The translations under genes and the position numbers were made by a program. Shown one piece after another: positions 1-59,785 of a stretch of 59,785 nt of DNA. Under the pieces are notes generated by a model. That model was not told where the DNA came from. It did not search any database and saw only the letters and a program-made list of their open reading frames with translations. The stretch is taken from assembly GCA_023139715.1 (NCBI GenBank), contig JAGLNB010000002.1:1-59785 (forward strand), written 5' to 3'. The DNA is from Planctomycetota bacterium (GTDB lineage: Bacteria > Planctomycetota > Phycisphaerae > Sedimentisphaerales > Anaerobacaceae). Position 1 is the first letter of the stretch. Every line of letters begins with the position of its first letter.

Positions 1-25
1 AGCCCGCACTTACGGGAATGAATGT
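1..25. repeat. 25-bp direct terminal repeat (left copy); overlap of a circular or terminally redundant genome
   Basis: agcccgcacttacgggaatgaatgt is identical to 59761-59785; the head operon continues across the junction. Confidence 0.9.
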
Positions 26-867
26 TATTTGCCTCCACATATGAAGGCATCTGCCGATTTTATGAAATCTGATATTAGCACATCTTCGTCATTGTCTTTG
101 CTCAGTGCCAAATCAATTGCACCAATAAACTTCTGTACCGCCGGATTTGGCTTTTTCTCACTATCATCGCCCTGCTCTTCCTTCTCAGCTTTCAACTTAT
201 CTTCACGCTCCTTTTTCTTGTCTTCTGCTGACATTTCACCCTTAGTATATGGACAATCGTCACCAGTACATGCAGATTTTAACACCTGGAAAAAACTACC
301 CTTAGCGCTGGGTACATCGACTATAGAGGTTTCTAACCATGATTTGACAATGATTGTACCGGTGTCCGTGATTGACTTGGCCTTCCCACCAATTGAAAAA
401 CCCTTGAACATCCCCTCATCAATCATACCACGAAGCCATTCGAGTTTAGGTGATTTGCTTATTCTAACCACTAAGAACGGCTTAGTACCAAAACTAGTCT
501 CCCACACCTTACCAGCAGAATCCACAAACTTCTCGACGACAACGCCGACAGCGCCTTTCCACTGTGGAGCTTTATCGTGTAATAGTTTAACAACAGGATT
601 CTCCATGTATGTTTTATACACGGTTTTAAGAGAGTCCATGTCCATGTTTTGGGCATCTTCGTCCTCATTACCATTTGATGCATAACCTGCTAGGTATAGG
701 TGCCCGCCTTTATCTCCGACTTTCTCGAAGGTCATGTCATAATGCCAGTCGTTATCAGTCATCTTTTCCACTTTCCTTTTTATTTCTGCGCAGTATGCCT
801 CTGGATCGTCCTTGTCTTGATTCTTTGAAACACACTCTTTGAAATTTTTATAATCTGCAAATGGCAT
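25..867 (-). CDS. prohead serine protease (HK97-type)
   Basis: His and Ser motif regions LLHDKAPQWKGAVGVV and MFKGFSIGGKA; charged C-terminal tail; lies between the Mu F-like gene and scaffold/MCP; SD GGTGAGGA. Confidence 0.8.
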   Translation of the reverse strand: MPFADYKNFKECVSKNQDKDDPEAYCAEIKRKVEKMTDNDWHYDMTFEKVGDKGGHLYLAGYASNGNEDEDAQNMDMDSLKTVYKTYMENPVVKLLHDKAPQWKGAVGVVVEKFVDSAGKVWETSFGTKPFLVVRISKSPKLEWLRGMIDEGMFKGFSIGGKAKSITDTGTIIVKSWLETSIVDVPSAKGSFFQVLKSACTGDDCPYTKGEMSAEDKKKEREDKLKAEKEEQGDDSEKKPNPAVQKFIGAIDLALSKDNDEDVLISDFIKSADAFICGGK

Positions 868-878
868 TTAAATCATCC

Positions 879-1538
879 TCACCTAGCATACTTCAAACCA
901 CCTTTGGTTGTGTATTCTGGTAATTCGAATAATGGGATTTCCCAACAACGATCATTAGGCCTGATGTGTGGGATCATGTACCTTTCACCAGTCTTAGGAT
1001 CAACATACGGCTCATCAATAGCAGCAATCTGACCATTCATGCGCTTGCTATCATCAGCAGTTTTCTTGTCAAAGTGTGCTTTCCACTGTCGGTATTTTGC
1101 GCCGCCTTCCTGCCAGCCATCACGCCTACCTTCCTTGGTTGCAACCAATACCTGATCACGAACCAACCGCTCTAGTTCCCATTCCTTGAATGAAACATCG
1201 AATAGTCCTTTTACTCGGCTTTCAATCTGGCTCAGTGCCTCACCTTCAGACATCCCGGACTTAATGGCTGCGTCCATCTCTTGATATAATTTATCAGCGT
1301 TGAATGCTAAATCGCCTTTTGCTCTAGCAACTGTACTCTCTGATAGTGCCTGAGTGCGAAGTCCAATTGATGCCAGGGCGTCTATGTCTGGTTCTGGTGG
1401 AGTATCCATTTTGGTGTCTGCTGCACCAGTGGCAAGTCCTAGTGAATATGCTGTTATGGCAGCGGATTCCAGCAGTTGACTTAATTTAGTTCCTGTGATT
1501 TTATTAAGGAGTGCACGTAGACTATCAAGTAGTGTCAT
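879..1538 (-). CDS. minor head protein (SPP1 gp7 / Mu F-like)
   Basis: C-terminal pattern YRQWKAHFDKKT..MIPHIRPNDRCWE; immediately downstream of the portal gene. Confidence 0.7.
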   Translation of the reverse strand: MTLLDSLRALLNKITGTKLSQLLESAAITAYSLGLATGAADTKMDTPPEPDIDALASIGLRTQALSESTVARAKGDLAFNADKLYQEMDAAIKSGMSEGEALSQIESRVKGLFDVSFKEWELERLVRDQVLVATKEGRRDGWQEGGAKYRQWKAHFDKKTADDSKRMNGQIAAIDEPYVDPKTGERYMIPHIRPNDRCWEIPLFELPEYTTKGGLKYAR

Positions 1539-3108
1539 ATAATCGATCTACCTCCTTCTTTGCCTGTTCCTGGAGTTCAGCCAGCCATTCCATGACTTCA
1601 TCCATGGTTTTATCTTCCAGTTTTGTTGTCTTGATGGGTTTCTTCATGCCGTCGTAGGCTGGTGGTTTTGGTACGAATCCTGGTGTGCCAGAGAGTGCGC
1701 CTACTCTTGCGGCTTTATCAGTGATGTCGACATCATCAAACTGGCTTTCCCAACCCATCTCATCATCTTCATCTTGGTCCAAGTCTTCATCCGGTGACTC
1801 TGCGTCACCACTTGGAAGGTCATACTTCTCATCTTTCCAAGCGTCTAACCCATCCCTTAACCGCAATTCATTCACAGAATCCAGGCCTGCGCCAAGTCTA
1901 GCGATATCTATATCAGTCTGGACATTCTTATCTGCCAAATCAAGCTCATTCCTGAACTCAAACTTAACATCATCAGTGAAATCTGACCATACCACATGCC
2001 TATTAAACATGTCTTCGATGAGTTTCAGCCAGGGTCTAATACCAGCAGACTTGTGTATTTCCATCTGCTGGATGCCAGTAGCTTTATTTAAATCTTCGGT
2101 GAAACCGAGTTCGGATGGCGTTAATTCAAATACTGCAAATACCATCTTAGCAAACCATTTCTGTGAATCTATAAACTGCATCTGTTGAGAAGTAAAAGGC
2201 ATAGACTGAACTTTTGCACCGCCGCCGGTAACTATCCACTTATTGTATTTTCGTGGACCCCGAAGTTTAGCCTCGAAATATGCCTGTTGTCGTTTCAACT
2301 CGTCCAGGTCCCTCACGTCTGGAAGGTCAATCTGACCGCCTACAAACAGCCCGTTTTTCCAATACTTCGACTGTGCCAAGGTGGAATCGATCATGTAATC
2401 TATGATCTCTTCGATGATTTCCAAGGCGGCTATACCGTAAGGTCCACGGCTCATCGGTGATTTTTGGAAGTATATTATCTCATCAGGACTGAACTCTATC
2501 GGCTTACCCTGCGGATTAATCCATGAATACTGCCAGTATGTCTTAACCTGGCCGAACAGGTTCGTATCCATCATGAAACTGCGGCCATCTCTAGCGTATA
2601 ATTGTAATGGCGGGAGCTGTGTGCTCTTTAATCTCCAGTTTTCTTTTTCGTATGCAATAACTGGATATGATTTCAAGATTACCCCTGCGTCGTACTGGAT
2701 TGCATCAGGCAACAGCATCCTAATAACATGTGACAGTGGTTTATCCCAGGTCATAGAATTGAAAAACTCTTTTGGTTTGTCGATGTGATCCTTTGGGACG
2801 TCGGCACCTTTTTCCATTGGTACGATATTCCAGTCTGCACCTGCGATCCGGTCAACTATATGCTGGACACACATACGGACCCATACTGACTTTTCTATAG
2901 CTTCGAGTCTGTCATAGTCAATGTCTCTGGGTCTGCCATAAGGTGGTGCCAGCCAAAATGCGTCTGTGTATACACCTTTGCGCTTGATGCCGTCCTCGTC
3001 TCCGCTATCCCACCAGGCACCACCTGCGGTTTGCATGGAATCGAAACGGTACATGTTGATACCCATTGCACCGCTTGCTTTCTGGAGTATCTTTTCACGG
3101 AAGTTCAT
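1525..3108 (-). CDS. portal protein
   Basis: Large ORF right after TerL with typical portal size and position; start moved to ATG 3108 (SD GAGGTGGTGA, ATGA overlap with the upstream small ORF); the track ORF extends to 3150. Confidence 0.8.
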   Translation of the reverse strand: MNFREKILQKASGAMGINMYRFDSMQTAGGAWWDSGDEDGIKRKGVYTDAFWLAPPYGRPRDIDYDRLEAIEKSVWVRMCVQHIVDRIAGADWNIVPMEKGADVPKDHIDKPKEFFNSMTWDKPLSHVIRMLLPDAIQYDAGVILKSYPVIAYEKENWRLKSTQLPPLQLYARDGRSFMMDTNLFGQVKTYWQYSWINPQGKPIEFSPDEIIYFQKSPMSRGPYGIAALEIIEEIIDYMIDSTLAQSKYWKNGLFVGGQIDLPDVRDLDELKRQQAYFEAKLRGPRKYNKWIVTGGGAKVQSMPFTSQQMQFIDSQKWFAKMVFAVFELTPSELGFTEDLNKATGIQQMEIHKSAGIRPWLKLIEDMFNRHVVWSDFTDDVKFEFRNELDLADKNVQTDIDIARLGAGLDSVNELRLRDGLDAWKDEKYDLPSGDAESPDEDLDQDEDDEMGWESQFDDVDITDKAARVGALSGTPGFVPKPPAYDGMKKPIKTTKLEDKTMDEVMEWLAELQEQAKKEVDRLYDTT

Positions 3109-3257
3109 GTCACCACCTCGATCATAATAGGTTGCTGAGTATTTGGACAAATAGCATAATATTTATAATTGTCAACAGGATTAAACAACACATTAACTGT
3201 AAGATCCTCGTGTCTGCCATTACAACACACACACTTAGGTATTGTAACTGATTTCAT
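3105..3257 (-). CDS. small Cys-rich protein (50 aa) between TerL and portal
   Basis: MKSVTIPKCVCCNGRHEDLTVNVLFNPVDNYKYYAICPNTQQPIMIEVVT; ATGA overlaps with the TerL stop and the portal start; below the ORF-track size cutoff. Confidence 0.6.
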   Translation of the reverse strand: MKSVTIPKCVCCNGRHEDLTVNVLFNPVDNYKYYAICPNTQQPIMIEVVT

Positions 3258-4888
3258 GCTGGCACCTCATTACTCCAAAATGTAGCCGGCATGACTTGAA
3301 TGTGTTTACCACACACATCACAAATCCCGTTCTTCATAGGCCTCTTACCTGATGCCATGCCATATTCTTCTCCACATTCACAAAACACATAACTATAATC
3401 ATCATCATCCCTTGGTGTTTCCAATGGCGAATCTGAATCAATCAATCCAACGGTGCTAATACTACCCAGTGCCAGCCTAGTAATCGCAATTGCCACAGCA
3501 TCAAGCATATCGTCATGTTCTGCAAACGGGAACTGAGCCCATTGCTGCCTGAATTCTGGAATTCCTAGTATTTCGGTTTTGCGTAAAAGTACACTACCAT
3601 TCTCAAAATGTGGCGCAATTGACAGCATCTTGGTAATCTTATCTTTGACTGTGAGCACACCAACAGCAGGAATCCATGTGCTGTCTGCTATATGCTGCGC
3701 CATGGCTGCCTGATATACATTATTTTCAATGAGTACTTCAACGGCCCGCATCCCTGCACCAGCCCACTCTTCATATGCGGTACAAATCTTATCGTATGCT
3801 GTCGGGAAATCCCATTTACCATGCCGTATTTCTATTAGGTGAACTTTTCGCTTATTTGCTTGATATCCCACCAGCGCAATACAAGTTTCATCGGCGTGTT
3901 CTTTCTCGCTTATTGCAAGATCAACACCTATGTAATAAGTTAAATCTTCAGGCAGGTCATTCCAATTATAATATTGTAACCAATCAACATTCAAATACTG
4001 CCCTTTCATACCGGACGGATCGTTCTGCTTTTCCCGGTCAAACATAATCGAACCGGCCTGCTGTCTGTCAATGAGTAGCTTCTTGATATCCCACACTTCT
4101 GGCCAGAGTACTACTGAATCACCTGTTACTTGGACATCTGATATTACTTCATTACCATCTGAATCAGTCTCAAATACATACTCGTAAGATTCAGGCCAAT
4201 CAATAATAGCCCGATCTATAGACCGGTGCCAAAGTGCATTATCTATGAGTTGCTGGTATAGGTCAGCATAATGCTTCCTAGTACCAATCACAAACATCTG
4301 TGTGGTGGGTTCTACCAGCTGGCCGATGGTCCCATAAAACCAGTTATCCATAGATTCCATGCGGCCTTCAGTCTTGGTATTCTCATCATCAAGCATGTCG
4401 TCTACTATGATTATATCAAAGTGCCCGCCGGTGATTGCACCTAGTGCGCCGACAGCTTCAACCGTGGGATCCTTGAGTTTACGCCCGACGTCATCCCTCT
4501 TGCACCAGATGGCACCACCATCACTTTTGCCCTCTAATAGTTCGCCGAAATCTTGTTTAATAAGTGGATTATTTCGCAGTTCTGCCCTGATTGTACCTAA
4601 TAGTTTGTTTGCCTGGCCTGATGTTTTGCTGACCATTAATACTCTAACATTCGGGATATTGCATATTGCCCATACAGGGAATAAATGGCAGAAAATTGTT
4701 GTTTTCCCATGATCTCTAGGACTAAGTTGCAAATGCCGATCACGACTGGTGTAATTTAACCACCGTATTTGATGAGTTGGCATGTTCAACCCTAGATAAT
4801 GTTTCCCAAAAAAAGCTTTACTGTATCTTGCAATGGCTTTAGGTGGTAGGTTCGCTAACTTCTTTTTGTCCGTGTCACTCAATAGCAT
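3254..4888 (-). CDS. terL: terminase large subunit
   Basis: Walker A SPRDHGKTT, Walker B DIIIVDDMLDDE, nuclease half GVDLAISEKEHADETCI; extra C-terminal CxC..CxxC tail. Confidence 0.9.
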   Translation of the reverse strand: MLLSDTDKKKLANLPPKAIARYSKAFFGKHYLGLNMPTHQIRWLNYTSRDRHLQLSPRDHGKTTIFCHLFPVWAICNIPNVRVLMVSKTSGQANKLLGTIRAELRNNPLIKQDFGELLEGKSDGGAIWCKRDDVGRKLKDPTVEAVGALGAITGGHFDIIIVDDMLDDENTKTEGRMESMDNWFYGTIGQLVEPTTQMFVIGTRKHYADLYQQLIDNALWHRSIDRAIIDWPESYEYVFETDSDGNEVISDVQVTGDSVVLWPEVWDIKKLLIDRQQAGSIMFDREKQNDPSGMKGQYLNVDWLQYYNWNDLPEDLTYYIGVDLAISEKEHADETCIALVGYQANKRKVHLIEIRHGKWDFPTAYDKICTAYEEWAGAGMRAVEVLIENNVYQAAMAQHIADSTWIPAVGVLTVKDKITKMLSIAPHFENGSVLLRKTEILGIPEFRQQWAQFPFAEHDDMLDAVAIAITRLALGSISTVGLIDSDSPLETPRDDDDYSYVFCECGEEYGMASGKRPMKNGICDVCGKHIQVMPATFWSNEVPA

Positions 4889-5032
4889 TGCAACCTCGAA
4901 GTTGAATATATTCTACAATTGTATAATAAATAGAAAATAATTGTACTTGTCGATATTTATACTTTGTTAATATTGTACAAATGTAAAAGGCTTTTATAGT
5001 TTTGGGTTATAGTAGTTTAAAGGTGAATTGAA
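4889..5032. promoter_or_regulatory. divergent AT-rich promoter/operator region
   Basis: Lies between the leftward TerL operon and the rightward 5033 block; three ATTGTA(C/T) repeats (about 4918, 4941, 4973) and TATA-like runs. Confidence 0.5.
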
Positions 5033-5563
5033 ATGAGTAAAAACACAACAGAATCAGACAACGAATACTTAAAATATAAAGTAGACACCCTTGAAACACA
5101 GGCAAAACACCTAATTGGAAAAAATGAATGGTTAAATTCCAAGTTGCAGACCAACCAACGTGAATACATACACCGGACTATAAACAAAGATGCAATATTG
5201 CAACCAGATCCGAATCCAAAACTACTACAAAATGCAAGGTGTTTGCAACTTTCTAATATATATAATGAGGCGCTGAATATCCAAGATACATATCCGTGTT
5301 CATCTTACATGGCTGTGATTTCCGACCACATATACAGGATGATAAACAAAAAAGACAATTTGAAGGAAATTGCAGAGACAATGCCATCTTGTAGAATTAA
5401 TCCTAACGAGTGGTTAATGATTAAGAAGCAAGACTACAATGATTTAAAACTTCATATGGATCAACTACCGAAGGAACGCGCCTGTGTTCAGATGAATGTT
5501 GAAAAAAGAAGTATGCAACGTATTATTGAAAATTGCTTCCATAAACAAGGAGATATTGAATGA
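5033..5563 (+). CDS. hypothetical protein
   Basis: SD AAAGGTGA upstream; first gene of the plus-strand block. Confidence 0.7.
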   Translation: MSKNTTESDNEYLKYKVDTLETQAKHLIGKNEWLNSKLQTNQREYIHRTINKDAILQPDPNPKLLQNARCLQLSNIYNEALNIQDTYPCSSYMAVISDHIYRMINKKDNLKEIAETMPSCRINPNEWLMIKKQDYNDLKLHMDQLPKERACVQMNVEKRSMQRIIENCFHKQGDIE

Positions 5564-5754
5564 CCACACAAATATACGAAACTAAATATGAAACATTGCA
5601 TATCTATGGTTTCCCCTCAGATATTGTTCCTGCAATCAATAAGTACAACCGTGAACATCCTGGACCAAAAGGAGATGCCATCAACATCACTCAAATATGT
5701 CCAAAACATTCAAACAAGACGCTCAAGTCTACAAGGAATGATTTTAATGAATAA
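5560..5754 (+). CDS. hypothetical protein
   Basis: ATGA overlap with the upstream gene. Confidence 0.6.
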   Translation: MTTQIYETKYETLHIYGFPSDIVPAINKYNREHPGPKGDAINITQICPKHSNKTLKSTRNDFNE

Positions 5755-6031
5755 TCCAATAAACGAAACTAAATATACCCGCCACCCCATCCCAAACAGC
5801 AAGCAAGCAGTATTCACATCGAAGCTGTCCGGCGCAGGCCAGGGCGTTGTCCCAGCATCAGTCAGGAATGGCAGGGATACAGATACCGACTTCAAACTAG
5901 TTCCAGGTTGCAAGGTTGAACTGCAGATCAAGGCGGTTTGGTATGAGGTAATTGTCTGTATCAAGTGCGGTGCTGATATTGTGCTGGATGGGCAAGGACA
6001 TAAGCATGTGTGTAAGGAGGAAGTGAAATGA
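5738..6031 (+). CDS. hypothetical protein with C-terminal Cys/His cluster
   Basis: In-frame ATG at 5738 of track ORF 5588..6031; ends CIKCGADIVLDGQGHKHVC; ATGA overlap with the next gene. Confidence 0.55.
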   Translation: MILMNNPINETKYTRHPIPNSKQAVFTSKLSGAGQGVVPASVRNGRDTDTDFKLVPGCKVELQIKAVWYEVIVCIKCGADIVLDGQGHKHVCKEEVK

Positions 6032-7086
6032 TAAGATTCATAGATTTGAGTGGACAAGACACAGGATATAAGTTCGCATTCTGGAGCACAGTATCAGATT
6101 CGTTTTTTAAGATTGCAGGAGTTCAGGCGTGGAACACATATCAAGAGTTTGAAAAGGACTGTAATAGTGACAATATGAGACTCGATTACAAGGATGTGTG
6201 TCCTAAATGGGTATTTGAAACTAAACCACACCAAGAACATATTTATGATAATATAAAAAAAACATCACGTTCTTTTGAAATATCAAAAACAGACAAACGA
6301 TGGATAACAACTAGTCCAATTGAGATAACACCGCTTCATGGCACAAGACCAATGCATCCTGCGCTATCGAAGAAGCTATACTATCAGAACGCAATTAAAT
6401 ATACATCCAAATGTAAAATACCTTCAGTTCCAACGGGTGTTTTACTTAGCCGTTTTAGACCAGCACATGCAGACATCACTGTCGCAATAACTACCATCAA
6501 TAAATACACAATAGTCGAACTAACCCACAACAACAAGCACTATCATGGCTTGGCGTCCCGGGCAGACTGCGATAAAGAGAATGCTGTTACCGGGATTGCC
6601 GTCGCATACCACCGGGCTTTTGAGAAGATGATGCAACACCTTCAAACCAGCGTTGTAGATTACTCACCAATTCATAAAGCTAAAACCTGGAAGGAAATAT
6701 GGGCCGATAATAAATTCGACACCAGCACATACCGCGAATGTATTGACAAGCACTTGAAAGACGCAGTTGATAAACAAAGCAAACTTGTAGATAAGGCCAT
6801 ATCTGATCTTTTGTCATGTACAGATGTTGATTTGAAACAATATGATTTGAAAACTGTACTTGGTGGAAAAGCAGCAATTAAAGAAATCTCAAAATATGGA
6901 TATAATATTTATGAACTCCAGAACATGGACTCATTGATATTAACATATGTGCTACAACGATGCGGTGTAGAAATAACACGGCGCGACATAAAACTCACAC
7001 TGCCAACAGATAGATTTGATGAAACACAAAACAATCTCAAATTACATCTAAAATCAATTGCCAAAGATCGAAGTGAATTACCATGA
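6028..7086 (+). CDS. hypothetical protein (352 aa)
   Basis: SD AAGGAGGAAGTGA; no motif recognised. Confidence 0.75.
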   Translation: MIRFIDLSGQDTGYKFAFWSTVSDSFFKIAGVQAWNTYQEFEKDCNSDNMRLDYKDVCPKWVFETKPHQEHIYDNIKKTSRSFEISKTDKRWITTSPIEITPLHGTRPMHPALSKKLYYQNAIKYTSKCKIPSVPTGVLLSRFRPAHADITVAITTINKYTIVELTHNNKHYHGLASRADCDKENAVTGIAVAYHRAFEKMMQHLQTSVVDYSPIHKAKTWKEIWADNKFDTSTYRECIDKHLKDAVDKQSKLVDKAISDLLSCTDVDLKQYDLKTVLGGKAAIKEISKYGYNIYELQNMDSLILTYVLQRCGVEITRRDIKLTLPTDRFDETQNNLKLHLKSIAKDRSELP

Positions 7087-7096
7087 GGATTATAAT

Positions 7097-7291
7097 ATGA
7101 ACATTTATGAATGTAGAAGATATAATGATGAAGATACTTTTGTTGAAGAATGGATGGGTGCATTGATAATCTGTGCCCAATCGAAAGAAGGTGCTGAAGA
7201 TATATTTACACAAGAAGAAGATGAAAACCCCAAACAAACCATTGAAATTAAGTTGAATCGTGGTATAATTTATAATGATGAAATGAGGTAA
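7097..7291 (+). CDS. hypothetical protein
   Basis: ATG 7097 preceded by GAGGA; the track ORF starts at 7058 inside the upstream gene. Confidence 0.55.
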   Translation: MNIYECRRYNDEDTFVEEWMGALIICAQSKEGAEDIFTQEEDENPKQTIEIKLNRGIIYNDEMR

Positions 7292-7297
7292 CTTAAT

Positions 7298-7660
7298 ATG
7301 AACATCTACAACCTAATCGACCAACTACACACCACCAATCCAGAATCGATACTCTACTGCTACCCAGACACAGACGACACAGCGCAGATCTTAGCCGACG
7401 AGTTCCCACAGGTCAGAATAGTCCAAACGCTGGGGCGATGGGTCCCACACGGTACAAGGATATCCATGTCTGAAGCATTGCAGAAAGAGTTTGATGTGGT
7501 GTGCCTGCCGGGCGATGTTGTCAGTGATATGTTGGGCGCCGGGATTAAATGTCTCAAGTTAAAAGGATATATTTATTCATATCTTGAAATTGTCACAAAA
7601 GGCACAGGTGTATCCAAGGGAATATGCACCGACGGGATATGGCGATATAAGAAGAAGTAG
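7298..7660 (+). CDS. hypothetical protein
   Basis: SD GAGGT; last gene of the plus block, convergent with 7663..8130. Confidence 0.7.
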   Translation: MNIYNLIDQLHTTNPESILYCYPDTDDTAQILADEFPQVRIVQTLGRWVPHGTRISMSEALQKEFDVVCLPGDVVSDMLGAGIKCLKLKGYIYSYLEIVTKGTGVSKGICTDGIWRYKKK

Positions 7661-7662
7661 AG

Positions 7663-8130
7663 TTATTTCGCTTCTCCCTCTTTTTTTGTTGCTAACCAGT
7701 TCCCGAACTCTTCTGCAAGTTTTTCATCGATGTCTATGTTCGTGACGGTGATTGGATCTACTTTGACATCTAGCTTATCGTTCATCAAGCCCATGAGCTT
7801 CAACGATGCCGTCTTATTATCCCCTATCACTTTCTGTATGCCAATATATGATTTGCGGTCCTCATCTTGGCGATACTTTTCTGCTTCACCTTCAAGTTCG
7901 GCGTGCTTTATCTCATAATATGAATTGTTGAGTTCTCGCACAACCTCGGCAGGAGTGTTTTGTAGCCCTCCGTTCGTTATGAAAAGCCTATCATTCTCCA
8001 CCTGCTTCATCGGCATGTCTAAGATTTCAGCGGTTTCCTTTGGTGTTTTGCCCTTGACAAACTCTTTCAGGACTTTATAACGACGTTCTCGCATTGCCTT
8101 GTTTTGGCCTAGGCATGTGTAATCTATCAT
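7663..8130 (-). CDS. HTH-domain protein (small terminase or regulator candidate)
   Basis: HTH-like KTPKETAEILDMPMKQVEND followed by a coiled coil; the function call is weak. Confidence 0.6.
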   Translation of the reverse strand: MIDYTCLGQNKAMRERRYKVLKEFVKGKTPKETAEILDMPMKQVENDRLFITNGGLQNTPAEVVRELNNSYYEIKHAELEGEAEKYRQDEDRKSYIGIQKVIGDNKTASLKLMGLMNDKLDVKVDPITVTNIDIDEKLAEEFGNWLATKKEGEAK

Positions 8131-8325
8131 ACGTATATTATATATGGTTGAATATATTTATGTTTTTTCATCAGTCAGTTATATTCTCAATAGTCACTTT
8201 GACACGATCACCACGCTTAAACTTCGATGAATCTACCTGAATATCCACAGTCAAATATTCATCATCTATACCCCATGTATTATTCTTTACATAGCTTGTG
8301 CTTATTTGTTGTATTTATTCACCAC

Positions 8326-8607
8326 CTAGTCAATCTTAATAATCTCTGCTAGATACATCCCTGGCGGACTACCCCTCCAATACCCATCATTATAGAATAT
8401 TATTACACGCACATCCACATTTTCAACCGATGGTATGATTGCATTAATAAAATCCATGTTGATTGTTCTGGAATTAGAATCGCTCAAACCAGATATGACA
8501 TGATAGCACAATTCACCATCAACCATACTACACAGCATGGCTTTATGTGGTGTACCAGATCGCTTGTATAGCTGTTTCTGTAGTTTCCTTGCGTCATAGA
8601 TATTCAT
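8326..8607 (-). CDS. hypothetical protein
   Basis: SD AGAGGAG; packed directly after the upstream gene. Confidence 0.7.
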   Translation of the reverse strand: MNIYDARKLQKQLYKRSGTPHKAMLCSMVDGELCYHVISGLSDSNSRTINMDFINAIIPSVENVDVRVIIFYNDGYWRGSPPGMYLAEIIKID

Positions 8608-8608
8608 A

Positions 8609-9049
8609 TTATACTCCTCTTTTTACTTTCTTTCGTGTGCGCCTACAGTCCTCACAAATAGGAGCAATATTAATTAATTCTCCAATTGTTCCAGGGATGT
8701 CTGCGCCACAATTCAAACATTTCACTGTTGTGGTTGTCGGTGTGGTCATTCTACTAGCTCGTAGGTATAGCTCGTATGTCTCTTCGAAGATGTCAGGTTT
8801 GATTGGATAAAACTCGCCCTGGATACCTTTGACAATCCAGTCGCCTTCAGTGGCAACATGCGCAACCTGTGATTTTATACCATCTTCCAAGGTTATTATT
8901 TCTGCTTCGGCTCTTGCGCCTGGGTGCCGTGCCTTGGTGATTATACCTAGACTATCACCTACAAATTCTCTGAGATCCTTCAATCCATTCAAAGTATATT
9001 CGAATCTCACTGCTTCAATTACCACCGATTTCGTTCTGTATTTTGTCAT
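8609..9049 (-). CDS. hypothetical protein with C-terminal zinc ribbon
   Basis: CLNCGAD..x..CEDC at the C-terminus; SD GAGAGGA. Confidence 0.7.
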   Translation of the reverse strand: MTKYRTKSVVIEAVRFEYTLNGLKDLREFVGDSLGIITKARHPGARAEAEIITLEDGIKSQVAHVATEGDWIVKGIQGEFYPIKPDIFEETYELYLRASRMTTPTTTTVKCLNCGADIPGTIGELINIAPICEDCRRTRKKVKRGV

Positions 9050-9076
9050 TTCAATCCTCTCTCTTTCTTAACAATA

Positions 9077-9196
9077 TCACATTGCTACCCAGATTAGGCA
9101 GGACATGAATCCCAACCCAAAACCTAGGGCAGCAAAAAGTAAATCCTTTTTAAATTCCGGTGTCATTCTTAGTGCCACTCCCATGTAGATGTTCAT
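9077..9196 (-). CDS. small hydrophobic protein (39 aa)
   Basis: MNIYMGVALRMTPEFKKDLLFAALGFGLGFMSCLIWVAM; starts 4 nt after the upstream stop; one predicted TM segment. Confidence 0.4.
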   Translation of the reverse strand: MNIYMGVALRMTPEFKKDLLFAALGFGLGFMSCLIWVAM

Positions 9197-9199
9197 AGT

Positions 9200-9439
9200 T
9201 CAAGTGGTGGTGTGTCCTGCGTACCAGTCCTCACATGCCTGCTCATTATCATCGTACTTCCAAGGTATGTCCTTAATCTCATCCAAGAATTGCAACAGTT
9301 CAATGTGTTCGGACTTGTTTGTCAGGTAGTCTTCTGAAAGTTTGCAACTGACAATCTTATCCTCGTCCATGACTACATTTGCAATTACGAAGTCGTGGTC
9401 GTCGGTGTATTCGATGTATTTGTATTCTTTGGTGTTCAT
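9200..9439 (-). CDS. hypothetical acidic protein
   Basis: ATGA overlap with the upstream gene. Confidence 0.7.
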   Translation of the reverse strand: MNTKEYKYIEYTDDHDFVIANVVMDEDKIVSCKLSEDYLTNKSEHIELLQFLDEIKDIPWKYDDNEQACEDWYAGHTTT

Positions 9440-9669
9440 TTTATAATACCTCTTAATGATGTGCGTTTTGCACCATGTTCTGGTATTTCGATTGTCTTAT
9501 CTTTGTCTTGCTGTATCCTAAACTCTTTCTTACAATGCCAGCACTTCATAGCAGTGATATATCCCGGGACGTGTTTGAGATATGTATTACAATATGGACA
9601 TTGTACTGTCCGGATTATATCTTCAGTAATATCTTCTTTGATAATATTTGTCGTCTTAATGAATGCCAT
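9436..9669 (-). CDS. zinc-ribbon protein
   Basis: CPYC..x17..CWHC. Confidence 0.7.
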   Translation of the reverse strand: MAFIKTTNIIKEDITEDIIRTVQCPYCNTYLKHVPGYITAMKCWHCKKEFRIQQDKDKTIEIPEHGAKRTSLRGIIK

Positions 9670-10437
9670 TTACTTCTCCAGTCTAAGCAAGATAGTATTG
9701 ACCATTGTTCCAGACTCCTTGAATGCACCGGCAGGAAGTCTATCCAAGTATGTACCATGTGGCTCCATGATCTTATCCCTGAACTCCTGGGTCTTCTTAT
9801 TCTCCCGGAATAGTACGCCTGCGCTCATGATTGTGACAAGGATACCATCAGGTGCCAAGAGGTTGTATGCGGCTGTTACGTGGTCTATGTCTGCCTGTCG
9901 CTCAAATGGTGGATTCATGACGATGCGATCAAATGCCCACCCACTAATATCTCCATGTTGATGTGCAAATTCAATAAAATCACCACGCACACAATATCCT
10001 TTTTCTTCAAGAATTCTAATGTTTTCTGGCAAAACTTCACAAACAAACATTGTGTTTTTAGCCGCTCCAGTGAATTCACAAATCTTATCCACTATATGCC
10101 CCTGCCCCGCCGACGGTTCTAACATCCAATCTTGTATAGATATGTCTGCCAGCTCTATCATCCTATCAACAATCACCGCAGGAGTAGGGAAATACCCAGT
10201 CTTAATCTTAGGATCAAGCACACCTGAGTTTATGACTACCTCCAGGCGGTCGGTAGGATCTACATCGAATACATGCGCTTTGGTCCGTCGATCCCACTTG
10301 CCGCCGATTCGGTCCAGGACCTTGTTCACGGCGAGGTATAGTTTACGGTCAAGCTGTGCTGTGATTCGGACGTTATGGTTGTCGATCTCTGCTGTGCTTA
10401 GGACTGTTAGTACTTGTTCTGGTATTGTGTCAGTCAT
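9670..10437 (-). CDS. N6-adenine DNA methyltransferase
   Basis: SAM motif LEPSAGQGHIV and catalytic NPPF (IVMNPPFERQ). Confidence 0.85.
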   Translation of the reverse strand: MTDTIPEQVLTVLSTAEIDNHNVRITAQLDRKLYLAVNKVLDRIGGKWDRRTKAHVFDVDPTDRLEVVINSGVLDPKIKTGYFPTPAVIVDRMIELADISIQDWMLEPSAGQGHIVDKICEFTGAAKNTMFVCEVLPENIRILEEKGYCVRGDFIEFAHQHGDISGWAFDRIVMNPPFERQADIDHVTAAYNLLAPDGILVTIMSAGVLFRENKKTQEFRDKIMEPHGTYLDRLPAGAFKESGTMVNTILLRLEK

Positions 10438-10440
10438 AGT

Positions 10441-10575
10441 TTACACCTCCAGCAACACAACAGCAACTTCTTTACCTTCCCATGATTTTGGGAGGTTTAT
10501 ACGACTGGACGAATCATTACCAGACCCTACAGTCTTATATAAAATATTTGTGCCTTTCAGATTGAATGTGTGCAT
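10441..10575 (-). CDS. AbrB/SpoVT-like micro-protein (44 aa)
   Basis: MHTFNLKGTNILYKTVGSGNDSSSRINLPKSWEGKEVAVVLLEV; SD GGAG; below the track cutoff. Confidence 0.55.
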   Translation of the reverse strand: MHTFNLKGTNILYKTVGSGNDSSSRINLPKSWEGKEVAVVLLEV

Positions 10576-10587
10576 ATTTACTCCTTA

Positions 10588-10782
10588 TTACAATCTTATA
10601 TCTTCTATCTTTTGTTTGATACCAACAACGGTATCACCACTGAATTGTCCGATATACTTACTATCCATTTTCAACGGATACAATGGTTCCTGGTTAGATG
10701 GACAAACAGGATACCCATACCCCCGATCAACAAACTGCTTTTTATATCCTTTACATTTAGGATCATCACATCTTTCTATCAT
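10588..10782 (-). CDS. hypothetical protein
   Basis: SD GGGAGAT 8 nt upstream of the ATG. Confidence 0.65.
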   Translation of the reverse strand: MIERCDDPKCKGYKKQFVDRGYGYPVCPSNQEPLYPLKMDSKYIGQFSGDTVVGIKQKIEDIRL

Positions 10783-11056
10783 CTTATTTTATCTCCCATA
10801 ATCTATTACTATAATATATCTATATTATATCAGTATTATATATACTTTACGTATTATTATTACTAATATTTTCCACTGCCAAAATGTATTGTGATAGTAG
10901 TAACGGTTTAGTGAAAATGTACATCGCTGTACAGTAATGTATATTTCAAGTCATGGTTCTAGCAGGATAGCCTATACTGTGAATTATAGCTCATGTGTAT
11001 TGTATCAGTCTATAACCATATTATCGCCGTGGTGGCTCAGTGTGGGATACCTGGCA

Positions 11057-11305
11057 CTATTCCAGCAGGAAGTCATACCTACCTCTGCGCACACCACGAA
11101 CATGATACTCTGATAGTCCAGTGGCATTCTGTATGGCTACTATAGACACACCAGCACCAAGAAGCCGTTTAACTTTTTGTACTTGGTCTGGTGTGATTGT
11201 TACTTTATCCGGTCGTGCTAGATATGGCATTTTACCCCGCCATTCACTTGATAACAGATCATCAAGTCGATTAAGTTGATCTAGTTTTAATTCTAATGCC
11301 ATTTG
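11057..11305 (-). CDS. HTH DNA-binding protein
   Basis: Start at MALELK (SD GGAGGGGTG); HTH-like VSIVAIQNATGLSEYHVRGV. Confidence 0.6.
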   Translation of the reverse strand, partial: QMALELKLDQLNRLDDLLSSEWRGKMPYLARPDKVTITPDQVQKVKRLLGAGVSIVAIQNATGLSEYHVRGVRRGRYDFLLE

Positions 11306-11576
11306 CACCCCTCCTCTGCCTGTGCCTGAGTGGATATGGTCCATATACATATTCTTCTATGTCTGCGGCTGTGACCACACCTAACTCGGTCTTGAGCTTG
11401 GAATACTGCTGAACCAATGATGCGGATTCACCGTTTGGTGGAGTATACTTCACCGCTTGGTTTATGCTGCAGCCTGGGTTAGCTTGATAGTATTCGTTGA
11501 TTCTGTTAAGTCTAGCCGCTTTCTGCTTGGCTGTGATTCGTTGGAGTGGTGTCATGCAGCTCATTGGTTTACACAT
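11271..11576 (-). CDS. hypothetical protein
   Basis: First ATG (11576) after the upstream stop; the track start at 11600 is a GTG inside the upstream gene. Confidence 0.55.
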   Translation of the reverse strand: MCKPMSCMTPLQRITAKQKAARLNRINEYYQANPGCSINQAVKYTPPNGESASLVQQYSKLKTELGVVTAADIEEYVYGPYPLRHRQRRGANGIRIKTRST

Positions 11577-11581
11577 ATACT

Positions 11582-11926
11582 TCACATCCAATAATCCCAC
11601 ATCAGATATTTATTATCAGATATTTTTATACACACCGTTCCTGAATAATTATCCTCCGTTTCACCACAACTTTGATTTATCCAAATTGTATAATCTCCTT
11701 CACTTTCGTGTTGTGGTGTGCCGACTGGCTCATACACAATTCTAAGGTTGGTAGTGTGCTCTGAGTCCTCCAATTCAATTTTTATATTTTCAAACTGTTC
11801 AGCACTTACTTGTTGTTTTATCGTTTCAAGTACTGCAACATCTTTCTTTTCTTGTTCAAGTTGCTCTATCATCCAATCATCCATCACACTGGCATATGTT
11901 GGAATTGTTTTTGATATTTTATTCAT
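11582..11926 (-). CDS. hypothetical acidic protein
   Basis: ATG 11926 preceded by GTGAGGTGGA; the track start at 11941 is GTG. Confidence 0.65.
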   Translation of the reverse strand: MNKISKTIPTYASVMDDWMIEQLEQEKKDVAVLETIKQQVSAEQFENIKIELEDSEHTTNLRIVYEPVGTPQHESEGDYTIWINQSCGETEDNYSGTVCIKISDNKYLMWDYWM

Positions 11927-12047
11927 GTTTATCCACCTCACCTAAATGTGACCACCAAGGCTGTAATCCATTCGCGATTCGTTTCTGATCAATCTCTTTC
12001 TTGCGTTTATCTGAGATTTTGTGTAGTCCGCTGTTTCCTTGCCACAT
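11919..12047 (-). CDS. small basic protein (42 aa)
   Basis: ATG 12047 preceded by AGGTGAATCAAAT (recurrent initiation cassette); the track ORF extends to 12107. Confidence 0.55.
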   Translation of the reverse strand: MWQGNSGLHKISDKRKKEIDQKRIANGLQPWWSHLGEVDKHE

Positions 12048-12054
12048 ATTTGAT

Positions 12055-12270
12055 TCACCTACGTTTATCCGCTCGTACTCCTGCTTGTATTGAGAAGAAC
12101 CTTTCATCTGCTGTGACTAAGTGTTGCATATGTTGAAATAGTGCATACGTTTCTGTATAGAAAGGACATTTTCCCCTTCCTTTTACAACTACATAGCCTT
12201 TACAGATATTACACGGTTCATCTTTGTATTTGTTGTTCTTCATCCACTGACAATGTCTACGTTCTGCCAT
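12055..12270 (-). CDS. Cys-rich protein
   Basis: CNIC..x10..C cluster. Confidence 0.65.
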   Translation of the reverse strand: MAERRHCQWMKNNKYKDEPCNICKGYVVVKGRGKCPFYTETYALFQHMQHLVTADERFFSIQAGVRADKRR

Positions 12271-12271
12271 G

Positions 12272-12391
12272 TTATTTCCTCCGGGTTAATTTATCCAAGA
12301 ACCAAAATATTTTAAATTCGGTTGCGATAACTATTATCAGTTCGTTGATAGCTTCGTTTAACTTTTCAAATTGTTCTATTGTTGTTGCCAT
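12272..12391 (-). CDS. small protein (39 aa)
   Basis: MATTIEQFEKLNEAINELIIVIATEFKIFWFLDKLTRRK; TAGGTGAATCAAATG initiation cassette overlaps the primase stop. Confidence 0.5.
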   Translation of the reverse strand: MATTIEQFEKLNEAINELIIVIATEFKIFWFLDKLTRRK

Positions 12392-12400
12392 TTGATTCAC

Positions 12401-15370
12401 CTATATACACTTATAAAATCCATCTTCAGGTTCGAAGATACTTCCGTCTGCTTTCATGTGATTGATTGCAGTTTTACACTTATCAAAAGGAATTCCGTTT
12501 TCAATTGCATGATCTAAAACCGTCGTGATTGGGGTTTTTTCGTCTACTTGTAGGTCTTGAATTAAATCTCTTATAAAATTTATTGTGTCTCTTTGAGATC
12601 GGCTACCTGAAAAAAAAGTGTGTTTTTCGGGTTTTGCCTGGTCGTCGAACGCATATAAATTTTCATACTGATTCTCTTGTTCTTGTTTTTCTATGGCGTC
12701 CGTCCGTCCAGGCTTTTTTAACTCTGTGTTCTTATGCGCGTATATGCGCGTATAGATATCGTGCGTATGTGCGTATAGGTTATATTCTCTATATGCTTGG
12801 ACGTCTGGACGTATGTTATATATTAATGCCTCTATCTCTTGTTTTTTACTGCGTCCATGTAAAATATCTGGAGTGGACGTCTGGACGGCACCGAGAACAG
12901 AAACACATAATCCTTTACATGTGTGTAATCTGTCTCCACTTCCTTCCCGTCCAGATACGATTAATCCCTGTTTATTCACTTCTTTCCAAAAAACATTATC
13001 GTGTTTTGGTTTTATATCTATCTCGTTGCACCACCCAACATAGGCATAATAAACAGTTGTTTTTGGTGTGTCTTTCACGCTTGGTGCAGTGCGTTCATCG
13101 AAAAACCGCCCAATAGGATTGCTTTTATCAAGATATCTCTTTTGATTTGATTCGGTTGTTTCAAGGTCACAATACTCCCCGTATTCTAATAATGCCCTTA
13201 ATCCAACCATACAACAATTAAAAAAGCCTGATTTTTCATCTTCTGTTGTTATTTTATTTAATATGTCTTTATCGTCTTCATCACCTTCAAATGTGTTCGG
13301 GAACGTAACTTGAACAAACCGCCTAAAATATGCTGTTTCTGATTCGTCTACATCAGGCAAAATGTTACATGCAAAAATATGAGTGCAAATGTTATCAAAC
13401 ATAATTTTGTCTTTGCCTTTACCTTGTCCAGTCAACCTAGTTTCAGTTACAACGGTTTTAAATATTGACGTGTCCACAATAGCATTTGCAGAAAGGTCAG
13501 GATGTGCATTTACAAGTTTTCCAGACAGTTGCATAGTCGAAAAACGATCTTTTGAAATCTCCTCAAGTGATTCTCCGCTTATATGAGCATTCCCAACCAT
13601 CGACGTAATTAATTTAATAAGTGTAGATTTTCCGTTTCTTGCTGATCCGTCGATTAACAAGGCTTTTTGTTGTGCCACGTCTTGGACCATACAATACCCA
13701 ATAAACTGAATTATGAGTGGTACGTCTATAGGGTCCATTAATTCGAATAAAAACTTAGTTATTGCTGGGCATTTGGCATCAGGATTATATTCAGTGTCTA
13801 TTTGGATTGTTGATTTATAGTCCTGGCTGTGTGGTAACAATTCATCTTTTAGAACATCATACATCCCATTTCTCATGTTTATTTTGAATGGGACACAGTT
13901 GATATTGTCTCGGTCAATTCTTGTTTTGTGCATTACATAACTTACTCCTTCATTTACATTTTTTACGCTTGCTTTCATCTCTAATATGTCGTTTGCAATT
14001 GCCTTTGCGTCCCCTGCTTTTATGTCGATATGAAATACTCCATCTCTGTAGATGTACAACTCGCCGTTGTCTCTCAATGTCATATATTCATCCTTAGACA
14101 ACATATCATCACCAAGCAGTTTAGGTATGATGTCCCCCTTTGAATTACACAGCACACTTTCTATGTTTGAACAGTTTGTTTTATGATTATTTGACTCGAC
14201 AGGGGCAACATATTTATTTTGTTTTTCAACATACAATCCTATCACCTTCAACACTTTGAGATATACATCCATTGGAATTTTCTGGCCGTCTATTAAATCC
14301 AATTCAGTGCAAAAGTTATTCTTCAATGCGAACCATGTTATGACCTTAGAAGGCATAGGGTCATTTTTTTGAATATATCCGTTCTCTTTAGCATAGGTCC
14401 AGATTTTATAAATTGTTTCGCTATCATCATAATCAATACAAGAACTACCACTTCCACTGTGTTTATGTCCTGTTCCAGCATCCACACAATCATATAATCC
14501 TGCCATAACAGCAAGAGCCGATATAGCATTATGAGATACATTGTGCCTCCAACAATGTAATAAATCGTCTGATATTGATGTGTTCTTTCCGGTGTGTGAA
14601 TCATGGAATAATGACGGATGTCGTCCACGGTCTGGAATAGACGAGATTACATCATCGATTTCAAGTTCAAATAATGCCGATTTATTTGAGTCGACACTCG
14701 ATACAAAATCTTTTGGTGGTTTATTTTTCTTTATATTTTCAGTTTCGTTTCTTTTAGTAAGTTCATCTTTGAATTTTGAAGGAAATTCATTATATGTAAT
14801 CAATGCAGGTGCCATGATATTTTTCAAAGTGTACTTACCAACATTTGTTTTATCATCATCTGGCAATGCATTATATTTATCATCCGCCGTTTTTGTAATA
14901 TTTCCTTTGTCGTCTTTTGAATCTGTTAATTTTGCATAAGACCCAGGCGCTACAACATACTGCCAATTTGACCTAACTTCACCAGCATGTTCCAAAGCAA
15001 TGTTTATTTTTGCATTTTTATCATTAGTGAAATAAAAGTGGTGCATTCCAATCCTTGAACTAGATATAGCTGTTAGTGTTGGAATAAATGTGTGGTCTAT
15101 AAATGCCCTTTTGTCATCCACATCTATGATAACTAGTCCATCTTCATCTGTGCCAGCAATGCCGATATTATGACCCATCTCAAGGGCACGCACGGCACTT
15201 TCATAGTTTAGTTGATGCTTTGATGCCTTCCATCCTTGGCCATCCAAAGGGTCTTTTTCAGATTTGTTAAGTAAAAAATACCACGGGTCATAGTGTGGCC
15301 TTCCGTCTGTCAATGCTTCGTGGAATCTTTTGAATTCTTTAGGATTAGTAGAAGTCATTCTGGATAACAC
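12401..15370 (-). CDS. bifunctional primase-polymerase / SF3 (D5-like) helicase
   Basis: AEP prim-pol motifs GIAGTDEDGLVIIDVDD and HHFYF; helicase Walker A DGSARNGKST; C-terminal winged-helix-like tail. Confidence 0.85.
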   Translation of the reverse strand: MLSRMTSTNPKEFKRFHEALTDGRPHYDPWYFLLNKSEKDPLDGQGWKASKHQLNYESAVRALEMGHNIGIAGTDEDGLVIIDVDDKRAFIDHTFIPTLTAISSSRIGMHHFYFTNDKNAKINIALEHAGEVRSNWQYVVAPGSYAKLTDSKDDKGNITKTADDKYNALPDDDKTNVGKYTLKNIMAPALITYNEFPSKFKDELTKRNETENIKKNKPPKDFVSSVDSNKSALFELEIDDVISSIPDRGRHPSLFHDSHTGKNTSISDDLLHCWRHNVSHNAISALAVMAGLYDCVDAGTGHKHSGSGSSCIDYDDSETIYKIWTYAKENGYIQKNDPMPSKVITWFALKNNFCTELDLIDGQKIPMDVYLKVLKVIGLYVEKQNKYVAPVESNNHKTNCSNIESVLCNSKGDIIPKLLGDDMLSKDEYMTLRDNGELYIYRDGVFHIDIKAGDAKAIANDILEMKASVKNVNEGVSYVMHKTRIDRDNINCVPFKINMRNGMYDVLKDELLPHSQDYKSTIQIDTEYNPDAKCPAITKFLFELMDPIDVPLIIQFIGYCMVQDVAQQKALLIDGSARNGKSTLIKLITSMVGNAHISGESLEEISKDRFSTMQLSGKLVNAHPDLSANAIVDTSIFKTVVTETRLTGQGKGKDKIMFDNICTHIFACNILPDVDESETAYFRRFVQVTFPNTFEGDEDDKDILNKITTEDEKSGFFNCCMVGLRALLEYGEYCDLETTESNQKRYLDKSNPIGRFFDERTAPSVKDTPKTTVYYAYVGWCNEIDIKPKHDNVFWKEVNKQGLIVSGREGSGDRLHTCKGLCVSVLGAVQTSTPDILHGRSKKQEIEALIYNIRPDVQAYREYNLYAHTHDIYTRIYAHKNTELKKPGRTDAIEKQEQENQYENLYAFDDQAKPEKHTFFSGSRSQRDTINFIRDLIQDLQVDEKTPITTVLDHAIENGIPFDKCKTAINHMKADGSIFEPEDGFYKCI
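12695..12960. repeat. iteron-like repeat cluster inside the primase-helicase gene (candidate origin)
   Basis: TATGCGCGTA x2 (12733-12752), GTGCGTAT x2 (12761-12776), GGACGTCTGGACG x2 (12799-12811, 12875-12887), inverted CGTCC runs at 12697-12710, 12852 and 12947. Confidence 0.5.
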
Positions 15371-15888
15371 GTCCGTATGATTTTATATACAAATACTGGT
15401 GTTGAATCAATTCTTTTTAATACGTCTTCTGCTCTTACAAAATAAATATCATAAGGCAATGATGCATTAACTTTGCCCCATGACGGTTCATGTTTATTTA
15501 CAATTTCAACTGCAAATCCAACATTGCCTTTATAAAAGAACGCAATATCATGAACCACAGTGTCATTAAAATTAAAATGTTCACACGAAGAACATTTACA
15601 ATATCCTTGTCCGGTATTAAACCTATATCCTTTTGCGGATCTTGTACAATTAAATTCATTTTGAAAAAAATATTCAAAGTTTTCGATGCCACATCCAAAC
15701 TCATCAGGATAATATCCTTCTTGTGTTGGGAATTCCATTAATACACATTCTTTTCGATAATCTTTATGACCTAGTACCGATTTAAAAAATACTTCTCCAT
15801 TCGATATTTTATATTCAAAACCAGACTTTTCTTCAATTTCTTTATAGAGAAGTTCCTTTGCCATTTTGTGCAAGTAAGATTCTACCAT
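15355..15888 (-). CDS. putative PD-(D/E)XK / CoiA-like nuclease
   Basis: HDIAFFYKGNVGFAVEIVNKH resembles a D..ExK core; ATG 15888 preceded by GGTGTGA; the function call is weak. Confidence 0.55.
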   Translation of the reverse strand: MVESYLHKMAKELLYKEIEEKSGFEYKISNGEVFFKSVLGHKDYRKECVLMEFPTQEGYYPDEFGCGIENFEYFFQNEFNCTRSAKGYRFNTGQGYCKCSSCEHFNFNDTVVHDIAFFYKGNVGFAVEIVNKHEPSWGKVNASLPYDIYFVRAEDVLKRIDSTPVFVYKIIRTCYPE

Positions 15889-15987
15889 ATTACTCACACC
15901 AATAATTTTAAGTAATAATAAAACAATCTATATACTGGTTCCTCAGAATCTCTTTTATACCCTGCCTGCCAGCGGGGTGCATCTAAC

Positions 15988-16128
15988 TTATCCAAGTATT
16001 CCACACCCGGCTTTCATCTCGTTTTTCATCAGTTCACTTATTGCGGTGGACCGCTTTACGATACCAATATGTCTATCAAACTTATTTAAAACATCTTGAT
16101 CAACTGAGATCATAACTTTCTTATTCAT
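15988..16128 (-). CDS. ribbon-helix-helix protein (46 aa)
   Basis: MNKKVMISVDQDVLNKFDRHIGIVKRSTAISELMKNEMKAGCGILG; typical CopG/Arc layout; below the track cutoff. Confidence 0.55.
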   Translation of the reverse strand: MNKKVMISVDQDVLNKFDRHIGIVKRSTAISELMKNEMKAGCGILG

Positions 16129-16205
16129 AATAAGCTATAATTGTATTTAAAAGTATATAATACTTCCCACTTGAAAACCACCCACCACGCCACAACCGAA
16201 AACCA

Positions 16206-16250
16206 CAAAAAAAAAGAATATTAGATGATGCCCTGCCTTTTAAGGCAGGG
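16206..16250 (-). terminator. hairpin plus oligo-T terminator
   Basis: CCCTGCC/GGCAGGG stem (16231-16250), then a T9 run on the minus strand downstream of gene 16279..16599. Confidence 0.5.
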
Positions 16251-16278
16251 TGGTTGACTTTCTACGCTGAACAACCCC

Positions 16279-16599
16279 TCATTTTATGGGCTGTAACCAT
16301 TGTGCTTGTCTCATTCCAGCGATTGTAACAATTTTATACCCAATAGCATCTTCAGGCACATCTACTTTTTCAAATCTATCGTTAGTTTTAAACACATGGA
16401 TCATTGGTTCATATTTTAAGAACGTATCTGCTAATTTTTCAGCAACTACTTTATCATCCATCTCTAATGCCAATGAAATAAGTTGCCTTATTTGACTTGC
16501 GTCAGATCGACTTAAAATACATCCTGTGTCTCCATATGGTGATGATGTGCGAATATAATCACATGCATATGTATAGGGGTATCTTCCATATTTTTCCAT
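16279..16599 (-). CDS. hypothetical protein
   Basis: SD GAGGAGAT. Confidence 0.7.
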   Translation of the reverse strand: MEKYGRYPYTYACDYIRTSSPYGDTGCILSRSDASQIRQLISLALEMDDKVVAEKLADTFLKYEPMIHVFKTNDRFEKVDVPEDAIGYKIVTIAGMRQAQWLQPIK

Positions 16600-16735
16600 A
16601 ATTTATCTATCTCCTCATTTCTTATATTAAGGGGTTCCTTTCGTTTCGTTCATGCTCCCGGATTCATCCGGGTGTTTTTGTAGCACATGGACAATCTTTG
16701 ATTGGTCATGTTGCCACAAGTGACTCTGCATTGAT

Positions 16736-16966
16736 TCACCAGCCATTAGGTTTATACCACAATCCACCTGATGAATTGCCTATCCCCTCATAACCACAAC
16801 TATTACAGTGAGGAGCCGTCCAACACGTGACACCATTACCTTCATAAGTTCTATGACAAAGACAGTTTTGATATTCAAAACTTATATCTTTACCACCACA
16901 TTCTGGACAAGTAGTTATATCTTTATTTGCTAATTCCCTTTCTTTAAGTCCTTCTACGCTTTCCAT
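16736..16966 (-). CDS. zinc-ribbon protein
   Basis: Start at ATG 16966 (SD AAGGAGGT); CPEC..x..C and CNSC pairs. Confidence 0.7.
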   Translation of the reverse strand: MESVEGLKERELANKDITTCPECGGKDISFEYQNCLCHRTYEGNGVTCWTAPHCNSCGYEGIGNSSGGLWYKPNGW

Positions 16967-17008
16967 ATATTTAACCTCCTTTTCATGCATCGTCTATATT
17001 CAATATTG

Positions 17009-17608
17009 TTATATAGTTGACCCGACCTTCAGAACATCACAGCATTTTATAGTATCATCAATATTCAATTCAAAATTAGCCCATTTGTCAAGTGTTTTTT
17101 CGGTGATCGTTGCAGTCTTTAAATTATTGATTAAATTAGCAGGTATAAACCACATATACATGGGTTTTAATTCTTGTCTATTAGAAAATGCAAGTATCAA
17201 AAAATAATCTGCAATTTTATTTCGTCTTATATCAAAACTCCACGCCAAACTTCTTGATGTGTTTATAGATCTTTTCATTATACATCCAGACTTAACATCT
17301 ATTTTTTTATTTTTATTACAAATAAAATCATATCCTGGATTGATACATGGCATTCGTTCCACGTTGTTAAAAACACGACTTAGTACTTTCTCGGCCACAT
17401 GGACCCCAAGATATAATCCACATGACTTATTTTTATTAAATGGAACAACACCGTTTTTTATATTATTTTTAATTTTGGTCTTATTAACCGAATCTTTGTT
17501 GTTTCTTTTCCAAATCTTACTATATTCATTTGAACATTTTTTACACCACGTGTTGGTTGTAAAAAATTCATCGGTATTAGTAATACCACATTCTCGACAA
17601 GTAAACAT
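17009..17608 (-). CDS. zinc-finger protein with PD-(D/E)XK-like C-terminal domain (homing-endonuclease-like)
   Basis: CRECG..x..CKKC N-terminus; YDFICNKNKKIDVKSG resembles D..DxK; very AT-rich gene. Confidence 0.5.
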   Translation of the reverse strand: MFTCRECGITNTDEFFTTNTWCKKCSNEYSKIWKRNNKDSVNKTKIKNNIKNGVVPFNKNKSCGLYLGVHVAEKVLSRVFNNVERMPCINPGYDFICNKNKKIDVKSGCIMKRSINTSRSLAWSFDIRRNKIADYFLILAFSNRQELKPMYMWFIPANLINNLKTATITEKTLDKWANFELNIDDTIKCCDVLKVGSTI

Positions 17609-17740
17609 TTAATCACCACTCTTTCTAATGGTTATAATAACGGTGTCGCCAACATCTATTTTTAATATGTTCCTTGTTGCCTCTGGAATTGTAATTCTAT
17701 GTTGTCCAATAACATTTGCTTGAAAAGTAAGTTCTATCAT
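17609..17740 (-). CDS. AbrB/SpoVT-like micro-protein (43 aa)
   Basis: MIELTFQANVIGQHRITIPEATRNILKIDVGDTVIITIRKSGD; stop abuts the next start. Confidence 0.65.
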   Translation of the reverse strand: MIELTFQANVIGQHRITIPEATRNILKIDVGDTVIITIRKSGD

Positions 17741-17775
17741 AGTACACAATAGTACTTAATAGTATAAATAGATGT

Positions 17776-18660
17776 TTATATATTTAATATTTGTTTGTAG
17801 TGAGTACGACACCACTGTCTCACGAGCCCACCATACTTCTCTACAGCCCTTGCCCTACTACCAACAAACGATACCTGTATGCGGTTCTCCAATGAGTTTA
17901 TTGTCTCGATCTTGGATGCCTCGGATGCGCCTCTTCGTACAAAGTACTGGACTTTACCATACTTGTTTATCCTTTTTACCAGTGTTTCACGCAATACCCC
18001 ATCGATAATCACAGCAGCACCACCAGGATTAAAATTAATATGGACCTGAACATCATCAGTATTTACATATATTATTTCTCCTTCAAATGTTACTTGATGC
18101 TGTGCGGCTTTTATTTTATAGAATCGTTTCAGATATTGCAATATGTTTTTTATAATGGTATACTGTGCAGAACCGTGTGTGAATACAAAGATCTCCGGGA
18201 CATATTCCAAGAACTCCTCGTATGTACATTCTGCGATTAGATGGAACCGGTTGAACCTGGGATCGGCTTCATATCGGACAATCTCACGATATAGCCTGCT
18301 ACGTTGTTCCCTGTTCATCAAAGTTCCATATATGTCTTCCAGGGTCTTACGCTCTACACACAACCCACAGAACATATCATAGTCGTCAAGATACGCCACA
18401 TAGTCGCCAGTTTGACGCACCATACAGTCTTTTTTGAGAGACATTGGTATGATGTTATACCCCAATTCACTGGCAAGCCAGGGGGTTTTTTCGTTTTTGG
18501 CAACTTGAATAGTGATGTTAAGTTTCTTACTCCAAGCCGTAAGCTGCCTGGATAACTTATCCTCAATCTTCTCATAGTCTGGATGCTGTGGTGGAAGTCG
18601 CTGGAGTTCTACATGTAGCTGCAGGATTGAAGCTTCATAATCTGATAGCGTCTTTGTCAA
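17776..18660 (-). CDS. ERCC4-type (XPF/Mus81/Hef-like) nuclease
   Basis: Signature TGDYVAYLDD..x..VERKTLEDIYGTL (GDxn-ERKx3D); TTG start overlaps the upstream TGA (TTGA). Confidence 0.7.
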   Translation of the reverse strand: MTKTLSDYEASILQLHVELQRLPPQHPDYEKIEDKLSRQLTAWSKKLNITIQVAKNEKTPWLASELGYNIIPMSLKKDCMVRQTGDYVAYLDDYDMFCGLCVERKTLEDIYGTLMNREQRSRLYREIVRYEADPRFNRFHLIAECTYEEFLEYVPEIFVFTHGSAQYTIIKNILQYLKRFYKIKAAQHQVTFEGEIIYVNTDDVQVHINFNPGGAAVIIDGVLRETLVKRINKYGKVQYFVRRGASEASKIETINSLENRIQVSFVGSRARAVEKYGGLVRQWCRTHYKQILNI

Positions 18661-19550
18661 TTTAAAACCCCCAGTTTATCCAATATTTGTTGTTCCCATT
18701 CACTCCGATTAAAATTTGTTTTGCTGTGACACGAGTTACACAATGGCACAAACTCACATTTAGAATCATCACATAAACAATTCTTATCATAATTTACATG
18801 ATGAATACATAACTTTTTACCATTATCAACCTCGGATTTATCACATAAAAAACATTTTCTATCAAACATATCTCTGATAGATTCTTTGAACGTGTTGTTG
18901 AATTTTATACAATATGGCTCGAATGATAACCCACCTTTCCATGATGGGTGATGCTTACCTTTTTGTTTTGTAGCCATACATTCCCTACTACAAAATGATT
19001 CGTTTATATCTTTTATTCTATTTTTTGTTCTAAATAATTCCTTACCACAATATCCACAACACACTTTGATTTTGTTTTTACTGTTGGCAACACTTACTTT
19101 ATTTTTAGCTTCGTCGGTATGTTTTCTACCTGTAAATGGTCCTATTTGTCCTTTATGTGCTTCACATTGTTTTTGTCTCCATTCATCTGTAACGTATTTC
19201 CCTCCATAATTTGGATTATTTTTTCCACGAACATCAGCATGATTTTTACTTATTTTTATTTTAGTTTCATCACTGTGATTTTTACCATACATATAATTAT
19301 TTTTGCCTGAATTAGCAGCACTTATTTTATCTCTGACATTACGGGGGACTTTTTTTCCATACATATAATGTTGTTTACCTTTTGTAGTTACACGGTTAAG
19401 ATTCATTCTTCGAAGAACATCATCCGAAGTTAATTTAGAATCTGGATATTTATTGATATATTCAGCTGTTGTTATTCTATGTATTCGCAAATGTAAAAAA
19501 TTGATTTTCCCAAATTTCTTTCCACAAATAGCACAAGTTACTTTATCCAT
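18657..19550 (-). CDS. HNH homing endonuclease with NUMOD3-like repeats
   Basis: Repeated GKxHSDETKxKIS-type modules; C-terminal CIHHVNYDK..CNSCHSK; N-terminal CAICGKKF..HLRIH finger; start at the ATG after GGAG. Confidence 0.8.
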   Translation of the reverse strand: MDKVTCAICGKKFGKINFLHLRIHRITTAEYINKYPDSKLTSDDVLRRMNLNRVTTKGKQHYMYGKKVPRNVRDKISAANSGKNNYMYGKNHSDETKIKISKNHADVRGKNNPNYGGKYVTDEWRQKQCEAHKGQIGPFTGRKHTDEAKNKVSVANSKNKIKVCCGYCGKELFRTKNRIKDINESFCSRECMATKQKGKHHPSWKGGLSFEPYCIKFNNTFKESIRDMFDRKCFLCDKSEVDNGKKLCIHHVNYDKNCLCDDSKCEFVPLCNSCHSKTNFNRSEWEQQILDKLGVLN

Positions 19551-19718
19551 TATCATAATCTCCTGAACGATACTTATATTAGTCTGTGAGATTATATAGT
19601 TACCTATGGCGGGATATATCACTATCTCCTGAACAAAGATAGCTTTTTTTCCCGCCGTTTTAATCATAAATATACTCCATTGTGGCAGCATGGTAATCTA
19701 CGCTTTTTGTATTTGCCA

Positions 19719-19862
19719 TTACATTTCCACCCATGTGCAAGCCCCCACATTCACAAATACTGGGCAAATGGTGGGATGTGGTGCCAATTCAGGCAGTGAT
19801 GTATGACAGTTGCCGCCATAACTTGCACATATATAACAACTATTACAATAATAATCTTTCAT
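19719..19862 (-). CDS. Cys-rich micro-protein (47 aa)
   Basis: MKDYYCNSCYICASYGGNCHTSLPELAPHPTICPVFVNVGACTWVEM; TAATG overlap with the upstream gene. Confidence 0.5.
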   Translation of the reverse strand: MKDYYCNSCYICASYGGNCHTSLPELAPHPTICPVFVNVGACTWVEM

Positions 19863-20197
19863 TAGTCCACCCTGTCAAACTTGATATTAACTACCAGTTT
19901 TTGACCACGCAATCCCTTATAGTATTGCTCTTTCTCCGGTGTACTGCGCCGTACAGTCGTGAATAGTTCAGATGTATCCCATATAGGACCAGCACCTAAA
20001 AACAATAATACTAGACAGTCACCCTTCTTCGGTAGTGTGTAGTTCCCACCACAGTATAAATTTGTATCATACTCTTTGAATGTATCTGATAGGTCCTCAA
20101 ACTTGGAATTGAGTACTTCGATAAGCCGCACTTCACAACCGTCAATTACGTTTATTGGATGTTTTGAGTACCTGTGGCTGAACTTAATGATTCGCAT
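19862..20197 (-). CDS. hypothetical protein
   Basis: Compact operon position. Confidence 0.7.
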   Translation of the reverse strand: MRIIKFSHRYSKHPINVIDGCEVRLIEVLNSKFEDLSDTFKEYDTNLYCGGNYTLPKKGDCLVLLFLGAGPIWDTSELFTTVRRSTPEKEQYYKGLRGQKLVVNIKFDRVD

Positions 20198-20201
20198 AAT
20201 T

Positions 20202-20399
20202 CTACCGCTCCATTTTCCATTCTTTTATTTTGTTCAATGCACAAGACTGGCATAAATAATAAAGAACTTCTGGTTCTTGGCGGGACATTTTAGCCCATGA
20301 CTGTTTTTTGTTGGGATTTCCACAAATATCACATTCATCATTAAATTCACACTTTTCGAAATACATGTTGAGAATTGTATCATCAGCAATTCCAGGCAT
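20202..20399 (-). CDS. zinc-ribbon protein
   Basis: Start at MPGIADD (SD GGAGGATGTGG); CDICG..x..CQSC. Confidence 0.65.
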   Translation of the reverse strand: MPGIADDTILNMYFEKCEFNDECDICGNPNKKQSWAKMSRQEPEVLYYLCQSCALNKIKEWKMER

Positions 20400-20575
20400 T
20401 ATTCCACATCCTCCTTCTTCAATCCCAGCATACACGCCCTGAGCGCATCGCCCACCAGTTCAAGTTTCGATTCAGTGTCCGGATATGGTTCTATAATCAC
20501 AGCAAGGCAGGGTTTGACATCCCCGCCGTGTTCGATCTGTGATTTGAAGACTTTGACGCTATTGATTATATTCAT
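20399..20575 (-). CDS. small protein (58 aa)
   Basis: MNIINSVKVFKSQIEHGGDV...; SD GAGGTGA; TAATG overlap downstream and ATGA overlap upstream. Confidence 0.55.
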   Translation of the reverse strand: MNIINSVKVFKSQIEHGGDVKPCLAVIIEPYPDTESKLELVGDALRACMLGLKKEDVE

Positions 20576-20742
20576 GTGCTCACCTCAATAAACGATGCAT
20601 GTTTATCATGACGAATAATACAAAAACTTTTGTCGAATGTTTTGACACTATATTCATCAATCTCAACACTACATTTTAACACCACATCTGGTCTTGATGT
20701 AGGACCATATACACATCCAGTTTGGCATTCAAGCTTTGTCAT
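20572..20742 (-). CDS. small protein (56 aa)
   Basis: MTKLECQTGCVYGPTSRPDV...; ATGA overlaps at both ends. Confidence 0.55.
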   Translation of the reverse strand: MTKLECQTGCVYGPTSRPDVVLKCSVEIDEYSVKTFDKSFCIIRHDKHASFIEVST

Positions 20743-21059
20743 TCTTGCATCACTTCCAACACAGCATTAGCACAACTCTTCGCACATTTCATATCTTTCG
20801 AGAAGTATGCATAATTCAGTTCATCGAACATATCTGTGATATAGTACCCGGCTTCAACCTCTCTTATTATTGGCTCAACTTGTACATAATCCCCGACAGC
20901 TGAAATGAACAGTTCTACTTTAAGTTCATGCCCGTGATTACGCAGTACGTTTCTGATTGCTAATACACAATCTAATTTATTGTAAATGCAGTTGTTTAAC
21001 CAGCCAACCTGTTCTTTTACTCCTTTGATGTCATCACGACTGTACGTATGTATTGTCAT
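20739..21059 (-). CDS. hypothetical protein
   Basis: ATGA overlap with the upstream gene. Confidence 0.7.
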   Translation of the reverse strand: MTIHTYSRDDIKGVKEQVGWLNNCIYNKLDCVLAIRNVLRNHGHELKVELFISAVGDYVQVEPIIREVEAGYYITDMFDELNYAYFSKDMKCAKSCANAVLEVMQE

Positions 21060-22360
21060 GTATGCTCCTCCTTCACAGTATCAGGATAAAACTCATACTC
21101 TGCATCCTGGATGTCCTCTTTAGTCTCTGGCGCAGTGATGGCAATCCTTGCCTGTGCCTCAAGTTCAACGATCTTACTCTGCATCCCGGCTTTCCTGGTC
21201 ATCAGTTCGATTGTCTGTTTGTGCAGGTCGTCCATGTTACCAGGGTATTCTAAGTTTACTACATAGATTGTTTGTGCTGTTGGACTTCCTACTGGATTCA
21301 CAGATTGCGGTGCTATAGTCATCTTCAACGGTATGTCTGCCAGGACTCCACCTGTAAGGCTCTGTATGAAGAATAGGGATGAAAGTATGGATCTGATACT
21401 ATTGACCGATGTAGTCCTGAATTTATATACTCCTCCGAGACGGGGTGCGTCCTTCAATACTACAGACAGAATACCATTTGGTTTGCATTTTTTAGTTGCA
21501 AAGACAGGACATGTATCAGGATTACATACTAGTTCAGTTCCATCTGCTTGTACTGCCTTTTCACCATCACCGCTACACATACATTTTCCACCTTTGTATT
21601 GATTGAACCTGGTAAAAAAGTTCAGTGTTGGATTGTTATATAACAGTGATACATCCAACTCCTTACAGTCATCGCCTATAAGGCCCATAACTGCTGCGTC
21701 TGGTATAAAGTCGCCATTGTCATCTTTGTGTAGGGTCACTACCTCAAAATGATTGAACTTCTCGGGCGGGCGGTATTCATTACCTGCTCTTGATTTCTTC
21801 ATTTCGCCCTTGCGACCAATCTTGATCTTACCAATCTCTTTAAGTCCTGGTACAAATGTCTTGATCATTGTTCCTTGTGGGATAAATGGTGCTGGTGGTG
21901 CTGTTGAATGTACGATCTCAGCGGGTGCTTGTTTTGTCACCATTTCAGCCGTTACTTTAGCAGGATCATCATCTGAGAATGATTCTGTGTCTTTTATATA
22001 TTGAGCCGTTTCTTGGTTTATCGATTTCTCTGGCTGCACTGGTGTGGCCCCCTGCATGGTAGTAGTCACAATGATGTCTGCATCTGTCCTCGAAGGCATC
22101 CTGCCATCCTCTGCCTCGGTGATCATCTTACCAACTTTTTCCAATGTCTTGTGTTCGTCATCTTCGGCAATCTTCTTCCCATCGGCGTTGAAATATGCCT
22201 TGATCGGAGATTCGTTCAAGTTAACTACGATAGTTTTCATGCCGTGTTCCTGGGTATACATTCCTTGGAATTGTTCCTTTTCTGTGAATCCTGCGATTTC
22301 AAGCGCCTGTACTATTAATTCTTTCTTCTGTTCTGGTGTTGCTGTCATATCATCGTTCAT
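21056..22360 (-). CDS. conserved phage-type protein with Cys cluster (replication or recombination candidate)
   Basis: Start at MNDDM (SD CAGGAGGA); acidic N-terminal half; C-terminal KIGRKG..CMCSGDG..CNPDTCP..CKPNG..GGVYKFRTTS pattern; function not assigned. Confidence 0.6.
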   Translation of the reverse strand: MNDDMTATPEQKKELIVQALEIAGFTEKEQFQGMYTQEHGMKTIVVNLNESPIKAYFNADGKKIAEDDEHKTLEKVGKMITEAEDGRMPSRTDADIIVTTTMQGATPVQPEKSINQETAQYIKDTESFSDDDPAKVTAEMVTKQAPAEIVHSTAPPAPFIPQGTMIKTFVPGLKEIGKIKIGRKGEMKKSRAGNEYRPPEKFNHFEVVTLHKDDNGDFIPDAAVMGLIGDDCKELDVSLLYNNPTLNFFTRFNQYKGGKCMCSGDGEKAVQADGTELVCNPDTCPVFATKKCKPNGILSVVLKDAPRLGGVYKFRTTSVNSIRSILSSLFFIQSLTGGVLADIPLKMTIAPQSVNPVGSPTAQTIYVVNLEYPGNMDDLHKQTIELMTRKAGMQSKIVELEAQARIAITAPETKEDIQDAEYEFYPDTVKEEHT

Positions 22361-22362
22361 TA

Positions 22363-22551
22363 TTATTCCTCCTGTTTGTCTGGGCACAATGCTTTTCTCA
22401 TTGTTTTTATTATAAAATCAATTGCAGCTTCAGATAGATTATATTGTTGTATATCAACATATTCGCCTTTTTTCATATCATCAAACAAATGAGTGAGTGT
22501 TTCAATATCCTGCATATCCAAGATGTTGTTTTTGGTGGTCATATTTATCAT
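22363..22551 (-). CDS. hypothetical protein
   Basis: ATGA overlap with the upstream gene. Confidence 0.6.
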   Translation of the reverse strand: MINMTTKNNILDMQDIETLTHLFDDMKKGEYVDIQQYNLSEAAIDFIIKTMRKALCPDKQEE

Positions 22552-23108
22552 ACTCCACTCGCTGAATTCCTATATGCTGTTCTCTTCCGGTCAGTGTCTT
22601 TACCATACCCTGGCAGCCTGGGTTTAATATCCAATTCCATATCATTCCACCAGAACTCTTGTTTTGTCTCCTCTGAATATACAGAAACCACAAACACGTG
22701 CCCGTTATTCTTTTCTGCAATTCGTTTGAGGGTTGTAATTCTTCCAGCCAACTGAGAGTAAGGTAAAGATTCAATTCTTATTATACCCGCTGGGTCTGCA
22801 AACCTTGATTTTACGATAAGCGTTACCACGATATCCTCATACTTCTTGTCCATCATCTCTGCCCGGAGTTCAGCAGCCTGCACCTCAGATGGTAGATATA
22901 TCATCTTCGGCATTCCCGGGTCTTCTACTAAGTCGTCTCCGACTTTCTTCCTGGCATCTGCAAGCGAACTGCCACTACACCGCTGCCATGGCGAATCCGT
23001 AATTGTGCCAAGTTTCTGTGAATACATCAGGTAGTTGAATGTTTTCTCTGACTGCCTGGTTGGTGGTGCATGTTTGATTGTAAACTCACTTTTGGGTTTT
23101 TCATTCAT
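22548..23108 (-). CDS. hypothetical protein
   Basis: SD GGGAGG. Confidence 0.7.
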   Translation of the reverse strand: MNEKPKSEFTIKHAPPTRQSEKTFNYLMYSQKLGTITDSPWQRCSGSSLADARKKVGDDLVEDPGMPKMIYLPSEVQAAELRAEMMDKKYEDIVVTLIVKSRFADPAGIIRIESLPYSQLAGRITTLKRIAEKNNGHVFVVSVYSEETKQEFWWNDMELDIKPRLPGYGKDTDRKRTAYRNSASGV

Positions 23109-23268
23109 TATATTCTGCCTCCCGCTCTTGCATAGCTATCCTGGCCTCTCTGTTAATCAGTTGTATTTCAGCAGTTCTAAGATCAAGTGCTGCGGTGTCT
23201 TCCTCTCCGTATGTATTGCGGAAGTTGAGTGTTGTTGGTGGTTGTATGATGGTTGGTCCGAATGGCAT
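23101..23268 (-). CDS. small coiled-coil protein (55 aa)
   Basis: MPFGPTIIQPPTTLNFRNTYGEEDTAALDLRTAEIQLINREARIAMQEREAEYNE; abuts the upstream stop and has an 8-nt overlap downstream. Confidence 0.5.
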   Translation of the reverse strand: MPFGPTIIQPPTTLNFRNTYGEEDTAALDLRTAEIQLINREARIAMQEREAEYNE

Positions 23269-23571
23269 TCAGATCATCTCCAGCTTAAAAGCACTGAATG
23301 ACTGATATATTACTTTTGCTTTAGATTCTCCAAGCCATTTCCCTATTTGCAGGGCGATACAATTTGACATTGGACCTGATATTACAACACTCACATCACA
23401 TTCCACGTCTGGGATTTGATTAAATATCCACTCTTTTAATAGTTTCCTAGAATATATTGTGCTAGTAACACCCAGCGGTCCGCCTATTATCTCCCCCACG
23501 TCCATGGGTATTTTTCTCAAATTTATAGACACTTCAATTTGCTCGTCGGTTATGTTAGTCATATATTTCAT
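23269..23571 (-). CDS. hypothetical protein
   Basis: Alternative start at ATG 23562. Confidence 0.65.
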   Translation of the reverse strand: MKYMTNITDEQIEVSINLRKIPMDVGEIIGGPLGVTSTIYSRKLLKEWIFNQIPDVECDVSVVISGPMSNCIALQIGKWLGESKAKVIYQSFSAFKLEMI

Positions 23572-23598
23572 CTCATTTCATTTTGTGTTTTCATGAAA

Positions 23599-23790
23599 TT
23601 ACTTCTCAGTAAACATTTCTTCGATCTCTTCTTTGGTGTGTCCTTCTGCAAGTAACAATTCTGTGGCAGTCTTTTCACCTTCTCTGAATATCCTTAACAG
23701 CAAATCATGCCACGGCAATCCAATGAAGTTTTTAAGTCTGTTCAATTCTGTATATTCAGCATCGGTGAACTTTTCATTTAGATTTTTCAC
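23599..23790 (-). CDS. hypothetical protein (possible RHH-like)
   Basis: GTG start 7 nt after a strong AAGGAGG. Confidence 0.6.
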   Translation of the reverse strand: MKNLNEKFTDAEYTELNRLKNFIGLPWHDLLLRIFREGEKTATELLLAEGHTKEEIEEMFTEK

Positions 23791-23850
23791 TTAGTAGCCT
23801 CCTTAATGAGTTAGTTACTTAGTATGTACATATAGTATAAATAGTTACTG

Positions 23851-23883
23851 GTAAAAATATGTTGGTGGTCTGCTGGCACCACC
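23851..23883 (-). terminator. hairpin plus T-run downstream of the tRNA-like gene
   Basis: GGTGGT..ACCACC stem (23864-23883) followed by ATATTTTTAC on the minus strand. Confidence 0.5.
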
Positions 23884-23949
23884 GGGCCATTGCTTCTCCT
23901 AGTGTTCGCCGACGCCACTATACAACTTTCAACGGTGTATAGTCCGCAA

Positions 23950-24027
23950 TGCAGCCTGCCAGATTTGAACTGGCGATCTCCAAACCCCTTGAGTTTGGCG
24001 AGATAGTCCATGCTTCTCCAAGGCTAC
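23950..24027 (-). tRNA. tRNA-like gene with an expanded anticodon arm (no encoded CCA)
   Basis: GTAGCCT/AGGCTGC acceptor, GAGA/TCTC D stem with A14 and GG, GCCAG-TTCAAAT-CTGGC T arm, 5-nt variable loop. The anticodon arm CCAAA-CUCAAGGGG-UUUGG is 2 nt too long. Confidence 0.7.
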
Positions 24028-24039
24028 ATGATGTATTTA

Positions 24040-24320
24040 ATAGGAGGTTGCGACCCATGCTAGGAGAACACGGATCGCTGTTTTTTCTGTGGGAGGTGAT
24101 CTGCCGAAGAACGCTTTTGAAGCGCTAGGAATCAGGGAAAATGTAAACCTGCTTCGGCACGTTGGTTGTCTGTGATTGGAGGTTGCTGCGGGATGTCTTG
24201 AAACATCGGCGGGATAGTGATATTATTTGGGGGAGTGGATAGGATTCTCCCGCCGTCCCGCAGCTCGTTGATATTCGTATGATGGTTGTGGCAGGGTACG
24301 TGGCTGACGAACCCCGCCGG
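24040..24320. ncRNA. GC-rich structured non-coding island (candidate ncRNA or cis element)
   Basis: No credible ORF. Nested stems 24186-24193/24256-24263 and 24207-24214/24248-24255; stem 24103-24109/24152-24158; three GGAGGT motifs. Confidence 0.4.
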
Positions 24321-24325
24321 TTTGT

Positions 24326-24487
24326 TTAGTGTAATGCCTTTGGTTCTAGCTGATCCTTGAGCTCCATGAGTGCATTGATTACAACATCTGTCTTGTTGTA
24401 AAATCTTCTTGTTTCTGCCTGACGCTCTATGAACTCGTCCAATTCTAAAGGTATTCTATTGTGTATTACTGTTGTTTCTTTTGTCAT
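24326..24487 (-). CDS. ribbon-helix-helix transcription factor
   Basis: MTKETTVIHNRIPLELDEFIERQAETRRFYNKTDVVINALMEL fits the RHH layout; the track ORF extends to a TTG at 24565 (ATG also at 24553). Confidence 0.6.
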   Translation of the reverse strand: MTKETTVIHNRIPLELDEFIERQAETRRFYNKTDVVINALMELKDQLEPKALH

Positions 24488-24746
24488 GTGATGTCCTGTT
24501 ATTGTAAGAAAGTATAATGGCTCCCCGCCGCTAGTCGCTCTGTTGGTATCCATACAACCGTTCAAATCTCACCTATATACCAAACCTCCACCGGTCTTTT
24601 TACAGGAAGGTCTCATTGATGATTATATGGTTGATAACCAACAGCCCGTCAAAATTCTAAAGGTAGGTTTTCCAAGACCATCAATTTCCCTTTTGGCGTG
24701 GTTGCATTTGGGGTTATACTTCCATATATTACATTGTTTTATTGGC

Positions 24747-24766
24747 ATATATAGTTATGCATTGTT
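24747..24766 (-). promoter_or_regulatory. TATA-like promoter box, copy 1 of a 20-nt exact repeat
   Basis: ATATATAGTTATGCATTGTT is identical to 26854-26873; located in an intergenic gap. Confidence 0.45.
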
Positions 24767-24798
24767 TGTTTTTGTTATCAGTGCTATACATTTATATT

Positions 24799-24963
24799 TT
24801 AAATCTTAACATATTCTCCGTGTGGAGACATCTCTCTGAGCGATTCAAGTGAATCAAATACAAGCAAACACCCAATCCCGCCTATGGCATCAAAATCTAC
24901 TGGTTGATAATGTTCAACTGGGAGTTTTCGTACAATATTCATTAATACAAAATATTCACCCAT
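24799..24963 (-). CDS. small protein (54 aa)
   Basis: MGEYFVLMNIVRKLPVEHYQPVDFDAIGGIGCLLVFDSLESLREMSPHGEYVKI; TAATG overlap with the upstream gene. Confidence 0.5.
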   Translation of the reverse strand: MGEYFVLMNIVRKLPVEHYQPVDFDAIGGIGCLLVFDSLESLREMSPHGEYVKI

Positions 24964-25148
24964 TATCCCACCCCAATTGGAATCGCAACTTGTATTATTT
25001 CTCTTCCATTATCTGCTACATCTTCAAGTAACTTTTCTTCATTTGCATCTCCAACCCAACACTCAAATTTATAGTCTGTTGGTATTGCAGTACCAGTATA
25101 TGTCGAAAAACTATCATGTGAGATGTTTGCTATTTCAATTATGGTCAT
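24963..25148 (-). CDS. hypothetical acidic protein
   Basis: ATG 25148 (TGATG overlap with the upstream micro-ORF); the track start at 25157 is GTG. Confidence 0.6.
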   Translation of the reverse strand: MTIIEIANISHDSFSTYTGTAIPTDYKFECWVGDANEEKLLEDVADNGREIIQVAIPIGVG

Positions 25149-25228
25149 CAGTTCCACCCCTGGTCAACCGGCGGCACCTGGCAGCGATACCAGTCCGTGA
25201 GGTATTCGTTGGCTTCTTGTATGGTCAT
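25148..25228 (-). CDS. micro-protein (26 aa)
   Basis: MTIQEANEYLTDWYRCQVPPVDQGWN; SD GAGGATG 4 nt upstream. Confidence 0.4.
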   Translation of the reverse strand: MTIQEANEYLTDWYRCQVPPVDQGWN

Positions 25229-25241
25229 AGTACATCCTCTA

Positions 25242-25469
25242 TTAGCACAGGTGTTCAGGCACATATACAATCATAGTTATAATCTCAGAATCAGGATAAC
25301 AATACTGAGTTGTAGCATCCTTTTTTGTTTTAATTAAGTTTTCCTTAACTGTTTCTGCTTCAAGAATTATTGAGTTAAGTCGTGAGATGTAAGCATTTAA
25401 ATCACGCATACCAGATTTAAATCCTTCTTCATTGTTGGTCTGTATTTCGATTCTTGCGTCTGTCATCAT
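25242..25469 (-). CDS. hypothetical coiled-coil protein
   Basis: ATGA-type overlap with the upstream micro-ORF. Confidence 0.65.
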   Translation of the reverse strand: MMTDARIEIQTNNEEGFKSGMRDLNAYISRLNSIILEAETVKENLIKTKKDATTQYCYPDSEIITMIVYVPEHLC

Positions 25470-25606
25470 TCCACATCCTTAATTATATCAAATATTTTCT
25501 GAACCTGCTCTGGTGTGAGTGTCCTTGCATCAATTGCGTTGATCGAATGCGCAAGCTGGTTGAAATGTGCTTCAGCTTTGAGTTTGTTTCTCCATTCGTC
25601 GCCCAT
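25466..25606 (-). CDS. small protein (46 aa)
   Basis: MGDEWRNKLKAEAHFNQLAHSINAIDARTLTPEQVQKIFDIIKDVE; coupled to both neighbours. Confidence 0.5.
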   Translation of the reverse strand: MGDEWRNKLKAEAHFNQLAHSINAIDARTLTPEQVQKIFDIIKDVE

Positions 25607-25608
25607 GA

Positions 25609-25836
25609 TTATGCCGCCTTAAATTGAATCTTGTATTTTTCACATATTAATTCGAATTGATCAACTTGTGCTGGTGGTACATCCACAACATTCATGTGAT
25701 CCACAATGCCGCCTTCTTTGGTTGTTGATTCAATATACATATCTATAGCAATGGCACATATTTCATCGAAAAATGGATGAACATCGTTTTTCTCATTATA
25801 GTCATAAATTCTTGGTAGTTCTATATAAAATTTCAT
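25609..25836 (-). CDS. hypothetical acidic protein
   Basis: Compact operon position. Confidence 0.65.
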   Translation of the reverse strand: MKFYIELPRIYDYNEKNDVHPFFDEICAIAIDMYIESTTKEGGIVDHMNVVDVPPAQVDQFELICEKYKIQFKAA

Positions 25837-25838
25837 GA

Positions 25839-26018
25839 TTACACCGCCAGTCCTGACTTATCTCTCGGTACATCCGGCACACCACCGGACCCGAACAGAT
25901 ATGCCTTTATCGTCGCTAATTCTGTACGGACTGCTGCTAGGTCTTCCGGCATGTTGTGCTTAGATTCCAGCGCAGTTAGTCTTGTTCCGTGGTCTTGTAA
26001 GTCTGTTTTTACGCACAT
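25839..26018 (-). CDS. small protein (59 aa)
   Basis: MCVKTDLQDHGTRLTALESKHNMPEDLAAVRTELATIKAYLFGSGGVPDVPRDKSGLAV; SD GGTGA. Confidence 0.5.
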   Translation of the reverse strand: MCVKTDLQDHGTRLTALESKHNMPEDLAAVRTELATIKAYLFGSGGVPDVPRDKSGLAV

Positions 26019-26020
26019 AA

Positions 26021-26140
26021 TCAGTCACCATCAACCTTTTTTAATCCAAGTGATTCCCTCAAAAATTCCTGTGCACATTCAAGATGCATTGTCATATCAG
26101 TATCTGGTGGCAATTCTTTGCCGCATTTAATACATTTCAT
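26021..26140 (-). CDS. small Cys-containing protein (39 aa)
   Basis: MKCIKCGKELPPDTDMTMHLECAQEFLRESLGLKKVDGD; SD GGTGA. Confidence 0.5.
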   Translation of the reverse strand: MKCIKCGKELPPDTDMTMHLECAQEFLRESLGLKKVDGD

Positions 26141-26141
26141 T

Positions 26142-26348
26142 TTATTCACCACTTTTTATAAAGTATCCGCATCTGGTTCCATATAGTTCTTTACGTATTA
26201 TTATATCATCATTTTGTAGTTCACTTGCTGCCTCCAATGTTATATCAGCTCGGAGTTTAAAATGTGATACAATATCAACTGAATCAACACCCGGATTATT
26301 TTTTATGTATTCATTTACAGCAGGAACAAGGTATTTTTGTATGGACAT
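26142..26348 (-). CDS. winged-helix-like small protein
   Basis: Start at MSIQKY (SD GGTGAT); the track ORF extends to 26372. Confidence 0.55.
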   Translation of the reverse strand: MSIQKYLVPAVNEYIKNNPGVDSVDIVSHFKLRADITLEAASELQNDDIIIRKELYGTRCGYFIKSGE

Positions 26349-26349
26349 T

Positions 26350-26556
26350 TCAATCACCAAGCCCCTTATCAATCCGCTTCATCAGCGTTGAAAGCGACTT
26401 GTAGCCTTTGTGTCCTCTCTGAATCGTCTTAGGCGTGCAGATGCCAAGATCAAGCAGGTCGCTGTTTGATACGATTATGTATCGTACGTTATGTTGTTCG
26501 AATTCAATATCACGGTAATAACATTCACCGTTTATTATTTTTACTTCGTGTTGCAT
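26350..26556 (-). CDS. hypothetical protein
   Basis: Start at MQHEV after GGTGA; the track ORF extends to 26658, overlapping the upstream gene. Confidence 0.55.
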   Translation of the reverse strand: MQHEVKIINGECYYRDIEFEQHNVRYIIVSNSDLLDLGICTPKTIQRGHKGYKSLSTLMKRIDKGLGD

Positions 26557-26575
26557 TTTCATCACCAAATAAATA

Positions 26576-26806
26576 TTATACCAGTACAACGTGGTTATTA
26601 TTACCATCATTAAATGAAAATGATATCCGGCCTGTTTTTGACCACTGGACATATCCACCGATATATGGTTTGTTGTTTACTGAGCTTACACCGTGATATG
26701 TAATCTCTACAACTTTTCCTGGGAATGATACTTTATCATTCATTAATGATCCAATCTCTGTCCCAATCTTGATATCTTCAACTTTAGCAAGGTTGTGTGT
26801 TGTCAT
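26576..26806 (-). CDS. hypothetical protein (first gene of the small-gene operon)
   Basis: AGGTGAATCAAAATG initiation cassette about 50 nt downstream of the TATA-like box. Confidence 0.65.
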   Translation of the reverse strand: MTTHNLAKVEDIKIGTEIGSLMNDKVSFPGKVVEITYHGVSSVNNKPYIGGYVQWSKTGRISFSFNDGNNNHVVLV

Positions 26807-26853
26807 TTTGATTCACCTGGGTATTGTCCCAATAACATATACAACACATAAGT

Positions 26854-26873
26854 ATATATAGTTATGCATTGTT
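26854..26873 (-). promoter_or_regulatory. TATA-like promoter box, copy 2 of a 20-nt exact repeat
   Basis: ATATATAGTTATGCATTGTT; on the minus strand it reads ..CTATATAT.. upstream of gene 26806. Confidence 0.5.
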
Positions 26874-26926
26874 ATGTATTGTTATATACACATGGTAAAA
26901 AAATAAAAAAAGAATTTTACACTTGA

Positions 26927-26992
26927 CTACCAACCAAGATAAGCAGCATGTGCAATTACAAACGTCCAAAATGTTAAAAGCGAGAAAATCAT
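26927..26992 (-). CDS. hydrophobic micro-ORF (21 aa)
   Basis: MIFSLLTFWTFVIAHAAYLGW; near-perfect SD AAGGAGGTGAT; followed by a long T-run (26897-26913). Confidence 0.4.
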   Translation of the reverse strand: MIFSLLTFWTFVIAHAAYLGW

Positions 26993-27135
26993 ATTATATC
27001 ACCTCCTTAAATATATTATTAATAATAAGAATGACTGTGCCAGAATAGATTGTGGGTTGGTTGGTGAATCAGGGGAGTATGAGGCACAGCCAGATATTAG
27101 ATTGTCAGGATTGTATATAAGTTATTCCGTGCTTA

Positions 27136-27531
27136 TCACCTTTTAGATTTCTTCTTTACAATCATATCCGCAAGTATGTGTAATTCAATCGCAACAAACA
27201 TCCCGGCGCACGGAACCAACAATCGCACATCAAAGAAATTAACCTCTGCGCCGATTGCCAACACCAATAAAAAGATTAGAAATGCCAGATATCCAATAAG
27301 TGACAGCGGTCCGAAAATGATATGATGGCTTGTTTTACGGTGTTTGAACAAATCTTTATACGGTTTCCATACTATCCTAAGTAATTTCCAACGTTTATAA
27401 ATCCTACTATCAACGTCAAGATCAGGGCTCAAAAAATAGGTGGAGAACACATATGCCAGCGAGAATATAAAAATATTCAGGCAGGCTAATTCAAGATAGA
27501 TAAGTCCTGGAACTATTCCAATCAACAGCAA
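27136..27531 (-). CDS. polytopic membrane protein, DUF2227-like (putative metal-binding)
   Basis: SPDLDVDS and HRKTSHH motifs between TM helices; the track start is TTG; the in-frame extension to 27567 begins at ACG behind GGAGG (see findings). Confidence 0.6.
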   Translation of the reverse strand: MLLIGIVPGLIYLELACLNIFIFSLAYVFSTYFLSPDLDVDSRIYKRWKLLRIVWKPYKDLFKHRKTSHHIIFGPLSLIGYLAFLIFLLVLAIGAEVNFFDVRLLVPCAGMFVAIELHILADMIVKKKSKR

Positions 27532-27691
27532 AAGGTTGATGCGCTCGTGTGTGCGGTGGTCTGGCGTGGCTGCGTCCTCCTGAAAAATATAATATTTATT
27601 CTATTGTTATATATGCCGTGGGAATCGGTGGTCAATTCTGGCTCCGTTTCGTAAAATAATTCATAATAATCCACAGATATGAGAATTCCAT

Positions 27692-30145
27692 TTATTGAAT
27701 CACATCAAGATAATCCTGTAATGCCTGTCCGCGCCTCACGACAAAATCCTCACCGAGTGCCTTAACCATTTTCTTATGATATCCTGAAGCACAAACAAAT
27801 TTCACATTAGAATAATTGCTCTGCGTCCTGAATTTCTTTTCTATAAGCTCTGGTTCGCTGTGACTGCCAGCTCGCTCATATTCAATAGCATGAGTATTTT
27901 CGTTAGATTTGAATGTAATATCTGCGCCATCGAAATGACTCACTTCAACATCTTCGGCACCGTTAAGGATTAATTGTCCTGCGATTGACATTACTGTTGC
28001 GAAATGATCAACAGACTGATTCGATGGTATGTCTGCTGTTTTGATCCATGCCGTGACCATTCCAGCACCGAAGGCATTTGCAACAGGTGTCCGAGTCCAT
28101 CCCTGGATCAGCGTAGATCCTGGCGCCCAGGCATCCAAGCAGAAGCCATTCTCCATTACTAATTTGATAAGCCTTTCATCAAGTACAGACAAATCAGATT
28201 CAAGAGCCACAGCCTTTTTTTCATTTTTTAAATATGCACCTTTAATAACATCATGTTCAAGTTTGGTGGGTTTAAATATCATAGGATATTTTGATTTTCC
28301 TACAATTAACAAGCCCTCTCCAACTGTAGAATTCACTATGTTTTCTTCATCTGTTGAATCTAGCCCCAAATATTCAGAGACATGTTTGATATTTGCAGCA
28401 TCCATATTATTACCTAATATAATCTTCAAGAATGTATTGGTCTGGAATTCAACATCTACATTGGTTTTCTTGAACACTGCAGCATCCTGGTTGAATAGCC
28501 ACAGCCCCACACTCTGGCTGGCACCCTGGGTAAGGGCAGTCACAAGGAAATTAGACATCCTAGGATTCTGCAGGAATACCCTGGCTTCATCAATTGCAAG
28601 GATCGTCCCTTTCTTAGTATCGGTGCTGAATCTCTGCCCCATCATACCGGCTATAAGAATTCTCATAGGGTCCTCTATGTCTGCGGCGGTCCCGGACATA
28701 TCAATCACTATAAAATCTTTCGACAGGTCTATGTTCTTGTCTGTCTGGTGATTGAGATATTCTAATACTCCACCTTCACCAAGGGAGAATGTTTTCCTTA
28801 GAACCGCTTTGATTGTTTTCTTATCATCGCTGTCTGTAGTGTTCTTAAGTTCTTCTTCCCAGATTGCAAATAGATCTGTTAGTACTGGCCATTTTGCATC
28901 ATGCCAGGTAGATGGGATGTTACGGTATATCCCTGCATTTTCATAGCATTTGTTCAGGCTGTAATCTATGAAATTTGCCATGTTTACTGAGCCGGTATCC
29001 TTGAACCATTCATCAAAGAATAAGTTCAACGTGCCTTTGTGATTGTTGAATGCATGGATATATTTTTCAGGGTCCTCTTTCAGCTGCGACCGATCATATA
29101 GTATCTGCATTGGATTTATATTTCTACCGCCTGGCCCAGTCTCTATAAGCTCCGCAGAATCACCGAGGTAATCCACTATAGCCTTGTGGTCGGTGTTCTT
29201 ATCGGCCTTTGGAGTACAATAGATAATCCGCTTGTTGAGCATTGACATAGCTCTCCATAGCAACATGAGCATGGTGAAGGTCTTACCGCTCTGGGTAGGA
29301 CCGAATACAATACAGTGAAGTGCAGCTAGGGCATCTATGTCCACCACGATCTGTTTATTGGTCTTCTTGTCGAATCCGAAGAACAGCCCTTGTTTATCCG
29401 ACTTACTATTTGGATTAGAGACCGGCACAATCATCGATGCATATGGGGCCAATACTTCTATCTGTGTATAGTCTGGTGACTTGTTATATGGCTGCGCCGC
29501 AAGGAGTGTTTGTTTATGCCTGAAATCAGGGATCTCAAACTCAACACTTTCCTGGCCCATGATTGACTTAATATCAGATTCAAGTATGTTCAGTCCTTCA
29601 ATTGAATCACTTTTCATCGTGAGTATTAGGGCTGAATGGAACTGGCGCTCGTTATCTTCTACGATGGCTTTGAAGTTTTCTTTATTATGTTTACGTTCTA
29701 TTTTCAGGTTCTCATCGATTAGTTTTTCAACTTTCTCAGAATCACCTTTATTTCGATTCATTGAATCAACTTGCTTAATTTCATTCCTGAAATTTGCAGT
29801 GTTCATCATTTTGACAGAATCACTGCCTTGGATTGGAATTAACTTAGATGAGATTGATAACTGACTTCCATGTGTGGACATCTCCAGTAGTCTGGTCATC
29901 ATACTTTCGCTTAGACCTTTAGGATATCCGTTTATTCTGTCCGTAGGAGGCACACCAACGATAATACAGCGTTTATAGGTATTGCCGTTCACTATGACAT
30001 ATTTGCCGCTCTTGTGCTCTTCTATCGTGGCAGGTGCGATGTTACGTGCGGCGGCTTCCCAGAAACTCTCTTCTTCTTGTTTGGTGCGCTCTCTGGCTAC
30101 GGCGGTATTATATTTTAAGAAAAATCTATCGATACATTTTAACAT
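27692..30145 (-). CDS. VirB4/TrbE-type conjugation ATPase with a C-terminal nuclease-like extension
   Basis: N-terminal YKRCIIVGVPPTDRINGYPKGL; Walker A FGPTQSGKT; Walker B TILAIDEARVF; LWLFNQDAAVF; C-terminal DGADITF..HAIEYER. Confidence 0.8.
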   Translation of the reverse strand: MLKCIDRFFLKYNTAVARERTKQEEESFWEAAARNIAPATIEEHKSGKYVIVNGNTYKRCIIVGVPPTDRINGYPKGLSESMMTRLLEMSTHGSQLSISSKLIPIQGSDSVKMMNTANFRNEIKQVDSMNRNKGDSEKVEKLIDENLKIERKHNKENFKAIVEDNERQFHSALILTMKSDSIEGLNILESDIKSIMGQESVEFEIPDFRHKQTLLAAQPYNKSPDYTQIEVLAPYASMIVPVSNPNSKSDKQGLFFGFDKKTNKQIVVDIDALAALHCIVFGPTQSGKTFTMLMLLWRAMSMLNKRIIYCTPKADKNTDHKAIVDYLGDSAELIETGPGGRNINPMQILYDRSQLKEDPEKYIHAFNNHKGTLNLFFDEWFKDTGSVNMANFIDYSLNKCYENAGIYRNIPSTWHDAKWPVLTDLFAIWEEELKNTTDSDDKKTIKAVLRKTFSLGEGGVLEYLNHQTDKNIDLSKDFIVIDMSGTAADIEDPMRILIAGMMGQRFSTDTKKGTILAIDEARVFLQNPRMSNFLVTALTQGASQSVGLWLFNQDAAVFKKTNVDVEFQTNTFLKIILGNNMDAANIKHVSEYLGLDSTDEENIVNSTVGEGLLIVGKSKYPMIFKPTKLEHDVIKGAYLKNEKKAVALESDLSVLDERLIKLVMENGFCLDAWAPGSTLIQGWTRTPVANAFGAGMVTAWIKTADIPSNQSVDHFATVMSIAGQLILNGAEDVEVSHFDGADITFKSNENTHAIEYERAGSHSEPELIEKKFRTQSNYSNVKFVCASGYHKKMVKALGEDFVVRRGQALQDYLDVIQ

Positions 30146-30148
30146 AAT

Positions 30149-30724
30149 CTACCCCTCAAGTTGCTGACTGTCCTCAATTGCTTTGCACAATACCATACTA
30201 AGCCCATATGGAATCATTGCTCGTTTGTCTGCTGCCCTGGGACCATCAGAATAAGCCGTTTTGTTGTGTACTCCTAACGGAACATTATTTTTTTGATAAG
30301 ATGCGAACCACGGCAGGACACCCCATAAGTCGGTGGGTTTTTGGCAGTAATGTCCATAATCACCATATTTAATACAATACTGTGGTCGACCAATGAAATA
30401 TCTTAAACATCCCTGAGGATTCTCAATCATCCAGAAGGTAGGTTTTGCCTCCCTTACTATTCTAAAACATGCTTCCACAATGGACATATCCGGAGTTCTG
30501 TCTTTGCACTTTCCAGCCCTCCAGTTTGCCTTTGAGAACTCAGTACATGGTGGATGGAATGTCATGAAATCATAGTGTTCCGTTGTGTGAAAATCTCTTA
30601 TATCCATGGTAATATCAACATCACCACACATTCCAAGCAGAGTTACATCATGATCACGATCTTTAAAAGCCTGCACCTCAGATCCATACTCTGTGCACCC
30701 AGAAAATACTTTAAGTTTTTTCAT
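30149..30724 (-). CDS. miniature C5-cytosine methyltransferase-like protein
   Basis: FSGCTEYGS (degenerate motif I), HPPCTEFS (motif IV), MIENPQG (motif VI); only 191 aa with no target-recognition domain. Confidence 0.5.
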   Translation of the reverse strand: MKKLKVFSGCTEYGSEVQAFKDRDHDVTLLGMCGDVDITMDIRDFHTTEHYDFMTFHPPCTEFSKANWRAGKCKDRTPDMSIVEACFRIVREAKPTFWMIENPQGCLRYFIGRPQYCIKYGDYGHYCQKPTDLWGVLPWFASYQKNNVPLGVHNKTAYSDGPRAADKRAMIPYGLSMVLCKAIEDSQQLEG

Positions 30725-31548
30725 AATAACTCTTTCCTCAGATTATAAACAACTTCATTACGATTCTCGATCTCCCTAGCAAATACCCCCGCTCGCTGAA
30801 ATGATTTCAATACACTTGGAATAAAGGCAGCCCTTAACTGCTCCGATTCTGCAAGGTTTTTCGTAACAGGAATAGATACAATCAACGCAAATTCAACATT
30901 GACATCGTCCTTCTTGTCTTTTGCTTCCTCATATAATGAGTATAGATGTGATGTTACCGCTTTGGGTACATCTGCCTGTTTCATTGCTTCGGTTGTAGCT
31001 TCAAGAAGTGGATTGTGCGGTTCTACAATCGAATTTGATATGAACTGAAATGAGAAATCACCATACAACGAATTGATTAGATTCTTAATCCTTGTGCTGT
31101 GGTTGTCTTGTTCGTGCTCTGCTGGCCTTGGTGGTACATATAATATCATAACGCCGGTGGTGCCGTCCGGGTATGTGATCATGCCGGACTCTTCAACAGA
31201 TTCGATAGATACAATCTCTTTGAGGTCGTCAAGCGGCTCAACATATTTTTTGGTAATGTGTTTCTTTCGTACTATTCTAAATAATAATAACAGATGTAGT
31301 TTATTACTATCGAGAGTCTTAACATCCCTAGCAAGTACAATAACAATTACTCCAAAAATACAGAGTACCACTACATACCATATGATATGCCCTATACCGA
31401 TATTATTCATGAATATCAACGTAAAGCCACACACGGCAATGAATATGCCCCATACTAATGACAGCCGATCATGTATACCGAACAGTGTTTTTGATTCGTG
31501 TAATCTCCGGTATGATGTTGGAACCGGGACGTCTTTTGTTATGCTCAT
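30721..31548 (-). CDS. VirB3-like two-TM protein with a cytoplasmic domain
   Basis: Hydrophobic hairpin LVWGIFIAVCGFTLIF / IIWYVVVLCIFGVIVIVLA, then a soluble domain; ATGA-coupled directly upstream of the ATPase operon partner. Confidence 0.5.
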   Translation of the reverse strand: MSITKDVPVPTSYRRLHESKTLFGIHDRLSLVWGIFIAVCGFTLIFMNNIGIGHIIWYVVVLCIFGVIVIVLARDVKTLDSNKLHLLLLFRIVRKKHITKKYVEPLDDLKEIVSIESVEESGMITYPDGTTGVMILYVPPRPAEHEQDNHSTRIKNLINSLYGDFSFQFISNSIVEPHNPLLEATTEAMKQADVPKAVTSHLYSLYEEAKDKKDDVNVEFALIVSIPVTKNLAESEQLRAAFIPSVLKSFQRAGVFAREIENRNEVVYNLRKELL

Positions 31549-31550
31549 AA

Positions 31551-31886
31551 TTACCAGTAGTTATTAACGAAGTAGTTGAATCCATTAATCGCTAAGAAAT
31601 ACGCAACAGCGGCAAGTATAATCACACCGCATCCACTGACACCACTCTTGAATAGTTTGTTATTGTGTCCAAACCATCCGATTATAATCGCAGCTATTGA
31701 ATATAATGCAAAGATTCCAACCAGGGCCATAATCAATTCTTTAAGCCCGACTTCAAGATCGTTGAATAATCCATCAGTTGTCTCTTCAAACATATTTCCC
31801 GTTTCATCTTCTGTATCTTCACAGAAGGCTGCTGGAATCATACATAATATCAATACAACAATACAGAATAGTTTTAAGCGTGTCAT
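31551..31886 (-). CDS. VirB2/TrbC-like pilin candidate
   Basis: 111 aa: signal peptide MTRLKLFCIVVLILCMIPAAFC, acidic segment, two hydrophobic helices (LIMALVGIFALYSIAAIIIGWF, GVIILAAVAYFLAINGF). Confidence 0.5.
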   Translation of the reverse strand: MTRLKLFCIVVLILCMIPAAFCEDTEDETGNMFEETTDGLFNDLEVGLKELIMALVGIFALYSIAAIIIGWFGHNNKLFKSGVSGCGVIILAAVAYFLAINGFNYFVNNYW

Positions 31887-32001
31887 AATAATAAACTATA
31901 TAGTACGCAAAGTATATATAGGTATTGTAACCATTATATACATATTGTAATACAAAATATATAGTTCATACAATACATATATATTATACAAGGGATATAT
32001 A
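31887..32001. promoter_or_regulatory. divergent promoter region of the T4SS-like island
   Basis: AAGTATATATAGGTATTG and AAAATATATAGTTCATAC boxes resemble the 26854 box; drives both the 31886 and 32002 operons. Confidence 0.5.
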
Positions 32002-32193
32002 ATGACTATCATGAAAATCATAGGCACATCAAAAGTGGCAGCACAAAAGAAAATCACACTGATTGAATCCGTGGCAGAGTCACTGAAAATAACCATCGGT
32101 GATAGGATTGCATTCTTGAAATCTGCATCGGGAGATATAGTGATTAAGAAATTATCTGACATTGAAATGAAAGATTCGGAGGTTGAACAATGA
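32002..32193 (+). CDS. AbrB/SpoVT-like regulator
   Basis: KITLIESVAESLKITIGDRIAFLKSASGDIVIKK. Confidence 0.65.
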   Translation: MTIMKIIGTSKVAAQKKITLIESVAESLKITIGDRIAFLKSASGDIVIKKLSDIEMKDSEVEQ

Positions 32194-32642
32194 TAACTGA
32201 AATAATAAGTAGACAACGGATGCCTGATTATGGGTATGAATTAAGAACCGAGTGGTGGAGAGCAATTGAAGAAGAGGAACCAATAAAAATGGTGGCAGCA
32301 TATTCAATTGATGGCCATTATATTGGAAACCAAAAGGATGCATACTTCTTATGTCATAAAATGGGAATAAGACCAGAAGTATGTAAAGATGATAATAACG
32401 TATGCTCGATAGGATTTAGTAAGAAGGAGCAGAAATGGTATGGCTGGTCACACCGAGCTATATTCGGTTTCGCAATAGGCGATGTAGTCAAAGAAGGGGA
32501 TTGTACTAATTCATCAGGATACATTGAAGAATATATTGATGAGCACCCAGAATGTGACTTGAGCCTGCCAGTAGGATTCACAGCAGAAACCATGGATGAT
32601 GCAAAAAGAATGGCAATTGCTTTTGCTGATTCGGTATCATAG
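32190..32642 (+). CDS. hypothetical soluble protein
   Basis: ATGA overlap; SD GGAGGT. Confidence 0.7.
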   Translation: MITEIISRQRMPDYGYELRTEWWRAIEEEEPIKMVAAYSIDGHYIGNQKDAYFLCHKMGIRPEVCKDDNNVCSIGFSKKEQKWYGWSHRAIFGFAIGDVVKEGDCTNSSGYIEEYIDEHPECDLSLPVGFTAETMDDAKRMAIAFADSVS

Positions 32643-32654
32643 GGAGGTTGAATA

Positions 32655-32783
32655 ATGAATGGAATGATAACACTAGGGGCCTTTACAATCCCATTAGACA
32701 CGGCATATAAGGCAAGCGTAATAGGTCTATTGACTACAATAGCAGGATCACTGGCATTCATCATACACTGGATCATAACATGA
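32655..32783 (+). CDS. single-TM micro-protein (42 aa)
   Basis: MNGMITLGAFTIPLDTAYKASVIGLLTTIAGSLAFIIHWIIT; SD GGGAGGT; ATGA overlap with the next gene. Confidence 0.6.
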   Translation: MNGMITLGAFTIPLDTAYKASVIGLLTTIAGSLAFIIHWIIT

Positions 32784-33706
32784 AGCCTGTTATAGCCGTT
32801 GTCATAGCTGTACTTATATTGTTAAGTTCAACGTCTATAGCCTCAGCAGGACTCTCAGATGCAGCCAGTACAGCCATCTCAAACGGCATGGAAAACTTCT
32901 GCATATCAGCCGCAGATAATATATTCTCAATGTCATTCTCAGGATATGATGATTCAGCAGATAATGGCACCGTAGGATACATCTACAATATTGCATCGTA
33001 TACGCTGGACCCTATGAAATTTGAGATTACCCAGGATTTCATAGCATTTTCCAAATCAGTGTTTAAGGAGTCATATTCTATTCTGCTTTTATGTGCATTC
33101 ATAGCCGTCCTACTAACTCATTACAAGACCAATGCACTACAATCATTAGAACAGATCACAGGGGTTAAGGTTGGCTCAAAGTCGAATATCCTCGCTAGAA
33201 AGGCCATTGATGGGATTATAGTTGCAGTCTTCATGTACGTTTTTATTTATTTCGTATTCACTCTGAACAATATTCTCACAAAGGCGGTTATGATCAATAT
33301 CATCGATGTGATATCACCATCACCTGACAACTTTATATTATATCTCATGATGGCAATATCGTATCTATTCATGGGAATATTCTTTAGTCTAAGAACGTTG
33401 ATATTATTTTTATTCTGTGGGTTTGCATTGATAATTGGATTCTGTCTACTCATAGATTTTACTAAGGAATCGGCAATCGGTCTGTGTGCATACTTTGTAC
33501 AGACTGTGTTCTTCCAGTTCTTCATAGTGTTGTATTTCTCAGCATGTATACTGATTATCAAAACAGTTACAGTACCATTATACGCCTCTGGTGAAGAAAC
33601 AATGTACTTGGTCATGCTGTTGGGCGGGGTATACATAGCAATTAAAATGATGTTCGGAACTAAGGTGATCAAATGGGTTGGAAATCGGGCGTCTGCATTT
33701 GTATAA
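32780..33706 (+). CDS. VirB6/TrbL/CedA-like polytopic membrane protein
   Basis: Signal peptide, a roughly 70-aa exposed segment, then 5-6 hydrophobic helices across 308 aa. Confidence 0.5.
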   Translation: MKPVIAVVIAVLILLSSTSIASAGLSDAASTAISNGMENFCISAADNIFSMSFSGYDDSADNGTVGYIYNIASYTLDPMKFEITQDFIAFSKSVFKESYSILLLCAFIAVLLTHYKTNALQSLEQITGVKVGSKSNILARKAIDGIIVAVFMYVFIYFVFTLNNILTKAVMINIIDVISPSPDNFILYLMMAISYLFMGIFFSLRTLILFLFCGFALIIGFCLLIDFTKESAIGLCAYFVQTVFFQFFIVLYFSACILIIKTVTVPLYASGEETMYLVMLLGGVYIAIKMMFGTKVIKWVGNRASAFV

Positions 33707-34668
33707 TCATATTATTACTGTGCATCGTTCCATGCCAGGCAGGTATGAGTTCAGACATCTTTTATAGGTTTTTGAATAACTCGAAAACAGTCACAAACGC
33801 TAATGATATAGTATATGTTGAATCCAACTATATCCTAAACAATACCGTCCAATCACATAAACATCTCAGAGGAATTGTTGACATTGTGGGATTCGGCCAG
33901 ATGGTGTATATTGACGGTGAGTACTATATTCCCGGACCCCCTGAAGACCATGCCATAATAAAAACCAAGTTGTGGGATGAAGGGCTTAACTGGAATAACA
34001 ACTTTGATTGGATTAAGATTACAGATGAGCGCATAACCACAGAAGATAATATCACCACAGTTGAAATAGATATATACCTGAAATGGCACCACTCTGAACT
34101 CAAAACTAGGACTGTTTGTGGACTCAATGGGTGCACGACATATAAATGGATTAGCAAAACATATTATCATGAGTATGCAACATTTACAGCATCAAAGACA
34201 GCACCACAAATATATCCGGAAACCATCATACCGGAACTGAATGTAATTGTATACAATGACAGCATAAAACCCAAAACCATTATACATCTGCCCAACACCG
34301 CTTATATTATGGGCTACACGATTGAATTCAAGAATGAATCCGTAGAGTATTTCAATAGTGTGCTGTCAGTTGAAACACAAGACAATGGCCTTCCATTCGG
34401 TAATATAACCAAAGTAGCATCTCAATCGATATATGCCGATTCTGAGATGTTCAGCCGGGCAGGACAAAACATAATAATCAAGTCTACTGAGATAAACGAC
34501 AGTCTTAGAATATATGCCATGACTCCGTTTGATGAAATGGAAATTGATTATACTGTTACGAATTATTCAGATGCGCAGATGTTGGATAATGTCCAGTTGT
34601 CAAGCGCATTCAGTCTGTTAATGCTTGCCTGGGTAATTGTATTTTTATTGAAGTATTATAGGAAGTGA
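33673..34668 (+). CDS. surface-exposed protein with signal peptide and C-terminal TM anchor
   Basis: MGWKSGVCICIIILLLCIVPCQAG..; C-terminal AFSLLMLAWVIVFLLKYYRK; SD GGTGATC. Confidence 0.65.
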   Translation: MGWKSGVCICIIILLLCIVPCQAGMSSDIFYRFLNNSKTVTNANDIVYVESNYILNNTVQSHKHLRGIVDIVGFGQMVYIDGEYYIPGPPEDHAIIKTKLWDEGLNWNNNFDWIKITDERITTEDNITTVEIDIYLKWHHSELKTRTVCGLNGCTTYKWISKTYYHEYATFTASKTAPQIYPETIIPELNVIVYNDSIKPKTIIHLPNTAYIMGYTIEFKNESVEYFNSVLSVETQDNGLPFGNITKVASQSIYADSEMFSRAGQNIIIKSTEINDSLRIYAMTPFDEMEIDYTVTNYSDAQMLDNVQLSSAFSLLMLAWVIVFLLKYYRK

Positions 34669-34865
34669 TTTTATTGATACCTGAAACATACCTCCGGATT
34701 GAGTTCACCAAGAACGGTATTACTCAAAAAATAGAATTTCCTGAAGAGTATAATAATTCAAATAGACTTAGGTGGTGGATTGTTAAAATATTTGCTCATG
34801 TTAAAATGGAATGGTTCCGATAATATTAAGTATGATTAAATCATATTAAGTATTAGGTGAATCAA

Positions 34866-35123
34866 ATGAAAACATATGCGGAAATGAGCGACAGACAATT
34901 AAAACAGTGGATGAAAGACAACCCGGTCAAAACAGAATTATCTACTAGAGATAGGTTGCTCAAGAAAACCACCGCAGAACTTGAAGACCTGCTACTGGAA
35001 CTCAAATCTAAATATAATCCTGATTCTAAGAGTATCTATTTGCATGATCCTATGACTCGTAAAAAGATTAGCGATGTTGAATGGGCTATACATAAACAGG
35101 GCGGTGAATCAAATGAAAGCTGA
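34866..35123 (+). CDS. hypothetical protein
   Basis: ATG preceded by the GGTGAATCAA cassette. Confidence 0.65.
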   Translation: MKTYAEMSDRQLKQWMKDNPVKTELSTRDRLLKKTTAELEDLLLELKSKYNPDSKSIYLHDPMTRKKISDVEWAIHKQGGESNES

Positions 35124-35274
35124 AGTACAAACTACCAAAGAATATAACGTTATTTTAGATGAAATTGAAATGTTGGAATTGTGTGAAGAAATAACAAATG
35201 TTGAAGCTGCAGGCAGTGACAGTTCTGCACTGTATAAATTGCGTGCTTGTCTTGAAGGGGCGCATATCAAATGA
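35113..35274 (+). CDS. small acidic protein (53 aa)
   Basis: ATG 35113 preceded by GGTGAATCAA; the track ORF starts at 35074. Confidence 0.55.
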   Translation: MKAEVQTTKEYNVILDEIEMLELCEEITNVEAAGSDSSALYKLRACLEGAHIK

Positions 35275-35699
35275 GAGAGATTAAATTCAGAGCGTGGGAT
35301 AAACTTAATAGAGTAATGTGTCCGTCAGAGGATGAGTTTTGTATATCTTCAACAGGCAAGGGCGCAATGATGTATGATTGTATATATGGTGACCATGACT
35401 ACATGGAAGAACTTGAGTTGATGCAATATACTGGCCGGAAGGATAAGAACGGTGTGGAGATATACGAAGATGATATACTCCATTACGAAGGACATTTCTA
35501 TCACATTGCATCCAATTGGAGAAACAGAGGAAAATCAATAAAAACAGAGGTCAATGGAAACTTCCCCGTAAAATATGAAGATAATACAGGATTCCAAATG
35601 TATAATCAAGGCATTGGATATTATAAAATTCATTCAGTGGACGTTGAAGTCATAGGAAACATCCATGAAAACCCTGAATTACTGGAGCCACACACATGA
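35271..35699 (+). CDS. YopX-family protein
   Basis: IKFRAWDK..MQYTGRKDKNGVEIYEDDIL pattern. Confidence 0.75.
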   Translation: MREIKFRAWDKLNRVMCPSEDEFCISSTGKGAMMYDCIYGDHDYMEELELMQYTGRKDKNGVEIYEDDILHYEGHFYHIASNWRNRGKSIKTEVNGNFPVKYEDNTGFQMYNQGIGYYKIHSVDVEVIGNIHENPELLEPHT

Positions 35700-35914
35700 A
35701 GCCAGACCAAACCACCGAACACATCATCGATGCAGAAGATATCATAGCAAGGATTGAAGCACTGGAGGCACAGGCACAGAATCGTGAGCCGCTGTTCGTT
35801 GCGGTCGTGAACCAGCGCGGCCAGATAGTCATCCGGGATGATGTAAGGAAACGCAATGTAATTGTTCCTGGTGATAAGGTGGCAGTGTATCATATCGAGA
35901 AGGTGTACGAATGA
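35696..35914 (+). CDS. AbrB/SpoVT-like protein
   Basis: GQIVIRDDVRKRNVIVPGDKVAVYHIEK. Confidence 0.6.
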   Translation: MKPDQTTEHIIDAEDIIARIEALEAQAQNREPLFVAVVNQRGQIVIRDDVRKRNVIVPGDKVAVYHIEKVYE

Positions 35915-36102
35915 ACTTTATTCAATCAGTTGGAACTATTCTCATGGTGTGGGGTTGTACACAGCCCGTGTGCTTCTTTCGATACCTCGATCAACACCTA
36001 GAATATGTGGAGATAATTGGGATGTTTACTTTCTGGATTGGTGCGGCGATGTTTATTTGTGGCAGTGAAACAGAATATACTATAGAACAGGTGGTAGAAT
36101 GA
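35911..36102 (+). CDS. small membrane protein
   Basis: Two hydrophobic segments; ATGA overlaps. Confidence 0.6.
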   Translation: MNFIQSVGTILMVWGCTQPVCFFRYLDQHLEYVEIIGMFTFWIGAAMFICGSETEYTIEQVVE

Positions 36103-36464
36103 TATCAATCGACAAGAACACCTGCGCAGCATGTAAACGCTGCTGTCGCGGTAAGCCGGGCACAACCACCCCAGCACACCTACACGACGGCACCAAACCA
36201 AAAATAGATAAGAACTACAATTGTGAATACCTCGGTAGTTTTAATAAGTGCGGGGCACCACACGGTAAACCAGTCGAATGTGCTATATATCCGATAGTGA
36301 TATCAGACGGCAAAATCTACGTAGATGTGGCATGTCCTGCGTGGGAAGTGGCTGTCAAGCAATGGGATGAACAGTTCGGTGGTTGCATCGATGACTATAA
36401 TGATGGCAGGGGCGATCATAAGTTTGTTAATTTGTGGATTGCACACAGCCAGATAAAGGAGTAA
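36099..36464 (+). CDS. YkgJ-like CxxCxxCC zinc/iron-chelating domain protein
   Basis: CAACKRCCRGKPG motif. Confidence 0.6.
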   Translation: MISIDKNTCAACKRCCRGKPGTTTPAHLHDGTKPKIDKNYNCEYLGSFNKCGAPHGKPVECAIYPIVISDGKIYVDVACPAWEVAVKQWDEQFGGCIDDYNDGRGDHKFVNLWIAHSQIKE

Positions 36465-36469
36465 TAAAT

Positions 36470-36823
36470 ATGGGATTAGACGTACATGTTGGAGAATATG
36501 AATCTAAAGAATATGTGAGTGAACACCTAGGTGCATATTCTGGTTTTGCGATATGGAGAAAAACAATATCAAATGCAGCAGGTTTTGATTTAGATGAAAT
36601 GGATGGCTTTGATGGAACAAAACCATGGACATCAGAACCATTTCAATTAATTTTAAATCATTCTGATTGTGATGGTGGATATTCAGTTGAACAGGTCCCT
36701 GAATTGTTACAGGAATTATATGACATAAAAGAATTGAATGTTGATGATTATGACCAATCAGATAAATTAATTAGACTATGTAAAGCTGCATTGTTATTGA
36801 ATAAACCTATTGAATTTGCATGA
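36470..36823 (+). CDS. hypothetical protein
   Basis: ATG after AAGGAG; the track ORF starts at 36434. Confidence 0.65.
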   Translation: MGLDVHVGEYESKEYVSEHLGAYSGFAIWRKTISNAAGFDLDEMDGFDGTKPWTSEPFQLILNHSDCDGGYSVEQVPELLQELYDIKELNVDDYDQSDKLIRLCKAALLLNKPIEFA

Positions 36824-36827
36824 TATC

Positions 36828-37169
36828 ATGATAAAATACACAATAATAATACTACTCATACTCATAGCTCCAGCATCAGCAGAGTACGACTGCCTAGAAT
36901 ATGCACTTGCAGCCGACGAGCCCATAATACTAGTAGGAAAACATCCATACTTCTATGGATCGATGGATTCTAAAGCCAACCACTACTTGAACTATGAGAT
37001 TATTGACAATGAGACAATGCGCTTAACAGACCATAATACAAGTGCAAGTGTAATTGTATCAACACGGACATGGAATGAAATTCGACCAGGAGTCTATTTT
37101 GACGGGTTTGACTATTTTAAGATGTTCATATATCGTGAACCACAACGATACTGGAAGAAGATGATTTAA
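36828..37169 (+). CDS. secreted small protein
   Basis: Signal peptide MIKYTIIILLILIAPASA. Confidence 0.6.
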   Translation: MIKYTIIILLILIAPASAEYDCLEYALAADEPIILVGKHPYFYGSMDSKANHYLNYEIIDNETMRLTDHNTSASVIVSTRTWNEIRPGVYFDGFDYFKMFIYREPQRYWKKMI

Positions 37170-37180
37170 GGGGCAATATT

Positions 37181-37603
37181 ATGATAACAAATGACGAATT
37201 ATTGGTTCTTGAAAAAAGATTATTCGAAAATTTATCAGCATTCTATTGTGTAAGTCCCGGTAGATTTGAACCCGATTTGCAGGGCGATGACCAGTATAAT
37301 ACTGGCTATGTCAAAGAATCAATACATGACGCTGTAAATGTGTGGGCCATATCACATATCGACAGCCGATTTAGTACAGAAAGAATGCACAAGATATACC
37401 CCATGATAGTTGGGCGTACTTTTTGCAACTATTGTGGGCGTGACTTAACAAGAACAGATGAACGGTGTATCTACTGTTCTGGTGAACCATTGTGCCCAAT
37501 GTGCAAAAAAACAATGGAAATTATTAAAGATGATGTAGTAAAATTGTCTTGCCACAGTTGTGGTGTATTTTTTGATGGTGTGGATTGGTACGATCAGATT
37601 TAA
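37181..37603 (+). CDS. zinc-ribbon protein
   Basis: CNYCG..CIYC, CPMC..CHSC pairs. Confidence 0.7.
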   Translation: MITNDELLVLEKRLFENLSAFYCVSPGRFEPDLQGDDQYNTGYVKESIHDAVNVWAISHIDSRFSTERMHKIYPMIVGRTFCNYCGRDLTRTDERCIYCSGEPLCPMCKKTMEIIKDDVVKLSCHSCGVFFDGVDWYDQI

Positions 37604-37875
37604 CCAAATCTAATTATTTTGGTTAGCCACCCAACAACTATAACTAAAAGAGAAGCAATACCCCCAAATATCAAACTTGTAATCTTATTTTCTGTTTTGA
37701 GATTGTTAATATCTCTCACCATCTCATCATGATGTCTACACACTGAACTTTTTTGTTCAAGTTTCTGAAGTCGATCGAATATATCTTCAAGTTGAGGCGC
37801 CATAAGTTTTGTTCGTTCATCAATCCGACTCAACATTGCTAATATATTCATATCGTCATACATAGTGTGCATCAC
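37600..37875 (-). CDS. XhlA-like lysis-associated protein (coiled coil plus C-terminal TM)
   Basis: Coiled-coil N-terminus; TM SLIFGGIASLLVIVVGWL; last gene of the structural/lysis operon. Confidence 0.5.
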   Translation of the reverse strand: MMHTMYDDMNILAMLSRIDERTKLMAPQLEDIFDRLQKLEQKSSVCRHHDEMVRDINNLKTENKITSLIFGGIASLLVIVVGWLTKIIRFG

Positions 37876-37909
37876 CTAAAATACATTCTTTTTATTAATA
37901 TACTTCTAC

Positions 37910-38164
37910 TTATATATATTCGTTTTTATGTGTATATCCATTGTAAAAATCTTTCACGAAATAATACAATCCATTCAAAAAAGGAAAGATTAATATTGCC
38001 AATATCAACGCTTCTACCTGCGCCTCGCCTATTGAATTAATATTCATCTTCCAGACATATACACCGTTGAAATAATTTATCTCAAATATTATCCAGTTAA
38101 ATAAAAAATGGAATGTCCCGACTACTAAAAAAGTGAGTCGAGATATTACTTCAACTGATTTCAT
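37910..38164 (-). CDS. holin candidate
   Basis: 84 aa with about 3 hydrophobic helices, next to the peptidase gene. Confidence 0.5.
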   Translation of the reverse strand: MKSVEVISRLTFLVVGTFHFLFNWIIFEINYFNGVYVWKMNINSIGEAQVEALILAILIFPFLNGLYYFVKDFYNGYTHKNEYI

Positions 38165-38185
38165 ATGTGGTAATTGTCTTTAATT

Positions 38186-38665
38186 CTATATCATTGTTCG
38201 GGATGTGCGCCAGAGTGTAGTCGGTTTGAATATTTGATCTCGCTGTGGTTCCACAAACCAGATATCCTTGTCAGTTCCAGCAAACCAATTCCATGCATGA
38301 CCGCCGCCAGATGGTGTCATACCCCATATAATCCCAAATGCCAGATCAGAATCCCAGCGCGTGACATCACCCATTAGGATATATGAAAAGTCGTCACAGT
38401 CGTGCTCTGTGGGGATATAGTCTCTTTTATTGACTGGGTTCTGCTCAAGGAATAATCCCATAGTTACAGGTGATACTAGTTTGTAGGAGTCATCGCTGTT
38501 CGCATAGCTGTAAATCTCAGCCATTCCCGGTGTATTAGATACAATCTCCTTTAATTCTTTCCAGCCTATTCTATCTGTATCTGGCTGTTGTGCTATCCTA
38601 CGAGGGTCATAGGGCTCATCATACCCTAAAGACAGGCTTAATTCATGGAGTAGGTTTGCTATCAT
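38186..38665 (-). CDS. transglutaminase/papain-fold cysteine peptidase (endolysin candidate)
   Basis: HDCDDFSYILMG ... GGGHAWNWF ... FVEPQ matches a Cys-His-acid layout; start at MIANLL after TAGGAGG. Confidence 0.45.
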   Translation of the reverse strand: MIANLLHELSLSLGYDEPYDPRRIAQQPDTDRIGWKELKEIVSNTPGMAEIYSYANSDDSYKLVSPVTMGLFLEQNPVNKRDYIPTEHDCDDFSYILMGDVTRWDSDLAFGIIWGMTPSGGGHAWNWFAGTDKDIWFVEPQRDQIFKPTTLWRTSRTMI

Positions 38666-38675
38666 CTGTGGCCTC

Positions 38676-38822
38676 CTATGGCTTAGCTGAATCATCTATA
38701 GCCTGCTTCCTTGTTGCTTCAATGGTCATCTGTATCTCGATTTGTCGTACAATATTAATCTTTGCTGCTTCAAGTTTGTCTATCTGAAATTGTATATTTC
38801 CAAGTTCTTCGTATAGGTTCAT
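38676..38822 (-). CDS. small coiled-coil protein (48 aa)
   Basis: MNLYEELGNIQFQIDKLEAAKINIVRQIEIQMTIEATRKQAIDDSAKP; SD GAGAGGA. Confidence 0.5.
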   Translation of the reverse strand: MNLYEELGNIQFQIDKLEAAKINIVRQIEIQMTIEATRKQAIDDSAKP

Positions 38823-38823
38823 G

Positions 38824-39885
38824 TTAATTCCTCTCAACTGTTACGCTTCCTGTTCCGCCCCCTGTTCCAGCGGTTTCAGGAGTATATTTTATTCCTGTTG
38901 TTCCAAAATTGACTGGCGTTATGTCGTTACTTGCAGGTTCTGAATTGTAAGTTCCAAACCCTATATGTACTTCTTGACCATCGAATGCTTCATTTGCTGC
39001 TTGGTCTGCTGTACTCCACGCTTCGGTCCAATCTGTACCATTTCTATCATTGTCACCAGTTGTTTTAACATAACAGTCATCTTCCCAGTATTTCTCTTCG
39101 ATTGTGGCTGCTGCTAGATTATCACATGGAGCAGAATTTGCTGTCATAGAATAAAGTTTGAAACTGTGATGCATGACGCCACTATCATATTGTTGGGTAT
39201 CACCAACATCTAACAGAACAGTAGTATAAGATGACCCCCAGGCAGTTTTGAATGTGAATTCCGCTGCATCACACGGAGATGGACAATTGTGATCTGTCAT
39301 AGTTATTTCACCCCAACCATCTTTTTCAAGTAGGTTCTTGCATAAACTTCCAACCAACCTTGTTTGTGAATATGTACTATATGTTATAGATAAATATGGA
39401 TCCCACGCAGATTCTTTTGAACGTAGTTCATTTCCATCAAATGAACCATCATATGATTCATCGGTATATTTCATTAAAATACCAACATATGAATGTCCGT
39501 CTCTTAAAGCATCTCTTAGTATCGAAATAATTGATCTATTATTCCATCCAGTACTCCAGTTGTCTTCTAAATTATAATCAGTACTTGTTGGTTGATTACT
39601 CCAAGTGACTCCTGATTCTGTCCAAGTGTCATTATCGATTCTTTGAAAATCTATAGTTCTTGGATCAACTGATCCAGAATCATATACATTCAACGTACAA
39701 GAACTGATAAAATCTATAGGTACGTCAATTATTGCTGAAATATCAAACTCTATTAAGCTACGTCTAATTCCATTTGTTGCGTTTGTCTGAGCCACTGACA
39801 GATATTCAGTAGAACCATAGTTTGTAGTTGGACTGGCTTCTCGTATCTCTGCATCTTTATCTGGATAGATTGTGTTTGAAGCCAT
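38824..39885 (-). CDS. tail fibre / receptor-binding protein with DNRLRE-like N-terminal domain
   Basis: YPDKDAEIREASPTTNYGSTEYLSV..RRSLIEFDIS pattern. Confidence 0.6.
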   Translation of the reverse strand: MASNTIYPDKDAEIREASPTTNYGSTEYLSVAQTNATNGIRRSLIEFDISAIIDVPIDFISSCTLNVYDSGSVDPRTIDFQRIDNDTWTESGVTWSNQPTSTDYNLEDNWSTGWNNRSIISILRDALRDGHSYVGILMKYTDESYDGSFDGNELRSKESAWDPYLSITYSTYSQTRLVGSLCKNLLEKDGWGEITMTDHNCPSPCDAAEFTFKTAWGSSYTTVLLDVGDTQQYDSGVMHHSFKLYSMTANSAPCDNLAAATIEEKYWEDDCYVKTTGDNDRNGTDWTEAWSTADQAANEAFDGQEVHIGFGTYNSEPASNDITPVNFGTTGIKYTPETAGTGGGTGSVTVERN

Positions 39886-40692
39886 CTATACCGCCTGAAA
39901 CACAATACTACTCCCTGTTGAAACTTTCAAAGTTAAATTCTGACTTGCTGTGGCTTGTATCGTGTCTGCTCCTGTAATATCATTATCTCCCATCTGTAGA
40001 TTGCCTGTCATTGCTCTAGTACCTGCGACAAGTAAATATTGAGTGTGATCATCGTCTGCTAATCCGGTAAGCGCCCCATGATCTGATGCACCTATATTAT
40101 CATCTACATACTTCTTAGTAGCAGCTTCTTGATTGGCTGTTGGATCCAATACACCTTCAATTTTTAGACCATTCATATTTATCTTAGTAAATAATTTCAA
40201 ACCATCTGCTGTACTAAGGTGCATCTTTTCAGCACCCAAAATCGCCCAAGTATGCATATAATCCTGATCGCTTAAAAGAGTATAATCCAAACCCGAATAT
40301 AATTGTCTCTGAATATAGTTCTGAACACCCGTTGTAAATCCAATAGAACCACTTAATGTAGTTCCGTCACTCATGCGAAGAATACCAGAATCAAGATATA
40401 CGTTATTTGCCCCCATATTCAAGGTTCCAGTCATTTCTCTAGTGCCATTAACCAACACATATTGTGTGTGGTCATCATCAGCAAGACCCGTTAAGGCACC
40501 ATGATCAGTAACACCACCAGTACCAGCAAGCTCAACCCACGCAGCGCCTGTGTATACCATAGTTTTATTCGTATCTGTTTCGTAGATGTGTCGGCCTTCA
40601 TGCGCTGTTGGGCGGCCTGTAGACAGACAGATACTTATCCCGAAACTATCTAAATCGTCAAAATCTTCCCAATCTGTATCGGTAACAACCAT
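39886..40692 (-). CDS. tail fibre protein with internal duplication
   Basis: DHGALTGLADDDHTQY(V/L)LV.GTR.MTG.L.MG occurs twice. Confidence 0.65.
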   Translation of the reverse strand: MVVTDTDWEDFDDLDSFGISICLSTGRPTAHEGRHIYETDTNKTMVYTGAAWVELAGTGGVTDHGALTGLADDDHTQYVLVNGTREMTGTLNMGANNVYLDSGILRMSDGTTLSGSIGFTTGVQNYIQRQLYSGLDYTLLSDQDYMHTWAILGAEKMHLSTADGLKLFTKINMNGLKIEGVLDPTANQEAATKKYVDDNIGASDHGALTGLADDDHTQYLLVAGTRAMTGNLQMGDNDITGADTIQATASQNLTLKVSTGSSIVFQAV

Positions 40693-40702
40693 TTATATCA
40701 AC

Positions 40703-42901
40703 TCACTTCGATTCCATATAAAACATGGTCATGCATAATCCAGTAATCCTACACTCCCCATTATTTGAGCCAGTGGGGACTATTCTTATCTTTTTTAAGT
40801 CTGTAGTCGCAGAGATGTATGATACCATTGGAATATCATACTCACTTGAAGTTCCAAGAGTATGACCTATTGCAGTCTCTATATCTGATGTTTTGTCAAC
40901 GAATCCCGCCCCATCATCTACCCATATTGCAATATCTGTTAAAGAATCTGCCTGTTTAGTAATGGTAAAATCTACACCGTGGGTGTGTGCTGCCTCAGAT
41001 TCACCAGATTGTATTGCAGATAATTGTTGATTAGCTATTAATTTGTTCGTACCATTTTGAGTTTGCACCCCAACATATCCAATTGCAGAACCACCAGCAG
41101 CATTGAGTGTGGGTGCAACAACCTGAATGCCGTGTGTATGTGATGAACCGCCAGAGGTGGTGCCAGAGAATGCCCGATAATCATCTATAATATATGTTAA
41201 TTTAATTCGGTTAATGAATATCACTTCTGAAGGAAGTTCAAACCACATCTCATAAGGTGTGGTATTATCACAGATGTCTGGGAAGTTTACTACAATAAGG
41301 TTAGTGGCACCAAGTCCGTTAAGGTTAGACAAATCAGAATCCCGCTCGATCCGTGCAAGTGCCTGAGATATATCTTCCTCTGGTGTGTAGAATTCCATCC
41401 TGATGACTTTATCCTCTAAGTTCCGCATAATCTTTTTTACTCGGAGCGTGGAGTCTACACCTTGCTTTCGATCAATTATACGAATCCAGTCACCTAATCC
41501 ATCCCCCGTAACGTACTTTAGGAAATCTACATCAAGCGTTTTAACAGATGCCACTGGTGCCGCAAAATCTAAGATGGCTTTCGCTGTGGCAATTGCTATG
41601 TCTGTACTTACAATCCCCGTATCGACATATGGCTTGCCTTCCATGACACCAACATCTCCCTGGCTGGTTGTAGCTATCGCATGGGTACAGTCTGCGTTTG
41701 TACCGTCGAAGCCCTGGCTGCGATCATTATCTGGTTCATTGATGTCAATCCAGGGTACACACACCTGTATTTGGTTAATACCGTCACCAGCGCCGAATAC
41801 TCTTTGACGATTAACGACTTTCATGGTAACTTTAGTTTCTGCTGCAATTTCTGTTTCGACTCCGGCGGAGTATGTAGAGCTTGGTGATCCTACTGAACCA
41901 CAACCACGTTCACCAACATCTAAACTTAAACTAGATGTTTGAGAGTAAATCCTGAACATAGCATCGTGACTACTATAGACTGTCCATGAGCTCCCGCTGT
42001 TCGTACTAAATACCCAAGTACCACCGGCATATGCTGGTGATGTACTGTCCAGTCCCATTCTATATGAACTGCTGCCACTCGTCGGTGCTTTAACTTGCAA
42101 ATGATATTTTACACTAGATGATAACGAATATGGAGTTAATGATACTTCTTTCCATGAATATGATGTATTATTGAATGCGGTTATAACTCCACTGGTCAAC
42201 TCTGCGCCAGTCGGTTTGCCTGCCCCGTCGTCTGCTCTAATTGATATTGAAATATCGTTATATGTTCCAGACACATATTTAATATATACTCCTATTTTAT
42301 TAATATCAAAACCAGATGAGGGTGTAAATGATTGTGTCCACCAATCTGTACCACCAAATAATGAACTTGTATTATAATTTGTATCAGGATATTCAATTTC
42401 TAAATTTGATCCATATTCAACCCAAAAATCCTTGTCGTTCTGAGCGCAGATAGTAGCAATTGCCCTAAGTAGATTCTCATGTGAAAACCTAGCAGTCCCA
42501 GACAAAGTATCCGAATAATCAATGGTACCAACAACGACCTTGGTTGAATACCCCACCAACGCATTAATGATGGTGCTGCCAGTCTGGTTAATCCACTGGG
42601 CGTCCCTGGGTGTCCTTTCATCGAGCAATAGAACTTTGTAGTCCCTGCCTTTCAAGATTAAATCTACTCCGTCTGGTTCGACCCATTCCAAGAATCCACC
42701 GAATATCTGTGTTCCGTCCTTGTCGTTGATGAGTACTTCATGTGATGCAAGTAAATGACCGCCGTGCCCAATGGCTGACCGGACCGACGCAGATGGTCCA
42801 TTCAACCGACAGGAGAACATATCAAATACGTTGTTCTCACTTTCGACTTTCAAATCTGTGACTATATACTCGGTGCCATTGAAAGAGAACGTTTCTGGCA
42901 T
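40703..42901 (-). CDS. tail-associated / baseplate hub protein (Tal-like)
   Basis: 732 aa, immediately downstream of Dit. Confidence 0.55.
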   Translation of the reverse strand: MPETFSFNGTEYIVTDLKVESENNVFDMFSCRLNGPSASVRSAIGHGGHLLASHEVLINDKDGTQIFGGFLEWVEPDGVDLILKGRDYKVLLLDERTPRDAQWINQTGSTIINALVGYSTKVVVGTIDYSDTLSGTARFSHENLLRAIATICAQNDKDFWVEYGSNLEIEYPDTNYNTSSLFGGTDWWTQSFTPSSGFDINKIGVYIKYVSGTYNDISISIRADDGAGKPTGAELTSGVITAFNNTSYSWKEVSLTPYSLSSSVKYHLQVKAPTSGSSSYRMGLDSTSPAYAGGTWVFSTNSGSSWTVYSSHDAMFRIYSQTSSLSLDVGERGCGSVGSPSSTYSAGVETEIAAETKVTMKVVNRQRVFGAGDGINQIQVCVPWIDINEPDNDRSQGFDGTNADCTHAIATTSQGDVGVMEGKPYVDTGIVSTDIAIATAKAILDFAAPVASVKTLDVDFLKYVTGDGLGDWIRIIDRKQGVDSTLRVKKIMRNLEDKVIRMEFYTPEEDISQALARIERDSDLSNLNGLGATNLIVVNFPDICDNTTPYEMWFELPSEVIFINRIKLTYIIDDYRAFSGTTSGGSSHTHGIQVVAPTLNAAGGSAIGYVGVQTQNGTNKLIANQQLSAIQSGESEAAHTHGVDFTITKQADSLTDIAIWVDDGAGFVDKTSDIETAIGHTLGTSSEYDIPMVSYISATTDLKKIRIVPTGSNNGECRITGLCMTMFYMESK

Positions 42902-42903
42902 TT

Positions 42904-43512
42904 CTAATTACCCCGATAAGATATTATTCCGGTCTGCTGAAAATGCATCATGACTTCGATGATACTACCCTTTTTACCTGCGCCAATGTACTTTACATCT
43001 AAATGGTGAACTAAGTATTGGTGATCTGCGTCTGTGGTCCCCATCTCTAAGACCAGTGGTGCTAAATCATCCTGGGTATATGTGCCGTCGAATCCGGAGT
43101 AATCCATTTTCAGGTTGAGTAATATCAGCAGTTCGGTTAGGTCTGCCACAGACGTTAAGTATCCAAGGATTACTAAGTCATCCGGCTGCCTACCCATCGA
43201 AATATTAATACCACCTTCATAAAGCGCAAACCGTTTGTATTTACCCCGTGGTACTATCTTAATATCCTTTCTAACTGGGTTTCGTTGTGCTGGAAAAGTG
43301 AACAGTGTACTCCCAGTAACAACCTCATAATAATCATCTACTGACACCCCATCTGTGGACATCGTGGCTGCTGACCCGTCCATATCTTCCACAGTTAATG
43401 TGTTTGTTGCTGTGTCAGTAACCTTGTAGGCATTGCCGTGTGCTGTTCCAGACAATATCTTGACAAAACCTCCGTTGAACTGGTCTGTTGTGAAACTGCC
43501 TGTATCAGTCAA
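42904..43512 (-). CDS. distal tail protein (Dit) candidate
   Basis: Position after the tape measure gene; the track start is TTG; the in-frame open extension to 43692 lacks a start codon. Confidence 0.5.
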   Translation of the reverse strand: MTDTGSFTTDQFNGGFVKILSGTAHGNAYKVTDTATNTLTVEDMDGSAATMSTDGVSVDDYYEVVTGSTLFTFPAQRNPVRKDIKIVPRGKYKRFALYEGGINISMGRQPDDLVILGYLTSVADLTELLILLNLKMDYSGFDGTYTQDDLAPLVLEMGTTDADHQYLVHHLDVKYIGAGKKGSIIEVMMHFQQTGIISYRGN

Positions 43513-43699
43513 TATAGTTTCTGCAATGCCTGTGACTTTACCGCCGAACCGTTCTGTGGTGGTTTTTGTGGACAGTGTTAATGCTGTGACTGACCACGGC
43601 GCATACAGTGCCTTTCCTGCTGCTTCGTTTGCGACCGCATCAAGACCATTAGGATATCCCAGGCGCCAGTTGCTTATGCTACCATCTCCAGTTTATTCA

Positions 43700-44815
43700 T
43701 TAAAATGCACCCCAAGACGCACGTTGAGCTTGACGTCTGCTTGTAAGTTCTATAAAGTCATCGATATCTAACCCATTGGTCAAAATAAATTGTGCACCAT
43801 CGTAATTATTATTAATAGTAGTATCTCCGCCACCAAAACTGCTTGCCGATTCAGTGCCTTTCATTCCAACAGACTCCCCCGCTTCAAGCCAGTGTGGACC
43901 TGTGTATGACGCAAAGCCACCAACTGCGTGCCGAGTCGCACCAGCCGAGGACATAGCAGAACCCCATGCGCTAGCATATCTTTTAATTGAACCAACAACA
44001 TCAGTCAGTTCATCTTTAAGATATCCTAAATTTCGTTTAATTCTTGTAATGTCTTCATCGAATGCGGTCCAGCCCGTTCCGAATACTAATGCTGAAACCG
44101 CTGCACCAAGCGCATGTACTGCAGATGCAACGATCTGATATATGTTTGCAAGAATACTACCATTCACAACCCATTGCTCGATCCTTTCATCCAGTTTTTC
44201 ACCAATCGCGAACAAACCAGTGAATTCAGCTATTGTGGCAGTAATCCACCCAATCAACATACCCAAAGATGCAGCAGCAAGCACCGGCAATGCAATGAAT
44301 CTGCCGAACCACATAACCACTGGAACCAATGCATTCCATACACCGACAAGTAATGCTTTCAATGCGCCAAATTTTCCGAGAATCCCGGCAAGACCAAGAC
44401 CACCAAGCAACATTCCACCAATCACAGTAAGCCACGTGATTAATGCTTGTGCTTCTGGGTTTAGTTCTTTAAACCAGTGATATAAATCACCAAATTTCTC
44501 CGCCACCCACTCCATCGCAGGACCAAGTGTCTCATCCATAATCAAAGCGATTAATTCCAAATACATGTGGATAATCTCAAGCTGCGTGCCAACCCTTGGC
44601 ATAGTCATAAGAAGCGCAGCGAAACCACCAACTCCTATCATCCCAAGAAACTTTGATAACATCTTAGTTTGATTAGACATCCTAAACATTTCAGTAGTGG
44701 TACTCTTGACATGTTCGGTGACTGTCCGTAACTCGGTCTTAACCTTCGCTAGACTTGAAAACAAATTCATATCTTTGAACAGCCCGACGATTTCCATACT
44801 TCCTACTTCAACCAT
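43700..44815 (-). CDS. tape measure protein
   Basis: Long helical, hydrophobic, Gly/Ala-rich protein after the G/GT chaperones. Confidence 0.75.
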   Translation of the reverse strand: MVEVGSMEIVGLFKDMNLFSSLAKVKTELRTVTEHVKSTTTEMFRMSNQTKMLSKFLGMIGVGGFAALLMTMPRVGTQLEIIHMYLELIALIMDETLGPAMEWVAEKFGDLYHWFKELNPEAQALITWLTVIGGMLLGGLGLAGILGKFGALKALLVGVWNALVPVVMWFGRFIALPVLAAASLGMLIGWITATIAEFTGLFAIGEKLDERIEQWVVNGSILANIYQIVASAVHALGAAVSALVFGTGWTAFDEDITRIKRNLGYLKDELTDVVGSIKRYASAWGSAMSSAGATRHAVGGFASYTGPHWLEAGESVGMKGTESASSFGGGDTTINNNYDGAQFILTNGLDIDDFIELTSRRQAQRASWGAF

Positions 44816-45388
44816 GATTCTGCTGACTCCTTTCTTTTGCCTTGATGGTATTTATCACAATTTCTAACGCTTCGATATTCCGGTTGTCTTCGGCCTCAAT
44901 CTCTGATGGTAATTTCTTTTGTTGGTAGGCCAATCCTGCCACCCTAACCAAATGTATCACACTTGGATGAGTGAACTCAGTTAGGACCGCTTCGATAAAA
45001 AACCTTTTTCCTCCTTGGTAATATATGACTTTGCCATGACTTCCCTAGATATATCATCCCGCAGGTCAGGGTGCATAGATGATATGGCTTCCAACTTCTC
45101 AGCGTCGGATAGTTCCAGCCAGGTCTTGCCATTAAACGTAGTATTGATATCCAACAGACCAATTTTGATGATCTCTTCAGCCAATCCGGATGTGTCAATC
45201 TCTACATCTTGTCCGACCATACTCACAAATCCCTCTTTCATAGAATCAGCTTCTTTGTTGGTCATAACTTTGAGTTTTAGATTCAGGGTAGCTCCCTGGA
45301 ACTCTATTGATTTTAGAACTTCGCCTCTTGGTACAAAGAGTATAGACTCTGGTACCATTTTTGTGTTTTCTTTTTTGTCACTTGACAT
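44808..45388 (-). CDS. tail assembly chaperone -1 frameshift product (GT)
   Basis: After the slip at 45002-44996 the -1 frame stays open for 62 codons, to TGA 44810-44808, just inside the TMP start. Confidence 0.65.
44981..45388 (-). CDS. tail assembly chaperone (G)
   Basis: Position upstream of the tape measure gene; slippery site near the 3' end. Confidence 0.7.
   Translation of the reverse strand: MSSDKKENTKMVPESILFVPRGEVLKSIEFQGATLNLKLKVMTNKEADSMKEGFVSMVGQDVEIDTSGLAEEIIKIGLLDINTTFNGKTWLELSDAEKLEAISSMHPDLRDDISREVMAKSYITKEEKGFLSKRS
44996..45002 (-). promoter_or_regulatory. -1 programmed frameshift slippery heptamer T TTT TTA
   Basis: GGT TTT TTA TCG in the zero frame, 5 codons before the G stop. 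Confidence 0.65.
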
Positions 45389-45496
45389 GATGTTTTACCT
45401 CTTGGTATTTATTTGCGCCGTGAATGGGGGGTATTTGTGCTTTAATTGCCTCTTGGCACATAGCACTATGATTTTAAGCCCACCCATAAAAAATGA

Positions 45497-45570
45497 TTGC
45501 TGATGTCATATCTCAAGGGTGGGTACTTTAATATATGATTATAACATATTAATAGTTGCTGATGTCATAT
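45497..45570. repeat. 15-nt direct repeat pair flanking the HNH gene start
   Basis: TTGCTGATGTCATAT at 45497-45511 and 45556-45570; CCCACCC/GGGTGGG inverted repeat at 45479-45485 / 45517-45523. Confidence 0.7.
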
Positions 45571-45961
45571 GACTGAAATTCCAAAGTGCCATAAATGTGG
45601 ATGTACGGATAAGAAACTAATCCACCACCATAGAAGTTACGAACCCGAAGTTGTTGTGTTGATGTGTGTGTCTTGTCATAAATTATTACATAATAAATTA
45701 CGACGAACAAATCAATGCAATATGGCTCCCAGTGAATTATCTAAAAAATCTATACAATCAGAAAGCAATCGCTTAAACAATCTCAAACGAATTAAAAAAT
45801 ATGAAATATTACATAATAAATTTGAATTTACATTTGATACTATATTGATACCATATATTCGGCTTAGAGAGGGGGTTCGTGTTTGGGATAATGGAACTAC
45901 GATTACGTTCTATTCTAATTTTATGAGTAGTATGAAATTAACGTATATCAAAATAAAATAA
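45569..45961 (+). CDS. HNH endonuclease (free-standing, opposite strand in the tail module)
   Basis: CHKCGC..IHHHRSYEP..CVSCHKLLH; AT-rich. Confidence 0.75.
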   Translation: MTEIPKCHKCGCTDKKLIHHHRSYEPEVVVLMCVSCHKLLHNKLRRTNQCNMAPSELSKKSIQSESNRLNNLKRIKKYEILHNKFEFTFDTILIPYIRLREGVRVWDNGTTITFYSNFMSSMKLTYIKIK

Positions 45962-46004
45962 GAAAATGGTTTTAAAACCACATTCTTTTATATAATTTAT
46001 TTGA

Positions 46005-47000
46005 TTATGCACACGCCACATCATAATCTATTGAAGTTTCAGCCAGTTCCACAATATCCACACTTGTAACCTTAAGTGCAATGTCCTGTATGACTAATCC
46101 TTGTGTGATATCTATAGGTTCACTTGCCTTTTCAACTTTGACACCGTTCAACGTCAATGTTATTGAGTGAGTACCGTTTGTTGTTTTTATAAAGCAGTTT
46201 GAAACTGTGGCTCCTGCCTTGAACAAATCCCATATTGCTGCATTACTCATCTTTACGGTTATGCCTGCATCCCATAGTTTAACCTGTGGTGCCGGTTGTG
46301 CGATGAGTTCACCGACTGCAGTATCCATCGACTCATCAACTTGAAGTTGATTGTCGAATCCAAGTCTAGCCTGAGTGATATATGGACTGATATCCACATT
46401 ATTTATTTTAAGAGTCACATCAGAACTCTTATACGGCCTGATATTTGCGGATGTGTATTTCTTCAGTCCAGATGCCGCTGCCTGATACGCCTTGTATGAT
46501 GTAATCTTGACAGCGTTCTGTGCCACGAAATCGGCATTATAGCGCATCCAGTCGCCCTTTGTAAATACGAAATCACCTTTGTTACACATAACACCAGTAT
46601 ATTCTTTTCCGAAGTCTGTTGTATTGTGCAGGTGCCCGGCCTGGAAACTCATTGATTGCATGACATCAGCCTGTGCAAATGTGTGAGTGTATGGATCTGA
46701 TGCGCCAGTCATAGTATCAGTCATTCCCATACACAACATCGGGAATCGCATGTGCTGGACCAACATCTCCATAGTCCCGCCGAACTTTGGAACCATAGGG
46801 TAGTATTCACCGACAGTGTTTACATCTACGCCGTCCATCGGGTTAAGTGGTTCGAGTGTTTGTGAGTCTGAATCGGTGAATTTTTGTACCAATCCTGGCC
46901 ATGCATATGTCACAGCTGTATTCTTCGTCCCGTAGGCTACATTTTCAACTGCATAGTTGAAGACTGACCTGCGACCCAAAAAGTATTCGGTTGATACCAT
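46005..47000 (-). CDS. major tail protein candidate
   Basis: 331 aa, between the terminator-like gene and the chaperones; no sheath gene present. Confidence 0.55.
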   Translation of the reverse strand: MVSTEYFLGRRSVFNYAVENVAYGTKNTAVTYAWPGLVQKFTDSDSQTLEPLNPMDGVDVNTVGEYYPMVPKFGGTMEMLVQHMRFPMLCMGMTDTMTGASDPYTHTFAQADVMQSMSFQAGHLHNTTDFGKEYTGVMCNKGDFVFTKGDWMRYNADFVAQNAVKITSYKAYQAAASGLKKYTSANIRPYKSSDVTLKINNVDISPYITQARLGFDNQLQVDESMDTAVGELIAQPAPQVKLWDAGITVKMSNAAIWDLFKAGATVSNCFIKTTNGTHSITLTLNGVKVEKASEPIDITQGLVIQDIALKVTSVDIVELAETSIDYDVACA

Positions 47001-47284
47001 CAGACACCACCCATACTCACTTTATCAAGTTTGTGGTCTCCACACCAATCATCTGGGAATACGGCGGGATATCCTTGCATTGTTGGTGCATGTCGTCTGC
47101 ATCGAGTATTCACATGCCACATGCATGTTTCACATCGCATGCCTTCGCTTCTGTGCTTCCAAGGATCTGCTATTTTTTTTCTTGCTGCTGTTTGGGCTGT
47201 TATTACTGGTTGCGTTGCCTCTATTTTATATGTGCATGTTTCACAATCAGGTACATCTGTAGCACGTTCTGTGTTTGCTTCCAT
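47000..47284 (-). CDS. Cys-rich small protein in the tail module
   Basis: CETC..x..CETC..C..C..H cluster. Confidence 0.6.
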   Translation of the reverse strand: MEANTERATDVPDCETCTYKIEATQPVITAQTAARKKIADPWKHRSEGMRCETCMWHVNTRCRRHAPTMQGYPAVFPDDWCGDHKLDKVSMGGV

Positions 47285-47330
47285 GTTGTTTTACCTCTTG
47301 GTTTATTTTTTATATTATCAGCCGCTTGGC

Positions 47331-48074
47331 CTAATCATTAATATTTATGCCTGTGAACTTAATTTGTAACTCACATCTCTTAATTCTTCCGCCTATCTCG
47401 TCCATTATGCTGGACTTCCTCACATTGATATAATCGAATAAGGTAGGAACTGTTGCAGTCCTCCAGTTATCACGAAGATAAATGTGGCATTCGTCGCAAA
47501 TGTACTCGCAGAGCGTATCACCCTCCAGCTTCCTTACATAATCCACATAGAAGTCCGTTGTATCGTCTGGGTTATCCCCTCCTGGACTCCAGTCAATCGA
47601 ATCATATCGGCCGTCTGAATCGTTGTCTATGAGTAAGTAGTCGGTGGTTTCAACAAAAGTATGTGCTGCGCTTGATAGGGTGCCTGTAACCTCAGTAATC
47701 CCAGTAATCGGCGTTTCATCAAGAGCATATTCGTCTGTGCCGGATGCAAAAGTATGAGATTCATTCGTGACAGTATTCACAGCAATAAGTGGCTTTGTCT
47801 TGATGGTATATGTATTGATAAGAAGTGTGACAGAATCCTCTGTTTCAGTACCACCCATCCCGATATCTCCTAGTGATGATGTGTCCATCCTAGTGACTGA
47901 TATTCGTGGGAAGTTGTTTTCATTGTCCACCATTGCAGATAATAATGGCCGATCAGGATAAATCCAGTTGGCTGATAATCCAGCCGCCGCCCTGGCAGTA
48001 GCATTAGGATCTGTGATGTTTGCCCGAAGTAGTCCTGTGATGAACTCCTGCGGTGATACTCTACTATCAGTCAT
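47331..48074 (-). CDS. tail terminator / neck protein candidate
   Basis: Gene order; ATGA overlap with the gp10-like gene. Confidence 0.45.
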   Translation of the reverse strand: MTDSRVSPQEFITGLLRANITDPNATARAAAGLSANWIYPDRPLLSAMVDNENNFPRISVTRMDTSSLGDIGMGGTETEDSVTLLINTYTIKTKPLIAVNTVTNESHTFASGTDEYALDETPITGITEVTGTLSSAAHTFVETTDYLLIDNDSDGRYDSIDWSPGGDNPDDTTDFYVDYVRKLEGDTLCEYICDECHIYLRDNWRTATVPTLFDYINVRKSSIMDEIGGRIKRCELQIKFTGININD

Positions 48075-48619
48075 TCGGAGAACTCCTCCCTGAATACTGT
48101 CGATGATATGTTCTGTGCATGTTCTAACGCTTTCCTGAATGGTGCCATCTCATCAAGTGATACTATCATCCCACCTTTTGAAATAACAATCTCTTCCCGG
48201 GTCTTCCTAGATGGCCGTTTCAACGCCCTACCAGATTTACCGATTGCTTCAAAGCCCAGATCATCAAAGTGTAATATGGCCCATTTACCTAAAGATGTCA
48301 AACTTCCGCCTGCATCAACAAACGGAACAAAATGCTTTTCAGTACCGAACTCGTGATATTTTCCATAAGGTACACTATCATTAAGCCTGAATCCATAACC
48401 GCCTTCTATCACAGTGGAATGTACACCATCCCGGAATAGTCCAGAGTTTACGCCTTGGCTGTGTCCTGAACTTTTCGTAAATGTATCAATGGTTTCTTTG
48501 GCGTCTACTTCAGATTCTATTCCTACCCGTTGCATACCTTTCTGGATGTGCTCCTGTGCGCCCATAGAATAAGTATCTATATTTTTATCCAGTTCTATAA
48601 AATTAATACTAAGTTGCAT
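48071..48619 (-). CDS. HK97 gp10-family head-tail joining protein
   Basis: GLFRDGVHSTVIEGGYGFRLNDSVPYGKYHEFGT pattern; start at MQLSIN after GGGAGGT. Confidence 0.6.
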   Translation of the reverse strand: MQLSINFIELDKNIDTYSMGAQEHIQKGMQRVGIESEVDAKETIDTFTKSSGHSQGVNSGLFRDGVHSTVIEGGYGFRLNDSVPYGKYHEFGTEKHFVPFVDAGGSLTSLGKWAILHFDDLGFEAIGKSGRALKRPSRKTREEIVISKGGMIVSLDEMAPFRKALEHAQNISSTVFREEFSE

Positions 48620-49016
48620 ACGGAACCTCCCGCAGTTCACAGGTCATCAAAACCGGGTTGTCAATATCGCGATCCACATACAAGATGTTTACCACCACAT
48701 ACATGCTGTTATCACCATCAGATGTATCGAGTATCTTGTCGTCCACCTCTGGCATCGTTGCACTTGAGCCAGTCCACAGGAACACACCCCTTATCTGCCG
48801 GTCCTCCATCTTCCCAGCGAACTTATCATCGTTTTTGAAGGATACCGCAGATATTACACCCTTGATGGTGCTGTCTGTCTTGGATACGCTTATAGGATGA
48901 CCGTTTGGGTCATTGACAACGGTCTCCTTGCGTAGGGTCATATCAATGCCTTCCCAGCGTCCGAATATCTGGTCCATGTGCTTTGACAGTCCCTTAATCT
49001 GCGTAGAGGTGGTCAT
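48609..49016 (-). CDS. head closure / head-tail adaptor protein
   Basis: Size and gene order. Confidence 0.5.
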   Translation of the reverse strand: MTTSTQIKGLSKHMDQIFGRWEGIDMTLRKETVVNDPNGHPISVSKTDSTIKGVISAVSFKNDDKFAGKMEDRQIRGVFLWTGSSATMPEVDDKILDTSDGDNSMYVVVNILYVDRDIDNPVLMTCELREVPYAT

Positions 49017-49017
49017 T

Positions 49018-49941
49018 TCAAATTACCAATGTGCTTGTTCGGAGCTGTCCGATTGCTTTTATAAGTCTATCCTTTTCATCCTTATGTTTTTCAATTGCCC
49101 TCGTCATGTTCATATATGGCTCGCCCACCCCGATTGTAACACCCGAAGGAAGGGAATAACTCGTTACATCATCATATGTGCCACCAATCTGATCAATCAG
49201 TACCCGCATTGCTGAAATGGTCGCAGATAATGCAGCAATGTTCGTAGGAACCGCAGTATACCCATACGTATACACTACCTTAACCCTATGATTCTGTTGT
49301 GCAAAGGTCTTTGATACAAGCCTGATACGCCCCATTCCAGAATCAAGCCAGTAGTCAGAAGCGGTCCAAGTGGTTATCAGTGTGCTGCCTGTATCGTATG
49401 ATTCCAGGGATGTAATTGATTGTACCGGGCGCTTATCCAAGAAGATTGTATCTATATCTTCATCCTCGTCCAGGTTCTCGATGTCAATCCATTCTGTTTC
49501 TGTTGTGGCATTAGCAAATGACTTCTGATACATCGCCCGGATCTCTGCATCGGATTCCTTAATGAAATCTGCAACATCACCCTCACCAATTACAGTAGAA
49601 TCAATGCCTGCTTTTCGATATACGTCCATGGTAGTACTGTACAGACCACTATCAAACGCATCCACTGTGAAATACTTATAATCCTCAATCTTTGCGGTTG
49701 CTGTCGACGGAGTAAACGCATAACTCCAATCGCCATATGCGGCGTCTGCTGGGATTGTGAAAATGTAATAATACACACCTTCTGATTCTCTAGTTAGATC
49801 TCCTATGGCCTTTGTGGTGTTTGCAGTTCCATCTGGATCATAGATTACAAGTGCCAGTGTGGTCGCATCCTGTGCATTGCCATCTTCGTCTAAGATAGTG
49901 GTTTTGCATTCAATATTTTCACCACGTCTATATTTTGTCAT
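49018..49941 (-). CDS. head-tail connector (gp6-like) with N-terminal Ig-like domain
   Basis: N-terminal beta-sandwich-like segment; gene order. Confidence 0.45.
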   Translation of the reverse strand: MTKYRRGENIECKTTILDEDGNAQDATTLALVIYDPDGTANTTKAIGDLTRESEGVYYYIFTIPADAAYGDWSYAFTPSTATAKIEDYKYFTVDAFDSGLYSTTMDVYRKAGIDSTVIGEGDVADFIKESDAEIRAMYQKSFANATTETEWIDIENLDEDEDIDTIFLDKRPVQSITSLESYDTGSTLITTWTASDYWLDSGMGRIRLVSKTFAQQNHRVKVVYTYGYTAVPTNIAALSATISAMRVLIDQIGGTYDDVTSYSLPSGVTIGVGEPYMNMTRAIEKHKDEKDRLIKAIGQLRTSTLVI

Positions 49942-50159
49942 TAAGATACCTCTAGTGTTTGGCTTATTATTCCTGAATCTGTATTCGTTTGTGAGATTAT
50001 TCCTGTGTCGGTGTTTATCTGTGTGATTATTCCAGAGTCTGAAAGTATTTGTGTAATTCCTTCATATTCTATAAAAGCATAATCCGGCCAGTAATCATCT
50101 ACCCAATAATCTTTTGGCCAATATGTTGTAGGCCAATACCCGGCCGTTAATAATCCCAT
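49941..50159 (-). CDS. small repeat protein (YWP and D(S/T)GII(S/T)Q repeats)
   Basis: GYWPTTYWPKDYWVDDYWPDY then DSGIITQ / DTGIISQ / DSGIISQ. Confidence 0.6.
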   Translation of the reverse strand: MGLLTAGYWPTTYWPKDYWVDDYWPDYAFIEYEGITQILSDSGIITQINTDTGIISQTNTDSGIISQTLEVS

Positions 50160-51661
50160 TATACACTACCATCCAATGTCGTTGCAGTTCTATTGCCGTT
50201 TGAGTCTACTGTTGCTGTGATTCGGTCTTTACTGTCAGGTCCATCTCTGAACGTGATTGTGGTTGTTCCTCCACCAGATACCTTTGCACAACATGAAGCG
50301 AATATAAGCCTCATCATTTCTTCAAGGTCATATGTTCCGTCTGCAATACCTGCTTTGATGTCTGCTACAGTGATGTCGTTGAGTCCTGCTATGGCTGTAT
50401 CGGTAGTGCTATGAAGTCCTGCCGCTGTTCCTGCAACGTCTGGAACCACCTTATTCGGCGCATATAATGCCTGCGCTGTGGCCAAAGTCACGCCGTCTGT
50501 ACCTGTGATCTTATCAAGGTCAGTCTGAGCTGTAGCAAGCGCAGAGGCCAGTGCCACAGCAGCGGTTATCCTAGTTAATAGTGTATCCACGTTAGTATCT
50601 ACAGTTGCAATGGAGTGATCTAAGAAGGCCGCTTTTGCATCTGTCCAAGTAACGTCTGTAAGTGCTGTTGCTGCTAAGGCTACCGCTCCGGCTGATAAGT
50701 TGTCCAGGTATCCTGCCCTTGCTGCCGTAATCCTTGTTAGTAATGTATCTATGTTGGTGTCTGCAGTTGCAATGGAGTGGTCAATGAATGCGGCTTTAGC
50801 ATCCGTCCAAGTGACATCTGTCAGGGCTGTGGCTGCAAGTGCGGCTGAATCTGTTCCTCGCATTACATCAGATGCGACCAATAACGGTGTTGCAACATCG
50901 AATAATTTAGTGAATCCTGCTGCCAATTGTCCTGCGGTTTCAGTGAGAGCAGACCCATGAATATAAACTAAGTCAGAGAATACCACATTGTTGGTGGAGT
51001 CATACCCGTTCGATGCAAAATCCACAAGGTCAATCAGGGGTGCCGTCTGTGCGCCTAATCTAGTAACATCAACAGTTGGCTGACCTGCAACGTTTGCGGT
51101 TACGGCTGTGCCCAGCCACTGAGTGACATCAACTCCAGCTGCTAATGCAACAGCACCCCCCGACAAATTATCAAGATATCCTGCCCTCGTCGAAGTATAA
51201 TTTGTTGCAAGGGCGGCTAAATCCGTCCCCCTCATATCTGTATTTGTTGTAGTTGTAGTCACTAACGTGACAGTTCCGACTGTAACGGCACTCTGGTCTG
51301 CTGCAAGGCCGAACCCTGTCTTATCACTTACTACATTCGCGTCTACTTCGGCCTCCATCTGGAAGGTGTGTGACATAGTCCCCTCAACACTGTTCACAGT
51401 CGCAGATACATAAATTGTATAAGTCTTGCCTTTCTCCAATCCACTGGCTGCGGTCAGTTGTACCCGCTCCGAATATAACCCGGCCGTATTCACAGAATCC
51501 AACAAGGCCAGGGTACCCGTTAGTATAGGGGTAGCAGTTTCATCCTCGTATACTCGATATGACGGGGCAGCGTCAGCGTCTGTAGCGGCCCCGGTATCGA
51601 ACCTGTGGGTATTACATGCAAATGTCAGGTAGTCGTCTATTTTCCATGATCCTAAGTACAT
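50159..51661 (-). CDS. fibre / decoration-like protein with tandem repeats
   Basis: Ig-like N-terminus; Ala/Thr-rich helical repeats. Confidence 0.55.
   Translation of the reverse strand: MYLGSWKIDDYLTFACNTHRFDTGAATDADAAPSYRVYEDETATPILTGTLALLDSVNTAGLYSERVQLTAASGLEKGKTYTIYVSATVNSVEGTMSHTFQMEAEVDANVVSDKTGFGLAADQSAVTVGTVTLVTTTTTNTDMRGTDLAALATNYTSTRAGYLDNLSGGAVALAAGVDVTQWLGTAVTANVAGQPTVDVTRLGAQTAPLIDLVDFASNGYDSTNNVVFSDLVYIHGSALTETAGQLAAGFTKLFDVATPLLVASDVMRGTDSAALAATALTDVTWTDAKAAFIDHSIATADTNIDTLLTRITAARAGYLDNLSAGAVALAATALTDVTWTDAKAAFLDHSIATVDTNVDTLLTRITAAVALASALATAQTDLDKITGTDGVTLATAQALYAPNKVVPDVAGTAAGLHSTTDTAIAGLNDITVADIKAGIADGTYDLEEMMRLIFASCCAKVSGGGTTTITFRDGPDSKDRITATVDSNGNRTATTLDGSV
50558..50842 (-). 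repeat. diverged in-frame repeat, two 41-aa units spaced 54 aa apart
   Basis: ALAATALTDVTWTDAKAAF(I/L)DHSIAT(A/V)DTN(I/V)DTLLTRITAA occurs twice (aa 274-314 and 328-368). Confidence 0.8.
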
Positions 51662-51864
51662 TAGTGTACCACCATCCCGCCAAAGATTGTCGAATGAATG
51701 CCATCATAACTTAGTATCGGTGCCCCTACTCCCAACAGTGACTGTGCAGCAATGCCACGATATAAACCGGCTGCGTGTTGTTTGTCTACTCCGGAGATTG
51801 TGTTATCTGCAATTGGTAATATTCTAACAACAGACCGCCGCTTATCCTCTGAATCTATAGCCAT
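51661..51864 (-). CDS. hypothetical small protein
   Basis: SD GAGGTGAT; TAATG overlap downstream. Confidence 0.6.
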   Translation of the reverse strand: MAIDSEDKRRSVVRILPIADNTISGVDKQHAAGLYRGIAAQSLLGVGAPILSYDGIHSTIFGGMVVH

Positions 51865-51875
51865 ATCTTATCACC

Positions 51876-52988
51876 TCATGGACCCGATACCATTTCTCCT
51901 TTCGTGAACGTGGTCGCATCGTCTGATACTGTCGCTTTTGTTATGACTGTCCCGCCATCATTCTTTAGACTGAGTGTAGAACTGGTCTGTGTAACTTCGT
52001 TCCTAAAGTACATGTATAAGTACATTATTGCATCTTCCATGGTTGGGGTTGCTGCCGGGACACCCTGGGCCATTTCGGCTATGGTATCGGTCTTGATTAC
52101 GTCTGATACTTGAGCGTTTACGTCTGCTGTGGATATGTTGTTTAGTGCTGCCACGGTAGCCTCTAAAGCGCAGGCATCCAAGATAAGGTCAAGTCTTCCA
52201 CCATTCACCCAGTCACCCTGCAACTCATTGGTATCGGCTAGTATATCCGTTACATTACCCTGCACTGTGGATATCGTTGCAGGGATGTCAGTGGTTGTAT
52301 CGGCTGCTATGATATCAAGTATAAGATCTAATCTACCTCCGTTTACCCAGTCTGTTTGAAGCTCGTTGGTATCGCCAAGTATGGCATTGATATCTGCGCT
52401 GTTGTCGTTAGCAGTCTGTGCGGTTCCGTTTACCTCCTTTACATTGACGTGGAAGCCTGTTGGATCTGCCTGTGACTGTGTTTCAAAGTCATCTATTATC
52501 TTTGTGCATGCTGTAGCATTTAGATGTTCTCCTGCAATCGCGTTATCTGCAATCTTGGCTTCGGTGATTGCATCAGCATTGATTGATGCTGCGGTGATAG
52601 TATTTGCTGCAATGCTAGTTACTGTTACTTCTTTGAATCGATTCTCAATGCTGAACTGGCCGATTACTGAATTGATTGTTGCACCGTCTATGGTTGTGCC
52701 CTCAATCCTGACAAAATACTCATGACCAACCACCCAAAAACCGCCCACTGTATCATCTGATGTATCTATCTTGACCATGTGTGAGCCGGTGATTCCATCG
52801 AAGTCTACCGATACGGTGATACCAGCAGCATTGTTCCGCTGTGTCAATCCATCGTCTTTATGAATATGCACATCTGTATTGGCGAAGTTGGTAATCGTAC
52901 ACGATGCACTCGGGTCGTCCGAAGAGAATGTATTAAACATTATGTAGACTGTTGCGTCCTCTGCAAAATCTCCTAAATAAGATATCAT
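51876..52988 (-). CDS. fibre / decoration-like protein with repeats
   Basis: IL(G/A)DTNELQ(T/G)DWVNGGRLDLILD occurs twice (nt 52176-52382). Confidence 0.55.
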   Translation of the reverse strand: MISYLGDFAEDATVYIMFNTFSSDDPSASCTITNFANTDVHIHKDDGLTQRNNAAGITVSVDFDGITGSHMVKIDTSDDTVGGFWVVGHEYFVRIEGTTIDGATINSVIGQFSIENRFKEVTVTSIAANTITAASINADAITEAKIADNAIAGEHLNATACTKIIDDFETQSQADPTGFHVNVKEVNGTAQTANDNSADINAILGDTNELQTDWVNGGRLDLILDIIAADTTTDIPATISTVQGNVTDILADTNELQGDWVNGGRLDLILDACALEATVAALNNISTADVNAQVSDVIKTDTIAEMAQGVPAATPTMEDAIMYLYMYFRNEVTQTSSTLSLKNDGGTVITKATVSDDATTFTKGEMVSGP

Positions 52989-53861
52989 TTATAGCGGTCC
53001 TCCTAATGGTCCTACTAGAGGACCGTAAAATACTGATGTTGGTGATACACCTGTAGGTGGTGTCTCTTCACTTCCTGCACTGCTGAATGCTGGTTCTGGT
53101 GAATTATATTTCCGAGCAAATGACCAAGTTTGTTCACATGTACCTGTGAATGCATTCATGAATAATCCAAGTGATTCATCTGGTAAATTTGTATTCAATC
53201 CGCCTGACCCAATTTCATTATCATCGAAATACCCATATGTAGTAGTACCATCATTAGATATTTTACCACGATACCATTGATTTATAGTTAATGATGGTGC
53301 TTCCGTTACATTTGAAGTAGTACCTTCGTTACCAACGTAATGATATACAGCATTTCCTGTGGAATATGACTGTACCCTAATATTATCATCAGATAAATCT
53401 AAGACATTAGTTAATCCCCATGTTAAATTATGAGTTGCATTTGTCGATCTTACCCTTCCTTCCCATATATATGGTGATGAAATTGTAAGAGAATCTAAGA
53501 AATTAGATGATGCAGAACCATGATATTGTAAGAAGGTGTTTGCACCATTGCTGGCTGTAGTTTCCCCGGATTTACCATAATATACTCGAACATCTCTATT
53601 TGACCCAAGGTCATCATTTACTTTAACACGTACTATAATAGGATCAGCGGTTAAATCTTCAACAAAGTGATCTAATAATGTTGTGCCATCATCATCAGTT
53701 ATACGAATATCTTGTGGGAAGTTAGTGCAGTGTCCTTCTAAGTGGAAATCTCCACCTGCGCTATCACCTATCGTTAATTTGACCTGATAATCTGTGCCTG
53801 CGCCAGATTGACCAGTAATAGATATCACTTTCCAGTACGGCCAACCAGCGAGATTTCCCAT
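52989..53861 (-). CDS. DUF2341/LamG-like lectin-fold protein
   Basis: WPYWKVISITGQSGAGTDYQVKLTI..DIRITDDDGTTLLDHFVE pattern. Confidence 0.5.
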   Translation of the reverse strand: MGNLAGWPYWKVISITGQSGAGTDYQVKLTIGDSAGGDFHLEGHCTNFPQDIRITDDDGTTLLDHFVEDLTADPIIVRVKVNDDLGSNRDVRVYYGKSGETTASNGANTFLQYHGSASSNFLDSLTISSPYIWEGRVRSTNATHNLTWGLTNVLDLSDDNIRVQSYSTGNAVYHYVGNEGTTSNVTEAPSLTINQWYRGKISNDGTTTYGYFDDNEIGSGGLNTNLPDESLGLFMNAFTGTCEQTWSFARKYNSPEPAFSSAGSEETPPTGVSPTSVFYGPLVGPLGGPL

Positions 53862-53871
53862 ATATACTTCC

Positions 53872-54291
53872 TCACAATACTTCTATAGTGAATACACCCT
53901 CTGCATCCTCAGATACAATTGCATTCCTATCACTGTTGTCAGGCATAACAGCTGCAACCATGGCCTTTTGTGTAAGCTCTGATATCTCCATAATATAGCC
54001 AAATTTGATGGTGCTGTCCTCAATCTTTGACGCTATGAATGCATTTGTTCGGTCTGTAAATGTGGGATCTGGCACTGGTATATCTGGATTCGGTTCTGAA
54101 ACGCCCCAATATGCAAAATCACCCTCTGTATAGAATGTTAGGTTTAGCTTCTTGACCACATCTCCAATCTTCTCAAATACTCCGACACCCCAGACAGTAA
54201 TCCCTGCTTCGGTGTTACCTTCGTGTATTCCTGCTTCATCTACTTTATGGTATTTTGTTGCAAGTTCTGCTATTAATTCGTCTTTGTTCAT
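53872..54291 (-). CDS. hypothetical protein
   Basis: Operon position. Confidence 0.65.
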   Translation of the reverse strand: MNKDELIAELATKYHKVDEAGIHEGNTEAGITVWGVGVFEKIGDVVKKLNLTFYTEGDFAYWGVSEPNPDIPVPDPTFTDRTNAFIASKIEDSTIKFGYIMEISELTQKAMVAAVMPDNSDRNAIVSEDAEGVFTIEVL

Positions 54292-54294
54292 GAT

Positions 54295-54471
54295 CTACTC
54301 CGCATTGTCATATATCTTCTTCCCGAAATAAAAACCCAACACTATCATAGCTGGCTCTGTTGGCATGGTTATTTCCTGCTGCATAATGGCTTGATAGCCC
54401 ATTACGAATATCGTCGGGAGGACTACCCCCAACGCTATTATTTCGTCTGTGTTATCTGATAGTATACTCAT
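54295..54471 (-). CDS. small membrane protein (58 aa)
   Basis: MSILSDNTDEIIALGVVLPTIFVMGYQAIMQQEITMPTEPAMIVLGFYFGKKIYDNAE; SD GGTGA. Confidence 0.5.
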   Translation of the reverse strand: MSILSDNTDEIIALGVVLPTIFVMGYQAIMQQEITMPTEPAMIVLGFYFGKKIYDNAE

Positions 54472-54485
54472 GTGTTTTCACCTAC

Positions 54486-55790
54486 TTATATAAACTTGCC
54501 CGGGATGTTTGGATATGGAGACTTCTTATTTCCTTTTGGTTCATCAGGCATCCTTTTCACCGTAAACAGTGAGGTTGGTATAATGCCTATATCAGTACCA
54601 TACAATGCATGGATAAACTCACTATCTGCATAATGAACTCCGCCATCTTCAAGAATCCTTATACAGTCCTCTGCCATGCCTGTATCAGGGTCAATCTGTG
54701 GTTCAATGAACATTATTATTTCATCATATCCAAGTGATCCCTCGTCTGTAGCAGTAATATCATATTCGATAAATGCCACGTCTCCAGGCTGTTGGTCGCC
54801 ATATTCAACATGGACTTTAAAATCCTTACTCTCCATATCGTTAATGCAGAGGTTGTTGATTATGTTTGCATCCCTGTTGAGTGCCCAGATAATCGCACCC
54901 TCGTTGTTAATTCCTTCCCCGGTTATCCATTCTTTATTTTCGTAGTCCCAATTAACGACAAGAGGATTACTAACAATATCTTCTGCTGGGTAGAAAGTAC
55001 CAGATATGAATTCATAGCCAAAACCGTTTGGATTGTGTGGTGCTCCGATAAGTAGTTTCAGTCTTTCGGCTGCCCATGAATAGTCTGTTGGCTGATCTGG
55101 CAGGTATCCTGGCGCACCACCGATTATAAGATCATCTAAGTGATTTCCATTGAAAGGTCCCGATATTTTCATGGATACAATATCTACATCTGAATGATAC
55201 GAAAACTGTGTAAAGTTAGATGGTTTGGTTCCATCTCTGAGAATTGTAACAGTTATTTTCTCAGAATGTATACGATTGCCACGTTTATCATATAGGGTAA
55301 CATACATGTTTCCTGATGTTGTTGCTAGAAATGAGACATATCTTGTATCTTCTTTGAATACGATGTGTGTCTTCATTCCAGGTATGAACCCACCCATTAC
55401 ATCAGGTCCTGTCATTGGTGAGAATGCGCTCCTACCATTGACAACGAACACATATTCATGTGGTGTTCCGTTTGGGTAATATCCACACCAAGGATATATT
55501 CTCATATAACATCTGGTATTTCCACATGTGGATCCTCCTACTGTAACATATGATGGCCAATCACTTGTACCATATGGTTGTGTCCCGAGTACAGTCAAGA
55601 ATGTTGCGATCTCTGGGTACTGGTTGTCAAAGTCACCACAGTTTGAACCTTCCTCAAAGTCATACATCACACCTTCGATATAGTCAGGCATTACGTTACG
55701 CTGTCCAAACGGCCACTCTTCGACCTGTTCAGCAGATGACATACCACACATCATTATTATTAGAATTATTGCTATTAGTGTTTTATACAT
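54486..55790 (-). CDS. secreted protein with a degenerate NlpC/P60-like C-terminal region
   Basis: Signal peptide MYKTLIAIILIIMMCGMSSA; GINNEGAIIWAL and PGDVAFIEYD resemble the NlpC/P60 core but lack the Cys. Confidence 0.5.
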   Translation of the reverse strand: MYKTLIAIILIIMMCGMSSAEQVEEWPFGQRNVMPDYIEGVMYDFEEGSNCGDFDNQYPEIATFLTVLGTQPYGTSDWPSYVTVGGSTCGNTRCYMRIYPWCGYYPNGTPHEYVFVVNGRSAFSPMTGPDVMGGFIPGMKTHIVFKEDTRYVSFLATTSGNMYVTLYDKRGNRIHSEKITVTILRDGTKPSNFTQFSYHSDVDIVSMKISGPFNGNHLDDLIIGGAPGYLPDQPTDYSWAAERLKLLIGAPHNPNGFGYEFISGTFYPAEDIVSNPLVVNWDYENKEWITGEGINNEGAIIWALNRDANIINNLCINDMESKDFKVHVEYGDQQPGDVAFIEYDITATDEGSLGYDEIIMFIEPQIDPDTGMAEDCIRILEDGGVHYADSEFIHALYGTDIGIIPTSLFTVKRMPDEPKGNKKSPYPNIPGKFI

Positions 55791-55866
55791 TTGTTCACCG
55801 TGGCCAGTTTATGGGGTTCTTCGGATTTAACGATTTTCACTGATACCACTTCATTGAAATCTATCC

Positions 55867-56433
55867 CTAGTATCCTTGTATCGAAACTGTACCAAATCGG
55901 TCTATTTTCCAGCGTGTATCCCAGTGGAATATGACCGGTTCGTTTGTCACTTCGTCGGCACTCGCTGCAACTCTTCTAAGTCTCCATTGAATATTTTGAC
56001 CTGCAACCATTGTAGCACAATCTAGTTCAAATTGAATTATATTAGCATACCATGCATCAGTAGTTGTTAATGTCACTTCACTAGTTAAGGTTTCTTGCAC
56101 TGTATCAGGCATCACATGTAAGATATCTTCCGATTGCCATTCTATCTGAAATTTGTATTTATCTCCGATATCTTCTGCTCCAGTTGTGGCAGTTATAGCT
56201 ACAAACCAAGGGCATGTAACACCATCCCATATGTGCGGGATTCTCATCTTAAATAAAAGCTCTTCATAAGGTTTCGCCGGTGTTTCCCATATATCCATAG
56301 AATATCCAAAAAATAAACCTCTATTTATCTGTGTAGGAATGCCTTTGTCATTTGAATAATTTTCATCTAGGAAAGGATGCATTGATTTCCAGACGGGACG
56401 TATGGCTGCTCGTTGGATGAAGTTATCAGACAT
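55867..56433 (-). CDS. hypothetical structural-module protein
   Basis: ATG 56433 after GGAGTGAT; the track start at 56439 is TTG. Confidence 0.65.
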   Translation of the reverse strand: MSDNFIQRAAIRPVWKSMHPFLDENYSNDKGIPTQINRGLFFGYSMDIWETPAKPYEELLFKMRIPHIWDGVTCPWFVAITATTGAEDIGDKYKFQIEWQSEDILHVMPDTVQETLTSEVTLTTTDAWYANIIQFELDCATMVAGQNIQWRLRRVAASADEVTNEPVIFHWDTRWKIDRFGTVSIQGY

Positions 56434-56439
56434 AATCAA

Positions 56440-56820
56440 TCACTCCGAATATGTAACCTTCAAGACGCCAGATGTTGCACCAGTTCGGATTGCCTTGAAT
56501 GTGGCAATGTCTGCCGCACTGCTTAACGTAACTGTATCACCAACCTCAACTAAATGTCCTTCAGAAGATGTGGGGTTGGTGCCGTCCTTCCTAACTCTGA
56601 TTTGCGCTGTTTCAAGGGTTATCTCTGCTTTTGTTGCATTCCCATATGTACCAGATGTTAGACCAACTGCAGAATCTGCAACAGTCACAGACTCGTATCC
56701 TGATGCTTCTTGCCCTTCACCACCACCAACAAACAATGGTGTGTCCGCACTACCGCCAAGAATATTTCCATCATTATCTACGTTTTGTATCCTATGCGCT
56801 TTTGTTGCTTCTTCTGCCAT
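56440..56820 (-). CDS. head decoration-like protein
   Basis: Gly/Thr-rich beta protein; SD AGGTG. Confidence 0.5.
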   Translation of the reverse strand: MAEEATKAHRIQNVDNDGNILGGSADTPLFVGGGEGQEASGYESVTVADSAVGLTSGTYGNATKAEITLETAQIRVRKDGTNPTSSEGHLVEVGDTVTLSSAADIATFKAIRTGATSGVLKVTYSE

Positions 56821-56828
56821 CTCAACAC

Positions 56829-56987
56829 CTACTCATATATTACTGTGAGGAGTACAGTATCGCTACCCAACTGTGACTGCGCACATCCTTTCCAGGTAGT
56901 TATTGTTAAGGTTTGGATCCATGTTTCTGCGGTTCCGTCTTCCATTTCTGTTATTTTGAATCTTTTTGAATCGATAGAGTATGCCAT
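56829..56987 (-). CDS. small protein (52 aa)
   Basis: MAYSIDSKRFKITEMEDGTAETWIQTLTITTWKGCAQSQLGSDTVLLTVIYE; SD GGTGA 5 nt upstream; below the track cutoff. Confidence 0.55.
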   Translation of the reverse strand: MAYSIDSKRFKITEMEDGTAETWIQTLTITTWKGCAQSQLGSDTVLLTVIYE

Positions 56988-57001
56988 TTATATCACCGTA
57001 T

Positions 57002-57032
57002 GAAAATAAAAAGTGGTGGAATTGAATCCACC
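57002..57032 (-). terminator. hairpin plus T-run terminator inside the structural region
   Basis: GGTGGA..TCCACC stem (57015-57032) followed by ACTTTTTATTTTC on the minus strand, right after the stop of 57032..57793. Confidence 0.55.
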
Positions 57033-57793
57033 TAATTGCCCTCGTATACCATGACCTTATCAACCGTGATGGTTGGTTGTGTCGCACCGCTCGCCTTGAC
57101 AACTGCAAACATGGGCTGCAATCCATCTGTATAGTTGCTCATGTCGAATGTGGTACTCGATGCCACCCGGGTCCACGCAAGACCGTCATCACCCATATAG
57201 AATTTGATATCCGCACTATCTGTACAGTCTATCTTAATCCATTTGTGTGTGGCTGCGACCATTGTGACACCGGTTGCAGTGTCATCATTGTCGTTGGTTC
57301 CATCATCGGTTTCTACAACTGGCGTCATGTTGGCGACCAGTCGAACCCATGCATGTGCTGCACTTGAATCCAATGTGTCGTTCCATGCTGCACCAAGTCC
57401 AATTACTACACCTTCGTTTGTAGTAATAGCAGAAGTGGCAAACCTAGCAACCATTACAGGGCCATTGTCTATATCAAATTCAAGCACGTCATTGAAATCA
57501 TATCCACACACTTCTGCCTCGTCATTGGTGGCTAGTGTACACAGAACAACATGCGTTCCATCGACTGGTGCGTGTGTTGGTGCACCCGCTGAAGATGTGT
57601 CATTAAGTGTCCATGCTGCCCCAATATCTGATCCATGAAAATCATCATAGAACCCATCCATTTGTCGTTGCATGGAATCTAATATTTCAATCAATGAAGT
57701 ATGCTTTCGGTCCACGTTACCTATGAGTGGGCAGGGGGCGTTTGCCCCCACTTGTACATCTGACAAGGCCACTCCACCTGCATCATATGACAT
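57032..57793 (-). CDS. hypothetical structural protein (lectin/jelly-roll-like)
   Basis: SD GGAGTGAT. Confidence 0.6.
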   Translation of the reverse strand: MSYDAGGVALSDVQVGANAPCPLIGNVDRKHTSLIEILDSMQRQMDGFYDDFHGSDIGAAWTLNDTSSAGAPTHAPVDGTHVVLCTLATNDEAEVCGYDFNDVLEFDIDNGPVMVARFATSAITTNEGVVIGLGAAWNDTLDSSAAHAWVRLVANMTPVVETDDGTNDNDDTATGVTMVAATHKWIKIDCTDSADIKFYMGDDGLAWTRVASSTTFDMSNYTDGLQPMFAVVKASGATQPTITVDKVMVYEGN

Positions 57794-57799
57794 TTTATA

Positions 57800-58279
57800 T
57801 CACTCCGATGTAGTCTTGGTTGCCACAAGACCAGAACATCTGCCAACGTCAGCACTTGCCAAAACAATGCTGTTCAGATTAAACATTATTGCATTGTCCA
57901 GGTGTATTGCAGCAGTTGTCCCCAGTGCACCACGTCTACATGTGATTACAGTCGAAGAATACTCAGACACTTCTATGATCTCATTGTCTACTTTCATGTA
58001 GAAATGTGTGCCTGTTGCGGGCCACTGTGCCACGGTTGCTCCGTCAAATGTGATAGTAGTCGCGGCTGCAGTGATGTCAGAGCCATCATTTATCACACCA
58101 ACAGCATAGGTGGCCGTTTCAGTCAATCCTGCTTCGGTTTTGAAATAGTACCAAAACGCAGGGTATGTCAATTCAATCCAATCGTTCTGGGTGACTTTTT
58201 CGACTTCGATCATCCTGACATCGATGTTATCATTCGCAGTGCCGTAATCACTGACTGGTGTTAGTAATGCTACTGCCAT
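57800..58279 (-). CDS. hypothetical head-associated protein
   Basis: Immediately downstream of the major capsid gene. Confidence 0.6.
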   Translation of the reverse strand: MAVALLTPVSDYGTANDNIDVRMIEVEKVTQNDWIELTYPAFWYYFKTEAGLTETATYAVGVINDGSDITAAATTITFDGATVAQWPATGTHFYMKVDNEIIEVSEYSSTVITCRRGALGTTAAIHLDNAIMFNLNSIVLASADVGRCSGLVATKTTSE

Positions 58280-58281
58280 GA

Positions 58282-59331
58282 TTAATCACATCCGTACAAT
58301 TGACCCATGCCTTCAGGGAACTTGTTGATCAAAGTCATGTAGACCTTCAGGAAGAACTTGTTTGAATCTGTGGTCTGTGCCAGCCTCTGGAAAGTGATAT
58401 CTTGCAATACCCTCTGTTCCAAGAAGTTGGTATTTACACACAGAATCCTTCTTGCGTCTGCGGTTGTAGGCATGAACTGTGATACTATCAATGGGAGTTC
58501 ACCCACAACAGTATTAATGCTCAGTGCCTGCAGACCCCATGCAACCTTTGTATATGGATTGCTGTACCTGATACTGTTTATGATCTGGTTCTTGAGGTTC
58601 GATGCAGTATACGGATCTGTTATGAGCAGATTCGGAGCGCCCTTGTCAACGAAGCAGTCATTGACCAGAGTGTCAACATCTTCGAGTGTTGGGATTTCCC
58701 CGCTCATGTCAGTCGTGTTTGCTGTCAACAGTTCGATAAGACCGTCGGGCTGATACTGGTTTGTGGTATTATTACCGTTAATCAGCGCCTCTTCAATTGT
58801 CTCGTTGAGTTCCTGCGTTTTGGTCATCACTGCCCGGCGCATAGTAGATTCGAAGTGTGCACCGCCGATTTCAGCGACACCTGTGACACGACCTGTGATC
58901 CTACAATACCTGATCGTGGAACTTGCCAGTTCTTCAGTGTCGTCAGTCTCGGTAAGAGTTGGGTCTTCTTTACCCCATGCAGCAGCACCCCTTCCGGTCA
59001 GCCTGTAGTAGTTCGCTGTTATGCCGGTATTGGTCACTTTCGGAACCAGTGCTTTGATTGGTGTAAATCTTCGAGTGATATCTACAACACCAGAATCATA
59101 CGCCAATGGCATCGGGACATAGCCAGATGCACCAGACGAAGCGCCTACATTGGCAGCCTTCCCGAAGGTTTCAACGTGCCAGTCGTAGACTGTCTTCGCC
59201 ATGTCAGGGAAATATTCCTGCGCTGGCTGTAGTGGTCCTTCATACATTGTGTGGTTCGGGAGGTCACCGAATGAAGACTTGTATATACTGGCCTCATCGA
59301 TCTCACCCGGAGCCATGAATGTTCCACCCAT
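58282..59331 (-). CDS. major capsid protein (HK97-fold candidate)
   Basis: 349 aa directly after the scaffold gene; SD CAGGAGG. Confidence 0.75.
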   Translation of the reverse strand: MGGTFMAPGEIDEASIYKSSFGDLPNHTMYEGPLQPAQEYFPDMAKTVYDWHVETFGKAANVGASSGASGYVPMPLAYDSGVVDITRRFTPIKALVPKVTNTGITANYYRLTGRGAAAWGKEDPTLTETDDTEELASSTIRYCRITGRVTGVAEIGGAHFESTMRRAVMTKTQELNETIEEALINGNNTTNQYQPDGLIELLTANTTDMSGEIPTLEDVDTLVNDCFVDKGAPNLLITDPYTASNLKNQIINSIRYSNPYTKVAWGLQALSINTVVGELPLIVSQFMPTTADARRILCVNTNFLEQRVLQDITFQRLAQTTDSNKFFLKVYMTLINKFPEGMGQLYGCD

Positions 59332-59332
59332 G

Positions 59333-59734
59333 TTATTTGCCTCCTGCTTCAGGGAATGCTGTATGGAATATACCCTTCATCACATCGATTTTCTGGGGTT
59401 TGCCATCTCCAACATCCTGGATGCCTTTCATCATCGGCATGTTTTCGATTGTTTCAACCTGCTTTTGGATGGTCACTATTGTTTTTGCCATCTCATCAAC
59501 AGTGCTCTTTTCCACAGGGTTAGGCTTCTCTGCCTCTGCCATCTTCTGAATCGTAGGTGCAAGTTCATTTACCTGCCCTTTGAGTTCAGTGACGGTATCA
59601 GACATCTTATCGAAGTCCGCCTGCGATGCGCTAGGAATCTGTTCTTTAAACAGTTCCTCTACCTTTGTCAATTTCTCAAAGAGAGCATCATATTCACCTT
59701 TGGAAATTGACTCTTTTGGTTTGTTCTCTGCCAT
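59333..59734 (-). CDS. scaffolding protein
   Basis: 133-aa charged coiled-coil protein between protease and MCP; SD AAGGAG. Confidence 0.7.
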   Translation of the reverse strand: MAENKPKESISKGEYDALFEKLTKVEELFKEQIPSASQADFDKMSDTVTELKGQVNELAPTIQKMAEAEKPNPVEKSTVDEMAKTIVTIQKQVETIENMPMMKGIQDVGDGKPQKIDVMKGIFHTAFPEAGGK

Positions 59735-59760
59735 ATGTTTATGCTCCTTGGTAGGATATC

Positions 59761-59785
59761 AGCCCGCACTTACGGGAATGAATGT
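59761..59785. repeat. 25-bp direct terminal repeat (right copy)
   Basis: Exact copy of bases 1-25. Confidence 0.9.

Follow-up and report, generated by a model that had tools for sequence, protein, structure and literature searches.

The question raised by this locus was whether a tRNA-like gene whose anticodon arm is two nucleotides too long is a genuine, maintained tRNA and, if so, what it might do. The window, meaning the whole stretch of DNA analysed (59,785 nt), amounts to one complete circular genome (~59.8 kb), that of a tailed, Methanoperedens-type archaeal virus. Circular closure was seen, and portal, large terminase, capsid and tail tube proteins were encoded. One homologue was named from a Methanosarcinaceae MAG. 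An archaeal and viral setting had been guessed in the original prediction, and the guess was borne out by the tail and capsid genes, by a related provirus harboured by Ca. Methanoperedens nitroreducens and by MCM helicases encoded by relatives. When the whole window was searched with ARAGORN, a single tRNA was returned, the sole one of the virus genome.

This gene occupied positions 23950..24027 on the minus strand, was 78 nt long and did not encode CCA; it folded as a class-I cloverleaf whose anticodon arm measures 19 nt, as supported by ARAGORN, the Rfam tRNA model RF00005, the minimum-free-energy (MFE) fold and orthologues. ARAGORN called it at 23949..24028 (-) and drew a 6-bp anticodon stem, a 7-nt loop UCAAGGG, the anticodon AAG and an eighth acceptor pair, U(-1):A73. 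With a 111-nt query, RF00005 matched 24027..23950 end to end (model positions 1-71) at 42.3 bits and E = 2.3e-8 against a gathering threshold of 29 bits, the blank results of the whole-window and 601-nt queries being an effect of the speed filter; the poor covariance score that would have spoken against a tRNA was therefore not observed. The RF00005 alignment put a 2-nt insertion in the anticodon loop. Two independently assembled orthologues, L032 (Logan SRR11306566) and L034 (ENA ERZ23499054), were compared with the window, and the cloverleaf was the MFE fold in all three. When the L037 paralogue was added to this alignment, 97.7% of cells were paired and compensatory double changes were found in eight pairs. 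Read from 24027 to 23950, the minus strand was GTAGCCT TG GAGA AGCATGGACTA TCTC G CCAAA-CTCAAGGGG-TTTGG AGATC GCCAG TTCAAAT CTGGC AGGCTGC A, and every arm quoted in the original prediction was present at its exact coordinates. The 5' strand of the acceptor stem (GUAGCCU, 24021..24027, minus strand) paired with AGGCUGC at 23951-23957, with pairs 1-7 being 100% paired in the alignment, and the U at 24028 could form an eighth pair with the discriminator A73 (23950..23950, minus strand), which was identified from the sequence and RF00005. The D arm (24000..24018, minus strand), supported by the sequence, ARAGORN, RF00005 and the alignment, consisted of a GAGA/UCUC stem and an 11-nt loop AGCAUGGACUA containing A14, G15, G18, G19 and A21. 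The T arm (23958..23974, minus strand), seen in the sequence and by RF00005, was GCCAG-UUCAAAU-CUGGC with G53-C61, U54, U55, C56 and A58, and four of its five pairs covaried with the L037 paralogue. The tRNA gene is thus real and conserved. It follows the canonical pattern in the acceptor, D and T arms and in the tertiary nucleotides, with a 7-bp acceptor, U8, A14, G18G19 and A21 for the D arm, and a 5-bp T stem with its UUCNANU loop and G53-C61. The connector UG was 2 nt and the variable loop AGAUC 5 nt long, and G26 was kept. The RNA possesses all the features that an L-shaped tRNA fold requires.

The canonical 17-nt anticodon arm with U33 was not what this gene contained; the arm (23980..23998, minus strand) was 19 nt long in three of three orthologues. 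A 2-nt assembly error, the other result that could have undone the original prediction, was excluded because the same 19-nt arm recurred in the independent assemblies of L032 and L034. On the evidence of the sequence, ARAGORN and RF00005, the arm may be drawn as CCAAAC-UCAAGGG-GUUUGG (6 bp + 7 nt) or as CCAAA-CUCAAGGGG-UUUGG (5 bp + 9 nt). Both drawings had been offered before, with the remark that the 7-nt loop of the 6-bp version lacks U33, and both were correct. The L032 arm was CCAAAC-AUAAGGG-GUUUGG, which folded as 6 bp + 7 nt in the MFE structure and presented U33, AAG and G37 in canonical order, with an invariant C:G closing the loop. Since the L032 loop, A-U-AAG-G-G, is closed in this way, the extra two nucleotides appear to add a sixth pair, C-G, at the base of a loop of the normal 7 nt, and a 9-nt loop seems less likely. 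This pair (alignment columns C35:G43) was pairable in all three orthologues and formed in the L032 MFE fold, and its invariance means that the sixth pair comes without proof from covariation. The C-AUAAGGG-G loop of L032 also contradicted the earlier suggestion of a U followed by CAA as the anticodon. The ARAGORN call and the comparison with the L032 loop point instead to AAG (23988..23990, minus strand) as the candidate anticodon, which would read CUU. It was flanked by C33 in the window and L034 and by U33, the near-universal nucleotide of tRNAs, in L032; G37 followed it in all three. The window and L034 arms could also be folded as 8 bp + an AAG triloop, which would hide the anticodon. A 2-nt "intron" in the arm was considered and rejected as implausible. 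The anticodon stem of 6 bp in place of the usual 5, uncompensated by shortening elsewhere, would be the lone structural departure of this tRNA.

Changes among the orthologues were confined to loops or preserved pairing: the loop UC became AU, the D loop lost 1 nt and the variable loop had a G to A change. In L034, A3-U70 was replaced by G3:U70, which in combination with A73 is the alanine determinant. None of the three orthologues differed in AAG or G37, whereas positions 32-33 varied. The tRNA diverged by 2.6-3.8%, compared with 10-17% in the adjacent conserved non-coding DNA and 20-23% in the neighbouring gene, so that in the three genomes it was conserved 4-8 times better than its neighbours. 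The high identity of the orthologues could reflect recent cassette exchange instead of selection. Homology between the window and L034 stopped 2 nt past A73.

Across the relatives, the slot between the conserved blocks held Thr(UGU), Thr(CGU), Pro(UGG), Ala(UGC), Met/Ile2(CAU) or the window-type tRNA, and close relatives with the same gene set had other tRNAs in place of the window type. In this virus group the slot is a tRNA hot spot, and the window gene is one of its exchangeable accessory cassettes. Many sister cassettes in the slot were also odd, several of them combining a body with a mismatched anticodon or having a grossly expanded anticodon arm, and C33 recurred among their tRNAs. In four relatives, tRNA-like elements were found in which an acceptor, a D arm and a 6-bp T stem surrounded a central insert of 50-190 nt. 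Over the cassette group as a whole, the anticodon arm ranged from +2 nt (window) through +9-13 nt to inserts of 50-190 nt. Bulge-helix-bulge structures were considered for the 9-13-nt expansions (L001 and L039) and were not established; the intron calls made by ARAGORN looked arbitrary.

The upstream edge of the slot was marked in all relatives by a conserved motif, CCUCCUAUUAAAU (24034..24046, minus strand). It was rejected as an archaeal TATA box of the tRNA itself because its end lies only 7 nt from the tRNA, which is too close. A search of the conserved upstream RNA against Rfam returned no significant family. On the other side, a trailer hairpin (type 1), ACUAUACA-CCGUUGAAAGU-UGUAUAGU, was recognised at 23917..23943 (minus strand) from the sequence and the relatives, and hairpins of this type trailed different tRNAs in L001, L032 and L033. 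U:G wobbles in L032 and L033 placed the hairpin on the tRNA strand. Further downstream, the alignment of relatives showed a conserved block with a hairpin GGUGGU..ACCACC and then a five-U run (23853..23883, minus strand), which is likely the end of the tRNA transcript. A bacterial view of the flanks, comprising a sigma-70 promoter, intrinsic terminators, a plus-strand mini-ORF at 24058 and a plus-strand terminator at 24044-24085, was dropped because the host is archaeal, the frame of the mini-ORF was unconserved and G:U pairs put the hairpins on the minus strand.

Searches of wider collections added little. The tRNA, queried against IMG/VR as exact or degenerate DNA, found nothing apart from one chance match within a coding region (L044), and phage and plasmid records gave only short chance matches when compared with the tRNA by blastn. 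The surrounding 4 kb had no blastn match in the phage collection. Metagenomes scanned with the Gp3-like neighbour protein yielded 23 loci, which were too short or too distant, and none of them had a tRNA.

The explanation that we tentatively favour, at slightly less than even confidence, is that a tailed archaeal virus maintains, under selection, a tRNA that has a 6-bp anticodon stem and serves as an accessory CUU decoder of uncertain amino-acid identity. RNase P and RNase Z would excise the tRNA from a longer transcript of the minus strand, with the hairpin just past the discriminator as trailer and the downstream U-run as the transcript end, and CCA would be added post-transcriptionally. Some synthetase would then charge it. 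This is probably not LeuRS, because the tRNA is without the long variable arm of archaeal tRNA-Leu, which archaeal LeuRS uses. Against the features of archaeal tRNA-Leu, A73 was present, the class-II long variable arm was absent (5 nt) and the anticodon AAG had A34; a Leu-box anticodon on a class-I body makes standard leucylation unlikely. The lengthened stem would present a normal 7-nt loop, N32-(C/U)33-A34-A35-G36-G37-G38, in which G37 lies 3' of G36 as in other CUN-reading tRNAs, and AAG would pair with CUU, which the virus uses more than any other CUN codon (21% of its Leu codons). The top codons ACA (43%), CCA (51%), GCA (53%) and AUA (39%) matched the anticodons of the sister cassettes. 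Host enzymes that attack or edit cellular tRNAs may act poorly on this one owing to C33, A34 and the sixth pair. Evasion of anticodon nucleases is a possible role, given some colour by the recurrence of C33 in the tRNAs of the virus group. A34 tRNA genes have been reported absent from archaea (PMC11066159).

Several other explanations were weighed against an accessory CUU decoder. An unlikely though serious one is that the gene encodes a non-decoding tRNA mimic, whose conserved top half, made up of the acceptor, T and D arms, would recruit tRNA-handling enzymes (RNase P, RNase Z and the CCA-adding enzyme), or soak up a host defence nuclease that targets tRNAs or a modification enzyme, and which would never act on the ribosome. 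The anticodon arm would then be a free, variable module. Among relatives, very different arms were carried on the same bodies: 19 nt in the window and 17 in L037, 19 in L033 and 30 in L039, 17 in L042 and 26 in L001. Body identity in these comparisons was 72-83% (60% for the 3' part of window/L037), whereas anticodon-arm identity was ~40-50%. The four relatives with 50-190-nt central inserts are consistent with a mimic, but these inserts may be archaeal introns. Identity rules were broken as well, with AAG on a class-I body and with G3:U70 on the "Leu" (L034) and "Pro" (L033) cassettes and absent from the "Ala" cassette (L042), and the window arm can be closed into 8 bp + a triloop. On the other hand, AAG and G37 stayed invariant in the three orthologues while 32-33 varied, the L032 loop was a textbook U33-NNN-R37, and the anticodons of the sister cassettes tracked the preferred codons of the virus, which is needless for a decoy. 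A broader proposal, which we consider rather improbable, is that the tRNA-like cassettes exchanged at this hot spot in Methanoperedens-type viruses are something other than ordinary decoders. Each would join a conserved top half to a freely varying anticodon arm, and the window tRNA would deliberately mis-decode CUU or act as a decoy or scaffold in an archaeal virus-host conflict over tRNAs. To our knowledge, virus-host conflict over tRNAs has been documented so far only in bacteria. A mis-sense recoding tRNA that reads CUU and is charged with another amino acid, such as Ala in the G3:U70 variant, was given a low probability. The class-I body without a long variable arm and the combination of G3:U70 with A73 in L034 would suit it, and precedents exist in yeast mt tRNA-Thr1 (PMC3113583) and allo-tRNAs (PMC7609411). 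However, the window copy had A3-U70, and no cognate synthetase gene or other tRNA-related enzyme was found among the ~56 ORFs scanned in the genome. CUU also specifies 21% of the virus's own leucines, so efficient mis-sense would harm viral proteins.

Still less probable is a decaying pseudogene, a functionless leftover of cassette exchange; several anomalies do occur together (the predicted 6-bp stem, C33 and A34) in a zone of frequent recombination, but all stems were intact, the tertiary nucleotides were kept, divergence was 4-8 times below that of the flanks in three genomes and the changes preserved pairing. The original prediction had emphasised a frameshift suppressor or a quadruplet decoder. 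Such a tRNA, reading quadruplets or quintuplets through a true 9-nt anticodon loop, now appears very improbable, although the arm is 2 nt over length, RF00005 assigns the surplus bases to the loop and the closing C:G is a predicted pair. Natural suppressors have 8-nt loops (PMC4238358), whereas here the two extra nucleotides are a C and a G that can pair, and the L032 loop suits 7 nt with U33. No ORF pair was bridged by a +1 or +2 shift at loop-complementary motifs (CTTG, CTTGA, CCTTG, CCCTT, CCTT, CCCT and TTGA) in a crude scan that required >=80 codons on each side, the sole hit, TTGA at 36797, being an ordinary gene overlap. Relatives with the same genes carried other tRNAs, so no core gene can depend on the window tRNA, and the lead was left without support. 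A recombination site had also been suggested, and an attP or other recombination target copying a host tRNA gene would agree with the different tRNAs that occupy the slot in different relatives and with the common use of tRNA genes by archaeal integrative elements, such as a Methanoperedens element integrated at tRNA-Asp (PMC13444090). That idea was unsupported and is scarcely credible: the gene forms a full, internally matched cloverleaf and not a 3' fragment, no integrase was present among the ~56 ORFs scanned, and no second copy, half-copy or partial repeat occurred elsewhere in the genome. The host-match test, which consisted only of the exact 24-mer GCCAGTTCAAATCTGGCAGGCTGC from the T arm and acceptor, found no match in 185,579 species genomes, including Ca. 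M. nitroreducens.

Natural tRNAs with 6-bp anticodon stems are translated, namely tRNA-Pyl, tRNA-Sec and mt-tRNA-Ser(UCN) (PMC7609411). The likeness to tRNA-Pyl and mammalian mt-tRNA-Ser(UCN), which are used in normal translation, would lie in the 6-bp stem, the 7-nt loop and the L-fold (PMC7609411), and the window tRNA also keeps the G18G19 and T-loop consensus in common with mt-tRNA-Ser(UCN). However, in the known 6-bp-stem tRNAs a variable loop of 3 nt and a connector of one nucleotide compensate for the extra pair, and the window tRNA, with 5 nt and 2 nt, has no such compensation. It differs from tRNA-Pyl and mt-Ser(UCN) further in G26, an 11-nt D loop, AAG in place of CUA or UGA, A73 and C33. 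The full mt-Ser(UCN)-like set, with a 1-nt connector, a 6-bp stem and a 3-nt variable loop, was seen in the sister cassette of L033 (Pro-type UGG). Allo-tRNAs and tRNA-Sec-like molecules (Mukai et al. 2017, in PMC7609411) resemble the window tRNA in its predicted 6-bp stem, a possible 8-bp acceptor (U-1:A73), the mismatch of anticodon and body, and the G3:U70 variants. They are bacterial, with acceptor/T domains of 8/4, 9/3 or 13 bp and a long variable arm, whereas the window tRNA has a 5-nt variable loop and a 5-bp T stem; it is without the long arm of the tRNA-Sec/allo-tRNA class and, of the 8/5, 9/4, 8/4 and 9/3 acceptor/T arrangements typical of that class, could have 8/5 only if U(-1):A73 is counted. 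The yeast mitochondrial tRNA-Thr1(UAG), which reads CUN and was derived from tRNA-His (PMC3113583), is likewise a class-I tRNA with an enlarged arm and a CUN-box anticodon on a non-Leu body. It has an 8-nt loop on a 5-bp stem, and its charging by a dedicated ThrRS and the CUN reassignment are proven, while the charging of the window tRNA is a prediction. The +1 suppressors SufB2 and SufJ and engineered quadruplet decoders (PMC4238358; bioRxiv 10.1101/2020.12.31.424971) share an arm of >17 nt on a normal body; they have one extra nucleotide (8-nt loop), whereas the window tRNA has two that can pair with each other, no shift target, and is dispensable in relatives. Phage tRNAs that escape nucleases (PMC10264068; PMC11464382; PMC11555353) are also viral tRNAs with departures in the anticodon loop. 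These are bacterial systems with known nucleases (VapC, PARIS AriB and retron effectors) and with host tRNAs at hand for comparison; in the window tRNA the stem itself would be lengthened as well.

If the window tRNA is merely an accessory CUU decoder, it would be a modest curiosity. If functional, it would be a naturally occurring tRNA able to work with an uncompensated sixth stem pair, C33 and an unmodified-type A34 in an archaeal system, and it would bear on the anticodon-arm geometry that the ribosome and elongation factor tolerate and provide a candidate scaffold for orthogonal tRNAs. The cassette hot spot, with its many non-canonical members in viruses of methane oxidisers, is a place to seek tRNA-centred conflict between archaea and their viruses.

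The tRNA gene was read on the minus strand from 24027 down to 23950 as GUAGCCU UG GAGA AGCAUGGACUA UCUC G CCAAA CUCAAGGGG UUUGG AGAUC GCCAG UUCAAAU CUGGC AGGCUGC A, an exact match to the arms and coordinates (23950-24027) of the original prediction, which had described a tRNA-like gene with an anticodon arm 2 nt too long. The nucleotides of the L shape were complete (U8, A14, G15 with C48, G18G19, A21, G26, G53-C61, U54-U55-C56 and A58), CCA was absent from the gene sequence, and the minimum free energy fold was a cloverleaf. ARAGORN called one tRNA only in the 59,785-nt window, this gene, and drew its anticodon AAG in a 7-nt loop UCAAGGG on a 6-bp stem (CCAAAC/GUUUGG), with an optional 8th acceptor pair U(-1):A73. 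The covariance-model check proposed with the original prediction did not give a poor score: the Rfam tRNA model matched a 111-nt query end to end with 42.3 bits (gathering score 29; E = 2.3e-8, or about 1e-5 when rescaled to the whole window), and its alignment put the 2-nt surplus into the anticodon loop. The same model was silent on the whole window with default or 'gathering' filters and on 601 nt with an E-value threshold, owing to its speed filters and not to a low score. Rfam recovered this odd 42-bit tRNA only with the 111-nt query, and its filters can drop odd tRNAs. The gene conformed to the tRNA family in all but the anticodon arm.

Relatives were drawn from IMG/VR, metagenomes, GTDB genomes, ENA and Logan with the neighboring Gp3-like gene (21056-22387, Pfam PF18897) as the anchor. 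The same tRNA was present in two independent assemblies, L032 (Logan SRR11306566, 3399-3475) and L034 (ENA ERZ23499054, 4501-4578), whose Gp3 proteins were respectively 85 and 80% identical to that of the window. The anticodon arm was 19 nt in both, as in the window, excluding a 2-nt assembly error as the source of the extra bases. The L032 tRNA had UC changed to AU in the anticodon loop and a D loop shorter by 1 nt; in that of L034, A3 was replaced by G3 (A-U to G:U) and one variable-loop G by A. The two orthologues differed from the window at 3/78 and 2/78 positions in the tRNA and at 25/147 and 15/145 in the adjoining conserved non-coding block; nucleotide divergence of the Gp3-like gene was 20-23%. 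When the orthologues were aligned with the paralogous CAU tRNA of L037, 97.7% of cells were paired in the tRNA structure, with double compensatory changes at 8 pairs, compared with 28-43% paired in slid control structures. Simple decay of the window gene is unlikely.

In L032 the anticodon arm was CCAAA-C-AUAAGGG-G-UUUGG. Pairing of the invariant C:G left the loop A32-U33-A34-A35-G36-G37-G38, exactly as predicted by RNAfold and in the textbook U33-anticodon-purine37 arrangement; in the window and L034 the loop was U32-C33-AAG-G37-G38. The earlier reading of U33 followed by CAA was compatible with the window but incompatible with L032. CUN-reading tRNAs normally carry G37 after G36. Because the L032 loop was textbook, the CAA reading failed there and G37 followed G36, a 6-bp stem and 7-nt loop with anticodon AAG seems the most economical description of the window tRNA's anticodon arm. 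The sixth pair was invariant in all three tRNAs and therefore had no covariation support. In L034 and the window the arm could also zip up further, to 8 bp with an AAG triloop.

Positions 1-25 of the window, 25 nt in all, recurred at its end (59760-59785), indicating a closed circular genome of ~59.76 kb; the window is probably a complete viral genome. It encoded portal, large terminase, Mu-F-like, SU10-type capsid and tail tube proteins, together with a primase, a HerA-like ATPase and DNA methylases. A related provirus in Candidatus Methanoperedens nitroreducens had the methylase, Gp3-like protein and terminase in common with it, relatives encoded MCM helicases, and one homologue bore a Methanosarcinaceae label, showing that the host is archaeal; with the virion genes, these bore out the viral and archaeal context originally proposed. 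No integrase, synthetase, tRNA-modifying or tRNA-repair enzyme was recognized among the about 56 ORFs scanned. A probable homing endonuclease with a NUMOD3 motif and an ERCC4-like nuclease ORF were neighbors on the minus strand (18657-19691 and 17776-18660). In relatives a NUMOD3 gene occupied another position (L032), which suggests that endonuclease genes are mobile among these viruses.

The tRNA shared the strand of its neighbors and sat in 536 nt free of genes, a stretch with a fixed layout in about a dozen relatives. The block A hairpin GGCGGGG-UUCGUCAGCCACGUA-CCCUGCC (24318-24290, minus strand) immediately followed the stop codon of a small ribbon-helix-helix-like ORF (24326-24487) and was 95-98% conserved across relatives, better than coding genes, with one G:U to G-C change. 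An optional long two-tier hairpin, CUGCGGGA-CGGCGGGA ... UCCCGCCG ... UCCCGCAG (24264-24185, minus strand), occurred in L004, L031 and the window and was absent from L001. Block B (24170-24045), just upstream of the tRNA slot, was a Y-shaped RNA in which an outer stem GUGCCGAAG/CUUCGGCA enclosed two hairpins, followed by a single-stranded AUCACCUCCCACAG like the 16S rRNA 3' end and a further hairpin. It was common to ten relatives, with compensatory changes at six pairs; its G:U pairs placed it on the minus strand, and it matched no Rfam family. The conserved motif CCUCCUAUWAAAU then preceded one or two tRNA cassettes per slot, and a closing block (23889-23836) comprised a hairpin, a five-U run and the next gene's TATA-like box. 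Each cassette was directly followed, 0-2 nt past the discriminator and whichever tRNA preceded, by one of two conserved trailer hairpins: type 1 (23917-23943 in the window; also L001, L032 and L033) or type 2, UCGGCUCUCAUGAAGCCGA (L003, L031, L034, L039, L041 and L042). Homology between the window and L034 ended 2 nt past the discriminator, where type 1 was swapped for type 2, indicating that the tRNAs behave as exchangeable cassettes. The trailer hairpins could be processing signals or joints of cassette exchange.

Near-universal U33 was replaced by C32-C33 in five related-virus tRNAs: Thr(UGU) with loop CCUGUAA in L003 (129-200), L033 and L041 (3698-3771), Thr(CGU) with loop CCCGUAA in L036 (3657-3730), and a Pro-type (UGG) tRNA in L033. 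The latter combined the loop CCUGGAA, including A37, with G3:U70, an anticodon stem of 6 bp, a variable loop of 3 nt and a 1-nt connector; the two L033 genes, Thr(UGU) and Pro-type, lay at 4270-4342 and 4428-4501. An Ala-type (UGC) tRNA in L042 (278-350) had a C3.C70 mismatch and no G3:U70, and the body of the L037 CAU tRNA was paralogous to that of the window. Anticodon arms were 9-13 nt too long in L001 (7738-7819; 51 bits in Rfam) and L039 (250-332), on bodies 72-83% identical to normal cassettes (L001 vs L042, L039 vs L033). Archaeal introns of very small size could explain these arms, or the tRNAs may be variants that do not decode; they showed no clear bulge-helix-bulge motif. Four tRNA-like elements (L001 7857-8005, L032 3526-3659, L039 42-154 and L042 435-684) combined a GG-bearing D arm with an acceptor of 7 bp (UGAUGCG/CGCAUCA) and a T stem of 6 bp, and in place of the anticodon arm they had a variable central region of 50-190 nt. 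They may be tRNAs with introns or another kind of RNA. In L031 a comparable element contained an insert of ~65 nt.

Codon-supplementing viral tRNAs classically have anticodons matching the most-used viral codons. The cassette anticodons UGU, UGG, UGC and CAU matched the virus's top codons (ACA 43%, CCA 51%, GCA 53% and AUA 39%), a signal for decoding, and CUU was its top CUN codon (21% of Leu). However, the same bodies carried normal and expanded arms, with identities of mostly 72-83% between bodies and about 40-50% between arms, identity determinants were out of register with anticodons, and C33 was recurrent, signals against ordinary decoding. Archaeal LeuRS relies on a long variable arm, which the window tRNA does not have, and the L034 variant carried the alanine identity determinant G3:U70 with A73 on an AAG anticodon. 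Our tentative first choice is a virus-encoded accessory tRNA of uncertain amino-acid identity that would be matured by RNase P and RNase Z, given CCA and charged, and whose AAG anticodon would read CUU. A34, when unmodified, has a strong preference for codons ending in U (PMC11066159). The analogy of bacterial phages (PMC10264068, PMC11464382, PMC11555353) and the recurrence of C33 make evasion of anticodon nucleases plausible.

The main rival, a non-decoding tRNA mimic in which the conserved top half is what matters, is a less likely explanation. A deliberate mis-sense decoder is improbable, and a pseudogene slightly more so. Natural frameshift suppressors have one extra loop base; the window tRNA has two, able to pair, and close relatives with the same genes are without it. 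When long ORFs of the window were scanned for bridging by a shift of +1 or +2 at loop-complementary motifs, the sole hit was an unrelated TTGA where two genes overlap in the ordinary way. A true 9-nt-loop frameshifter is very improbable, and of the original interpretation the anatomy and the viral and archaeal context stood while the frameshift or quadruplet reading found no support. Its suggestion of a recombination site fared no better: no exact 24-mer of the tRNA was matched in 185,579 species genomes, the window has no repeated copy or half-copy and no recognized integrase, and an attP is the most remote of these readings.

The window tRNA differs from known 6-bp-stem tRNAs in lacking their 3-nt variable loop and single connector, and from tRNA-Sec and allo-tRNA kinds in lacking their long variable arm and altered acceptor/T domain. 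It resembles yeast mitochondrial tRNA-Thr(UAG), whose class-I body likewise bears an enlarged arm with an anticodon of the CUN box (PMC3113583). A34 genes are reported to be absent from archaea (PMC11066159), so AAG in an archaeal virus is unusual in itself. As a non-canonical tRNA the window gene is moderately surprising; the wider locus, with exchangeable, often aberrant tRNA cassettes and conserved structured RNA, would be of greater interest if any of these proves functional.

What the first reader, a model, noticed from the sequence alone, without database searches (positions are those of the whole stretch)
24028..24325. GC-rich structured non-coding island upstream of the tRNA-like gene, studded with SD/anti-SD-like motifs
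About 300 nt has no credible ORF and stands out as visibly G+C-rich in an AT-rich genome. It contains a three-way-junction-like fold. The stem CTGCGGGA 24186-24193 pairs with TCCCGCAG 24256-24263. The stem CGGCGGGA 24207-24214 pairs with TCCCGCCG 24248-24255. There is a small ATGT/ACAT hairpin, and another stem GCCGAAG 24103-24109 / CTTCGGC 24152-24158. The plus strand carries GGAGGTTGC twice (24043-24051 and 24178-24186) and a perfect GGAGGTGATC (24092-24101). A minus-strand transcript would therefore display three CCUCC anti-SD mimics, including GAUCACCUCC, which is identical to the conserved 3' tail of 16S rRNA. Candidate roles are a regulatory or sponge RNA, a leader processed together with the tRNA-like gene, a replication or packaging site, or an attachment site.
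Basis: partly seen in the sequence, partly recalled or inferred. Interest (0 to 1): 0.7.

Follow-up and report, generated by a model that had tools for sequence, protein, structure and literature searches.

The report
Viral tRNA-like RNAs with 16S-tail mimic
The G+C-rich island is real non-coding RNA: an array of conserved tRNA-like folds, made from the same strand as the neighbouring tRNA gene of a probably archaeal virus, one of which always carries a copy of the ribosome's messenger-binding tail; what it does has not been tested.

Summary
The RNA is on the minus strand, the strand of the genes and the tRNA: minus z = -6.2 against plus z = -0.7, and conserved G·U pairs would be A·C mismatches on plus.

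The island is a mosaic of four modules:
- a hairpin after the upstream ORF (H1);
- the three-way junction (3WJ, 24185-24264);
- a second, smaller three-way junction (M2, 24103-24158);
- a hairpin (H3, 24050-24078).

M2 is the conserved core. It occurs once per related virus and has compensatory changes in all three helices. It is always followed by single-stranded AUCNCCUCC (12/12 units). The 3WJ is an optional paralogue, found in 5 viruses and absent or replaced in others.

Both junctions look like tRNA-like "t-elements": a 7-bp closing stem stacked on a 5-bp hairpin with a UUCAA loop. Neither is called a tRNA, and Rfam has no match.

tRNA features in relatives point to an archaeal host. My best reading is that the t-elements punctuate an early transcript through RNase P and tRNase Z, releasing small RNAs with exposed anti-Shine-Dalgarno segments. 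The structure and conservation are shown; the processing and function are inferred. The attP, origin, plus-strand and small-ORF readings are not supported.

The parts
24326..24487 (-). Upstream 53-aa ORF. The RNA island starts 7 nt after its stop codon, with no promoter-like gap, so the island is probably co-transcribed with it.
   Evidence: ORF list. Homologues sit in the same position in relatives. Pfam and PHROGs give no family.
24290..24318 (-). H1 hairpin, GGCGGGGU-(13 nt)-ACCCUGCC, directly after the ORF. It is a candidate 3'-end protecting hairpin for the upstream mRNA.
   Evidence: Folded. It is 92-100% conserved in L001, L024, L025, L039, L046, L047, L048 and L049. One-sided changes keep the helix through wobble: G·U to G-C in L001, and U·G plus A-U in L046. 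A shorter variant in L033/L042 behaves the same way.
24185..24264 (-). 3WJ module. It has an 8-bp closing stem, a long arm (8 bp, 33-nt C-rich loop containing ACUCCC), and a short hairpin with a UUCAAG loop stacked on the 3' strand of the closing stem. It is an optional paralogue of M2.
   Evidence: z = -5.1. Homologues are L047 3896-4000, L042 1436-1525, L050 463-541 and L051 41-120. All fold the same way, and the short-hairpin stem differs between them: GAUGU/ACAUC, GGUGU/ACACC, GUGUA/UACAC, GGCGG/CCGCC. RNAalifold recovers the junction. The M2 covariance model hits it at 21.9 bits, E = 0.002.
24165..24184 (-). Linker AACCUCCAAUCACAGACAAC, carrying the first CCUCC motif. The 3WJ plus this linker is bounded by CAAC|G repeats and behaves as an insertion.
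   Evidence: In L025, H1 joins M2 directly (L025 408-481, then 474-556). CCUCC in this tail is kept in only 2 of 5 3WJ homologues. Unpaired probability is 0.73.
24103..24158 (-). M2, the conserved core. It is a 56-nt three-way junction: closing stem GCCGAAG/CUUCGGC, hairpin CAGG-UUUACAUUUUC-CCUG, a 6-nt linker, and a T-arm-like hairpin AGCGC-UUCAAAA-GCGUU that abuts the 3' strand of the closing stem.
   Evidence: On the 9-sequence alignment A3, 97% of cells are paired and each of the three helices has a compensatory pair. Slid controls give 39-51% paired. RNAalifold gives the same fold. CM R1 finds one strong copy per relative, 14 hits at 55-108 bits, plus L050. M2 is 92% identical to L001, where the adjacent ORF is 70% identical.
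24078..24102 (-). M2 tail, A-GAUCACCUCCCACAGAAAAAAC. This single-stranded segment is identical over 10 nt to the canonical 3' tail of 16S rRNA.
   Evidence: AUCNCCUCC follows all 12 M2 or M2-like units. Unpaired probability is 0.74. The virus's own genes use Shine-Dalgarno sequences complementary to this tail: 34 of 87 starts have a >=5-nt exact complement, against 6 of 87 controls.
24050..24078 (-). H3 hairpin (type b), GCGAUCC-GUGUUCUCCUAGCAU-GGGUCGC. The loop is conserved and contains CUCC, and the stem covaries.
   Evidence: L025 has GCGGCUC/GGGCCGC and L050 has GCGGUCC/GGGCCGC with the same loop. The A-U to G-C change is compensatory. G·U pairs lie on this strand, and the reverse complement folds 6 kcal/mol worse. 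Other relatives carry a different hairpin (type a, loop GUUUCAUUGA) in the same place.
24028..24049 (-). H3 tail and tRNA leader, AACCUCCUAUUAAAUACAUCAU, carrying the third CCUCC motif.
   Evidence: ACCUCCUAU is kept in L001, L003/L050, L039, L025, L042 and L047. It changes to ACCUACUAU in L023 and ACCCCCUAU in L033.
23949..24028 (-). Non-canonical tRNA-like gene (ARAGORN: Leu, anticodon AAG). It has a 6-bp anticodon stem (or a 9-nt loop) and no encoded CCA.
   Evidence: ARAGORN result. No Rfam tRNA hit at E <= 10. A 92%-identical homologue in L031/L033 has anticodon AUG and compensatory acceptor-stem changes.
23918..23942 (-). Conserved hairpin after the tRNA, CUAUACA-CCGUUGAAAGU-UGUAUAG.
   Evidence: It is 94-97% identical in L001, L024, L025 and L026, downstream of different tRNAs.
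23853..23883 (-). End of the transcription unit. The hairpin GGUGGUGCCAGCAGACCACC is followed, after 6 nt, by the first T5 run on this strand. A conserved TATA-like ACTATTTATAC for the next gene follows.
   Evidence: Terminator scan. Conserved in L003, L021-26, L039 and L048.

Best explanation
The island is the non-coding part of an early, minus-strand polycistronic transcript of a tailed virus whose host is probably an archaeon. The transcript runs from the 53-aa ORF through the island and the tRNA gene to a T5 terminator.

The two three-way junctions (3WJ and M2) are tRNA-like 't-elements'. Each has a 7-8-bp acceptor-like stem stacked on a 5-bp hairpin with a T-loop-like UUCAA loop, plus one further arm.

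Inferred mechanism:
- Host RNase P cuts at the 5' edge of each t-element and of the tRNA.
- tRNase Z cuts after the unpaired nucleotide that follows each closing stem.
- This leaves the upstream mRNA with the H1 hairpin as a protective 3' end.
- It also releases short RNAs that begin or end with exposed C-rich segments. After M2 this RNA is GAUCACCUCCCACAG-A6-[H3 hairpin, CUCC loop]-AACCUCCUAU.
- These segments copy the 3' tail of 16S rRNA, so they can pair with Shine-Dalgarno sequences and mask ribosome-binding sites. Alternatively they could occupy factors that recognise the 16S tail.

Shown: the strand, the folds, covariation, modular gain and loss, and conservation of the AUCNCCUCC tail.

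Inferred: co-transcription, cleavage by RNase P and tRNase Z, and any trans-acting function.
For: Strand:
- Minus z = -6.2 against plus z = -0.7.
- Pair 48-62 of M2 is G·U in 8 of 9 sequences. Further G·U pairs in H1 and H3 would be A·C on the plus strand.
- All neighbouring genes and the tRNA are on the minus strand.

Structure:
- M2 is 97% paired, with a compensatory pair in each helix.
- The 3WJ fold recurs in 5 viruses with a covarying short hairpin.
- The M2 model detects the 3WJ in the window and in L051, at E about 0.002.

tRNA-likeness:
- The T-like hairpin abuts the 3' strand of the closing stem, giving a 12-bp coaxial stack.
- In its loop, U1, U2, A4 and A5 are invariant and position 3 varies.
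- The elements sit in arrays with real tRNAs, which differ from virus to virus.

M2 is a gene in its own right. In L048 the island is only H1 + M2 + tail + terminator, with no tRNA.

Tail:
- AUCNCCUCC is present in 12 of 12 units and is predicted to be unpaired.
- The virus's genes use matching SD sequences.

Precedents:
- t-elements are cleaved by RNase P and tRNase Z in Haloferax (PMC4326828).
- Mapped transcript ends coincide with t-elements in plant mitochondria (PMC1920247).
- Anti-RBS small RNAs sRNA154 and sRNA41 act in Methanosarcina mazei (PMC5867862).
Against: - There are no expression or end-mapping data. Processing is inferred from shape alone.
- ARAGORN, even with relaxed or mitochondrial settings, and the Rfam tRNA model do not recognise M2 or the 3WJ as tRNA-like.
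- The T-like loop lacks the GGTTCRANYCC consensus that was used to find plant t-elements.
- A generic anti-SD RNA would also mask the virus's own SD-led genes.
- No target with extended complementarity exists in the window.
- CCUCC after the 3WJ is not conserved (2 of 5), and part of the CUCC excess is compositional (5% of shuffles).
- If M2 were only a cleavage signal, the conserved sequence of its hairpin loop (UUUACAUUUUC) would be unexplained.
- The archaeal host is inferred from tRNAs of relatives, not from the window itself. One relative was binned as 'archaeon' and another as 'Dojkabacteria'.
Confidence: 0.45

Rival explanations
1. Decoy or sponge for a host factor. The released or embedded modules imitate host RNAs: an acceptor/T-arm tRNA mimic plus a 16S 3'-tail mimic. 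They would titrate a protein that recognises those features. Candidates are the 16S 3'-end maturation machinery (Nob1, Dim2/Pno1), another tail-binding factor, or a defence ribonuclease that targets tRNA acceptor ends or the anti-SD tail.
For: - M2 is far more conserved than a simple cleavage signal needs to be, including its loop sequences and the tail beyond CCUCC (AUCNCCUCCCACAGAAAA).
- The tail equals GAUCACCUCC.
- The H3 tail ACCUCCUAU equals 9 nt of the Pyrococcus horikoshii Nob1 D-site substrate GAUCACCUCCUAUCG (PMC3326319).
- This reading avoids the problem of the virus masking its own SD sequences.
Against: - No protein partner is identified, and no such viral decoy is known to me.
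- Nob1 binds short D-site RNAs only weakly, and its specificity needs the ribosomal context (helix 40) (PMC3326319).
- The 9-nt identity to a Pyrococcus spacer could be chance, because the host's spacer sequence is unknown.
Confidence: 0.2
2. Purely cis-acting processing and stability elements of a viral tRNA operon. The hairpins and tRNA-like folds would only guide maturation of the tRNA(s) and protect the upstream mRNA. The fragments would have no trans function, and the CCUCC-containing linkers would be conserved as nuclease sites or spacers.
For: - The modules lie between an ORF and tRNA genes on one strand.
- H1 sits directly after the stop codon.
- t-elements are known as cis signals (PMC1920247, PMC4326828).
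- Module content is highly variable between close relatives.
Against: - In L048, M2 and its tail persist with no tRNA to mature.
- M2 is 85-92% identical across viruses whose flanking ORFs are about 70% identical.
- A spacer role does not explain an invariant AUCNCCUCC in 12 of 12 units.
Confidence: 0.2
3. Decaying tRNA pseudogenes. The junctions would be relics of tRNA genes that lost an arm in a rapidly rearranging tRNA island and have no function now.
For: - The island is a recombination hotspot with different tRNAs, split or intron-bearing tRNA-like genes and odd tRNAs in every relative.
- Both junctions have a tRNA-like outline.
Against: - Compensatory substitutions in all three M2 helices and in the 3WJ short hairpin show selection for the fold.
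- There is one M2 per virus, at much higher identity than the neighbouring ORFs.
Confidence: 0.05
4. A DNA-level site: attP, replication origin or packaging site built from inverted repeats.
For: It is a G+C-rich non-coding island with many inverted repeats next to a tRNA gene. tRNA genes are classic integration targets.
Against: - Stems are kept through G·U intermediates and compensatory changes, while protein-binding palindromes keep their sequence.
- The fold is strongly strand-asymmetric.
- The 185,579 species genomes hold no match to the M2 pattern, the only part of the island scanned, and no close terminase relative. The latter scan finds close relatives only.
- No integrase is among the ~40 of the window's ORFs scanned against Pfam.
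- There is no GC-skew switch at the island.
Confidence: 0.03
5. A plus-strand product: either a GGA/GGAGG-rich sponge RNA of the CsrB/Rsm type, or small ORFs served by the three GGAGG Shine-Dalgarno sequences.
For: - The plus strand shows about ten GGA motifs.
- GGAGG lies 9 nt before an ATG at 24057 (23 codons).
- There is a sigma-70-like promoter match at 24198-24226.
- The H3 hairpin followed by T6 resembles a plus-strand terminator.
Against: - Plus-strand folding is no better than shuffles (z = -0.7).
- Conserved G·U pairs become A·C on the plus strand.
- 1-nt indels in the conserved block break every candidate frame between relatives.
- Promoter-like matches are near background, 13 found against 7.7 expected, and are irrelevant if the host is archaeal.
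Confidence: 0.03

Closest known systems
t-elements: tRNA-like processing signals upstream of Haloferax volcanii 5S rRNA and in plant mitochondrial transcripts
   Same: They are non-canonical tRNA-like folds embedded in longer transcripts, next to genuine tRNAs or other RNAs. They have an acceptor-like stem and a T-arm-like hairpin. They are used, or proposed to be used, as RNase P and tRNase Z cleavage signals that define the ends of neighbouring RNAs (PMC4326828, PMC1920247).
   Different: - Cleavage is not shown here.
- M2 and the 3WJ have only two arms.
- Their T-like loop fits UUCAA but not the GGTTCRANYCC motif.
- They are virus-encoded and form a sequence-conserved family.
- They are coupled to a conserved 16S-tail-like segment, which no described t-element has, to my knowledge.
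Small stable RNAs of the bacteriophage T4 tRNA cluster (species 1 and 2, also called band C and D RNAs); from my own knowledge, not checked here
   Same: They are virus-encoded small structured RNAs of unknown function. They are co-transcribed with the phage tRNA genes and cut out of the same precursor by host tRNA-processing enzymes.
   Different: There is no sequence or Rfam relationship. The host domain is probably different. The T4 RNAs have no reported anti-SD tail.
Anti-RBS small RNAs of Methanosarcina mazei (sRNA154, sRNA41)
   Same: They are archaeal small RNAs whose exposed anti-RBS sequences mask ribosome-binding sites, including sites inside polycistronic mRNAs (PMC5867862). Several CUCC or CCUCC motifs are likewise displayed unpaired here.
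   Different: Those are chromosomal and have their own promoters. They are not tRNA-like and not linked to tRNA genes. No homology was detected. The function here is only inferred from sequence.
3' tail of 16S rRNA (helix 45 followed by GAUCACCUCC) and its pre-rRNA D-site
   Same: A stable stem is followed by single-stranded GAUCACCUCC, identical over 10 nt. ACCUCCUAU after H3 matches the P. horikoshii D-site substrate over 9 nt (PMC3326319).
   Different: The preceding fold is a three-way junction, not helix 45. No other 16S similarity exists, and Rfam finds no SSU match. Position N of AUCNCCUCC varies (A, C or U).
mascRNA and the MALAT1 3' end (from my own knowledge)
   Same: A tRNA-like fold inside a longer transcript is cut by RNase P and RNase Z. 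This simultaneously creates the protected 3' end of the upstream RNA and releases a small tRNA-like RNA. It is analogous to the proposed order H1-protected mRNA, cut, M2.
   Different: That system is eukaryotic and nuclear. The upstream end is protected by a triple helix rather than a hairpin. There is no sequence relationship.

Membership tests
Canonical tRNA (Rfam RF00005 / ARAGORN) | Cloverleaf with D, anticodon and T arms, detectable by tRNA models | tested here: not met
   Rfam gives no tRNA hit in 23700-24700 at E <= 10. ARAGORN calls only 23949-24028. With relaxed or mitochondrial settings it still does not call M2 or the 3WJ on the minus strand.
t-element (tRNA-like processing signal) | Non-canonical tRNA-like fold: an acceptor-like stem coaxial with a T-arm-like hairpin, embedded in a longer transcript | tested here: met
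   M2 has a 7-bp closing stem, and a 5-bp hairpin with loop UUCAAAA directly abuts its 3' strand. The 3WJ has 7-8 bp plus 4-5 bp with loop UUCAAG. Both are supported by covariation. They sit between an ORF and a tRNA gene on one strand.
t-element (tRNA-like processing signal) | Conserved pseudouridine-arm motif GGTTCRANYCC, used to find the plant mitochondrial elements (PMC1920247) | tested here: not met
   M2 reads GCGCTTCAAAAGCGT and the 3WJ reads GATGTTTCAAGACATC. Only the TTCAA core matches.
t-element (tRNA-like processing signal) | Cleavage by RNase P at the 5' edge and by tRNase Z after the discriminator | not testable with these tools
   This needs end mapping or in vitro cleavage.
Any Rfam 15 family (riboswitch, ribozyme, tmRNA, 6S, RNase P, Y-RNA-like, group I intron and others) | Score at or above the family gathering threshold | tested here: not met
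   There are 0 hits in the whole window at gathering thresholds. In 23700-24700 at E <= 10 there are only two weak matches, both outside the island and below threshold. In relatives, only tRNAs and one CRISPR repeat are found. ARAGORN finds no tmRNA.
CsrB/RsmY-type GGA sponge RNA (plus-strand reading) | A stable transcript on the GGA-bearing strand, with GGA in hairpin loops | tested here: not met
   The plus strand folds no better than shuffles. Conserved G·U pairs fall on the minus strand.
Phage attachment site (attP) | Identity with a host chromosomal site, and an integrase in the element | tested here: inconclusive
   The 185,579 species genomes hold no match to the M2 pattern and no close terminase relative. 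No integrase is among the ~40 window ORFs scanned. Only M2 was scanned, not the whole island, and the host genome may not be in the collection.
Anti-SD / anti-RBS regulatory sRNA | Exposed sequence complementary to Shine-Dalgarno sites that the organism actually uses | tested here: met
   Five CUCC motifs have unpaired probabilities of 0.55-1.0. Of 87 window gene starts, 34 carry a >=5-nt exact complement of GAUCACCUCCC at -22 to -3, against 6 of 87 controls.
Anti-SD / anti-RBS regulatory sRNA | Demonstrated pairing with, and repression of, target mRNAs | not testable with these tools
   No target in the window has extended complementarity beyond the generic SD. Host mRNAs are unknown.

The most novel reading that the evidence does not exclude
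M2 and its relatives are viral mimics of the immature 3' end of the small-subunit rRNA: a stable stem followed by GAUCACCUCC and then spacer-like sequence (ACCUCCUAU after H3). They would be delivered in several copies from a tRNA-like scaffold. They would be recognised by the host's 16S 3'-end machinery (Nob1 endonuclease, the KH protein Dim2/Pno1) or by a defence nuclease that removes the anti-SD tail. The virus would use them either to obtain RNAs with a 3'-terminal anti-SD sequence or to divert that machinery from host ribosomes. That would be an RNA decoy aimed at ribosome maturation or integrity, which has not been described for any virus as far as I know.
Probability: 0.1. Interest if true: 0.85.

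Novelty: new variant of a known kind. Interest (0 to 1): 0.6.

Why it matters
Non-coding RNAs of archaeal viruses are almost unexplored, and Rfam has no family for this one. This is a compact RNA family supported by covariation. It combines two kinds of mimicry, a tRNA-like shape and a copy of the ribosome's mRNA-binding tail. It sits in a fast-evolving cassette region that also carries unusual tRNAs.

If the processing model holds, it shows 'tRNA punctuation' being used by a virus to produce small regulators from an early mRNA. If the tail acts on Shine-Dalgarno sites or on 16S-tail-binding factors, it would be a new route by which a virus controls translation.

The question is directly testable, because the elements are short, the predicted cleavage sites are exact, and a covariance model now exists for finding more members.

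Tried and rejected
- Rfam at gathering and E-value thresholds on the window and on relatives found nothing but tRNAs and one CRISPR repeat.
- GenBank phages by blastn gave no match.
- Exact-pattern scans for the 3WJ stem and for the tail gave nothing or chance hits. L004 and L005 lie in G+C-rich coding DNA. L052-L055 are likewise chance matches.
- More distant relatives found through the Gp3-like protein (50-58% identity, L007-L020) have no tRNA and no island match.
- Relaxed and mitochondrial ARAGORN did not call the junctions.
- Sigma-70 promoter readings of ACCTCCTATAAAA (as a -10 box) with TTGACG in the H3a loop (as a -35 box) were rejected. The spacer is 13-20 nt and inconsistent between relatives (read).
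- Small-ORF readings on the plus strand were rejected because of frame-breaking indels.
- An H/ACA or C/D-box sRNA reading was rejected. The architecture is wrong and there is no C box (read).
- A strict bulge-helix-bulge search on the L042 tRNA intron found no canonical motif. Only a relaxed one is plausible.
- Host identification failed:
  - The terminase and primase are <=29% identical to any deposited phage.
  - There is no provirus in the species genomes.
  - MAG labels conflict.
  - The literature search for the CRISPR repeat found nothing.
- An RNAduplex scan of the window for specific targets of the tails and loops gave only weak, G·U-rich hits inside genes.
Full report
**1. The observation**

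The island is G+C-richer than its surroundings, 0.49-0.50 against 0.33-0.46.

As RNA, the minus strand of 24029-24340 folds at -91.3 kcal/mol with z = -6.2. None of 100 dinucleotide shuffles folds as well. The plus strand gives z = -0.7.

GGAGGT occurs seven times on the plus strand of the window, and three of these lie within 140 nt of each other here.

Only 26-59-aa ORFs overlap the island, and relatives differ by single-base indels inside the best-conserved block.

**2. Context**

The window is a tailed-virus genome:
- portal, terminase, Mu-F-like protein, SU10-type capsid and tail tube;
- Prim-Pol/D5 primase-helicase;
- HerA-like ATPase and methylases.

It has no close relative among deposited phages.

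Around the island all genes are on the minus strand. On that strand the order is:
- the 53-aa ORF (24487->24326);
- the island;
- a tRNA-like gene (24028->23949);
- a conserved hairpin;
- a hairpin followed by the first T5 run (23883->23853);
- a TATA-like motif and the next ORF.

**3. Relatives**

I collected 20-odd related loci through three neighbouring proteins, the Gp3-like protein, the downstream 63-aa ORF and the upstream 53-aa ORF, and two more through a DNA pattern. Comparison splits the island into modules.

- **H1 (24290-24318).** This hairpin sits directly after the stop codon and is nearly invariant. Its few changes go through wobble pairs.
- **M2 (24103-24158).** This is a 56-nt three-way junction. 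It is 85-92% identical in viruses whose flanking ORF is about 70% identical.
  - On a nine-sequence alignment, 97% of cells pair, against 39-51% when partners are slid. Each of the three helices has a compensatory double change.
  - RNAalifold finds the same fold unaided.
  - A covariance model built from it finds one strong copy per virus.
  - In L048 the whole island is just H1 + M2 + tail + terminator, with no tRNA. M2 is therefore the core gene, not a tRNA leader.
- **3WJ (24185-24264).**
  - It is missing in L024, L025, L039 and L048, where H1 joins M2 directly. In L001 a 38-aa ORF takes its place.
  - It is nevertheless a family of its own. L047, L042, L050 and L051 carry it. All fold identically, and the short hairpin reads GAUGU/ACAUC, GGUGU/ACACC, GUGUA/UACAC or GGCGG/CCGCC. 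The loop always starts UUCAA, and the big loop always contains ACUCCC.
  - The M2 model hits the 3WJ of the window (21.9 bits, E = 0.002) and of L051. The two junctions are therefore distant paralogues.
- **H3 (24050-24078).** This hairpin has a conserved loop (GUGUUCUCCUAGCAU) and a covarying stem, seen in the window, L025 and L050. Other viruses carry a second hairpin type at the same place.

**4. Strand**

Pair 48-62 of M2 is G·U in eight of nine sequences. Further G·U pairs occur in H1, H3 and the closing stem of M2. On the plus strand these would be A·C mismatches. Together with the fold asymmetry and the gene orientation, this places the RNA on the minus strand.

**5. The C-rich motifs**

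Five CUCC motifs lie in the 297-nt island, against 1.3 per kb elsewhere on that strand. All are predicted to be largely unpaired (0.55-1.0). Five per cent of composition-matched shuffles reach the same count, so the raw excess is partly compositional.

Conservation is more telling:
- After M2, AUCNCCUCC is present in all 12 units. In L031 and L033 an extra hairpin is inserted before it.
- After H3, ACCUCCUAU is kept in most viruses but not all.
- After the 3WJ, CCUCC is kept in only 2 of 5.

The window's version after M2, GAUCACCUCC, is the canonical 16S 3' tail. The virus's own genes use Shine-Dalgarno sequences complementary to it, often extending into GGTGAT. Of 87 starts, 34 have a >=5-nt exact complement, against 6 of 87 controls.

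**6. Host**

Relatives carry tRNAs with archaeal hallmarks.
- L025 has a 72-nt class I tRNA-Tyr with C1-G72 and A73. Bacterial tRNA-Tyr is class II with G1-C72 (established knowledge).
- L042 has a tRNA-Gln with a 25-nt intron at position 37/38. The Rfam tRNA model scores it 52.5 bits over 97 nt.

Bacteria have no enzyme for short tRNA introns (established knowledge).

Weaker hints are:
- an 'archaeon' MAG label, contradicted by a 'Dojkabacteria' label;
- ERCC4 and disaggregatase/CBM96-like domains;
- a TATA-like box plus oligo-T terminator logic;
- a solitary CRISPR repeat ending ATTGAAAC in L042.

I rate an archaeal host at about 0.8.

**7. Mechanism**

Both junctions have the part of a tRNA that RNase P and tRNase Z measure. 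A 7-8-bp stem is stacked on a 5-bp hairpin, and the hairpin's loop keeps the T-loop positions U1, U2, A4 and A5. They lack one arm and are not recognised as tRNAs.

Such 't-elements' are cleaved by RNase P and tRNase Z in Haloferax. In plant mitochondria, mapped transcript ends coincide with t-elements (PMC4326828, PMC1920247).

I therefore propose a punctuated transcript:

mRNA-H1 | 3WJ | linker | M2 | tail-H3-tail | tRNA | trailer

This releases short RNAs with exposed 16S-tail-like segments. These could mask ribosome-binding sites, as sRNA154 and sRNA41 do in Methanosarcina (PMC5867862). All of this section is inference.

The weak points are:
- there are no expression data;
- such an RNA would also mask the virus's own SD-led genes;
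- no specific target appears in the window;
- the M2 loop sequence is conserved more than a cleavage signal requires.

**8. Rivals**

- A decoy for a factor that reads the 16S tail or tRNA acceptor ends (0.2). The H3 tail ACCUCCUAU matches the P. horikoshii Nob1 substrate over 9 nt (PMC3326319).
- Cis-only processing and stability elements (0.2). L048 and the invariant tail argue against this.
- Decaying tRNA pseudogenes (0.05). Covariation argues against this.
- attP, origin or packaging site (0.03). RNA-type covariation argues against it, and no M2 pattern, close terminase relative or integrase turned up.
- A plus-strand sponge or small ORFs (0.03).

**9. Verdict**

The finding is real and more interesting than a single hairpin cluster. 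It is a new, covariation-supported family of virus-encoded tRNA-like RNAs coupled to a conserved anti-Shine-Dalgarno or 16S-tail mimic, set in a hypervariable tRNA cassette.

It is a new variant of known kinds (t-elements, stable RNAs of viral tRNA clusters, anti-RBS sRNAs). Its function is unproven.

Noticed in passing
window 23949-24028 (-): The tRNA next to the island is non-canonical. It has a 6-bp anticodon stem (or a 9-nt loop), A34 (anticodon AAG), no encoded CCA, and no Rfam tRNA hit at E <= 10. A 92%-identical homologue in L031/L033 has anticodon AUG and compensatory acceptor-stem changes, so the gene is maintained while its anticodon changes.
   Followed up: partly
window 23918-23942 (-): The hairpin CUAUACA-CCGUUGAAAGU-UGUAUAG directly after the tRNA is 94-97% identical in L001, L024, L025 and L026, where it follows different tRNAs. 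Its function is unknown.
   Followed up: partly
window 23800-23883 (-): A conserved unit marks the end of the island. It consists of the hairpin GGUGGUG..ACCACC, AACAUA, a T5 run, then ACCAGTAACTATTTATAC and an SD-led ORF. It reads better as an archaeal oligo-T terminator plus BRE/TATA promoter than as a bacterial terminator and sigma-70 promoter.
   Followed up: partly
L025 837-908; L042 1901-1997: Relatives carry tRNAs with archaeal hallmarks. One is a class I tRNA-Tyr(GUA) with C1-G72 and A73. The other is a tRNA-Gln(UUG) with a 25-nt intron at 37/38. These suggest that the whole virus group infects archaea.
   Followed up: partly
L042 1137-1173 (-), also L043 3403-3424 and L045 952-973: A single CRISPR-repeat-like unit (Rfam CRISPR-DR7, 40 bits against a threshold of 37; ...ATCCACTAAAACAAGGATTGAAAC) lies just upstream of the ORF that precedes the island. 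It could be a solitary repeat, a mini-array or an RNA anti-CRISPR, and it is a host clue. It is not present in the window.
   Followed up: partly
L001 7857-8004; L025 1197-1309; L023 177-426; start of one in L051: A recurrent split tRNA-Leu-like gene (GATGCGTGGCGGAA..GGTAGACGC ... TGGGGTGCAAATCCCCACCGCATCA) is interrupted by a 60-190-nt insert of variable sequence. ARAGORN does not call it, even when allowed introns. It may be a non-canonical intron.
   Followed up: no
L025 1011-1029; L042 1732-1750; L047 3848-3866 (and L024, L043-45): A conserved module contains a perfect SD and a start-stop mini-ORF, GGAGGTATTATGTTTT(GA/AG) (Met-Phe-stop), followed by ACTGAAGAAAC-A-rich sequence. Variants in L033 and L042 read ATGATTTGA. 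It is absent from the window. Its GGAGG could pair with the CCUCC tails.
   Followed up: no
L025 640-720: Another tRNA-like element that ARAGORN does not call: acceptor GUCGGAG/CUCCGAC, a perfect T arm GUGG-UUCGAAU-CCAC, and a 3' end reading A-ACCA. Its 5' strand pairs with the preceding ACCUCC tail.
   Followed up: no
window 24500-24620 (-): The non-coding stretch upstream of the 53-aa ORF contains GGAGGT (24584-24589), an imperfect palindrome GGUAUAUAGG...GGAUACC, and a TATA-like CATTATAC about 30 nt before the ATG. This suggests a leaderless or short-leader start for the transcript that carries the island.
   Followed up: no
window 24198-24226 (+): A sigma-70-like match (TTGAAA, 17 nt, TGaTATTAT) lies inside the large loop of the 3WJ on the opposite strand. 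It is probably chance, given 13 matches found against 7.7 expected in the region, and it is irrelevant if the host is archaeal.
   Followed up: partly
window 38824-39885 (-): A tail-region protein has a CBM96 domain (E = 1.7e-19) and a weak match to the disaggregatase-related repeat, a domain I recall from Methanosarcina (not checked here). This is a possible host-range clue.
   Followed up: no
L050 136-218 (-): The virus of L003/L050 carries a second, divergent M2-like unit (32 bits) with its own AUCACCUCCCACAGAAAAA tail and H3a hairpin. The unit of t-element + tail + hairpin can therefore duplicate.
   Followed up: partly

Follow-up and report, generated by a model that had tools for sequence, protein, structure and literature searches.

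A type IV secretion-like membrane cassette with a VirB4 ATPase at its centre, in a tailed virus of Methanosarcinales

The DNA analysed here (the window, 59,785 nt) is a complete tailed-virus genome. It carries a type IV secretion-like membrane cassette that centres on VirB4; coupling protein, relaxase and integrase are missing. Five core proteins make up this cassette: a 111-aa pilin candidate, a 275-aa adaptor, an 817-aa VirB4, a 308-aa polytopic protein and a 331-aa surface protein. We consider that this cassette, derived from a type IV secretion system (T4SS), lacking a coupling protein and stable in head-tail viruses of Methanosarcinales, most likely serves contact-dependent DNA transfer between neighbouring cells, with a probability of roughly 0.55. 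If this reading is true, the cassette gives tailed viruses a contact-dependent means of moving DNA between cells.

The window ends in a direct terminal repeat of 25 bp, so the assembly is complete or circular; its virion and replication genes encode a portal, TerL, an HK97-type capsid protein, a tail tube, a Mu-F-like protein and a primase-helicase. The host group of this head-tail virus is Methanosarcinales (methane-cycling archaea). Pfam scans of the whole genome, covering all ORFs of ≥300 aa and ~30 smaller ones, identified no VirD4/TraG/TcpA coupling ATPase, relaxase or integrase, in agreement with what a sequence-only reading had claimed for the rest of the genome; nor did the related loci show a coupling protein beside their cassettes. 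Pfam scans of the window ORFs found no dedicated cell-wall hydrolase. The same reading had assigned packaging to TerL and had thought the module unlikely to be a packaging motor; TerL and portal are both present as separate packaging genes, and the cassette ATPase is of the VirB4 type. The GC content of the island equals that of the remaining genome.

All ten ORFs of the sequence-only reading were recovered with matching coordinates and strands, and the membrane topologies given there for the 111-, 275-, 308- and 331-aa proteins were reproduced by a hydropathy scan. The leftward and rightward genes diverge from a 115-bp intergenic region (positions 31887-32001) that, read directly, is strongly AT-rich with several TATA-like runs; presumably, it holds the promoters for both arms. 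An imperfect inverted repeat of 18 nt lies at 31932-31949 and 31987-32004, with a gap between its arms. The promoter scan of this region used a bacterial model, which is uninformative where the host is an archaeon. Within each arm, neighbouring genes overlap or are spaced 2-12 nt apart; because of this spacing, two divergent operons sharing one gap, as proposed earlier, is a fair reading. For each core protein the searches gave tens to about 100 homologues, and E-values reached 0, which marks these as genuine genes and not chance ORFs. No conspicuous oriT-like repeat was seen.

A gene at 27692-30145 (minus strand) encodes an 817-aa VirB4-family ATPase, with the ATPase part at residues ~36-625 and an extra C-terminal domain at ~625-817 (nt 27692-28270). 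The motifs quoted in the sequence-only reading (YKRCIIVGVPP, GPTQSGKT, ILAIDEA and FNQD) are present in the translation. Walker A (GPTQSGKT) and Walker B (ILAIDEA) are both intact, and their residues G282, G287 and K288 (Walker A) and D519 and E520 (Walker B) are invariant in 31 homologues with 28-82% identity. The protein matched the NCBIfam profile VirB4-like CD1110 with E = 1.3e-30, residues 36-622 aligning to profile positions 191-734 of 752; further NCBIfam matches were to VirB4_CagE (7.5e-8), CedB (6e-7), HerA_antiphage (2.4e-3) and TraD (0.026), the CedB match being partial (residues 163-315, against a profile of 590 positions). All of these scores fall under the equivalog cut-offs, so the protein is a divergent member of the VirB4 family. 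Against PDB sequences, it matched 4AG5 (VirB4 C-terminal domain) with E = 1.3e-10, and the next matches were DotL (0.0027) and then a designed protein. Pfam identified AAA_10 and DUF87 (HerA central domain), with FtsK weak at 0.07.

The VirB4-specific profile and PDB matches bear out the earlier VirB4/TrbE call and show this to be a true VirB4-family ATPase; HerA and FtsK models match only marginally in comparison and do not point to a HerA/FtsK clade. The closest plasmid relatives are TrsE and a haloarchaeal ‘conjugal transfer protein’ (~22% identity over residues 36-560/636). The ATPase is nearer to the conjugative VirB4 proteins of Gram-positive bacteria and haloarchaea than to CedB. Of the Ced-like label applied earlier, membership of the VirB4 family therefore stood, whereas closeness to CedB did not (6e-7 and partial, versus 1.3e-30 for conjugative VirB4). 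The C-terminal domain (~190 aa) has no Pfam, PDB or plasmid match, and residues D713, H714, D742, E755, E757, K770, R805 and G806 are invariant within it. It is a new, conserved domain, and its invariant acidic, His and Lys residues may point to an extra enzymatic or nucleic-acid-handling step.

The 275-aa membrane adaptor (30721-31548, minus strand) combines a VirB3-like transmembrane (TM) hairpin at residues 29-73 with a soluble domain of ~190 aa; the hydropathy scan placed the two TM helices at 29-47 and 55-73. Pfam and NCBIfam searches, VirB3 profiles included, gave no sequence-level match to any family. In a Foldseek search of the PDB with an AF2 model of moderate confidence (pLDDT 70), TrwK/VirB4 chains from the R388 T4SS took all of the first 11 places; the best had E = 6e-3 and probability 0.99, and the 11 alignments span 156-186 columns. 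In BFVD, the match with the highest confidence (probability 1.00), third when ranked by E-value, carries the name ‘Component of type IV transporter system.’ The predicted fold of the soluble domain thus resembles the VirB4 N-terminal domain. In every related locus the adaptor gene is found shortly upstream of the VirB4 gene, and in most of them the two are direct neighbours; a Natrinema VirB3::VirB4 fusion has the same layout, with a hairpin at 28-77. The TM hairpin, the VirB4 adjacency and the fold matches support the earlier description of this protein as VirB3-like.

A gene at 31551-31886 (minus strand) encodes the 111-aa VirB2/TrbC-type pilin candidate, in which the hydropathy scan identified a signal peptide, a short acidic stretch and two long hydrophobic helices. 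The window protein has no family match in Pfam (including PF04956 and PF18895) or NCBIfam, and hhalign comparisons with Bacillus and Natrinema pilins were not significant. All 11 cassette loci examined encode a protein of 105-121 aa with a signal peptide (AxA-like site at its end) and two TM segments, so that the VirB2/TrbC pilin topology noted earlier is present in the window protein and 10 orthologues. The L007 orthologue (related loci are numbered with the prefix L) matched Pfam TrbC/VirB2 PF04956 over nearly the full profile (E = 5.8e-4, 20.4 bits; the cut-off is 27.9 bits). The same layout, a cleavable signal peptide and two hydrophobic helices with a short polar loop between them, occurs in a genuine VirB2 of Bacillus and in the pilin of Natrinema.

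On the plus strand, a gene at 32780-33706 encodes the 308-aa polytopic membrane protein, a candidate channel or platform subunit of the VirB6/TrbL/CedA type with an N-terminal signal/TM segment followed by 5-6 TM segments in the hydropathy scan. Its family has 109 representatives, and it was found in every cassette. The AF2 model is all-helical with moderate confidence (pLDDT 70); Foldseek against the PDB placed TrwI/VirB6 (7o3v_J) at the top (E = 0.31, probability 0.85, TM 0.34-0.38, not significant), and VirB6 chains account for 5 of the 7 top matches, none of them significant. No profile match to TrbL/VirB6 was found among PDB sequences or in a Pfam scan of 80 family members, and hhalign was negative against Bacillus TrbL and the Natrinema 5-TM protein; a profile of 80 sequences changed nothing in this. 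The polytopy that had been read as VirB6/TrbL/CedA-like is therefore reproduced, but the model comparison is only suggestive of VirB6 identity.

The 331-aa surface protein (33673-34668, plus strand), a candidate adhesin or envelope-spanning component, has a signal peptide and a C-terminal membrane anchor in the hydropathy scan, as the sequence-only reading had described. Orthologues are present in 11 of 12 informative loci, and those of L009 and L011 (611 and 698 aa) have Beta_helix/NosD/Disaggregatase-related domains in their N-terminal part. The Natrinema conjugative plasmid also has a C-terminally anchored protein, encoded after the pilin gene. A 42-aa single-TM peptide (32655-32783, plus strand; hydrophobic segment at residues 23-41) is kept in L001 at 83% identity, and small ORFs occur at a similar place elsewhere.

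Two genes that had been counted in the module lie outside the machine. The 191-aa protein between the adaptor and the ATPase (30149-30724, minus strand) is C5-cytosine DNA methyltransferase-like, as stated earlier (Pfam DNA_methylase, E = 1.4e-6; PHROG 757 DNA methyltransferase, E = 2e-21), and the gene of the soluble 150-aa protein (32190-32642, plus strand) proved to encode a full-length homologue of Tad6 (Pfam PF25188, E = 1.5e-58), of the anti-Thoeris, ThsB-binding family (PMC13402655). The methyltransferase gene is missing at the same position in L001, whose ATPase is 90% identical, and in all other loci; the Tad6 gene is likewise missing from L001 and all other loci. Because both are missing in so close a relative, we regard them as accessory inserts. 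A 63-aa AbrB/PrlF-fold small DNA-binding protein (32002-32193, plus strand) probably regulates the cassette: its gene heads the cassette in L001, L007, L012, L016, L017 and L018, which agrees with the AbrB regulator call as to a conserved small gene in this place, although the fold matches are weak (Pfam PrlF_antitoxin, E = 6e-3; NCBIfam PrlF, E = 4.5e-4). At the other end, the gene at 27136-27531 (minus strand) encodes a 131-aa DUF2227/YdjM-like membrane protein (Pfam DUF2227, E = 4.7e-25), a recurrent companion with homologues adjoining the cassette in L001, L002/L003, L009 and L017. Anti-defence and anti-restriction genes also adjoin the cassette.

The five core genes are clustered together in about 15 independent loci, with gene order rearranged, and virus hallmark genes are present on at least 7 of these. 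TerL is found on cassette contigs L002/L003 and L016 and tail genes on L007, L017 and L018; the cassettes of L004, L005 and L006 have no visible virus genes within 10 kb. In the window and in L007, L017 and L018, the cassette adjoins a tail/tail-fibre module. The virus backbone of L018 is the same (its tail genes are 65-97% identical), but the cassette in the corresponding place is a very divergent allele (VirB4 38%), which rules out a mis-join. In the independent assembly L001/L019, the same genes flank the island on both sides; these flanks, the shared slot in L018 and the terminal repeat answer the earlier concern over chimeric assembly. The cassette is a stable positional module that is exchanged among mobile elements and viruses.

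The mechanism that we propose for DNA transfer is drawn from homology to T4SS and Ced/Ted; from this analogy we infer pilus formation, substrate, transfer direction and viral benefit. A VirB4 hexamer would dock at the membrane of the infected cell via the 275-aa adaptor, pull processed pilin out of the membrane and polymerise it on the polytopic platform, giving a pilus or an envelope-spanning conduit. The anchored surface protein, which in some relatives includes a disaggregatase-type beta-helix, would make or clear contact through the cell envelope. DNA could then pass through this apparatus between touching neighbour cells, with export of the viral episome favoured over import; such export would fit hosts growing as aggregates within a matrix. 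Archaea offer a precedent in the VirD4-less VirB2/B4/B6 sets of Ced and Ted, which act as pili for DNA transfer (PMC9905601). A bolder version, possible but doubtful, is that these are ‘conjugative viruses’ with a second, virion-independent route, in which a VirB4-powered pilus or mating pore hands the viral genome to neighbours in aggregates of Methanosarcina, ANME-2 or Methanoperedens. This version has two further parts: the VirB4 C-terminal domain would act in place of the coupling protein and relaxase, and the exchange of whole cassette alleles among viruses that are otherwise nearly identical would set mating or exclusion specificity.

A VirD4-type coupling ATPase is part of the known conjugative systems of archaea and bacteria; with this ATPase missing here, DNA export is not the default expectation. 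A further point against the transfer reading is that a second way of spreading is of no evident use to a lytic tailed virus. The absence of a relaxase discriminates poorly in archaea because archaeal conjugative elements are likewise without recognisable relaxases (PMC6563490). A surface appendage that moves no DNA has a modest share of the probability and is rather unlikely; it would act in adhesion or aggregation, host-surface remodelling, superinfection exclusion (by masking or removing a receptor) or protein secretion, as a form of lysogenic or chronic conversion. VirB4 is required in pilus biogenesis independently of substrate transfer, and the genome encodes neither coupling protein nor relaxase. 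The surface protein is variable, with envelope-degrading domains in relatives, strongly divergent alleles at one site in close viruses are typical of surface-specificity or exclusion determinants, and the neighbouring anti-defence and anti-restriction genes fit as well. However, the strictly conserved C-terminal domain of VirB4 may point to an additional enzymatic or nucleic-acid step, and the characterised archaeal VirB2/B4/B6 sets all move DNA (PMC9905601). In Ced/Ted-like import, the infected or element-carrying cell would become a recipient and take its neighbours' DNA for nucleotide scavenging, recombination or repair, as the host's own Ced does in Sulfolobales. A VirB2-, VirB4- and VirB6-like set without VirD4 or relaxase is the exact composition of Ced/Ted (PMC9905601), and the ATPase gives a partial CedB match (6e-7). 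Nevertheless, we judge import unlikely: the conjugative VirB4 score (1e-30) is far better, the nearest plasmid relatives of the ATPase belong to conjugative systems, Ced/Ted is chromosomal and domesticated whereas this cassette is borne by mobile elements and swapped, and an advantage to the virus is hypothetical. Counted on the side of import is also ComB, a bacterial VirD4-less system that is an uptake machine.

Use in the virus's own entry or egress, with the membrane complex delivering incoming genomes or opening the envelope for virion release, is very improbable. The adjoining tail/tail-fibre modules, the disaggregatase-type domains in relatives and a poorly understood egress of archaeal head-tail viruses (PMC10791045) speak for it, whereas the same cassette occurs on contigs without nearby virus genes, and the pilin-like and VirB3/VirB4 parts fit assembly of the T4SS type and not of the holin type. 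VirB4, HerA and FtsK form one superfamily, and Pfam matches to DUF87 and, weakly, FtsK could suggest a packaging, helicase or defence ATPase of the HerA/FtsK type with unrelated membrane neighbours. We give this idea hardly any credence because VirB4 models are ahead by >25 orders of magnitude (1.3e-30 versus 2.4e-3 for HerA_antiphage and 0.07 for FtsK), the sole strong PDB sequence match is VirB4, TerL and portal do the packaging, and the ATPase and its membrane-protein neighbours are strictly inherited together. The chance that the cassette is an artefact or passenger, either a mis-assembled piece of an ICE or plasmid or a decaying, functionless remnant, is similarly minute. The contig is metagenomic and relatives of the ATPase occur on MAG contigs without virus genes within 10 kb; however, the terminal repeat closes the genome, the L001/L019 flanks agree, on at least 6 further divergent contigs the cassette is linked with TerL or tail genes, L018 has another allele in the same slot of the same backbone, and the core genes are all intact, with catalytic residues invariant over 28-96% identity and the GC content of the remaining genome. 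As regards lysis or entry, we know of no precedent for a VirB4 system.

The closest sequence relatives of the ATPase belong to the MPF_FATA conjugative T4SS of monoderms and archaea (pGO1/pSK41 Trs, CD1110-type ICEs and haloarchaeal conjugative plasmids, e.g., Natrinema), with which the cassette shares a logic of pilin, VirB3 hairpin, soluble VirB4-associated domain, VirB4, C-anchored surface protein and polytopic protein. Gene order in Bacillus p78 is VirB2, TM hairpin, 224-aa soluble protein and short TrsE, then, further on, C-anchored protein and TrbL; in the Natrinema plasmid, it is pilin and C-anchored protein, then, further on, 5-TM protein and VirB3::VirB4 fusion. None of the hhalign comparisons with individual Bacillus and Natrinema proteins was positive, and the accessory proteins show no detectable sequence homology. 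The window cassette differs from these systems in being on a tailed virus and without VirD4/TcpA, relaxase and dedicated cell-wall hydrolase, in joining the VirB3-like hairpin and soluble domain in one 275-aa protein, and in the additional ~190-aa domain of its VirB4, which is conserved and without match.

Ced (Sulfolobales) and Ted (Thermoproteales) are DNA-import systems built from archaeal VirB2/B4/B6 sets without VirD4 (Beltran et al. 2023, PMC9905601). Like them, the window has a minimal VirB2-, VirB4- and VirB6-like set with no coupling protein or relaxase, and TedC shares a cleavable signal peptide with the pilin candidate. Unlike the window cassette, which is borne by viruses and mobile elements and exchanged between viruses, Ced/Ted systems are chromosomal, domesticated host systems; in addition, the window ATPase matches CedB weakly and in part (6e-7), and it is accompanied by an anchored surface protein and by an adaptor of the VirB3/VirB4-NTD-like type.

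The pT26-2 plasmid family (Thermococcales, Methanococcales) resembles the window in having a conserved block of many TM proteins and a VirB4/HerA-like ATPase on an archaeal mobile element, and Badel et al. 2019 (PMC6972569) proposed that this core module is a DNA secretion system still to be characterised. However, these elements are plasmids or integrated plasmids without capsid or tail genes, the likeness of their ATPase is by fold recognition only, and no sequence relation between the pT26-2 module and the window cassette was observed. Phage-plasmids combine virion genes with plasmid-type functions (PMC7969092). We found no published description of a VirB4 secretion cassette in a head-tail virus. 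Among gut sequences, a few records named ‘Bacteriophage sp.’ or ‘Siphoviridae sp.’ include genes for VirB4-like proteins or T4SS components, with 20-24% identity to the window ATPase; these are short unannotated bacterial fragments (4-30 kb) that may be pieces of ICEs. The window differs from all of them: it is the full genome of a tailed virus, and its cassette is conserved and fixed in position.

The open reading frames of the window include every gene described in the sequence-only reading, with the same coordinates, lengths and strands. The leftward arm of the VirB4-centred cassette (−) encodes, in order, proteins of 111, 275, 191 and 817 aa, with a 2-nt spacing, a 4-nt overlap and a 3-nt spacing at the successive junctions; a gene for a 131-aa protein follows the 817-aa gene across a 160-nt gap. 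The rightward arm (+) encodes proteins of 63, 150, 42, 308 and 331 aa, joined by 4-nt overlaps or short gaps. Between the arms lies the divergent promoter gap, 115 bp long (31887–32001) and very AT-rich, with several TATA-like runs; a scan for bacterial promoters and terminators is uninformative where the host is archaeal. A hydropathy scan reproduced the membrane topologies proposed earlier, and the ATPase motifs quoted with them were found in the translation.

The window is a complete tailed-virus genome, and its two ends share a 25-bp direct repeat. The virion proteins recognised by Pfam are a portal, a large terminase, an SU10/HK97-type major capsid protein, a Mu-F-like head protein and a tail tube; a primase-polymerase/D5-type helicase was recognised too, and its winged helix resembles that of archaeal MCM. 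Candidate tail fibres are CBM96/disaggregatase-related and lectin-like; the region at 38186–39885 (−) encodes a 353-aa CBM96/disaggregatase-repeat protein and a 169-aa protein with an agglutinin/ricin-type lectin C-terminal domain, domain content that is consistent with binding or degradation of the Methanosarcina matrix. As had been claimed, Pfam analysis of all ORFs of at least 300 aa and ~30 smaller ones detected no integrase, relaxase or VirD4-type coupling ATPase, and a repeat scan revealed nothing convincing as an oriT-like element. The sole tRNA of the genome is a tRNA-Leu (anticodon AAG; 23949–24028, −). Two further genes lie on the minus strand. The product of 18657–19691 (344 aa) combines NUMOD3 motifs with a Ros/MucR-like zinc finger and may be related to homing endonucleases; that of 21056–22387 (443 aa) has a Gp3-like “recombination directionality factor-like” domain, and no integrase was detected in this genome.

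The identification of the 817-aa protein as a VirB4 ATPase held up. In NCBIfam it scores best against “VirB4-like conjugal transfer ATPase, CD1110 family” (E=1.3e-30, residues 36–622), ahead of VirB4_CagE (7.5e-8), CedB (6e-7, partial) and then TraC, with HerA_antiphage at only 2.4e-3. VirB4 models thus outscored those of HerA and FtsK, the clades that had been named as the competing placement, and the profile scores rule out a HerA, FtsK or terminase identity. The only strong match among PDB sequences was the C-terminal domain of Thermoanaerobacter VirB4 (4AG5, E=1.3e-10), the second being DotL/IcmO (0.0027), and Pfam assigned AAA_10 and DUF87. The nearest plasmid relatives, which align with ~22% identity across residues 36–560/636, come from Bacillus and Carnobacterium (TrsE/DUF87 proteins) and from haloarchaeal plasmids (“conjugal transfer proteins”). 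No relative was found in isolate phages; the only phage-labelled matches were short unannotated gut “Bacteriophage sp.” fragments with 20–24% identity. In total, 80 homologues ranging from close to distant were identified, many of them on contigs of 46–68 kb, about the same size as the window genome. The Walker A and B residues are invariant among 31 homologues.

All 80 homologues of the clade share an extra C-terminal domain of ~190 aa (VirB4 residues ~625–817; window 27692–28270, −), and nearly all full-length homologues cover 90–100% of the query. This domain had no match in Pfam, in PDB sequences or, by tblastn, in plasmids. Its invariant residues are D713, H714, D742, E755, E757, K770, R805 and G806, in a D...D...ExE...K pattern that we take to resemble that of PD-(D/E)xK nucleases; from this motif we suspect a PD-(D/E)xK-like nuclease.

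The 275-aa protein has no sequence match to any family. Its AlphaFold2 model (pLDDT 70, built on 31 homologues) retrieved R388 T4SS TrwK/VirB4 chains as all of its best eleven PDB fold matches (best E=6e-3, probability 0.99, 156–186 columns), and in a search of viral models the most confident match was a “Component of type IV transporter system.” These fold matches, together with the N-terminal TM hairpin and the position just upstream of VirB4, bear out the earlier VirB3-like call and make the protein, as modelled, a putative fusion of a VirB3-like anchor with a VirB4-N-terminal-domain-like module. This reading fits two alignments: the CD1110 profile begins to align to the 817-aa protein only at profile position 191, and in a 1105-aa Natrinema VirB4 the stretch homologous to the window ATPase starts near residue 399, preceded by a TM hairpin at residues 28–77. 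The 275-aa protein would correspond to the first subdomain of the VirB4 NTD or else to a TrsD-like partner. Direct alignment of the 275-aa and 817-aa proteins with hhalign found nothing, and the candidate explanation of the 275-aa protein as a paralogue of the 817-aa N-terminus was rejected.

The 111-aa protein has a TrbC/VirB2/TedC layout. In all 11 cassettes inspected there is a protein of 105–121 aa whose signal peptide closes with an AxA-like site and which has two long hydrophobic helices, so the proposed pilin topology stands. A Pfam match was obtained only below threshold, for the L007 orthologue, which aligned to TrbC/VirB2 over its full length (E=5.8e-4, 20.4 bits; the cut-off is 27.9, and a bona fide Bacillus VirB2 scores 29.2 bits). 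For the 308-aa protein, the VirB6-like topology noted earlier has a structural echo that falls short of significance: the all-helical model (pLDDT 70) has TrwI/VirB6 as its top PDB match, and VirB6 chains take five of the seven top places (E 0.31, TM 0.34–0.38). An exhaustive, transitive profile search defined a family of 109 representatives, none of which matched TrbL/VirB6 in Pfam, and no signal came from PDB sequences or from hhalign comparisons with Bacillus TrbL and a Natrinema 5-TM protein. Because the fold match is weak and lacks an accompanying sequence or profile signal, we regard the VirB6-like assignment as plausible but unproven. Comparisons of the accessory proteins with single-sequence templates, which are weak tests, were negative or insignificant for Bacillus p78 VirB2, its 224-aa protein and TrbL and for the Natrinema pilin, 538-aa protein, 403-aa protein and VirB4 N-terminus; accessory-protein profiles were likewise negative against PDB sequences.

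The surface protein of 331 aa begins with a signal peptide and is anchored through its C-terminus. In loci L009 (4686–6521, 611 aa) and L011 (6116–8212, 698 aa), orthologues of twice this length carry N-terminal right-handed Beta_helix/NosD/Disaggregatase-related domains, which might depolymerise methanochondroitin or another polymer of the envelope. Conjugation systems of monoderms are accompanied by cell-wall hydrolases; by analogy, the surface protein with beta-helix domains would be their functional counterpart.

Two genes that had been counted as part of the module proved real without being parts of the machine, as both are missing from the 90%-identical locus L001 and from every other locus. 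The 191-aa gene (30149–30724, −), still recognised as C5-cytosine methyltransferase-like, is wedged between the adaptor and VirB4 genes (junctions of 4 and 3 nt) and probably entered the operon recently, as an anti-restriction gene. The “soluble 150-aa protein” of the rightward operon (32190–32642, +) is a full-length Tad6 homologue (Pfam PF25188, E=1.5e-58); Tad6 is a phage protein family that blocks or binds the TIR domain of Thoeris ThsB (PMC13402655). We read the pair as anti-restriction and anti-defence inserts, and the Tad6 homologue suggests that defence of the TIR/Thoeris type matters in Methanosarcinales. The 63-aa protein, previously called AbrB, gave weak PrlF/AbrB-fold matches, and six loci keep its gene at the start of the cassette. 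A DUF2227/YdjM-like membrane protein (27136–27531, −) adjoins the cassette in five loci (window, L001, L002/L003, L009 and L017); the Pfam entry for DUF2227 describes a putative metal-binding protein, and this one may be an accessory factor or, more speculatively, an enzyme that processes pilin or acts on the envelope. Genes of the YopX family neighbour the cassette in the window (35271–35699, +), L001, L008, L009 and L018, and in L017 two YopX-family copies (8233–8891) lie inside it, between the pilin and adaptor genes.

The five core genes are kept together in ~15 independent loci and are tightly co-inherited, with varying order: the arms are divergent in the window, L001, L007, L016 and L017, the cassette is co-directional in L002–L005 and L018, and the pilin and surface protein genes lie downstream of VirB4 in L006 and L012. 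Viral hallmarks occur on the same contig in L002/L003 (TerL), L016 (Terminase_3/6N), L007 (tail tube and tail genes) and L017 (tail genes, RecT and Prim-Pol); L001/L019 and L018 are linked to viruses by synteny with the window, and L008 and L009 are IMG/VR viral contigs. In L018, the tail module is 65–97% identical to that of the window and the AbrB gene 77% identical, and the slot corresponding to window 27692–34668 is occupied (15300–21728) by a different, co-directional cassette allele (VirB4 38%, 275-aa protein 23%, 308-aa protein 23%, and surface protein 50% over part of its length). This divergent allele in the same slot indicates that the cassette is a fixed positional module of the virus backbone, swapped wholesale by recombination. 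Since L018 carries this replacement and the independent contig L001/L019 is syntenic on both flanks, the mis-join that the sequence-only reading had asked about is excluded; the terminal repeat and the many divergent virus contigs with a cassette also rule out mis-assembly. Some cassettes (L004, L005 and L006) have no virus genes within 10 kb, so the cassette may also reside in other, non-viral elements or host islands. L005 (GCA_040961635.1, JBFOMZ010000510.1, 66.5 kb) contains a whole co-directional cassette around 6559–12463, and its neighbours are a TnpB-like gene, an Hrq1/MZB-type helicase, KwaA, Cas6b and RAMP genes.

Source names of the homologues include Methanosarcinaceae, Methanosarcina, Candidatus Methanoperedens and Candidatus Methanomarinus/ANME-2. 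Together with the disaggregatase domains, these names point to Methanosarcinales hosts, among which are methanogens as well as ANME-2 and Methanoperedens, which oxidise methane anaerobically. The closest named ATPase homologue (P0001, 96% identical) is labelled as a “Candidatus Omnitrophica bacterium” MAG; because all other indications favour Methanosarcinales, its contig is almost certainly a mis-binned viral contig.

Established components are a VirB4 with intact motifs, a membrane adaptor with a VirB4-like fold, and a conserved pilin-type protein with polytopic and surface partners, in tight linkage and resident in viruses. We put the probability that the cassette encodes a working T4SS-type membrane apparatus at about 0.85, and consider the full statement, DNA transfer included, somewhat better than an even bet. 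In such an apparatus, VirB4 would dock at the membrane via the adaptor, dislocate processed pilin and build a pilus or conduit on the polytopic platform, and the surface protein would deal with the envelope. Because the characterised archaeal relatives all move DNA and VirB4 has its extra conserved domain, the most likely purpose is contact-dependent DNA transfer. A role in adhesion, exclusion or secretion that does not involve DNA appears unlikely. As to direction, we tentatively favour a version, possible at best, in which the viral genome is exported to neighbouring cells of an aggregate; DNA import, the activity of the archaeal Ced and Ted pili, is a doubtful reading of the cassette. A role in virus entry or egress is very improbable.

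Full-text searches for VirB4 or type IV secretion in connection with viruses of archaea, Caudoviricetes, Methanosarcina, Methanoperedens or methanogens yielded no description of such a module, and none is mentioned in a recent review on how archaeal viruses enter and leave their hosts.

Under the reading as a T4SS-type apparatus, the parts themselves come from a known kind of machine, and what is new is a tailed archaeal virus family as its carrier, the fused VirB3/NTD-like adaptor, the C-terminal domain on VirB4, the exchange of alleles between near-identical viruses, and a VirD4-less composition beyond Thermoproteota (Ced and Ted hosts are Sulfolobales and Thermoproteales). Viruses and conjugative elements are usually held to be separate routes of horizontal spread, and a conserved T4SS-derived machine that sits in complete tailed-virus genomes and recurs across many divergent Methanosarcinales viruses blurs this line in archaea. 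Should the cassette move DNA, dense methane-cycling consortia would have a new kind of gene flow or virus transmission, archaea would gain a third minimal VirD4-less T4SS lineage alongside Ced and Ted, and a compact five-gene system would be at hand for studying VirB4, new C-terminal domain included, without a coupling protein. Were the product no more than a pilus for adhesion or exclusion, no earlier T4SS-type appendage encoded by a virus of archaea was found in the literature searched. Methanosarcina is genetically tractable, which opens the hypothesis to direct testing.

The gene series of the cassette has counterparts in the conjugation loci of plasmids. In Bacillus mycoides p78, the order is VirB2 (117 aa, signal peptide and two TM), a 106-aa TM hairpin protein, a 224-aa soluble protein, a short TrsE (605 aa), VirD4, a 301-aa anchored protein, TrbL and a lysozyme; in the Natrinema plasmid, it is a pilin, a 538-aa C-anchored protein, a 254-aa protein, a 403-aa 5-TM protein, a VirB3::VirB4 fusion, a 382-aa protein and VirD4. 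The virus cassette, in the order seen in L005 (pilin, anchored protein, small ORF, polytopic protein, hairpin-plus-domain protein, VirB4), presents the same series; however, it lacks VirD4 and the hydrolase. Archaeal conjugative elements normally have both VirB4 and VirD4, without recognisable relaxases (PMC6563490). The archaeal Ced and Ted DNA-import pili are defined by VirD4-less sets of VirB2, VirB4 and VirB6 homologues (PMC9905601). As judged from its genes, the cassette is MPF_FATA-like by ATPase ancestry and Ced/Ted-like by composition.
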